This document shows positions 1 through 28,021 of a DNA stretch of 28,021 nt, piece by piece (within the stretch, counting starts at the first letter, position 1; each line of letters starts with the position of its first letter). Where the stretch lies: positions 1-28,021 of the IMG/VR virus record IMGVR_UViG_3300032225_001834; one strand, given 5' to 3'. Under the pieces are notes generated by a model. It saw only the letters and a list, made by a program, of their open reading frames with translations, searched no databases and had not been told where the DNA came from. The DNA comes from a virus. Lineage: Duplodnaviria > Caudoviricetes. The translations under genes and the position numbers were made by a program.

Positions 1-4
1 CGAA

Positions 5-292
5 ATGCAGGCCGCTAGAGTAGGTTTTGCTAGATTTGCAGAGGAATTAAACGGCGGATACCCGGACCCAAATACGGGTCAAGAGATTGATAGACTCTTT
101 AAGATCGTAGGAGAAATTAAGAAATTAGAGGAGAACAAAGAAGTTCTCCGCATGACTGTGGAGCGTCAAACCTCCGGAGGAGTCATGTCTGCACTATTCG
201 GAGACAGGGCAAATACCCTTAGGGAGTTGCCCAACAATGGCTTAACTGAGGGAGATGCCAGCAGAATAATCAAAGACCAGCTAGAAGGATAG
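5..292 (+). CDS. C-terminal part of a hypothetical phage protein (frame open to the window edge, probably 5'-truncated)
   Basis: Frame is open from base 2 (GAA ATG...) to TAG at 290-292; protein-like sequence in the same orientation as the downstream genes. Confidence 0.75.
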   Translation: MQAARVGFARFAEELNGGYPDPNTGQEIDRLFKIVGEIKKLEENKEVLRMTVERQTSGGVMSALFGDRANTLRELPNNGLTEGDASRIIKDQLEG

Positions 293-331
293 ACCTGATC
301 ATAGCGAGAAGATTTAAGAAACAAGGGGTTT

Positions 332-703
332 ATGGAAACTACGATTATTGATAGCACTTACAGAAGTAACCATGCGTGTAACAACACTAGTGACCACTGC
401 TATGTGTGTTTGGTAGAGCAGCGGGCTACCTCATCTCGTAACTTTGAGAGGTGTGTTGAAGAGGTTTTAAAGATTTATGGAAATGTATGTTATTTATGTC
501 AAAAACCTATTGATTTGGACGCTCCTAGAAGGATTTATGATGGGGAAGGACTTGGACTACAGTTGGACCATGTTCTACCTATATCAAAAGGTGGTAAAGA
601 AGACATATTCAATATACGGCCTACACACTCTATATGTAATTTGTTAAAAAAAGATAAACCGCTTATGACCGTGCCTGATAAATATAAGAAAGAGGATATG
701 TAA
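332..703 (+). CDS. HNH endonuclease (free-standing, homing-like)
   Basis: CYLCQKPID...LDHVLPISKGG...NIRPTHSICN is the CxxC plus DH..P.s.GG...N....h..CN HNH signature. Its stop overlaps the RNR start (TAATG). Confidence 0.9.
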   Translation: METTIIDSTYRSNHACNNTSDHCYVCLVEQRATSSRNFERCVEEVLKIYGNVCYLCQKPIDLDAPRRIYDGEGLGLQLDHVLPISKGGKEDIFNIRPTHSICNLLKKDKPLMTVPDKYKKEDM

Positions 704-2733
704 TGTTTTCGTTTAAGCTAGCAGAAGAATTTGTCAGTGCCTATCGTTCAAAGAAGGTGCCTTGGGGATACCAGGATGCTGCCGGTAACTCTGTAGGTGA
801 GATTACCTTCCTTCGTACCTACTCTCGTCTTAAAGAGGATGGCACCAAGGAGACTTGGGTAGATGTATGTGAGCGTGTTATCAATGGCATGTACTCCCTG
901 CAGAAAGACCACGCTAAAACCCAGCGTCTTCCTTGGTCAGATTCCAAGGCTGCCTCTTCAGCCAAAGAAGCCTTTGACCGACTATTTAACCTAAAGTGGA
1001 CTCCACCAGGACGCGGTCTTTGGATGATGGGTACACCACTTGTCAATCTTCAGAAGAACTCAGCAGCATTGCAGAATTGCTCTTTTGTATCTACAAACGC
1101 TATGACTAAGATTGACCCGGCTAAACCTTTTGCCTTCCTCATGGAAGCATCTATGTTGGGAGTCGGTGTTGGCTTTGATGATAAGGGGGCAGACAAAGAC
1201 TTTACTATCTACCCTTGTCAAGAAGGAGAAGAATATGTCATCCCCGATACCCGAGAAGGCTGGGTTGAATCAGTCTCCGCCCTCATCAATAGCTACCTTA
1301 AACCAGATACGAAGTGCCCTGTATTCGACTACTCGCAAATTCGACCAGCCGGTACTCCGATTAAAACCTTTGGTGGAACCGCCGCAGGAGCAGACCCGTT
1401 AATTAAATTACACAGCCATATAACTAAGATCTTTGGGAATCGTGCAGGTGAAAAACTTACTCGCCGTGACATCGCAGATCTAGGTAACTTGATTGGTGTA
1501 TGTGTGGTTTCTGGAAATGTTCGACGTTCAGCTGAGCTGTTAATTGGCCGTATTGATGACCAAGACTTTCTGAACTTAAAGAATTCAGAGGCGTTCCCAG
1601 AACGTAACTCCTATGATCCAGAGAATCCTGGTTGGGGTTGGATGTCAAACAACTCTGTCGAGGTATCTGTAGGCTCAGACTTAACTCCCATCATTGAGGG
1701 TATTGCCCGCAACGGTGAGCCAGGTGTTCTATGGATGGATGTAACCCGTAAGTACGGTCGTCTTGCAGACCCAGAGAACAACAAGGACTGGCGTGCAGCT
1801 GGGTATAACCCATGTGCTGAACAGTCTCTTGAATCTTTTGAGTGCTGTACTTTGGTTGAGACATATATCAACCGCCATGACAACTTGGATGATTTCAAGC
1901 GCACCTTAAAGTTTGCCTACCTATATGCTAAAACCGTAACGTTGATTCCAACTCACTGGGAGGAGACCAACGCTATCATGCAACGCAACCGTCGCATTGG
2001 TACGTCAATCTCCGGTATCGCAAATTTTGCGGATACAAAGGGTCTCCCTCTTCTTCGTACATGGATGGACGAGGGCTATGCCGTCGTAACTAACTATGAC
2101 AAGAGTTACTCTGAGTGGTTGGGTATTCGTGAGTCTATCAAGATGACAACTGTAAAACCATCAGGGACTGTGTCAATCTTGGCGGGAGAATCTCCAGGAG
2201 TTCACTGGACTCCAGGTGGTAAGTACTTCTTGCGTACTATCCGGTTTGCTAATAATGACCCTATGTTGCCTCTATTTAAGTTGGCTAACTATAGAATCGA
2301 ACCATCAAGTACTGACCCAGATAATACCTCGGTTGTGTACTTCCCAATCAAGTCCGATGCAGAACGTTCTGAAAAGGATGTAAGTATCTATGAGAAGATG
2401 GCGCTTGCCGCTACTGCTCAGCGTTACTGGTCAGATAACTCTGTATCTGTAACTGTATCCTTTGACCCAAAGAAAGAAGCTGACGCTATCGGTACCGTTC
2501 TACATATGTATGACGGTCAATTAAAGACCGTATCATTCCTTGCAATGGATGATACTCTTTACCCCCAAATGCCGTACACACAGAGTACTGCTGAGGAATA
2601 TGAAGAATCCCGAATGACCTTGTTCCCAATTGATTTGACCGGGGTATATGAGGGTATGGCATTTGATGCTGTAGGTGAAGCCTATTGCACCACAGATGCT
2701 TGTGAAGTAAAGCTAATAAGAGATAACGCCTAA
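703..2733 (+). CDS. nrdJ: Class II (adenosylcobalamin-dependent) ribonucleotide reductase, monomeric RTPR type
   Basis: Motifs PPGRGLW, ALQNC, GNVRRSA, NPCAEQ..ECCTLVE, RRIG, TTVKPSGT and the C-terminal redox pair CTTDACE; 676 aa; no intein visible. Confidence 0.95.
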   Translation: MFSFKLAEEFVSAYRSKKVPWGYQDAAGNSVGEITFLRTYSRLKEDGTKETWVDVCERVINGMYSLQKDHAKTQRLPWSDSKAASSAKEAFDRLFNLKWTPPGRGLWMMGTPLVNLQKNSAALQNCSFVSTNAMTKIDPAKPFAFLMEASMLGVGVGFDDKGADKDFTIYPCQEGEEYVIPDTREGWVESVSALINSYLKPDTKCPVFDYSQIRPAGTPIKTFGGTAAGADPLIKLHSHITKIFGNRAGEKLTRRDIADLGNLIGVCVVSGNVRRSAELLIGRIDDQDFLNLKNSEAFPERNSYDPENPGWGWMSNNSVEVSVGSDLTPIIEGIARNGEPGVLWMDVTRKYGRLADPENNKDWRAAGYNPCAEQSLESFECCTLVETYINRHDNLDDFKRTLKFAYLYAKTVTLIPTHWEETNAIMQRNRRIGTSISGIANFADTKGLPLLRTWMDEGYAVVTNYDKSYSEWLGIRESIKMTTVKPSGTVSILAGESPGVHWTPGGKYFLRTIRFANNDPMLPLFKLANYRIEPSSTDPDNTSVVYFPIKSDAERSEKDVSIYEKMALAATAQRYWSDNSVSVTVSFDPKKEADAIGTVLHMYDGQLKTVSFLAMDDTLYPQMPYTQSTAEEYEESRMTLFPIDLTGVYEGMAFDAVGEAYCTTDACEVKLIRDNA

Positions 2734-2742
2734 GGAGAAAAC

Positions 2743-2889
2743 ATGTCAGACGAACTAAACCCAGACCTATTCGACGAAGACTTCGAAGAAGACTTTGAAG
2801 ATGGCCTAGATGATCTAGACCTTGATGAAGAAGATCTAGAAGACCTCGAAGCAGAGCTTGCAGATGAAGAGCCTGTAGACGAGGCCTAA
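2743..2889 (+). CDS. Hyper-acidic 48-aa microprotein (not in the ORF track)
   Basis: RBS AAGGAG at 2732-2737, then MSDELNPDLFDEDFEEDFEDGLDDLDLDEEDLEDLEAELADEEPVDEA*; 27 of 48 residues are D/E and there is no K/R/H. Confidence 0.8.
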   Translation: MSDELNPDLFDEDFEEDFEDGLDDLDLDEEDLEDLEAELADEEPVDEA

Positions 2890-2896
2890 AAAACGG

Positions 2897-2908
2897 CCAA
2901 CACAAACA
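2897..2908 (+). repeat. CCAACACAAACA motif, copy 1 (the only + strand copy)
   Basis: Exact 12-mer, 7 nt after the stop of the + strand acidic ORF and directly before the terminator. Confidence 0.9.
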
Positions 2909-2945
2909 AAAGGCCCCCGACTCAATTAAGAGCCGAGGGCCTTTT
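2908..2945. terminator. Bidirectional intrinsic terminator between convergent blocks
   Basis: AAAAGGCCC-CCGACTC-AATTAA-GAGCCGA-GGGCCTTTT: a stem with A and T tails, lying between + and - strand genes. Confidence 0.8.
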
Positions 2946-2956
2946 GCTTGTCCTAA

Positions 2957-3166
2957 TTAACTAGCTAACACACGCCCTGAGTTATCGGTTAACTCAAAGT
3001 ACTGAGTGTCAGAGTCTTCTATGTCTTCATAGCTATCTAACTCATCAGGATATGTATCACCAGCTAGCAGCTGCTCATATATATCCTTAGCATCCTCTGC
3101 GTTATCCGCATCGAATATTAGTGTGCCATTCTTTTGTACACTGAACATTACTCTGAACTTTGCCAT
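2957..3166 (-). CDS. Small acidic hypothetical protein (DpnD/PcfM-like pattern)
   Basis: RBS GGAGGAG; MAKFRVMFSV...FDADNAEDAKDI resembles the K-Y/F-x-V...EA.s.EeA pattern. Confidence 0.7.
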   Translation of the reverse strand: MAKFRVMFSVQKNGTLIFDADNAEDAKDIYEQLLAGDTYPDELDSYEDIEDSDTQYFELTDNSGRVLAS

Positions 3167-3304
3167 TTATACATCTCCTCCGCAGCTGCAATGACCGCAA
3201 CCACATTGTTTTGTTTCTAGTAGCGATAGTTGTTCACTTTCTTTTACTTCTTTTACTATATCGTTTACTGTCTTAAACGGCTGGACTGTTTCCATATCCA
3301 TCAT
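3167..3304 (-). CDS. 45-aa microprotein with a C-terminal Cys cluster CGCGHCSC (not in the ORF track)
   Basis: MMDMETVQPFKTVNDIVKEVKESEQLSLLETKQCGCGHCSCGGDV*; start overlaps the upstream stop (ATGA) and the stop abuts the next ATG. Confidence 0.7.
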   Translation of the reverse strand: MMDMETVQPFKTVNDIVKEVKESEQLSLLETKQCGCGHCSCGGDV

Positions 3305-3588
3305 GCGTCAGCCTTCCAACTTAGCTCACCTGCTAGGTGTGTAGGCTTTCCAGCATCATTTGTTGCCCCGATTACCATCTTGATTGATTTACGTGGGGTG
3401 TTATCAATCACGTACTGCTTTAGGTAACGCTTAGCTGCTGATGGATTAGCCCAAGCAGAATGTACCCCTGGACCATCAGATATAGCGCCACTAACACCCT
3501 CAGTAATAGTTAGGAGCCATGCTCCACCTTTTTCTACTGATGTGTTCTTGGTTAGTGCTGCATTTAGTGTTTTTGTTATTTTAGCCAT
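3301..3588 (-). CDS. Hypothetical protein
   Basis: RBS AGGGAGA, 95-aa ORF packed tightly in the leftward operon. Confidence 0.8.
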   Translation of the reverse strand: MAKITKTLNAALTKNTSVEKGGAWLLTITEGVSGAISDGPGVHSAWANPSAAKRYLKQYVIDNTPRKSIKMVIGATNDAGKPTHLAGELSWKADA

Positions 3589-3598
3589 TTGTTTCTCC

Positions 3599-3835
3599 CT
3601 ATAGCTTTATGTTTTCGTTGAACCCAACCTTTTTAAGATCTCGCAAGATATTCTTGCCAGCTCTCCTATCTCCCAAAGATTGTGGACCAAAGAAGACCAC
3701 CTTTTTTGTCTCTGGATTTACTACCTTTATATGGTGTTTACCTGGAGTACTACTGACTTCTAAGCCAGCTATCTCTAGCGCATCTACCAGTTTTCTTATT
3801 TCTTTAGTTTTTATTGGAAACGATGCAAATAGCAT
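3599..3835 (-). CDS. HicA-like toxin (dsRBD-like fold mRNA interferase), no adjacent antitoxin
   Basis: KEIRKLVDALEIAGLEV...GKHHIKV..P....V......D.R..KN...DLKKVG matches the actinophage HicA-like pattern, including the conserved His. Confidence 0.7.
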   Translation of the reverse strand: MLFASFPIKTKEIRKLVDALEIAGLEVSSTPGKHHIKVVNPETKKVVFFGPQSLGDRRAGKNILRDLKKVGFNENIKL

Positions 3836-3864
3836 TTCATCTATTTCCCCTTTCTTGCTGTAGA

Positions 3865-3934
3865 CTTAAGGATGTAAGCTCTCAAAGAACAGAGTTCACA
3901 CCCTCAAGGCCCCGGGATTGCGCCCCGGGGCTTT
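3865..3934 (-). other. Two adjacent intergenic RNA hairpins (18-bp imperfect stem plus a GC-rich 11-bp stem)
   Basis: Minus strand CTTGAGGGTGTGAACTCT/AGAGCTTACATCCTTAAG pairs with 3 G-U and 1 mismatch (3865-3908); AAAGCCCCGGG/CCCGGGGCCTT (3906-3934). Confidence 0.7.
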
Positions 3935-4130
3935 ATAGTTCTTCGATATTTTCCATGTATGCTTCTTCACCAGGTCTGTTGATATGTTTAACACTAACCC
4001 ATTCGCCAAGATTTCTGTCGTAGACTTTCAAACTCCACTCTCTGTTAGCTGGATCACTTTGATCATCTATTCTCCATTTCTTGAGCTTGACTCTGAACGT
4101 AACACGTAGGTCATATAGGTCTTTGTCCAT
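3933..4130 (-). CDS. Hypothetical protein
   Basis: RBS AAGGGGG, 65-aa ORF. Confidence 0.75.
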   Translation of the reverse strand: MDKDLYDLRVTFRVKLKKWRIDDQSDPANREWSLKVYDRNLGEWVSVKHINRPGEEAYMENIEEL

Positions 4131-4165
4131 GTATCCCCCTTCTCTCTATTCCATTCTAGCGGGAT

Positions 4166-4177
4166 TGTTTGTGTTGG
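4166..4177 (-). repeat. CCAACACAAACA motif, copy 2
   Basis: Exact 12-mer, 1 nt after the TGA stop at 4179-4181. Confidence 0.9.
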
Positions 4178-4178
4178 G

Positions 4179-4373
4179 TCAAATCTCTTCATCGCTATCG
4201 TTGTAGATATCTCCGAGCTCTGTCCAACCAGCTAGTTCATCTTCCTTCCATAGGTGAGACTCATCATTGGTTATGGTTTCCTCAGCCATGGCTTCTGCTT
4301 CTTGCTTGCTTTGTGCTTCAACCATGTAGTCATAGATTTTATGCTCATGGATTGTTACTTTATAGACTGACAT
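4179..4373 (-). CDS. Small acidic DpnD/PcfM-like protein
   Basis: MSVYKVTIHEHKIYDYMVEAQSKQEAEAMAEE; start placed at 4373 from RBS (GGAGA) spacing. Confidence 0.7.
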   Translation of the reverse strand: MSVYKVTIHEHKIYDYMVEAQSKQEAEAMAEETITNDESHLWKEDELAGWTELGDIYNDSDEEI

Positions 4374-4842
4374 ACTGTAGATCTCCATTCTCCTTGATGG
4401 TTGTTGCCCCTTCTGATCCGTAACATGCCTCGATTATTTTAGGATCAAGTTCGTTACGCATTGTCTTGAACTGGTCAACTGGCCATCCTGCATTAAATAC
4501 TCGTAGCAATAACTGTGCTAATGAGTAATCTTTATCCAGGCGTAGTGCATAGTTCAAGAGCATTGTTGATTTTTCTGTGTCATCTAGCTCATAGTAGTAA
4601 AGAGCTTGTAACGTTACAAATGGCACTAGATCTTCAGATGGAGCATGAACACACATATACTGCATGAACTTGATCCCCTCATCTAGTGACCATCTGAGTG
4701 GTAGACCCATAAGCCAGTCACGCACTTGTAGGTCTGAGTTAACGGCAAGAATAACTGCTTCCAGTTTTTCACCAGTTAACTCGATGTCATTGTTAAGTGA
4801 CTCTGTGATTAGTTCACAGGCTTGCTTGCGTGTTACTATCAT
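4360..4842 (-). CDS. DUF4192-like protein
   Basis: DLQVRDWLMG...AP....P..TL.A...Y........L..AL..D.DYSLAQLL......GWP resembles the actinobacterial DUF4192 C-terminal region; start MIVTRK at 4842 follows AAGGAAAAG. Confidence 0.65.
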   Translation of the reverse strand: MIVTRKQACELITESLNNDIELTGEKLEAVILAVNSDLQVRDWLMGLPLRWSLDEGIKFMQYMCVHAPSEDLVPFVTLQALYYYELDDTEKSTMLLNYALRLDKDYSLAQLLLRVFNAGWPVDQFKTMRNELDPKIIEACYGSEGATTIKENGDLQYVSL

Positions 4843-5302
4843 TTTTCTTTTCCTTTTTCTCAACTGAACGGAAGGTACCGTCTGGTGTAGGCCATCGGTA
4901 TGGCAGATCGTCTGGCACATCGAAACTGTAATAATCAGGATCTTTGCGCTTTAGATTAGATTTGTGGGAGCGATGGAACTGGCGTTTACCCCACCACCAC
5001 GGTCTCTCAAACGATTTGTCTGAGAAACTGTTTTTCTTCCACATCTCAATGATTTGGGCACGAACGTTATCTTCATACCCACGTTCTTCCCATTCGTTGC
5101 ACATAGCGAGTGTGTACTCCGCAAGAGCACCCTCATGACCTCGCCACATTACTGCTGCTGGGTGATTGCGCCATCCTTTAGTTAGACCTAAGTTAGCCCT
5201 GAGTATTTGCAACGCTTCAACACGTTGCTTACCCAGTCTCTTATTGTCTAAGGACTTAGCTGTTTTCTGTTCATCTGGCCAAGGTAGAAATGTATTAACC
5301 AT
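4814..5302 (-). CDS. Pyrimidine-dimer DNA glycosylase/endonuclease V-like protein (MSMEG_6728 family)
   Basis: TFLP......A..LD.KRLGKQRVEALQIL....GW.NHPA..MWRG.E.AL..Y..A.C.EW..RG..D and H.SH.SNL.RKDP.YY. Confidence 0.85.
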   Translation of the reverse strand: MVNTFLPWPDEQKTAKSLDNKRLGKQRVEALQILRANLGLTKGWRNHPAAVMWRGHEGALAEYTLAMCNEWEERGYEDNVRAQIIEMWKKNSFSDKSFERPWWWGKRQFHRSHKSNLKRKDPDYYSFDVPDDLPYRWPTPDGTFRSVEKKEKKNDSNTQASL

Positions 5303-5454
5303 CAGTCCTCCAATAGCATTGGTATCAAGTCCTCTGCTTTATGTTTGATTAACAGGTTGCGTACAGTTTCTTTATTTGCAGCATAGAGATCATCTTCTCG
5401 TTGCTTGAGCATTTCAGCCATCCATGTAGCGGGGTCAGTTTGTCGTAGACTCAT
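5302..5454 (-). CDS. 50-aa hypothetical microprotein (not in the ORF track)
   Basis: MSLRQTDPATWMAEMLKQREDDLYAANKETVRNLLIKHKAEDLIPMLLED*; ATGA and TGATG overlaps on its two ends. Confidence 0.75.
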   Translation of the reverse strand: MSLRQTDPATWMAEMLKQREDDLYAANKETVRNLLIKHKAEDLIPMLLED

Positions 5455-5642
5455 ACTAATGCTGACATTGTGATTTGATTATCTTGTGCCCATTCTTCTG
5501 GTTCAGAAATAGCTTCGATGGTTAGGTTAGCCCCACCATCTGCAATTTCATCTGATGCATACAAAAGCCACATTTGTGCGCTTTCGTAATCGTTGAAGGG
5601 ACCTATCAAAGTCTCAGTGAGACTATCGAATATGACGTGCAT
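5451..5642 (-). CDS. Small acidic hypothetical protein
   Basis: RBS AAGGAGAG; has the GPF..Y..A..W pattern common in small phage proteins. Confidence 0.75.
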   Translation of the reverse strand: MHVIFDSLTETLIGPFNDYESAQMWLLYASDEIADGGANLTIEAISEPEEWAQDNQITMSALV

Positions 5643-5653
5643 TTGCTCTCCTT

Positions 5654-5665
5654 TGTTTGTGTTGG
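5654..5665 (-). repeat. CCAACACAAACA motif, copy 3
   Basis: Exact 12-mer, 1 nt after the vWA gene's TAG and directly before the next RBS. Confidence 0.9.
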
Positions 5666-5666
5666 A

Positions 5667-7517
5667 CTAGCGTCCACGCTTTTTGATTGCACTCATTACT
5701 ACAGATTTAGCGAATGGGAGAAGATCACGAGCCGTTTTAATTCGACCATAGACTTCAGCACCATGACGCCAGCTCTTTTCTTCCATACCGCGATCTTCGT
5801 AGAACTGCATATCCCTGTCATCCATGATTAGAGTCATGACTGTTAGGATTCCACGTTTTGAGATACGTTCAATAACCTCATCGTTTTTCTGAGCATCAAA
5901 CGCACCGTCGGTAATCATGAACAACATCTTATTCTTCTTACGAGAAGCCATCAGAAGTTGTTCGGCAGCAAGCAATGTGGAGTATGGATTAGTTCCACCA
6001 TTGCCATAGATGAACTTGTAACGTGTTCTGTCTGCAAGTTCGTTACGACCATAAGCTAGTTCAGCTTTATCATCGAATGCATAGACTGTAACCGGTGCAC
6101 CAATTTGTTCTAGAGCACGTTTAATAGTCCAGCATGCAACTGATGCGTGCATATCGTTACGTCCACTAGCCATAGAGCCAGATCTATCCACCATGATTAC
6201 GGCTTCAACATCGGCACCATCACTGCCTTCATCCCAACGGTCAAAGGCTTGATCAATCTCACAGCCTCTGACAGCACGCATTACATTGAGCTTACCGCTA
6301 GCTTCTTCACGATGCCACATCGGTTCACATTCATCACGCAAGCGTTCTAGCTCACGTGCAAATTTACGATATAGCACCATAGATTCAGCAGGCACGGTAG
6401 TTTTGTCAAACCTACCTTGCTTCAATGTATCTTCGTGTTTACCATCACCACCTACAATAACTTTCTGCTTCGTCTTAATATCCTGCTGAACGTCTTTACG
6501 TTCTAGCACTGTCTGGATAGCATCCTCAAGCATTTCTTGTACGTTGTCTGGTATACCACCAACACTTTCTACATGGCCTTCACCAGCTTGCATACCGCTT
6601 GGTTTATCACCTTGTTCAGCTTGCAGTTCTTCTCTAAGTGCTAAAGCCTCTTGAGCTGTTTTTGGTTGCGGTGGTTTGTTTGTGTTGGAGGTTGGATTAG
6701 GTTTAGCCTGCACACTTGTAGACTCTGCCTTGCCCATACCACCAGCACGTTGTGCATCCTTCTCCTGGGCTTTACCAGGTTCGGGACGACCTTTACCTAC
6801 TGGGTCACGAGAACTACAACCGTTAGGACCTTGAGGCATCTTAGGAAGATTAAGCTTCCGCAATACCTCATCGTTCCAACGCTTGATTAGTTCTTGAGCT
6901 TTGTCATAATCACGTGGAAATGCCAACACACGATATTGATCTACAATATCTGCGATGGTTGGTATCAAACTAGGTTCAGCAAACATATCTCTGAACGCTT
7001 GTCTGATTTCTATTGGTAGATATCTACGACCACGCACAAGCATATAGTTACCTATACCTTCTTCTGGCGTGTTAGACAACCACCTAGCAATTGTGGCTGT
7101 TAGATACGGTGCAATAGATGGATAGCGAGCAATTAACAAAGTCTCGATACGCTGGTCTTCCAGCATATTGGCTGACTCCATGTAGTCATTCTCTACCACC
7201 CACTTCATGAACGTTGTTCCACGACGTGGCGTATACAAGTGATGAGCAAGCTCGTGATAGTTGAGGCCAGTGACTTGAGTTAGTGTCTCAAGATCCATGT
7301 CCTCAATCTCATTAGCATTAAAGGTAATAGAAGCACCGTCAGACCAGGCTGGTGCTGGACCATCTTCCACTACGTTAATGATGACCGGATCTCCAGAGAG
7401 AACACGATCAGCTTGTTCATACACACGGCAAAGAGCGTTGAGTCGCACAGATCTTAACTGTGTTTCTTCATCTCTCTCTTGTCTGTACCACTGTTCATCT
7501 AGGTCTTCTTGAAACAT
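5667..7517 (-). CDS. Metallopeptidase-like (HExxH) plus von Willebrand factor A domain protein (CobT-like MoxR partner)
   Basis: N-terminal YHELAHH...N.LEDQRIE, low-complexity linker, SGKLN, MIDAS motif VDRSGSM, GGT and ITDG. Confidence 0.9.
   Translation of the reverse strand: MFQEDLDEQWYRQERDEETQLRSVRLNALCRVYEQADRVLSGDPVIINVVEDGPAPAWSDGASITFNANEIEDMDLETLTQVTGLNYHELAHHLYTPRRGTTFMKWVVENDYMESANMLEDQRIETLLIARYPSIAPYLTATIARWLSNTPEEGIGNYMLVRGRRYLPIEIRQAFRDMFAEPSLIPTIADIVDQYRVLAFPRDYDKAQELIKRWNDEVLRKLNLPKMPQGPNGCSSRDPVGKGRPEPGKAQEKDAQRAGGMGKAESTSVQAKPNPTSNTNKPPQPKTAQEALALREELQAEQGDKPSGMQAGEGHVESVGGIPDNVQEMLEDAIQTVLERKDVQQDIKTKQKVIVGGDGKHEDTLKQGRFDKTTVPAESMVLYRKFARELERLRDECEPMWHREEASGKLNVMRAVRGCEIDQAFDRWDEGSDGADVEAVIMVDRSGSMASGRNDMHASVACWTIKRALEQIGAPVTVYAFDDKAELAYGRNELADRTRYKFIYGNGGTNPYSTLLAAEQLLMASRKKNKMLFMITDGAFDAQKNDEVIERISKRGILTVMTLIMDDRDMQFYEDRGMEEKSWRHGAEVYGRIKTARDLLPFAKSVVMSAIKKRGR
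6677..6688 (-). repeat. CCAACACAAACA motif, copy 4 (intragenic)
   Basis: Exact 12-mer in the vWA linker, read as S-N-T-N-K. Confidence 0.9.
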
Positions 7518-7526
7518 ATATTCTCC

Positions 7527-8936
7527 TTAGACTGTGGTGGATTGTGTTGCTACCCATTGTGCTAACTGGGTGTCAATGTCAACATCTGCTTCTTTCTCTA
7601 GTTCAACTGGTACTTCAATACCGAAGTCAGCTTTGATGTTGTGTTCGTGTGTTTGGAATACCAAACGCACAGATGCTTGCTCGTCTGATGAGAAGTGAGC
7701 AATGAAGTTTTCAACTGCAAACTCATAGCCAAAGTTCGGATTCTTAATGAACTTTTCGATTTCCATGAGCATGTTAGTTGAGATAGGTGTTTCGTATTGG
7801 CCCTTGGCTGCTTCAGCACGCAATTGCTTGACTAACAATAGCAATGACTTAGAAGAGACAAGCTTTGACTCGACTGCATCGTCGTAATCCCACATCAACT
7901 GAATGTCAAAGCGGTTACGCATTGCAAAGTTGAGCGGAGTAGTACCAATGTAGTCTGGGTTCATGGTTGCAAAGATTGTTAAGTCTTTGTGAGCCACGAT
8001 TGTTTCACCCATGTGGTCGAGCAGAGTAATACTACGACGACCATCGGTGAGTGGATATAGAGTGGTATAGATCTTAGGACTGATAAAGTTCATCTCGTCC
8101 AATAGAAGAACACCACCGTTGCGTACTACGTCAGTGACTGGGCCATCAATCCACCCATAGCCACCAACACCGTTAGGAATAAAGCCACCGAATAGCTGGC
8201 GAGATTCCATAGATGCGTTACCAGATACTGTTGCCATACGAAGGCCGCGTTCTGCAGCCCACGCTTCAACAGCTGTAGTCTTACCGGGACCGGTTGGGCC
8301 GTAGATAAGAACGTTGATATGATCAGCACGTGCTTCGTCAAAAGTTGTGAAGTCTGAGACTCCATAAACCTTACGATGCACATAGCGTTCAGCCAAATGA
8401 ATTGGAGGAACAGTTGCCAATGACACAGCAAATGACGGCGATGCGGCCTGTTGTACAGGGGCAGCGTCCTCGTTTGTTTGTGTTGGAACAGTTACTACCA
8501 ACGGAACTGTCGTGCTAGTTGAAGCACGATTATCTGTTACGTATGTTTCCAATGAATCATCTCCCATATTGATTTGTTCGTAGAAGTTACAGAGAACATC
8601 TACTAGTGGTGTTGTATCTGTTGTTGGTTCAGCCTTGGAATGCTTATCGCATGCCTTGGTTCCCAACACTGGGGAGTATCCTTTAGAAGTTATGGCACGT
8701 GCGTCTGCTGGTGTGACGTACACACCTACAGGAGTTCGTGTCAATATCTCTTCGTCTTGGATCTCAGTTGTTAGTTCGTCTAGAGTAGTTTCCTCCCACT
8801 TGTTGTGGGGGCCCTTTGTTCCATCCGTTAACCTTGAGTACACACGCACATTGTTATCATGTGGCGTAATGAGAACTTGACGACGCTTGCCATCAAGGCC
8901 CTCACTGTACGACTCAGTAAACATTGCTATGTCCAT
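7527..8936 (-). CDS. MoxR-family AAA+ ATPase (CbbQ/NirQ/CobS-like)
   Basis: Walker A GPTGPGKT, Walker B LLLDEMN, ATMNP.Y.GT..LN.A..NRF; adjacent to the vWA gene. Confidence 0.92.
   Translation of the reverse strand: MDIAMFTESYSEGLDGKRRQVLITPHDNNVRVYSRLTDGTKGPHNKWEETTLDELTTEIQDEEILTRTPVGVYVTPADARAITSKGYSPVLGTKACDKHSKAEPTTDTTPLVDVLCNFYEQINMGDDSLETYVTDNRASTSTTVPLVVTVPTQTNEDAAPVQQAASPSFAVSLATVPPIHLAERYVHRKVYGVSDFTTFDEARADHINVLIYGPTGPGKTTAVEAWAAERGLRMATVSGNASMESRQLFGGFIPNGVGGYGWIDGPVTDVVRNGGVLLLDEMNFISPKIYTTLYPLTDGRRSITLLDHMGETIVAHKDLTIFATMNPDYIGTTPLNFAMRNRFDIQLMWDYDDAVESKLVSSKSLLLLVKQLRAEAAKGQYETPISTNMLMEIEKFIKNPNFGYEFAVENFIAHFSSDEQASVRLVFQTHEHNIKADFGIEVPVELEKEADVDIDTQLAQWVATQSTTV
8475..8486 (-). 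repeat. CCAACACAAACA motif, copy 5 (intragenic)
   Basis: Exact 12-mer in the T/P/A-rich linker of the AAA+ gene, read as P-T-Q-T (a different frame from copy 4). Confidence 0.9.
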
Positions 8937-8959
8937 TTGTTACCTTTCTCTTGTTTGGT

Positions 8960-9196
8960 TTAATCGTCACCTAGAAGTCTGTCTTCCATAACGGTGGCGA
9001 AAGTGAACATGGCTTGCTTTTCTACAGGCCATTCTGTTATTAGCTCAAACAATATGTCATGTTTAGTTGCCTTCTCCATGACCTTCTTGAACTTATCAAC
9101 TGCAAAGTCCAAGAATTCTTCTTGTTCTTCTTCTGGAATCATGTCAAGAGTAAACTCTTGTTGTTCCATATCTTCATCGTCACATTCGTGACACAT
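8960..9196 (-). CDS. Small acidic hypothetical protein with an N-terminal CxxC
   Basis: RBS AAAGGA; MCHECDDEDMEQQEF...; strongly acidic. Confidence 0.8.
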   Translation of the reverse strand: MCHECDDEDMEQQEFTLDMIPEEEQEEFLDFAVDKFKKVMEKATKHDILFELITEWPVEKQAMFTFATVMEDRLLGDD

Positions 9197-9215
9197 ATTG
9201 TTCCTTTCTCTAAAT

Positions 9216-9448
9216 GTTTGGTTGGCTTACCCCCGATGCCGGCAGGGAAACATGGCATGCCATCAACTTTCTCCTCAACTGTCGCTACAACATTGTTACA
9301 CTCAATGCTGCACTAGTATTCTTGACATTGGTCTATAGGGGGCGAAGTCTATGCCTAGAGGTGGGCTTAGCCAACCAAACGTGGGTGTGTAACTAACTAA
9401 CGGAATGGGGTTTTCGTTCACATAGAACTCCCGCCCCTAGTCGTTAGC
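9216..9448 (-). ncRNA. Putative structured intergenic RNA (~230 nt)
   Basis: Perfect 12-bp inverted repeat (9216-9227 and 9369-9380) encloses an inner stem TGCAGCATTG/CAATGTTGTA; a separate 5' stem GCTAACG/CGTTAGT has inner GGGG/CCCC and GTTC/GAAC; no convincing ORF. Confidence 0.45.
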
Positions 9449-9736
9449 CTATAGTTGCCACCCGGTTGAGACGGTTACAGAACCAGTGACATCATATTGA
9501 TCCCAACTGACGTTCTTTTGCCAACGGTCTATGATTACTCTTCGACCGCTTTCCCGTGTAGATTCGTAGCAACCAAGATATGACTCATGGTAATGCTCGT
9601 AATTTTTACGGCGGGTATTGTAAATCTCCAAGTACTTTTGATGTGCTTGGATGCGACGACCGCAGTTACCGCATGAGTTGATATCTTGTATCAATTCGTC
9701 TCGTGACGGCAGTTCATCTATATCCTTTTCGGACAT
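9449..9736 (-). CDS. Hypothetical protein, possible Zn-binding (CxxC...H....C)
   Basis: RBS AAAGGG; CGNCG...YHESYLGC. Confidence 0.8.
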   Translation of the reverse strand: MSEKDIDELPSRDELIQDINSCGNCGRRIQAHQKYLEIYNTRRKNYEHYHESYLGCYESTRESGRRVIIDRWQKNVSWDQYDVTGSVTVSTGWQL

Positions 9737-9756
9737 TGGCTACCCTTTCTCGGGTT

Positions 9757-9768
9757 TGTTTGTGTTGG
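9757..9768 (-). repeat. CCAACACAAACA motif, copy 6
   Basis: Exact 12-mer directly abutting the TAA stop at 9769-9771. Confidence 0.9.
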
Positions 9769-10269
9769 TTAGTATTTGCCTTGAGCTCTTTCAAGCTCTA
9801 CTACTTGACTAGCACTGGATGTGCTGTTCAAAATAAGGGACTTGAACATTTCACTGTCCATCTTCTTAGATAGTGCGTTAGCAACTGTGGCTAAGAAGTT
9901 CCCTGATGTGCCTGGCTTATTACGTAACACTGTACGTGTAGCCAGAACAGTTTCTCCCCATGCAAATGACAGTGGGGCTAGGTACTCGCTGTATGTTTTA
10001 ATGGTGTTACCCATTTCATCAGGAGTAGATGCAATTGCAGCAGAGAATAGTTGTACAACATTCTTTGCTTCGTTTCCATCACATGCTGTGACAAGATGGT
10101 TGATGATTGCATCTCTGAAGTTGGTAGATATCTCGGAAATCTGTACTAGATTTACGGGCATCATTCCACCTTTAAGCAACTCAGCAGCAACGTCAGGGTC
10201 TGTTGTGTCCCTGGTCGTATAAGCTCCTATTGAGATGCTTGGATCATACTGTAGTTGTAGGTCCAGCAT
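9769..10269 (-). CDS. Hypothetical helical protein, possibly a divergent DUF4192-like paralog
   Basis: NFRDAII...LA.LSFAWGE..LA pattern; RBS AAAGGA. Confidence 0.7.
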   Translation of the reverse strand: MLDLQLQYDPSISIGAYTTRDTTDPDVAAELLKGGMMPVNLVQISEISTNFRDAIINHLVTACDGNEAKNVVQLFSAAIASTPDEMGNTIKTYSEYLAPLSFAWGETVLATRTVLRNKPGTSGNFLATVANALSKKMDSEMFKSLILNSTSSASQVVELERAQGKY

Positions 10270-10993
10270 AAGCGGCCACGATCCTTTCTAGATCGGTTAA
10301 TGGTTTTCTTACTATGTTGCCATTCTCTACCTTGATAGGCGAACCATCCCAAGCTAGAGAAACTCGTTTACTGCCGTAGTCACGTTTACCCGTGCCACTG
10401 CATGAGTAACAGTGTTGACTACGCTTCATTGTGTGTCCGTGTCCTGTAAACCCATGTTCACAAGGAAGAGCATGCCATCTACTGTATGCGTTAGTTTGTA
10501 CAGCTTCTGGGTGCTCTGGACATGAATAGACATTGTTTTCGTTTAGATTTCCGTTCCAACATGTTGGTGGATTGCAATAACCATCTACTTTACCTGTTTG
10601 ACTACACATACGACAACCTTGTATTTTTTGTGGGGTTATCTTTGCGTTTTGTTCATACAGTTTGAATTGAAAGTTGCGTTGTACAACTTCAATAGCTGTG
10701 TATTTATAGATAGTAAAACGAACACTATAAGCACGTAGAGGATCCCACGAGCCTCCCCAAGCTGTTGTTACTCTGCCTGGAGACTGTAGTGTTTTAGTAT
10801 TGTCTGGATGAATAGTAATAAGTGGGTAATTATTAATCCACGGCATTACTATCTGAATATCACCAGACTTGTTAAATTTGTTGGCATACTGAATACGATA
10901 GCCACGGTCATAAAGAGTACGTTCATACTTCTTACGGCCGTTAGCCAAATAGTCTTGCCATTCAGCATACGTTATATGTGATCGCCAGCTCAT
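10244..10993 (-). CDS. Hypothetical protein with DnaJ-type CxxCxGxG-like zinc-finger repeats
   Basis: CRMCSQTG and CYSCSGTG flank a further C/H-rich insert; RBS GGAGG. Confidence 0.8.
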   Translation of the reverse strand: MSWRSHITYAEWQDYLANGRKKYERTLYDRGYRIQYANKFNKSGDIQIVMPWINNYPLITIHPDNTKTLQSPGRVTTAWGGSWDPLRAYSVRFTIYKYTAIEVVQRNFQFKLYEQNAKITPQKIQGCRMCSQTGKVDGYCNPPTCWNGNLNENNVYSCPEHPEAVQTNAYSRWHALPCEHGFTGHGHTMKRSQHCYSCSGTGKRDYGSKRVSLAWDGSPIKVENGNIVRKPLTDLERIVAAYAGPTTTV

Positions 10994-11295
10994 GTTGCCT
11001 CCACTGTTTCAAATAAGCCTACAGGGGTTGGGTCCTCCAAGTCAACATACTGGAACTCGATAAGGCGTTCGCGTGTGCGTTCGAGTGTTTGTGTTGGTTC
11101 CTCCCACCATGATGATGTGAGAGATATCACAGATGATTTAGGCTTGAGCAACTTAAGTGCCAGGCCCACACCATCCATAAGACCACTGTTATATGCGCGA
11201 GCATTTTGATGCTCTTCGAAGTGTAGATCTTCTTGAGCTTCAATGATTGCACGCTCAAGGATTTCTACTATCTGCTTTTTCTTTTTCTTACGCAT
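10990..11295 (-). CDS. Hypothetical protein
   Basis: Likely start MRKKKKKQIVEILE at 11295; the longer listed ORF overlaps the upstream gene by more than 200 nt. Confidence 0.7.
   Translation of the reverse strand: MRKKKKKQIVEILERAIIEAQEDLHFEEHQNARAYNSGLMDGVGLALKLLKPKSSVISLTSSWWEEPTQTLERTRERLIEFQYVDLEDPTPVGLFETVEAT
11086..11097 (-). repeat. CCAACACAAACA motif, copy 7 (intragenic)
   Basis: Exact 12-mer, read as P-T-Q-T. Confidence 0.9.
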
Positions 11296-11548
11296 CAACT
11301 TCAGCCTTGTTGTTGTAGCCAAATGGGCCGTCGTATACCTTGCCAGTCTTCCAATGAGGAATTGACTTGTGGTTCCAACGTCCACCTGCTTTCTTCCAAG
11401 CCTCACGCTTAGCATCATTTTCAGGACTGCGTCCATTGATGTGTGTGAAGTTGGTCTTAGGTGGTTGAGCGGGGCCAGGATTCTTTTTAGAAGCCTTGCC
11501 ATTAGGACGGTTGTCATTGCGACCGTTGCCTTTTGATTTTACTGCCAT
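11288..11548 (-). CDS. Basic Lys/Asn-rich hypothetical protein
   Basis: RBS GAAGGA; MAVKSKGNGRNDNRPNGKA... Confidence 0.8.
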   Translation of the reverse strand: MAVKSKGNGRNDNRPNGKASKKNPGPAQPPKTNFTHINGRSPENDAKREAWKKAGGRWNHKSIPHWKTGKVYDGPFGYNNKAEVDA

Positions 11549-11570
11549 TTATCTATCCTTCCGGCTTAGA

Positions 11571-11792
11571 TTAGTTACTGCGGATATTTTCCACAGAACC
11601 ATACAGCGTATCAATGCCATCATTCCATAGCATCAATGCCTCCTTCTTAGTACAGCCATGAAACAACTGTGCTTCGAGAAGGAATAGTAGTTTTTCTGTT
11701 GTATTGGTAAATGTAGGGGAGGATACTTCTTTTTCTTGCCATACAAGTTTGTTATTACTATCTTGTACGTAGTTACCTACTATCTCTGTCAT
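11571..11792 (-). CDS. Hypothetical protein
   Basis: 73-aa ORF in the operon, with a short overlap with the upstream gene. Confidence 0.7.
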   Translation of the reverse strand: MTEIVGNYVQDSNNKLVWQEKEVSSPTFTNTTEKLLFLLEAQLFHGCTKKEALMLWNDGIDTLYGSVENIRSN

Positions 11793-12024
11793 TTGTATGC
11801 CAATCTACTAGTTGATGAGTAGTACCCCATTTACTATAGGGTTTATCTATGATGTCGTATATCTTCCACCATCTATACCCAGCCTTGGGCATAGTCTCTT
11901 GGTTCTCATACTTGATCTCATACTTCAATGCTTTATGCAATGGGTATGAAGATAGATGATTGCACCAATTAGCAAACCACCTGAGTGGCAAGATATTGGT
12001 CTTATGTTCTGGCTCTGTTATCAT
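11773..12024 (-). CDS. Trp/Tyr-rich hypothetical protein
   Basis: Strong RBS AAAGGAG; 83 aa. Confidence 0.8.
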   Translation of the reverse strand: MITEPEHKTNILPLRWFANWCNHLSSYPLHKALKYEIKYENQETMPKAGYRWWKIYDIIDKPYSKWGTTHQLVDWHTNDRDSR

Positions 12025-12052
12025 TGGGTCTCCTTTCTTTAGAGATGAATGA

Positions 12053-12085
12053 TGAGCAGTTTAGCCTTGTCATACTCAGGACAGG
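12053..12085 (-). promoter_or_regulatory. Compact H-type RNA pseudoknot in the 5' leader
   Basis: Minus strand CCTGTC-CTGAGTAT-GACAAGG-CTAAAC-TGCTCA: stem 1 is TGTC/GACA (plus CC/GG), and loop TGAGTA pairs with downstream TGCTCA. Confidence 0.55.
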
Positions 12086-12144
12086 AGTTCTTTTACCTCA
12101 GGAAGAACTTTAGAAACCAACCGGCATTACCCGTTATTAAATTG

Positions 12145-12558
12145 TTAGAGGCAATTGAAGAAATCATTATCCAGCATGCTGGCATTGAAGGTTTCTCCGG
12201 CCATAATTGATACAGAACGAATCTGCTTTTCAATTCTGTCAACCATAGTGCGTGCAGGTTCAAAACCTGGTACTTCTGGTTGATCGGCATCCACAACAAT
12301 ACTAAAATCAATTCTGATTTGTTTCTTGTTGTTATATACACGTCGCCATTCCTGGTCTTCTGTGCTATTGGCTTTTAGAAATGCGATAGCTGCATTAGCA
12401 ACTGCTTTATTGTATGCAACTATCTCTTTGTCAAACGCAGCTTTTTTAGCTGTGTATTCTTTTAACTCTTTATCATACTTGGCTGTTTCTTTTTTCAAAC
12501 TAGCATTAAGCTGTTTGAGAGCGTCAGCCTTGTTGATAAGGTTTGTTACTCTAGCCAT
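12145..12558 (-). CDS. Coiled-coil hypothetical protein
   Basis: Start MARVTNLINK at 12558 after RBS AAGGGAGG; A/K/E-rich helix. Confidence 0.8.
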   Translation of the reverse strand: MARVTNLINKADALKQLNASLKKETAKYDKELKEYTAKKAAFDKEIVAYNKAVANAAIAFLKANSTEDQEWRRVYNNKKQIRIDFSIVVDADQPEVPGFEPARTMVDRIEKQIRSVSIMAGETFNASMLDNDFFNCL

Positions 12559-12589
12559 TGCTGGCCTCCCTTTATCTAGTGGTGCGGTT

Positions 12590-12601
12590 TGTTTGTGTTG
12601 G
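12590..12601 (-). repeat. CCAACACAAACA motif, copy 8
   Basis: Exact 12-mer in the leader, 31 nt upstream of the ATG at 12558. Confidence 0.9.
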
Positions 12602-12849
12602 GGCGTGTCACCACATGCCCTACATGTTTTATAGACCACATGCTCTGTGTCTTTTGGTTGGCACTACATTATTTCTTTCGGTCATCATGCGTAGTCAGTA
12701 TCGTGATACACCCACGAAGTTGTATCGAGGATAAAGGGTCCGGGCCATGGGGTCGGTTACATCTAATTGCGTAGGCTATCAACCTGTTGCTTTCGATGCC
12801 TTAGCTCACGCCATTCCTCACCCGCCGTGTCAGAGCCGGTAGTGTTCCT

Positions 12850-12991
12850 TGGGTTGTCTATACAACCCAGTAGAAACAGGCACGTGCCTCCTGTTCCTAC
12901 TGCATCGTATAGATAAAAAGATAGGCCGGGGAGAGCCTACCCTCATGGGCTCATCCCCGACCTATGGCTTGGTGGATTCCGGCACCAAGCC
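12850..12991 (-). other. Cluster of three long RNA hairpins
   Basis: 24-bp stem at 12857-12913 (3 G-U, 1 mismatch on the minus strand), 17-bp stem at 12921-12965 and 9-bp stem at 12966-12991; an alternative hairpin TGGGTTGT/ACAACCCA at 12850-12869. Confidence 0.7.
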
Positions 12992-12997
12992 CCCTCA

Positions 12998-13300
12998 CTA
13001 AATGCTAGTTAGTTGCCACCCATTACAATAAGAATCATCTGTCTTTGGATGCCACTTGTTAGTTGTTGTCTCAGGCACATCTACCCAGCGAATAAATTCG
13101 TGGGCACACCTGTGACACAGCATGAATTTAATAGGAGGTTCAAAGACATTATCTATGAACATCATGTAGCCACCATCTATGGTGACCTCTAGTGCTACAG
13201 GTATCTCAGAGTCCATAGACAATGGCTTGAATACCTGTGGCTTGTTGCACTTACTGCACTCAACTATGGTAATAGTTGATCCACTTAGGTTGGTATCCAT
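12998..13300 (-). CDS. Zinc-finger hypothetical protein (CxxC...CxxC)
   Basis: ECSKC...GGYMMFID...LCHRCA; RBS GGAGA and TGATG overlap. Confidence 0.8.
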   Translation of the reverse strand: MDTNLSGSTITIVECSKCNKPQVFKPLSMDSEIPVALEVTIDGGYMMFIDNVFEPPIKFMLCHRCAHEFIRWVDVPETTTNKWHPKTDDSYCNGWQLTSI

Positions 13301-13434
13301 CAGCTGGTCTCCAACAGTTCATAAATAAGTCTGAGCATGTGTAACTCAGCCTGTATCTGTGTTATCTGTACCTGTATTGCTGTTACTTGATTAGATATCT
13401 CAAGCAACTGGTTTAAGCGTTCTTCGTCAAGCAC
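13300..13434 (-). CDS. 44-aa coiled-coil microprotein (not in the ORF track)
   Basis: GTG start, MLDEERLNQLLEISNQVTAIQVQITQIQAELHMLRLIYELLETS*; fills the gap between whiB and the next gene. Confidence 0.65.
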   Translation of the reverse strand: MLDEERLNQLLEISNQVTAIQVQITQIQAELHMLRLIYELLETS

Positions 13435-13675
13435 TCTTCTTCCTCTCTGCTAGATGTGACATAGGCGATACAAAGCCAATGCCAAAGTATTCCTTGCCAC
13501 CCCAGATACCATACAGCCCTGGTGTGTTCTCAGCGTATTCACGACACGCTGAAAGTAATGGGCAAGCCTGGCATGTAGCCTTGGCTATCTTCTTGTTTGG
13601 ATCACCCTTACCAACAGGGAAGAATATCTCCCGGTCAGTTTGGGCGCATAACTGTGAACCATTCATGTAATACAT
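13427..13675 (-). CDS. whiB: WhiB-family Fe-S transcription regulator
   Basis: LCAQTD.EIFFP.......AK..C..CP....C..YA......GIWGG: four Cys plus the G[IV]WGG turn. Confidence 0.93.
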   Translation of the reverse strand: MYYMNGSQLCAQTDREIFFPVGKGDPNKKIAKATCQACPLLSACREYAENTPGLYGIWGGKEYFGIGFVSPMSHLAERKKSA

Positions 13676-13774
13676 TTACTGCCTCCAGTCATAGTCTTCT
13701 TGGTCAATCTCATACTGCTTCTTGATTAGGTATGCAACAACAGCCATACCTACAATAAACCCTACAACGAACAC
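13676..13774 (-). CDS. 32-aa single-pass membrane microprotein (not in the ORF track)
   Basis: GGGGGAG then GTG; MFVVGFIVGMAVVAYLIKKQYEIDQEDYDWRQ*; stop abuts the whiB ATG. Confidence 0.65.
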   Translation of the reverse strand: MFVVGFIVGMAVVAYLIKKQYEIDQEDYDWRQ

Positions 13775-13938
13775 ATCTCCCCCTCTCTCAGCAATGCAAC
13801 TGCCAAACTTTCGGGGGATTTTTCGGGGGAAACCTGTGTAACTACACGCTTTACATAGTGTGTAGAGGAGAAGATAACAAGAGTCCCGTTAGGTAACTTA
13901 CTAGTCACCTTGATAGTGCTATCAGTAGTGCTTATCAT
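13762..13938 (-). CDS. 58-aa hypothetical microprotein (not in the ORF track)
   Basis: ATGA overlap with the upstream gene; MISTTDSTIKVTSKLPNGTLVIFSSTHYVKRVVTQVSPEKSPESLAVALLREGEMCSL*. Confidence 0.45.
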   Translation of the reverse strand: MISTTDSTIKVTSKLPNGTLVIFSSTHYVKRVVTQVSPEKSPESLAVALLREGEMCSL

Positions 13939-14072
13939 TGGTGTGCCTCAGCAACAGCGATACCTAGAGGTGTAGGTGTAAAGATAGCCTCTAGATTCTC
14001 ATTGTATGAGACAGCGATAAGACCCTTGAGTAATAGAGATTTGAGGGTCTCATCTAGTTCTTCTTCGCTCAT
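13935..14072 (-). CDS. 45-aa microprotein resembling a winged-helix recognition helix and wing (not in the ORF track)
   Basis: MSEEELDETLKSLLLKGLIAVSYNENLEAIFTPTPLGIAVAEAHQ* (L..KGLI...f..T..G pattern); RBS CAGGT. Confidence 0.65.
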   Translation of the reverse strand: MSEEELDETLKSLLLKGLIAVSYNENLEAIFTPTPLGIAVAEAHQ

Positions 14073-14090
14073 TCTTACCTGCTTTCTACT

Positions 14091-14185
14091 CCCATAAGGA
14101 GTGAGAGATACATAGGGAATACCGACCTACACGCTCACTAAGAAGCCTCAGTCTGTTGTCCTATGTATCCTTCGCCCCCTGTGGA
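14091..14185 (-). other. Long intergenic RNA hairpin
   Basis: Core GATACATAGG/CCTATGTATC extends to about 26 bp with 4 G-U and 3 mismatches on the minus strand. Confidence 0.7.
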
Positions 14186-14217
14186 TAAATAAAAAATGGG
14201 CAAAATTTTTTGGGGGA

Positions 14218-14421
14218 TTACTGGCGACCTGATGATTTACCATTCTTAAGATCATCACTATCCTTAAGAACATAGGCAAAGCCCTGCTTAGGCATAAGAA
14301 TAAGACGGAACTCCTCTTGACGAGGAGATAACGCTTTGGCTACACATTGCTTAGCCATGCAATAGTTGATACCTGCCTCATAACGTGGCTGAGGCACAGG
14401 CTGTCCGCAATAGATACACAT
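14218..14421 (-). CDS. DksA/TraR-like C4 zinc-finger protein
   Basis: CIYCGQPVPQPRYEAGINYCMAKQC resembles C..CG..I...Rl.a....C..C; RBS AAGGGA. Confidence 0.7.
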   Translation of the reverse strand: MCIYCGQPVPQPRYEAGINYCMAKQCVAKALSPRQEEFRLILMPKQGFAYVLKDSDDLKNGKSSGRQ

Positions 14422-14423
14422 AA

Positions 14424-14591
14424 CTATCCCTTCTTGTATAGTGTTGCAGGAACAGAAATAAAGTGCTCATCTATCATTACAACATAGCCCTTAGAGGCTA
14501 AGTGTTTAACGTAGCAATCCCAGCAAGATTTATAGCCGTCATCATAGACAGCCTCACCTGCAGTGATAGTCTTCTTACAATCTGGACACAT
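14424..14591 (-). CDS. 55-aa C4 zinc-finger microprotein (not in the ORF track)
   Basis: RBS GAGGAG; MCPDCKKTITAGEAVYDDGYKSCWDCYVKHLASKGYVVMIDEHFISVPATLYKKG*. Confidence 0.75.
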   Translation of the reverse strand: MCPDCKKTITAGEAVYDDGYKSCWDCYVKHLASKGYVVMIDEHFISVPATLYKKG

Positions 14592-14627
14592 AAGTGTCTC
14601 CTCTCTGTTAGTTGATACCTGATTACA

Positions 14628-14698
14628 GATAAGCCACCAGCCTCACAGCCTGGTGTTACAACCATACGGCTATAACGCTGTGAGGCCAGTGGCCTATC
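14628..14698 (-). other. Long intergenic RNA hairpin with an asymmetric bulge
   Basis: 22-bp outer stem GATAGGCCACTGGCCTCACAGC/GCTGTGAGGCTGGTGGCTTATC plus 9-bp inner stem GTTATAGCC/GGTTGTAAC; fully paired only if G-U is allowed on the minus strand. Confidence 0.75.
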
Positions 14699-14783
14699 AT
14701 GGACATAGTGGTACTCAGGACTCCAACCCCATGCGTGGCATACCACAATGCTACGTCGCTGCGTAGGTGTCATGGCAACTGCA

Positions 14784-14853
14784 GCCCCTATCTATGCCCA
14801 CAGGTATAACTATGGACATAGATAGAGGCGGGGACACATAAGTGCCCCCGCCT
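14784..14853 (-). other. Two overlapping RNA hairpins downstream of the first leftward gene
   Basis: 20-bp stem at 14784-14829 (3 G-U) and 12-bp GC-rich stem at 14826-14853 (1 G-U), both fully paired on the minus strand. Confidence 0.75.
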
Positions 14854-14869
14854 ACTACCTCAGGAGAGA

Positions 14870-15418
14870 TTAGGCGTTAACCTTCTCCTTCTCCTGAACC
14901 TTGTTGCTCTCATACTGAGAGAGCAACTTCTCGAACTTGACCTTTAGCGTCATTACTAATGCGTCAGACGCAACAGTAGGGACGATAATGGTCTTAGCGA
15001 CCTTGTCGAACTGGTCGCTTAGTGCCTCGAGTTGGGCAACAATGGCTGTGCCAGCCATAGCGTCTGCCATTGCCATTGACTTCTTCTCGTCAATAGCGAT
15101 AGCGGATACACGGGCTAGTTCGCCCAGCATTGCCTCGCGTGTGGTTTGCACACGGATAGAGGCATAGTTGTTGGCAATGAAGGTGATGTTCATAGTCTTG
15201 GCATCTACGCCAGACTTATGGACATACCACGCAGCGTAGGCTGTGCCTACATTCTGCTTGCCCTTCAGACCCACGAGCAGGTGCTCGGGGGTAACAGCAG
15301 GGTCAGCAGCATACTCCGCTACTATCTCGGAGATGTGCCAGCCCTTCTTGTCATTGAAGCGGTCACACAAGGCGGTAATGCGTGCCTGTGTGCTTTCAGT
15401 CAACTGTGCTAGTGACAT
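14870..15418 (-). CDS. Hypothetical Ala-rich protein, first gene of the leftward arm
   Basis: 182-aa ORF; visibly more G/C-ending codons than the rightward-arm genes. Confidence 0.85.
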   Translation of the reverse strand: MSLAQLTESTQARITALCDRFNDKKGWHISEIVAEYAADPAVTPEHLLVGLKGKQNVGTAYAAWYVHKSGVDAKTMNITFIANNYASIRVQTTREAMLGELARVSAIAIDEKKSMAMADAMAGTAIVAQLEALSDQFDKVAKTIIVPTVASDALVMTLKVKFEKLLSQYESNKVQEKEKVNA

Positions 15419-15461
15419 TGGCTTGCTTTCTCGGGGTAGGTCGTTCGCCTGCCCCCGCCCC

Positions 15462-15489
15462 CATTCACTAGCCTAATGACTAGTGAATG
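15462..15489. repeat. Perfect 10-bp inverted repeat in the divergence region
   Basis: CATTCACTAG-CCTAATGA-CTAGTGAATG. Confidence 0.8.
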
Positions 15490-15647
15490 AGAGTAGGTGC
15501 AGGAGTCGGAGTCCTTTTCCCTATGCCCCTGATGGGTTACACTCTTGTATTAAACCCCCCCACCCTTAAAGCCCGTCGAACCCGCCGATTGACGAGGCGA
15601 GACGAACTAGCAGCTCTGGATCGGGTAAGACAGTGGCCTAAATCTCA

Positions 15648-15669
15648 AAATGTGATAAGGGTCACACTT
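15648..15669. promoter_or_regulatory. CRP/GlxR-type binding site
   Basis: AAATGTGA-TAAGGG-TCACACTT: perfect TGTGA-N6-TCACA core with A/T flanks, in the divergent intergenic region. Confidence 0.65.
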
Positions 15670-15755
15670 TTAATAATTGAGGCAGTGGCTTGCTCTATCT
15701 ATGATCATAGTTTTACTGGAGTAAAAATTGGCGGGGAGCTGTACAATCAGAATCT

Positions 15756-15869
15756 ATGGATGACAAAGAGCGTCTTAAGCAGTGGACTTGTGCTTTCTGT
15801 GGCAAAATCTACGTAGTATCGTCGCTAGCGAGGGGTTGTGAAGAAAAATGTCTAGACAAGATCACATAG
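15756..15869 (+). CDS. 37-aa zinc-finger microprotein (not in the ORF track)
   Basis: MDDKERLKQWTCAFCGKIYVVSSLARGCEEKCLDKIT*; TACAAT -10-like hexamer at 15742-15747 just upstream, so possibly leaderless. Confidence 0.7.
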   Translation: MDDKERLKQWTCAFCGKIYVVSSLARGCEEKCLDKIT

Positions 15870-16354
15870 GTCACAACATAGGTCCAGATGAGGCTAACAA
15901 GAAGCTCAACCTGGCTGCAGCTATGTATGGCTTCAAGGATCCAGCATTTCGTGATGAACCGGTTGATGATCCATCAGATGGCTACACCTCTGCTTATTTT
16001 GGTGACGGGTGGGAACAGATGCCTGCTCCATCAACTGGTAAGAGGCGGAGAGCTCTATGGATTGGCTACCATCGTGGCATGGAGATGCTAGTGGTCATCT
16101 TTACAACTAAGACCAGTACAAAGACTAGAAAGACCGGTAAGCCTGCTGGCGTACGAGAGTTCTATGGAACAGTACAGCCATGGTACAGATATGAAGATGT
16201 AGATCAAGAGATGTGGGATGAGTTGGCGGGCTACCACTCAACTGGGGAATGGCTAAAGTTCTCAGGGGTAGAGAATGGTAATTACTATCCTACAAGTAGA
16301 GAGAAGCTCGATGAGCTTACAACGGAATATAAGAACTCTTTAAATAGACCATAA
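15848..16354 (+). CDS. KTSC-domain-like protein
   Basis: IGYH.....LVVIF.(insert).WYRYEDVD.EMWDEL....STGEWL parallels the KTSC pattern GYD....L.V.F....Y.Y..VP......l..a.S.G.y. Confidence 0.65.
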   Translation: MSRQDHIGHNIGPDEANKKLNLAAAMYGFKDPAFRDEPVDDPSDGYTSAYFGDGWEQMPAPSTGKRRRALWIGYHRGMEMLVVIFTTKTSTKTRKTGKPAGVREFYGTVQPWYRYEDVDQEMWDELAGYHSTGEWLKFSGVENGNYYPTSREKLDELTTEYKNSLNRP

Positions 16355-16431
16355 TCTAATTTATCCACTATAATTAAAATAGAGCTGCCAAACGGAGCTC
16401 AATTTACTAGTTATCGTCTAAGGAGATAATT

Positions 16432-16950
16432 ATGGCTAATATGCCCATGTCCGGAAACCCTAAAGATCCATTCAGAGATCGTTACCCAGATCCATGGAAT
16501 CATAAGGAATATCCAAAAATCACTAAAACACCGGAAGTTCTAACTATCACATCCCTCTTTCCTCAGTTTAATCGCTGGGCAATCGGATTTGATCCAATGT
16601 TAGATACCTTCAAACAAGTAGCAGCTAATTCAAAGGCTGCCGGTTATCCCCCATATAACATCTACAAGAGTAAGGACACATACGTCCTAGAACTGGCTGT
16701 AGCAGGCTTTGCCAAGGAAGATATCAAAATCTCCGTACAAGAGCTCACACTGACCGTAGAAGGCGAATTAGGGGTACTCCAGGAGGAAGCTATCCATAAG
16801 GGAATTGCAACCAGAGACTTCAAGCAAGACTTCGTATTAGCGGAGTATGTAGTTGTCAAGGGTGCAGAACTTAAGGATGGATTGTTACGAATCACTCTGC
16901 AGCAGGAACTTCCAGAAGAGAAGAAAGCAAAGATTATTACAATCAAATAA
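16432..16950 (+). CDS. Small heat-shock protein Hsp20 (IbpA-like)
   Basis: IGFD, YPPYNI, LELAVAGF, HKGIA.RDF...F.L, A.LKDGLL.I.L..P. Confidence 0.95.
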   Translation: MANMPMSGNPKDPFRDRYPDPWNHKEYPKITKTPEVLTITSLFPQFNRWAIGFDPMLDTFKQVAANSKAAGYPPYNIYKSKDTYVLELAVAGFAKEDIKISVQELTLTVEGELGVLQEEAIHKGIATRDFKQDFVLAEYVVVKGAELKDGLLRITLQQELPEEKKAKIITIK

Positions 16951-16952
16951 CC

Positions 16953-16961
16953 TGCTATAAT
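16953..16961 (+). promoter_or_regulatory. Extended -10 promoter upstream of the tRNA
   Basis: TGC-TATAAT (TGn-TATAAT), followed by hairpin GCCCTAG/CTAGGGC and then the tRNA. Confidence 0.55.
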
Positions 16962-17002
16962 TATAAAGAGCCCTAGTATGGTATCGCCCTGCTAGGGCAC
17001 TT

Positions 17003-17074
17003 TGATCTTTAGCTCAGCGGCAGAGCGGGGCACTGTTAATGCCTAGGTCCCTGGTTCGATCCCAGGAAGGTCAG
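17003..17074 (+). tRNA. tRNA-Asn (GTT), CCA not encoded
   Basis: Acceptor TGATCTT/AAGGTCA, D-arm GCTC/GAGC, anticodon arm GGGCA-CTGTTAA-TGCCT, T-arm CCTGG-TTCGATC-CCAGG, discriminator G. Confidence 0.95.
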
Positions 17075-17121
17075 CTAGTATGTAGTTACACCAGTAACTG
17101 CCCGCCGAAAGTTTGGAAATT

Positions 17122-17229
17122 ATGGAAGATTTAAAATTAGATGTGCTCTGCTTCAATTGTGGGGTAATGTACCAAGTTCCTGTTGGAACTAACAAACCAA
17201 CTACTAAATGCCCGGAGTGTTCAGACTAA
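17122..17229 (+). CDS. 35-aa zinc-ribbon microprotein (not in the ORF track)
   Basis: MEDLKLDVLCFNCGVMYQVPVGTNKPTTKCPECSD*; TAATG overlap with the next gene. Confidence 0.7.
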   Translation: MEDLKLDVLCFNCGVMYQVPVGTNKPTTKCPECSD

Positions 17230-17390
17230 TGCCAAAGTATGACTACAAGTGCAACACCTGTAACAGCGTGCAAGAGATTACCCGCGAGTTTGGTGAGGAT
17301 CATGAACCTACTTGTTGTCAGAGTAGCATGTCTCGTATCTGGTCAGCTACCCCCGCTATATTTCGTGGTGGAGGGTGGGGAGGTAAGTAA
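17229..17390 (+). CDS. FmdB-family zinc-ribbon protein
   Basis: MPKYDYKCNTC....E..........CC...M.RI.S.....F.G.GW. Confidence 0.85.
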   Translation: MPKYDYKCNTCNSVQEITREFGEDHEPTCCQSSMSRIWSATPAIFRGGGWGGK

Positions 17391-17815
17391 TGTCAGATAG
17401 ATATCGGGCTAAGAGGTTTATGCCTTCAGTTGACCCCGATAACTATGCTGCCATTGCTGCTGCCCTAAGACATGACCGTGAGACCAGCAGACTATGCGGT
17501 CCAGGCTATGAAGAGATCTACGCCCCTCAATCTGACCCTTTAAGGCCTAGAGCCCAAAAGTGTTGTTACAACCCCGCTACAGAGACCCTAGTCATTGTAA
17601 TGACAGACCCCGGCGTCGGTGGTAGACCGAGCTACACTTGGATCCAGTATGATATGGTTATCCCTGAAATGTGGCAAGAGCTAAAGTCAGGCACATCTAC
17701 AAATGAATTTGTTACTCAGGCCTTAAATGGTTGGCCTTGGTTAACCACGTCGTTTGGACAATTGCCTAGAACTCGCTCTGAAACATTTGAAATGGGTTTT
17801 CAAGAATACTTGTAA
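17390..17815 (+). CDS. Second KTSC-domain-like protein
   Basis: RPRA...CYNPATETLVIVM....WIQYDMVIPEMWQELKSGTSTNEFV; alignable by eye with 15848-16354. Confidence 0.65.
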   Translation: MSDRYRAKRFMPSVDPDNYAAIAAALRHDRETSRLCGPGYEEIYAPQSDPLRPRAQKCCYNPATETLVIVMTDPGVGGRPSYTWIQYDMVIPEMWQELKSGTSTNEFVTQALNGWPWLTTSFGQLPRTRSETFEMGFQEYL

Positions 17816-17842
17816 TAACCTAAAGATCTACGAGAGGGTAAG

Positions 17843-18409
17843 ATGACAACGTTAGTAGCAATACAAGGTGACGGCTGGTCTGTTATTGGATGTGACTCAC
17901 GTGCGTCTAGTGAAGATGGTCGCTATATGGATTTAGCAACTCCAAAGATTGTTGATAACAATGGAGTTCTAATTGCTGTATCTGGTGCCTCCCGCGGTGG
18001 AAACATTACCCAGTTTGGTTGGAAACCGCCAAAACCTCGTGCAAGTGAAAACCTAGATGTTTTTGTAACTAATCGTTTTATCCCACAGATGCGTGAAGCA
18101 TTTATCAAAGCTGGTTATGATGCCAAAGATGACGGCGATGCAGCAGGCCATGACTCTAACCTCATAGTTTCTATTCGTGGTGTCCTCTACCCTATCTTTG
18201 AAGATTACTCTTGGGATCGTGAAGCCCGCAACGTTTACTATGCCGGTTCTGGTGGGGATGTAGCTCTTGGGGCACTTGAGGCTTTAGAGTACACTAAGGC
18301 TAAAACGCCAGCAGCTGCCGAAAAAATATTGCGTAAAGCTGTAGAGATTGCCTGCAAGCACGATATTTATTCTGGTGGAAAGATCATTACACACATACAA
18401 ACGGCCTAA
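17843..18409 (+). CDS. Proteasome beta-subunit/HslV-like Ntn threonine protease
   Basis: N-terminal MTTLVAI...DSR (catalytic Thr exposed by Met removal), PKI, GSGG..ALGAL, DIYSGG. Confidence 0.88.
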   Translation: MTTLVAIQGDGWSVIGCDSRASSEDGRYMDLATPKIVDNNGVLIAVSGASRGGNITQFGWKPPKPRASENLDVFVTNRFIPQMREAFIKAGYDAKDDGDAAGHDSNLIVSIRGVLYPIFEDYSWDREARNVYYAGSGGDVALGALEALEYTKAKTPAAAEKILRKAVEIACKHDIYSGGKIITHIQTA

Positions 18410-18481
18410 TCCTTAATACTATTATTCCTGTCTCTAAGTGCACCGAGACGATAAACCCTCTATATAGAAAAAGGTAAAATA

Positions 18482-19444
18482 ATGGCCGTAAATAACAATG
18501 GCAATTTGCTTGATACCTCAGGCAACATTGCAGTAGATTTCGTATGGGGAAACTTCCCTATGCAACCAAACGATGATCGCACAGACGGAACAGCTGTTGA
18601 AAAGGTTGCAAATAACGCAACTGGTAACAAGCAATGGTCAGGATACTCAGTGTATCCAAGTGCTCGTCTAAACGCATCTTACGATAGCCACGCTATCGCA
18701 GAAGCAGAGTGGGCTAACTATCCATCATTTATTGCAGCTGAACCTAATTACATGGTTTCAGCAGTATCAGGTGATGGAACAACAGTTACATACACATGTC
18801 AGAATTACTTCAAGGGTGGAGAGACCGTAAACATTACAGGTCTTACTAAGTCAGCTTACAACCTTTCATCTGCAACAGTTGTAAACCCAACTAAGGTTTC
18901 ATTCCAAGTAACTAACGCAGCTAACGTTGGCACTTTGACAGGTCAACTTGGTAAGGTTGAATCAACAACTGCTCTTACAGCAGCTGATGGTGCAGGAATT
19001 GCTTACATCAATGTACCTTCAGTAATTGGTAATACAACCGCTGTTGCTCTTGATCAACTTCTAGATGCTGGTTACGAAGCAGCTAATATCACTACAGCTA
19101 CAGCAGCTACAAACGCAGCTTCAACAATCACAGCAGTTTCACGCACAGGTACAACAGCAACAATCACCTCTTCAGGTGCTGGTGCAAAGTACCCAGTTGG
19201 AACTAAGATTACAGTTGCAAGCCTAGTATCACCAGATACAGCTCTTAACGGTACTTGGACAGTTACAGCAGTTGCTACAAACACTGTTTCTTTCACAACA
19301 ACAACTTCAGGAACCCTATCAACAACTGGTCTTTCAGTTGCTGGCCTAACAGGTGTTACTGGAACAATCAAGACTCAGTCAACAGCAGCAGGCGCTGCCT
19401 CAACTGCAACAACAGCTACAATCACAATCACACCGTTTGCATAA
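18482..19444 (+). CDS. Thr/Ala-rich PASTA-like domain protein with beta-strand repeats (likely virion-associated)
   Basis: VPSVIG.T...A...L.DAG...GTIKTQS.AAG PASTA-like motif; two related beta modules; strongly biased codons; followed by a terminator. Confidence 0.7.
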   Translation: MAVNNNGNLLDTSGNIAVDFVWGNFPMQPNDDRTDGTAVEKVANNATGNKQWSGYSVYPSARLNASYDSHAIAEAEWANYPSFIAAEPNYMVSAVSGDGTTVTYTCQNYFKGGETVNITGLTKSAYNLSSATVVNPTKVSFQVTNAANVGTLTGQLGKVESTTALTAADGAGIAYINVPSVIGNTTAVALDQLLDAGYEAANITTATAATNAASTITAVSRTGTTATITSSGAGAKYPVGTKITVASLVSPDTALNGTWTVTAVATNTVSFTTTTSGTLSTTGLSVAGLTGVTGTIKTQSTAAGAASTATTATITITPFA

Positions 19445-19458
19445 GCTTAAAGCAAATA

Positions 19459-19490
19459 AAAGAGCCGGGAGTTCACGCTCCCGGCTTTTT
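19459..19490 (+). terminator. Intrinsic terminator
   Basis: AGCCGGGAG-TTCACG-CTCCCGGCT-TTTT. Confidence 0.9.
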
Positions 19491-19512
19491 GCTTTAGTGG
19501 GATACTAATCCC

Positions 19513-19794
19513 ATGACCCACCTAAAGAAACATCAGCACCATAAACTCCACAAACACCACAAAACTAAAGATGTGGCTGTGGTAGGTCGTTTAGGTGGCG
19601 GGTATCCTGTATACGGAGCATTAGACTGGTATCAGGATCTTTATGGTATAGGATTGACCGGTGTAGGAAACTACGGCGGGTCAAATATGGACTCAACATC
19701 AAGTCAGGGGACAAATAGCAATGACACAGATAGCGGAGCCGCAGCAACTGGAGACGCAGCTGGAGGAACAGCGGCAGGGTCGGGTTCAATGTGA
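19513..19794 (+). CDS. Low-complexity protein with a His/Lys-rich N-terminus and Gly/Ser/Ala tail
   Basis: MTHLKKHQHHKLHKHHK...; TGG-GATACT -10-like element 6 nt before the ATG, so possibly leaderless. Confidence 0.65.
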   Translation: MTHLKKHQHHKLHKHHKTKDVAVVGRLGGGYPVYGALDWYQDLYGIGLTGVGNYGGSNMDSTSSQGTNSNDTDSGAAATGDAAGGTAAGSGSM

Positions 19795-19936
19795 TTCTTG
19801 CTCTGCCAGAGCACTAATCATATCTATCTTGCCTTATGGCGAGTTATCTTTCTGCATGCACCACTATAATCAGAACGCTCAAGCACTTACAGACCAGGGC
19901 GGAATTGCTAAACTTTTGTCTGTAACTGAAGACTAG
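19721..19936 (+). CDS. Small actinobacterial-type Zn-binding protein (CDxC...FCxHH, DUF7455-like)
   Basis: CDSCSARA.......GEL.FCMHH.....AL. Confidence 0.7.
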   Translation: MTQIAEPQQLETQLEEQRQGRVQCDSCSARALIISILPYGELSFCMHHYNQNAQALTDQGGIAKLLSVTED

Positions 19937-19949
19937 GATCGGAAATCAC

Positions 19950-20765
19950 ATGAATTTTGGCAAAGGCGGACAAAACATTGTCCAGTCCGGCAGCAACAAC
20001 CCTAACGTGTTTAAAGGCGCCGGCAACATTCTTGGTACATTCCTTGGAACTAAGATGCGTCGTCAAGAGCGTGATTACCACCGTGAAAAAGATTATGCAG
20101 CACGTAAAGATTTTGAAGATTACAAAAATGAATCAAAAGTAAAATCCAACCTTCTTGAAGGTATTATGTCTCCACACGTAATTGGTAATTATTTTGATGT
20201 GGCTAATGAAGCTCATGATGAGAATAGCCCTGAAGTTATTAATAAGGTTGAAAACCCTGAAACAGGTGTTGCGTATAAAGCAGGGGATCTTAAACGCCCT
20301 CAGTTTGCAGGTTTTGTAAACAATTACGGTGTTCAAACTAGTAAACATGGAATTCTTCCAGGGCAACCTGCAAAAGGTGTTTTACAAGAACAAGAACGTA
20401 ATAAGCGTAGAAACGCTGATACAAAAATTCCTAGTGCAGAACCTTTTGAAAAGTCAGATGTAAATGATGAAGCTGGAACCATTCCTAAATTTGGTAAGGA
20501 TGCTTCAGGTAACGTAACTGTTAATCGTAAAGAAATTACATTAAATGATATTAACAAAAAGCGTCGTAGTATTGCTAAGGTAGGGTATGAAAATGCCAAG
20601 CCTGTAAACAATGTGCCTATGAGCATGCGTACCGAAGATTCAGTAGCTCCAACAGATCGTGAATGGACTCCTGAACAAAAAGCATCGTTAGAGTCTGAAC
20701 GACCAGCTCCAAGAACAGAAAATCTTAATACCGGAATAAATGATGGAAAAGGCGGAAATTACTAA
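19950..20765 (+). CDS. Hypothetical protein
   Basis: 271-aa ORF, AT-rich codons, TAATG-coupled to the next gene. Confidence 0.85.
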   Translation: MNFGKGGQNIVQSGSNNPNVFKGAGNILGTFLGTKMRRQERDYHREKDYAARKDFEDYKNESKVKSNLLEGIMSPHVIGNYFDVANEAHDENSPEVINKVENPETGVAYKAGDLKRPQFAGFVNNYGVQTSKHGILPGQPAKGVLQEQERNKRRNADTKIPSAEPFEKSDVNDEAGTIPKFGKDASGNVTVNRKEITLNDINKKRRSIAKVGYENAKPVNNVPMSMRTEDSVAPTDREWTPEQKASLESERPAPRTENLNTGINDGKGGNY

Positions 20766-22978
20766 TGGCTGGTCAGTTTGATAACTGGAAAAAGATCCTA
20801 TCAACATCTAGCTCACGTCCAGATGTATACATGCGTGATCCAGAAAAAGATGAAGCAGGTAATGTAACTCAAGTATTCCCAAAAATTGTTGCGCCAGCCC
20901 CAACTATTAAAAAATCAGATGTAGATCTAAATGGTAAGGGTAAAGATACAAATATTACAAAAGCAACCGTTAATGTTGCTAAAGGTCGCATAGAAGACAC
21001 AAATATTCGTAATCTAGAACGTAATCAAAAGTATTACTTTAAAGGTACTGCTAAAAGTCAACGTGAAGGTCTTGCAACAACAACTATGCGTCTTAATGAA
21101 GACACCGGTGAAGTTTACGATACTGAAGACAATAGACCAGCTCCATCAGGCCGTGTTATGCCTAAACGTAAGGCTAACCCTAAGTACTTGGCTGCAGATG
21201 TTCAACGACAAAATGAAGATTTAAAAAAATTTACTGAAGAAGATACAAATCGTAATTTGGGTGGTGGAGACACTACCGGTGAAGGTGTATTTAATGCTGG
21301 AGAAAAAGCAAAGGGTTCCACTCTTCGTTCTGTAAACGGTGTTACATTTGACACAAAAGATTATGATGATTATCTAAATACTATTGCAGCAAATAATATT
21401 TCTAAAGCTCCACAACCATATGATATTTCTGAGTTTGAATCTAAAAAAACTACATCTTCTGGTGCAGCTTCAACTCCAAAAGTTACTGTTAAAGAAGGAC
21501 CAAATAAATCTGAAGACCCATCAGATTATGAACAAGACCCTACATTTACACGAGTAAAGAAAGTTAAAGCCCGTAAAGGCGGAACTCTACACGGTGTAAA
21601 AGAAGTTAGAGATTTTGAGACAGAACACCCAGATTCCGATCAATCATCTGCTGCCACAGGAAAAACTACTGCCGCAGCTAATAAAAATAGTAGTTTTACA
21701 GAACCTCTTGCAAAACCAACAAAAAGAACAATTGTTACTGAACCTGCTAGAGCGGTTGTAGAAGAGAGTATTTCTGATTCAGCTCATGATCTTCGTGCAT
21801 CTATGTCTGAAGGACAAGACCCAGATATTACAAGTACCACTATGCGTGAAGTTCCTGCAGAAGGTCCCGCCGCACCAGTACGTATTAAAGATCTTCCTGG
21901 CAAGCCAATAGCGGCTGTACCTACCCGTACTTCACGTAATACTGCGCCATATGCAAAACCAACAGTTAATAAGCCTGGTTATGTAATTCCTCCAATTGCT
22001 ATGGATACTTTTGGCGCTCAAGAAGTAGATAGAGAACAAGCTGAAAAAGAACGTAGAATTCATGTTAAAAATAAAATTGAATCTACTAAAACAACTGTTC
22101 TTGACCCAAATGAGCGTCCAGCTAAAGCTGTAGCTGGTCAAACTCCTGAAGCAGCGTTAATTGCAGCTTCACGCCGTGAAGTATACGCGGGAGAACTTGC
22201 TAAAGAGGGTAAAACACTGACTACTGTTCATCCAGCAGTTTTGGATACAGCTAAACGTCTTGGACTTACAGATATGTATAACCTTGATAAAGATTATGTA
22301 AATAGTACTGCTTTCTTAGCTCACCCAGCAATTAGAAAAGCAACTGTTGCTCATGAATATGGCGTGCATCATCTATTAGGTACTGAAAACGATTTACTTC
22401 ACCAGTATCTTGGAGAAAAACCAATAAAAGCTGAAGAGCTTTTATCTAGAGCTTACAAAATTGTTGACCGTAAGCGTCGTGGAAATCCAGAATCAGAGCC
22501 GGGTGAGTATGAAGGGTTGGGGGCAATGATTCGTGCCGGATCAAGTCCACAACAGACTTTGCGTGCTATTAGAAGCGGTAAGAAAACTGATGTAACAATT
22601 AATGGAGTAACACCTACTTTAGCTCCAGGATCTAGCTATAACCGTTCAGTTACTCACGATAATGCAAGTAAGATTACTGATCAGGTTGAGACAGCCCCTA
22701 AGGTTGCTCAAGGTGTTGTTGCATCAAAACCTTATGCACCAAAACCAACGGATCCAAAAGGAGTTGCAGTCCGTCGTATTGGTCAACCGTTGGAAGAAGC
22801 TGAACCTCGTGAGTTTAGTCCACGAGAACTTCGAAATAAGAAAAAGTATGTTCCAACTTCTGACGACTCTAAGCGTAAAGCTGGTGCTGGTCCTGTAGAG
22901 GAAACAGTTAATGAAGAGTCAGATATTATTGATCGCCTTAAAAAAGGCCCAAAGTATGCTGAACCATTTGAGTTCTAA
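20765..22978 (+). CDS. Large, mostly low-complexity charged hypothetical protein
   Basis: 737-aa ORF rich in K/T/E/P/A; TAATG-coupled at both ends. Confidence 0.85.
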   Translation: MAGQFDNWKKILSTSSSRPDVYMRDPEKDEAGNVTQVFPKIVAPAPTIKKSDVDLNGKGKDTNITKATVNVAKGRIEDTNIRNLERNQKYYFKGTAKSQREGLATTTMRLNEDTGEVYDTEDNRPAPSGRVMPKRKANPKYLAADVQRQNEDLKKFTEEDTNRNLGGGDTTGEGVFNAGEKAKGSTLRSVNGVTFDTKDYDDYLNTIAANNISKAPQPYDISEFESKKTTSSGAASTPKVTVKEGPNKSEDPSDYEQDPTFTRVKKVKARKGGTLHGVKEVRDFETEHPDSDQSSAATGKTTAAANKNSSFTEPLAKPTKRTIVTEPARAVVEESISDSAHDLRASMSEGQDPDITSTTMREVPAEGPAAPVRIKDLPGKPIAAVPTRTSRNTAPYAKPTVNKPGYVIPPIAMDTFGAQEVDREQAEKERRIHVKNKIESTKTTVLDPNERPAKAVAGQTPEAALIAASRREVYAGELAKEGKTLTTVHPAVLDTAKRLGLTDMYNLDKDYVNSTAFLAHPAIRKATVAHEYGVHHLLGTENDLLHQYLGEKPIKAEELLSRAYKIVDRKRRGNPESEPGEYEGLGAMIRAGSSPQQTLRAIRSGKKTDVTINGVTPTLAPGSSYNRSVTHDNASKITDQVETAPKVAQGVVASKPYAPKPTDPKGVAVRRIGQPLEEAEPREFSPRELRNKKKYVPTSDDSKRKAGAGPVEETVNEESDIIDRLKKGPKYAEPFEF

Positions 22979-23160
22979 TGTCACGGTCAGAGGTTTTTTC
23001 ATCTAAACCTCGTGAGGTTAAGGTCTTTAAAGATCTACGCCACAATGCACGAGAAGCTGCAGAGTATCTAACAGGTCTTAAGCCTGATCAAGCTGATGAC
23101 TCACATGTTATTACCCGCCAGCGTTATGGTCGTGGTGTTAGTGGTGAATCGAGTAATTAA
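22978..23160 (+). CDS. Hypothetical protein
   Basis: TAATG overlaps at both ends. Confidence 0.75.
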   Translation: MSRSEVFSSKPREVKVFKDLRHNAREAAEYLTGLKPDQADDSHVITRQRYGRGVSGESSN

Positions 23161-23447
23161 TGGGAAAGCGTAAAGAAAAGTACTTTGGTGCTAGAAGCGG
23201 TAATGGCTCACCCCGTATCCGCATGTCTGTATCAGACCGTAACTCTAAAGCTGCTCGCCCGTGGAATGATCCGGATGTAGTTAGTGCTTCAGAAGCTTAT
23301 GGTGTACCATTTGGAAGTAATAACCATGTAGCTTTACACGAAAATAGGTTAGAATCTATTGGTAGTTTAAAGCCACATGAAAGAACAACTTGTAGTCAAT
23401 GTGGCAATTTTAATAAGAAATGTACTTGTACAGAGGAGTGGAACTAA
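23160..23447 (+). CDS. Hypothetical protein with a C-terminal CxxC...CxC
   Basis: CSQCGNFNKKCTC; TAATG overlaps. Confidence 0.75.
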   Translation: MGKRKEKYFGARSGNGSPRIRMSVSDRNSKAARPWNDPDVVSASEAYGVPFGSNNHVALHENRLESIGSLKPHERTTCSQCGNFNKKCTCTEEWN

Positions 23448-23701
23448 TGGCTAAGTCACCAGCATGGCAACGTAAAGAGGGCAAGAATCCTAATGGCGGC
23501 TTAAACGCTAAAGGACGTGCTTCAGCTAAAAAAGAAGGCCATGACCTTAAAGCACCCAGCAAAGATCACGATAACAAGCGTCATAAGTCTTTCTGTGCCC
23601 GTATGAAGGGTATGAAAGCTAAGAACACTGGAAGCAAAGCTGCTAAAGATCCAAACAGCCGTATCAACAAATCACTTCGTGCTTGGGATTGCACCTGCTA
23701 G
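23447..23701 (+). CDS. DUF6321-like basic phage protein
   Basis: MAKSPAWQRKEGKNP.GGLNAKGRAS...R.KSFCARM.GM.....AKDPNSRINKSLRAWDC; RBS GAGGAG. Confidence 0.8.
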   Translation: MAKSPAWQRKEGKNPNGGLNAKGRASAKKEGHDLKAPSKDHDNKRHKSFCARMKGMKAKNTGSKAAKDPNSRINKSLRAWDCTC

Positions 23702-24000
23702 TGGCTACAAAGAAAAAAGTAGTAGCTGGCGGTAAAGAGTATAAAGGCTCTGCCGCTAATGGCGGCCGTAAAATTATTGTTGAGCACTATAAAGATAAAG
23801 ACGGTAATTGGCACACCACGTCTAAGAACGCTGCTCGTGCTAAGTATGAGAAGAAGACTGGTAAGAAGTTACCACGAAATGTTGACGTGGATCATAAGAA
23901 TAACAACCACGATGATGATTCTACCGGAAACCTGCGCCCGCTTTCTCACGGTAAGAATACCGCTAAAGAAAACAAGCGCAGGGCCGGCAAGAAGTCTTAG
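23701..24000 (+). CDS. Basic HNH-motif protein
   Basis: GTG start overlapping TAG; GKKLP..VDVDHKNNN..DD...NL..LSH..N. Confidence 0.8.
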   Translation: MATKKKVVAGGKEYKGSAANGGRKIIVEHYKDKDGNWHTTSKNAARAKYEKKTGKKLPRNVDVDHKNNNHDDDSTGNLRPLSHGKNTAKENKRRAGKKS

Positions 24001-24512
24001 ACCGAGGGTACTGCTTTTAGCCAATACTGAACTACTCCGCTATATTGCTGATTCTTTTCAGCTTTCCAGGCGGTCCAATTTTTGCCCCCAGCAGACATTT
24101 TAAAGGCTATCTGGGCATTGGTGACCGGATCATATAGGTCATCGGCTGAACTAAGCTTATACTGGCTTACACGGGCTTTTAAAGACCCATATACGTTGAC
24201 TTGAAAGAGACCGTAGGAGTTATCCCCCGTTTTGGCATTGCCATTGTGGGATCTTGGATTTCCGTGGGATTCTTTCATAGCAACAGCCCAAGCAGTCTTT
24301 AATTCACGACCTCTAAACCCTGTTAGGTATAGAAGGTCATAAAGCTGCGTTTGAGTTAGCTTATGTAGTTTGGAGTACTTCATTACGGGGCTCACGCACA
24401 TGGGAGCTACCTTTGCTTTAACAGCCTGAGCTGTTTGAATGAACGTATTTGTTAAGACCAATGTTATGGCCATTACTATTACAAATAGTTTTCTTTTTCC
24501 ATTAAAGTGCAC
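23997..24512 (-). CDS. Secreted or membrane-anchored lytic transglycosylase (SLT/lysozyme-like)
   Basis: Signal-like N-terminus KRKLFVIVMAITLVL...AQA; AVAMKES.GNP (catalytic Glu), SYGLFQVN, LYDP..NA..A, W.AW; GTG start at 24512 after AGGAGA. Confidence 0.88.
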   Translation of the reverse strand: MHFNGKRKLFVIVMAITLVLTNTFIQTAQAVKAKVAPMCVSPVMKYSKLHKLTQTQLYDLLYLTGFRGRELKTAWAVAMKESHGNPRSHNGNAKTGDNSYGLFQVNVYGSLKARVSQYKLSSADDLYDPVTNAQIAFKMSAGGKNWTAWKAEKNQQYSGVVQYWLKAVPSV

Positions 24513-24648
24513 ACTATCTCCTAGGCTAGAGGACCAACCCGAATCTTTTATCACCTGTCACCTGATAAAAAATAGCCTGGCGTCTGTCTGCCAAGCTAGT
24601 TGCAACCCTTTTGTTACGTAGTTAGTGTTAGGGAGGTTTATTTCCCTA
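24513..24648 (-). promoter_or_regulatory. Structured ~135-nt 5' leader of the transglycosylase
   Basis: Four consecutive hairpins (24629-24648, 24573-24598, 24546-24570, 24523-24540), the last abutting the SD. Confidence 0.55.
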
Positions 24649-24653
24649 TCTCT

Positions 24654-24718
24654 ATCCTAGCAGTAAATACAGGGTTGACGCAACCGCCAAATCAAAATAT
24701 GGTGTAAGATAGCTCACA
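24654..24718. promoter_or_regulatory. Back-to-back sigma70/SigA-like promoters with a CRP-like box
   Basis: Plus strand: TTGACG-17-TATGGT (24675-24703). Minus strand: TTGCGT-18-TAGGAT with TGn extension (24683-24654). TGTAA-N6-TCACA at 24703-24718. Confidence 0.55.
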
Positions 24719-24740
24719 TACTATTAAAAAGGGGCAAAAT

Positions 24741-25022
24741 ATGAGAATTGTACAAAGAATTATTACAAAACAAGGTCACCCTGTTCCATCTAGTTCTCAC
24801 GCACCACGAGGACCGTTTCCTGCAGAGTTATTTATTGAGCCTGAAATTATTAGCGATTACGTCCCATTTGATGAAGAACATGAGCGTGGCGCTACAGCAC
24901 AGACTGATTTTAAGTCACCTAAGCTCTTTCGTTGTAAAGACTGCGCTGTGATAGTATTAGAGCATGAAGTGCCAGACCACTGGTGCGAGGGAACGGGCGA
25001 AACTAATGGCGAAGACTCATGA
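24741..25022 (+). CDS. Hypothetical protein with a C-terminal CxxC...HxC zinc finger
   Basis: RBS AAGGGG; FRCKDC......E...HWC. Confidence 0.8.
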   Translation: MRIVQRIITKQGHPVPSSSHAPRGPFPAELFIEPEIISDYVPFDEEHERGATAQTDFKSPKLFRCKDCAVIVLEHEVPDHWCEGTGETNGEDS

Positions 25023-25299
25023 TGTTGGGAAGTTTTATTGGCACCCAATGACTTACCCAGTAAAACCTCCTGTAGTAATAGAACGAGCAGAAACCCAAGA
25101 GATTGATGATCCTTACCGTTTTGGTAAAGGTTGGTGTATAAGATTACCTCTAACAAGAAAGTCAATCGTTATTGGTAAATGGATTAAGCAGTATACTGAA
25201 AGCCAAGCGTTAACTATTGCAGTTAACGGTCGAAGCATGAAACAAGATGAAGTTGACTGGGATATGATTAGATTTGGGGCAACTGATGAAGATATTTAA
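25006..25299 (+). CDS. Hypothetical protein
   Basis: Likely start MAKTHDVGKFYWH at 25006. Confidence 0.75.
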   Translation: MAKTHDVGKFYWHPMTYPVKPPVVIERAETQEIDDPYRFGKGWCIRLPLTRKSIVIGKWIKQYTESQALTIAVNGRSMKQDEVDWDMIRFGATDEDI

Positions 25300-25525
25300 G
25301 CGTAAGAGTAAAACTGTAAAAGAATTAACTAAAGTTCAGCGCAGGGTAAAATCTCTTCCTACACCTGAGCTACTTACTTGGACAGATCAAATTATGTATT
25401 CTGTCGGCCGTAATCTTTCTGCATGGCAAAAAACTCAGTATGCAGATAATTTAGCAGAGGCACGTTTAGGCGCAGAGTCACTCAGCGCTATTCTAGATAC
25501 CCTAAGTGAAAGACACGGCCTGTGA
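25286..25525 (+). CDS. Hypothetical helical protein upstream of the terminase
   Basis: MKIFKRK...; GTGA overlap with the terminase start. Confidence 0.75.
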   Translation: MKIFKRKSKTVKELTKVQRRVKSLPTPELLTWTDQIMYSVGRNLSAWQKTQYADNLAEARLGAESLSAILDTLSERHGL

Positions 25526-27099
25526 CCACCAGTGCTTTTGACGAGCTAGAGCCAGAGGACTTTGACGAATTTGGCAACGTACTGCCAGAAGAACCGGAAG
25601 ATGATGGCTTAGATGAACTTTCTAAAGAGTTTGTAAAAGCTCTTGTAGAAAAGATCATGGGCTTTATGAAAGTCTTGGTTGGACATGAGCTACACGTCTA
25701 CCAGCAACCTTTAGCACGCAGACTGATTGAGTCTGTAATTATTAATGATGGTGAAGAAATCACCGCCCTTGCTTCTCGTCAGAGTGGCAAGTCAGAAACT
25801 ATTGCTAATACCGTAGCAACCCTTATGGTTATCCTCCCACGCCTAGCTAAAATGTACCCAGAGCTTATGGGTAAGTTTGGTGATGGAATTATGGTGGGAA
25901 TGTTTGCCCCAGTTCAATCACAGGTAGAAACACTGTATTCCCGTACAGTATCACGCTTAACTAGCGAGTCTGCCCTGGATGTACTTGGAGACCCTGAGAT
26001 TGACGATATGGTTTCTAAGACCCCAGGCGTAGTAAGAAACATCCGCCTTAAGAACTCCGGTTCATCTCTTATGATGATGACAGCTAACCCTAGAGCTAAG
26101 ATTGAATCTAAGTCGTTTCACCTCATTATTATTGACGAGTGTCAAGAAGCTGATGACTTCGTAGTAGCTAAGTCTATTGCGCCTATGGGTGCGTACTACA
26201 ACGCTACTATGGTCAAGACAGGGACACCAACTACTCACAAAAATAACTTCTACAAGGCTATTCAGTTTAACAAGCGTAGACAAACTAGCCGCAATGCTCG
26301 ACAGAACCATTTCCAATGGGACTGGAGAGATGTAGCAAAGGTAAACCCAAACTATGAAAAGTTTATTAAGAAGGAAATGCTTCGCATTAATGAAGACTCT
26401 GACGAGTTCCAGCTTTCGTACAACTGTAAGTGGTTGTTGGAGAGAGGAATGTTCGTCACATCCTCAATCATGGATGATCTTGGAGACACCTCACAAGAAA
26501 TTGTCAAGAGCTGGCATAGATCGCCAGTTGTTGTGGGGATTGACCCGGCACGCAAGATGGACTCAACTGTTGTCACGGTAGTCTGGGTAGATTGGGATCG
26601 CCCCGATGAATACGGTTATTATGATCATAGAGTATTAAACTGGCTTGAAATGCAGGGAGATGACTGGGAAGAACAATATTTCCAGATCCAACAGTTTCTA
26701 TCTGCATACGATGTACTTGCAATCGGTATTGACGCTAACGGTGTTGGCGATGCAGTAGCTGGACGTTTAAAGATTTTAATGCCACGTGCAGAAGTAATTC
26801 CGGTTACCTCTAGCCCTACAGAACAATCTAAGCGGTGGAAACACCTACAAGCTTTAATTCAACGTCAGATGGTCTCATGGCCTTCCCATGCTAAGACTCG
26901 TCGCCTACGTATTTGGAAAAAGTTCTACCAACAGATGACGGATGCCGAAGTGCAATACAAAGGCCCTAACTTTATGGTTGCTGCTCCAGATGAGGCACAT
27001 GCCCATGATGACTTTGTGGATTCACTAGCATTAGCATGCTCCCTTACTCAAGAACTAGTTATGCCAACAATTGAAGTTTCAGCAAGTCCTTTCTTCTAA
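25522..27099 (+). CDS. terL: Terminase large subunit
   Basis: YQ adenine-binding motif, Walker A SRQSGKS, Walker B IIIDECQ, coupling motif GTP, nuclease motifs VGIDPA, IDANGVG and HDDFVDS. Confidence 0.93.
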   Translation: MTTSAFDELEPEDFDEFGNVLPEEPEDDGLDELSKEFVKALVEKIMGFMKVLVGHELHVYQQPLARRLIESVIINDGEEITALASRQSGKSETIANTVATLMVILPRLAKMYPELMGKFGDGIMVGMFAPVQSQVETLYSRTVSRLTSESALDVLGDPEIDDMVSKTPGVVRNIRLKNSGSSLMMMTANPRAKIESKSFHLIIIDECQEADDFVVAKSIAPMGAYYNATMVKTGTPTTHKNNFYKAIQFNKRRQTSRNARQNHFQWDWRDVAKVNPNYEKFIKKEMLRINEDSDEFQLSYNCKWLLERGMFVTSSIMDDLGDTSQEIVKSWHRSPVVVGIDPARKMDSTVVTVVWVDWDRPDEYGYYDHRVLNWLEMQGDDWEEQYFQIQQFLSAYDVLAIGIDANGVGDAVAGRLKILMPRAEVIPVTSSPTEQSKRWKHLQALIQRQMVSWPSHAKTRRLRIWKKFYQQMTDAEVQYKGPNFMVAAPDEAHAHDDFVDSLALACSLTQELVMPTIEVSASPFF

Positions 27100-27187
27100 A
27101 AAGAACACCTTTAGGCTGACTAATGCCTAAATAGAAGCGAGAATTATGCCTGAGGACCTCAATCCCAACCCTATAGGAGAATATAAA

Positions 27188-27595
27188 ATGGCAGTAGAAA
27201 ATATCGCCCCAACACCTCAGTTCCCTGAGCGTCCGGGCACCTCTTACGAACGTAAGATGTCAATGGCAACACCAGGCCTTCGTGGCCCACTTCGCTTTGA
27301 AGAAGGAATTGCAACAGACACAGATGTACCAAATGATTTCCAACTTGGTTTGGATCAAGGTTACGACACTCCAGAAGGACGTCCTAACCACAATGTAAAC
27401 GTAATGGAAAAGTATGCAGACGAGACAATGCGTGAGCGTGCTCACGTTGGTTCAGCTGCATGGGTAGAAGCTCCAACATACCTAGGCGAATTCGCACAAG
27501 GTAACTTCGGAGATCACTCTACAGTCGTTATCGAAGAAGTCATCCGCAACGGCTCACGCCAAGAGCGCATGAACCCAGCTTCAGTCCTAGACTAA
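27188..27595 (+). CDS. Hypothetical protein between terminase and portal
   Basis: Start MAVENIAPTPQFPE after RBS AGGAGA; strongly biased codons. Confidence 0.85.
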   Translation: MAVENIAPTPQFPERPGTSYERKMSMATPGLRGPLRFEEGIATDTDVPNDFQLGLDQGYDTPEGRPNHNVNVMEKYADETMRERAHVGSAAWVEAPTYLGEFAQGNFGDHSTVVIEEVIRNGSRQERMNPASVLD

Positions 27596-27615
27596 AAAAT
27601 ACGATAGACTATACT

Positions 27616-27655
27616 GGTCTCCAGCTCTGTACCCCTTTCTCCGGAGCTGGAGACC
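27616..27655 (+). other. 14-bp intergenic hairpin without a U tail
   Basis: GGTCTCCAGCTCTG/CGGAGCTGGAGACC directly upstream of RBS AGGAGG. Confidence 0.65.
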
Positions 27656-27671
27656 TCTATAGGAGGAGACG

Positions 27672-27938
27672 ATGGCACAACCTAGTAACCCGAAGTTGTA
27701 CAACATGTTATTAGCGCAAGCTAAAGCAAAGTTTCCTTCGCATAAACCAAATGGCTTAAGTTTTCCAGCAGCTAAATGGTTTGGCAATGAGTATGCAAGA
27801 CAAGGCGGGGGCTTTGTAGATTCTATTAAACAAGTAGATCCAAAGTTACGTGACTTTAAGCAAGAAGAAGTTGAGAAAGAAAAGCGTAAAGAAGCATCAG
27901 AAAAAAAGAAGAAGAAACAATCAGGTTTCGTCGTTTAA
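27672..27938 (+). CDS. Basic hypothetical protein
   Basis: RBS AGGAGG; P.NPKLY......AK.KF......AA.W...EY...GG.F. Confidence 0.8.
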   Translation: MAQPSNPKLYNMLLAQAKAKFPSHKPNGLSFPAAKWFGNEYARQGGGFVDSIKQVDPKLRDFKQEEVEKEKRKEASEKKKKKQSGFVV

Positions 27939-27971
27939 GTTGGGGGCAACTATGAAGTCAGGATGTAATCA

Positions 27972-28021
27972 ATGAGCGGTGGTATGGATTTTTCACCTCC
28001 CAGTTATCGGGCGGCGTCATC
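27972..28021 (+). CDS. 5' end of the probable portal protein (truncated by the window)
   Basis: MSGGMDFSPPSYRAAS...; position downstream of terL, and the FSPPSYRAAS start resembles, from recollection only, portal N-termini of large actinophages. Confidence 0.5.
   Translation, partial: MSGGMDFSPPSYRAAS

Follow-up and report, generated by a model that had tools for sequence, protein, structure and literature searches.

Single-strand nicks at fixed sites are described for the DNA of phages tf and LUZ24, T5 and BF23, and the phiKMV-like phages (PMC3517423, PMC10644984). In phage tf, whose genome has two convergent units and terminal repeats of 186 bp, 14 nicks are reported, each at an exact asymmetric 9-mer (PMC3517423); the nicks lie in the non-coding strand in phiKMV-like phages (PMC3517423) and on one strand in T5 and BF23 (PMC10644984). 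The 12-mer YCAACAYAAACA, hereafter the word, occurs in eight exact copies in the window, the whole 28,021-nt stretch of viral DNA analysed here, and resembles these sites as they are described there: both are exact, asymmetric and strand-biased, with ~8-14 copies, and in tf, T5 and phiKMV as here the positions are similar in relatives and the phage is lytic. Like the nick sites, the word has one exact asymmetric consensus in many copies that is kept in related phages. It differs in comprising 11-12 bp instead of the 9 in tf, in being evenly spaced, tied to a terminator stem and accompanied by a candidate enzyme, and in being known from sequence alone. Moreover, the described nick sites all lie on one fixed genome strand, whereas the orientation of the word flips with transcription.

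The word also resembles the stoperators of cluster A mycobacteriophages (L5 gp71, TipsytheTRex), described as asymmetric 12-13-mers in many copies that are oriented with transcription and lie near gene ends, with one within a promoter (PMC9283540, PMC6550527). Stoperators are defined as asymmetric sites of 13-14 bp that follow the direction of transcription; the word, at 12 bp, shows the same asymmetry and orientation. However, instead of 20-30 mostly intergenic sites in a temperate genome, we find 3-15 copies per genome at regular spacing, over half of the site clusters (49 of 85, 58%) in coding sequence, and no integrase or partition genes. The word is invariant across deep lineages, while stoperators diverge with their repressors. 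The L5 analogy drawn in the original prediction is thus fair for the pattern, but no gp71 homolog was found and only one orthologous promoter is overlapped. To the omega heptads of pSM19035 (PMC4627068) the likeness lies in the CAC-centred core of the word and in an RHH protein of the main clade that matches omega best among PDB entries (E 6e-4). Omega, as described, needs contiguous heptad runs at promoters, whereas the words are single, >1 kb apart and never near the RHH gene.

The closest cultured relatives are the Streptomyces phages BRock, LuckySocke, Alone3, GiJojo and pSt2308, with capsids 72-73% identical, a shared layout in which a short leftward arm adjoins a terminal repeat, and terminal repeats of 221-344 bp. 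BRock has been described as a virulent myovirus (PMC7453282). Of these only LuckySocke was scanned; the exact word is absent from it, and neither the HNH nor the RHH gene found a match there. By analogy with the layout of these phages, the leftward arm of the window would be early-timed and a DNA end would lie near 15.5 kb.

The word array in the window

All eight copies were recovered at the positions and on the strands of the original prediction (Table 1). No copy with one mismatch is present in the window, and a single copy with two mismatches lies at 21716. In 100 shuffles of the window the mean was 0.02 copies and the maximum 1, in agreement with the expected rarity of such a 12-mer in 28 kb. 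The gaps of 1269, 1488, 1023, 1798, 1282, 1329 and 1504 bp are as even as had been claimed, with a coefficient of variation of 0.16, a value that none of 20000 random placements attained. Along the leftward arm there is approximately one word per 1,300 bases, each oriented in the reading direction of the genes. Further features that held up on reanalysis are the extension to AAA in six of the eight copies, the position of three copies 0-1 nt past a stop codon, and the flip in orientation at the 2.9 kb convergence, where the only + copy adjoins the convergent terminator stem. At gathering score, the only Rfam match in the window is a tRNA-Asn, and the word array itself matches no Rfam family.

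Table 1. Word copies and related features of the window.
Feature	Position	Strand	Context
Inverted terminal word copy	2897..2908	+	Sense to RNR operon; 7 nt past the operon's last stop; 3 nt before terminator stem
Convergent terminator hairpin	2912..2941		Separates RNR operon from leftward arm
Leftward arm bearing the word array	2957..15418	-	Early timing predicted from the layout of cultured relatives
Word copy	4166..4177	-	1 nt past stop; within sigma-A-like promoter spacer (4182-4153), an overlap found in one subclade only
Word copy	5654..5665	-	1 nt after VWA gene stop
Word copy	6677..6688	-	VWA-gene linker, reads SNTNK
Word copy	8475..8486	-	MoxR-type AAA gene linker, reads PTQT; codons fixed in 27/28 orthologs
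Word copy	9757..9768	-	Directly after stop codon (0 nt)
Word copy	11086..11097	-	Within 175-aa ORF, reads PTQT
Word copy	12590..12601	-	Intergenic; most arm-proximal; ~3 kb in from arm start
WhiB gene	13427..13675		Real gene
HNH_3 nuclease gene, candidate reader	23683..24000	+	Small, basic; ~1.5 kb upstream of terminase gene; start codon uncertain, homology begins near 23701

Conservation and polarity in related phages

The array belongs to a family of uncultured lake phages with genomes of ~100 kb, in which the word is clade-wide and the same in three deep lineages. Sense copies are found in the leftward arm of 50/50 related loci, and one inverted copy closes the arm in 41/41 loci that are long enough. 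On the sense strands of 22 arms the word occurs 121 times exactly and 39 times with one mismatch (2.7 expected), together 160 against no antisense copy, while copies with two mismatches number 27 where 28 are expected; hence there is no tail of variants. Within the word, changes are tolerated at positions 0, 2, 6 and 11, and positions 1, 4 and 10 never vary. Coding clusters occur in all three frames (23/21/5), and of the 36 non-coding clusters 23 lie no more than 8 nt from a stop codon. The predicted selection on nucleotides rather than protein is borne out by these frames, by the different linker peptides SNTNK and PTQT, and by a Pro-to-Ser change that leaves the word intact. Taken together, the comparison supports the word as a selected, nucleotide-level, transcription-oriented site array, and the frozen linker codons together with the missing two-mismatch tail indicate that a specific reader of the word exists.

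The copies are mostly confined to one arm, whose first 1-7 kb are free of the word, and some lineages retain only two distal copies. Outside the leftward arm both orientations occur; sense copies are also present in late genes, and some copies of the late region lie directly before terminators. No description of the array was found in the literature listed, which for the word itself comprised 30 of 117 matches, none on phages by title.

Read on its G/T strand, the word could be a one-way stop for antisense RNA polymerase, a stacked pause or termination tail guarding both arms from read-through at their convergence. The hairpins point in this direction, as the distance to the last G-C pair of the stem is 3-4 nt for 27 of the 33 copies that adjoin a hairpin, the register of a terminator tail (PMC8060035), and at another terminator the word replaces the A-tract in some lineages. 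The G/T strand also fits t-3 g-2 Y-1 G+1 with G at -10, and flank peaks at +14 (48/85) and +16 (42/85), seen in every frame class, match the pause pattern. When tested for NusG pausing, the TTNTTT element at -11 to -6 and Y-1/G+1 fit on this strand when flank position +12 is A (~57%). However, pause signals are degenerate and the word has no tail of near-matches, M. tuberculosis NusG does not require TTNTTT, and late genes contain more copies with the G/T strand in sense than expected (4 vs 0.75). Internal copies are free of hairpins, with no enrichment detected there, and the register at the stem may reflect economy, the word doubling as a reverse tail. We regard an antisense stop as quite unlikely.

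Sense polarity would equally suit a signal on the transcript, such as a boxA-like reload site for antitermination or a cleavage or protection mark, bound by an RNA-binding protein of host or phage. This is in line with copies that immediately precede terminator hairpins at several independent loci and that directly follow the capsid gene, with the genome G030, in which seven of eight copies are in sense and spread across the whole genome, and with a highly conserved SpoVS/Alba-like core gene. Yet 58% of the clusters lie within coding sequence, the predicted accessibility is barely higher than that of transplanted controls (0.77 vs 0.74), SpoVS is equally common in word-less genomes, which led us to reject it as the reader, and antitermination at the convergent terminator would push antisense RNA into the arm. 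An RNA signal therefore appears very unlikely.

Seen from the inferred DNA end the copies are directed inward, and at the convergence they oppose one another, as would be expected if they marked polarity for a DNA motor, perhaps one encoded by the host, in the manner of Chi, KOPS or Ter; the sharing of the word by three deep lineages would fit such a mark. One genome scan for the word in possible hosts yielded no record with an actinobacterial title, and WhiB was not detected in G016. However, copies are absent near the end, where protection would matter, and the hairpin register is left unexplained. In addition, no array with kb spacing was seen outside the phage group among the 124 viral and 117 metagenome matches examined, from scans of 5/64 parts of the viral collection and 2/64 parts of the metagenomes; the multi-copy matches among the viral ones form tight clusters, likely coding repeats. 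The motor reading is the least probable of all, with a slim chance at best.

Several other readings were rejected. The arm is unlikely to be a long terminal repeat, as contig depth, a weak measure, stayed level from 1 to 20 kb in the best run and the repeats of the cultured relatives are short. A promoter element is contradicted by the lack of an upstream consensus in the 85 clusters and by the single orthologous promoter overlap. For a guide-RNA circuit, the A-to-G variant of the terminal copy in loci L014 and L066 has no matching change in the internal copies, and the arms of the rod RNA co-vary independently of the word. A second subsite one turn away was near-matched in 8/85 clusters, no better than at another offset.

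Candidate readers

A phage protein made later that occupied the word on DNA, and so shut off the early arm by obstructing both elongation and a single promoter, would account for the asymmetric, sense-oriented word, for the crowding of non-coding clusters behind stop codons and for the conserved promoter spacer overlapped in one subclade. Possible repressors are encoded: an omega-like RHH protein with an invariant ribbon is present in 14/14 main-clade genomes and in G022, omega is described as binding asymmetric heptads (PMC4627068), and a MerR-type wHTH protein is a core gene. However, RHH is missing from the two complete word-bearing genomes G030 and G031 and was for this reason rejected as the reader. 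The MerR protein was rejected as well, as it also occurs in word-less genomes; its model matched MerR, BldC and RacA folds weakly (E at least 0.035). The predicted absence of a repressor and integrase was confirmed: searches for a gp71-type repressor in nine genomes and the window gave no phmmer match and a best tblastn E of 0.79, and neither integrase nor partition genes were found among the 97 and 93 of the 145 ORFs of G001 that were scanned, the rest being covered via window orthologs. Furthermore, the start of the arm is free of sites, two distal sites are all that some lineages keep, late genes hold sense copies, and in locus L036 the promoter survives although the word there has two mismatches. 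We consider a stoperator-like array unlikely.

The readers named in the original prediction were not supported. WhiB is a real gene, but it also occurs in word-less relatives, and the KTSC-like and wHTH-like proteins gave no family match at E<=0.001 among the 53 ORFs of the window. The best-supported candidate is a gene absent from that list, encoding a putative HNH_3 nuclease of ~96 residues (Pfam HNH_3 above cut-off in 4/4 orthologs). In a subtraction over ~85 core genes of G001, only this gene tracks the presence of the word. It is found in 11/11 complete or near-complete word-bearing relatives screened, namely nine main-clade genomes, G030 and G031, and was not detected in the word-less genomes G017 and G028 (complete), G025 (87%), G020 and G021 (partial) or in LuckySocke; the word-bearing but partial G022 was kept outside this comparison. 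G030 and G031 carry the gene at a place not adjacent to the terminase gene, and its product there is 59-64% identical, above most neighbours. As the word-less lake genomes form one clade, plus a distant outgroup, the co-occurrence amounts to one loss event.

Oriented nick sites as a proposed explanation

Because the HNH gene alone comes and goes with the word, we tentatively read the word as an oriented recognition site in the phage's own DNA, which the HNH_3 nuclease would nick on one fixed strand per copy; this reading is plausible, if somewhat short of an even chance. Packaged DNA would then carry site-specific single-strand interruptions as in tf, T5 and phiKMV. Copies facing in the direction of transcription would be nicked in the non-template strand, giving newly injected DNA a swivel every 1-2 kb in the first-transcribed arm while leaving RNA polymerase running. 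The inverted copy would place its nick just beyond the terminator stem, on the strand that serves as template for the early transcript, where it may halt polymerase outright at the point of convergence. The nicks would eventually be sealed by host ligase, so that stray late-gene copies of either orientation would be harmless, and the first kilobases of the arm would need no word because of the free DNA end there. The complete picture of a genome pre-cut by a tiny HNH nickase, with non-template nicks ~1.3 kb apart and one template nick behind the terminator, is doubtful.

The layout shared with cultured relatives, in which the arm starts at short terminal repeats, was counted in favour of nicking. 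Counted against it were the mobility of small HNH genes and the ~85 genes tested, which make a chance match possible, as well as the RHH gene, which passed the first subtraction and later failed. A protein of ~96 residues is also small for a specificity of 11-12 bp; nicking enzymes are described as typically nicking 3-7 bp sites (PMC8845596). The flip of the word with transcription departs from the known nick sites, and the late-region copies directly before terminators are superfluous to the model.

If true, the nick-site reading would supply an enzyme and a testable purpose for the nicks of T5-, tf- and phiKMV-type phages, which have long lacked an explanation and whose purpose was stated to be unknown in 2012 (PMC3517423). 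Both the small enzyme and the 12-mer lend themselves to in vitro tests that need no phage culture, and the genome series shows where the word is gained, kept and avoided. If instead one of the rival explanations holds, the word would still be an undescribed control signal, strong enough to impose codon choice throughout a large group of actinobacterial phages from fresh water.

Copies of the word and their conservation

The 12-mer CCAACACAAACA (the word) occurs in the window in eight exact copies, where the original prediction had placed them, compared with a mean of 0.02 in shuffled sequences; no one-mismatch and one two-mismatch near-copy were found. The proposed even spacing held under permutation. 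The gaps have a coefficient of variation of 0.16, which 0 of 20000 random placements reached, and spacing is regular (p<0.05) in every relative with at least four sites (22 of 24 relatives, the remaining two carrying just three).

Copies in the sense of transcription are present in 50 of 50 related loci (2 to 12 per arm; AAA identity 51-94%, some of them nearly identical to one another), and the antisense strand of 22 of these leftward gene arms holds none, in line with the predicted polarity. The predicted flip at the convergence is equally constant, with exactly one inverted copy in all 41 loci with sufficient downstream DNA. No array was found in 20 loci whose AAA genes are more distant. 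In 15 whole records the bulk of copies sits in the leftward arm. In the 22 arms exact copies number 121 and one-mismatch copies 39 (2.7 of the latter expected), with two-mismatch variants at background level only.

Grouped by flank identity, and hence only roughly independent, the sites form 85 clusters, 49 of them coding; 23 of the 36 non-coding clusters are no more than 8 nt away from a stop. The copy inside the linker of the MoxR-type AAA gene is retained in 27 of 28 genes with its codons fixed, compared with 62% codon sharing at other conserved four-fold columns, and the word persists in two lineages with a Pro to Ser change. Selection acts on the nucleotides rather than the protein, as had been suggested, which implies that the word has a specific reader.

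Flanks and hairpins

The 3' flank of the word is rich in C and poor in T, with peaks at +14 (48 of 85 clusters) and +16 (42 of 85) in each frame class, and the 5' flank is almost flat (85 clusters). Of 33 copies followed by a strong hairpin, many of them related, 27 are separated from its last G-C pair by 3-4 nt, unrelated hairpins being included. Pairs in which a terminator follows the word also occur in the late region and 3' of a gene of the rightward unit. A pause or stop of antisense transcription at the word, unlikely overall, would best account for hairpin register and flank, given a pause consensus from excerpts of the literature. No hairpin excess was found at internal copies. As a further reading, a signal acting at the RNA level is distinctly unlikely.

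The word is absent from the initial 1-7 kb of the arm. Outside the arm, coding copies occur in both orientations in four of nine genomes (sense, 6 vs 0.28 expected; antisense, 4 vs 0.75 expected). That the word marks the DNA for a motor is very improbable.

Candidate readers

The stoperators of phage L5 had been named as an analogue. The array does not belong with the cluster A stoperator systems: no homologue of the L5 repressor gp71 was found, nor were lysogeny genes among the ORFs scanned, and its site distribution differs from theirs. It may nevertheless work in a similar way, although such a roadblock is rather unlikely. The reported lack of an integrase in the window extends to the scanned ORFs of the complete relative G001.

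A sister clade with identical gene order is without the word, and its gene content was subtracted from that of word-bearing genomes. The first result was a 52-aa ribbon-helix-helix (RHH) protein, closest to the omega repressor, which all 14 main-clade genomes encode, as does G022, a relative with three 11-mer copies of the word; in all of these its gene is an insertion that separates the SNF2 helicase gene from the one following. This candidate was rejected because two complete genomes, G030 and G031, bear the word and no RHH gene. The array of G031 is as in the main clade, with the inverted copy likewise before a stem, and G030 carries eight copies genome-wide, seven in sense. In a five-gene tree both are sister to the word-less clade, which makes an ancestral word with a single loss probable.

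Among about 85 core genes, the only one matching the distribution of the word encodes a ~96-aa basic protein, four of four orthologues of which pass the Pfam cut-off for the nuclease family HNH_3. The gene is present in nine main-clade genomes, G030 and G031 (G022 was left out of the count), and was not detected in the word-less records G017, G028, G025, G020 and G021 or in the Streptomyces phage LuckySocke. No close solved structure was found.

Candidate readers and other elements in the window and in related genomes (G) and loci (L)
Feature	Location	Strand	Remarks
HNH_3 protein, candidate reader	window 23683-24000		co-occurrence with the word; Pfam
Omega-like RHH, rejected	L020:15919-16077 = G001 34919-35077	-	N-terminal arm and ribbon invariant
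Acyl-carrier-protein-like ORF (by eye)	G030 59300-59570		at main-clade RHH position
Non-coding stretch, several stable hairpins	window 12640-13000	-	directly upstream of first word copy; z -3.6 for 12560-13000
Rod-shaped RNA	window 9216-9380	-	covariation of the closing arms (12-15 bp) in about 15 relatives; arm sequence similar to the word in the window, but not in every relative
GC hairpin	window 3870-3934	-	in just 2 of 14 relatives checked; following stretch presumably boxA-like
78-aa ORF	window 3599-3835	-	sole match an unnamed PHROG; by eye, presumably HicA-like; in 7 of 8 relatives, missing from sister clade
Palindrome CTATGATCATAG and variants	window 15699-15710, 14804-14827		close to divergent region; 7 of 9 clade genomes carry 3-9 each, G007, G010 and three sister genomes none
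tRNA-Asn	window 17003-17075
Proteasome/HslV-type subunit	window 17843-18409		adjoins Hsp20
SpoVS/Alba-like 93-aa gene	L020:6725-7006	-	87-95% identity across clade, conservation on a par with capsid
Different short words and palindromes, repeated	just beyond RNR in L406, L407, L416, L425, L427, L431, L475		word-less sister clade

The phage and a possible role in nicking

The window covers part of a myovirus genome of ~100 kb, with genes for RNR, a queuine-transglycosylase-like protein, MoxR-type AAA, VWA, WhiB, Hsp20 and terminase; G001 additionally encodes PolA, RecA, DnaB, sheath and capsid. Since WhiB serves as a marker of actinobacterial phages (passages of PMC10202952), we infer a lake actinobacterium as host. 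The nearest cultured kin by capsid (72-73%) are the Streptomyces phages BRock, LuckySocke, Alone3, GiJojo and pSt2308. BRock, with a repeat of 221 bp, is free of lysogeny genes, and LuckySocke shares the layout of the window phage, its ~10-kb leftward arm beginning at a ~344-bp terminal repeat. By analogy, the arm would be early and begin close to an end of the DNA, at about 15.5 kb.

T5-like phages encode a nicking enzyme near the terminase. The array is a candidate nick system, not an established one; that its words are nick sites is the preferred reading, tentative but quite possible. No description of the array was found in the paper listings searched, which took in a minority of subscription papers. 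Passages of PMC3517423 describe phage tf, with convergent units and short terminal repeats in its genome, as nicked at 14 sites that share an exact asymmetric 9-mer, and place the nicks of phiKMV-like phages in the non-coding strand; in T5 and BF23 nicks are confined to one strand (part of PMC10644984). That known nick sites keep to one strand counts against nicking at the word, as do the single co-loss event among many tested genes, the failure of the RHH candidate in the same co-occurrence test, and the small size of the HNH_3 protein relative to such a long site. If the word is nicked in the non-template strand, by steps that we infer throughout, this single rule would explain the strict polarity of the arm, the indifference to reading frame and the regular spacing, as well as the lack of words close to the DNA end, the position of the inverted copy past the arm terminator, and the tolerance of both orientations in late genes.
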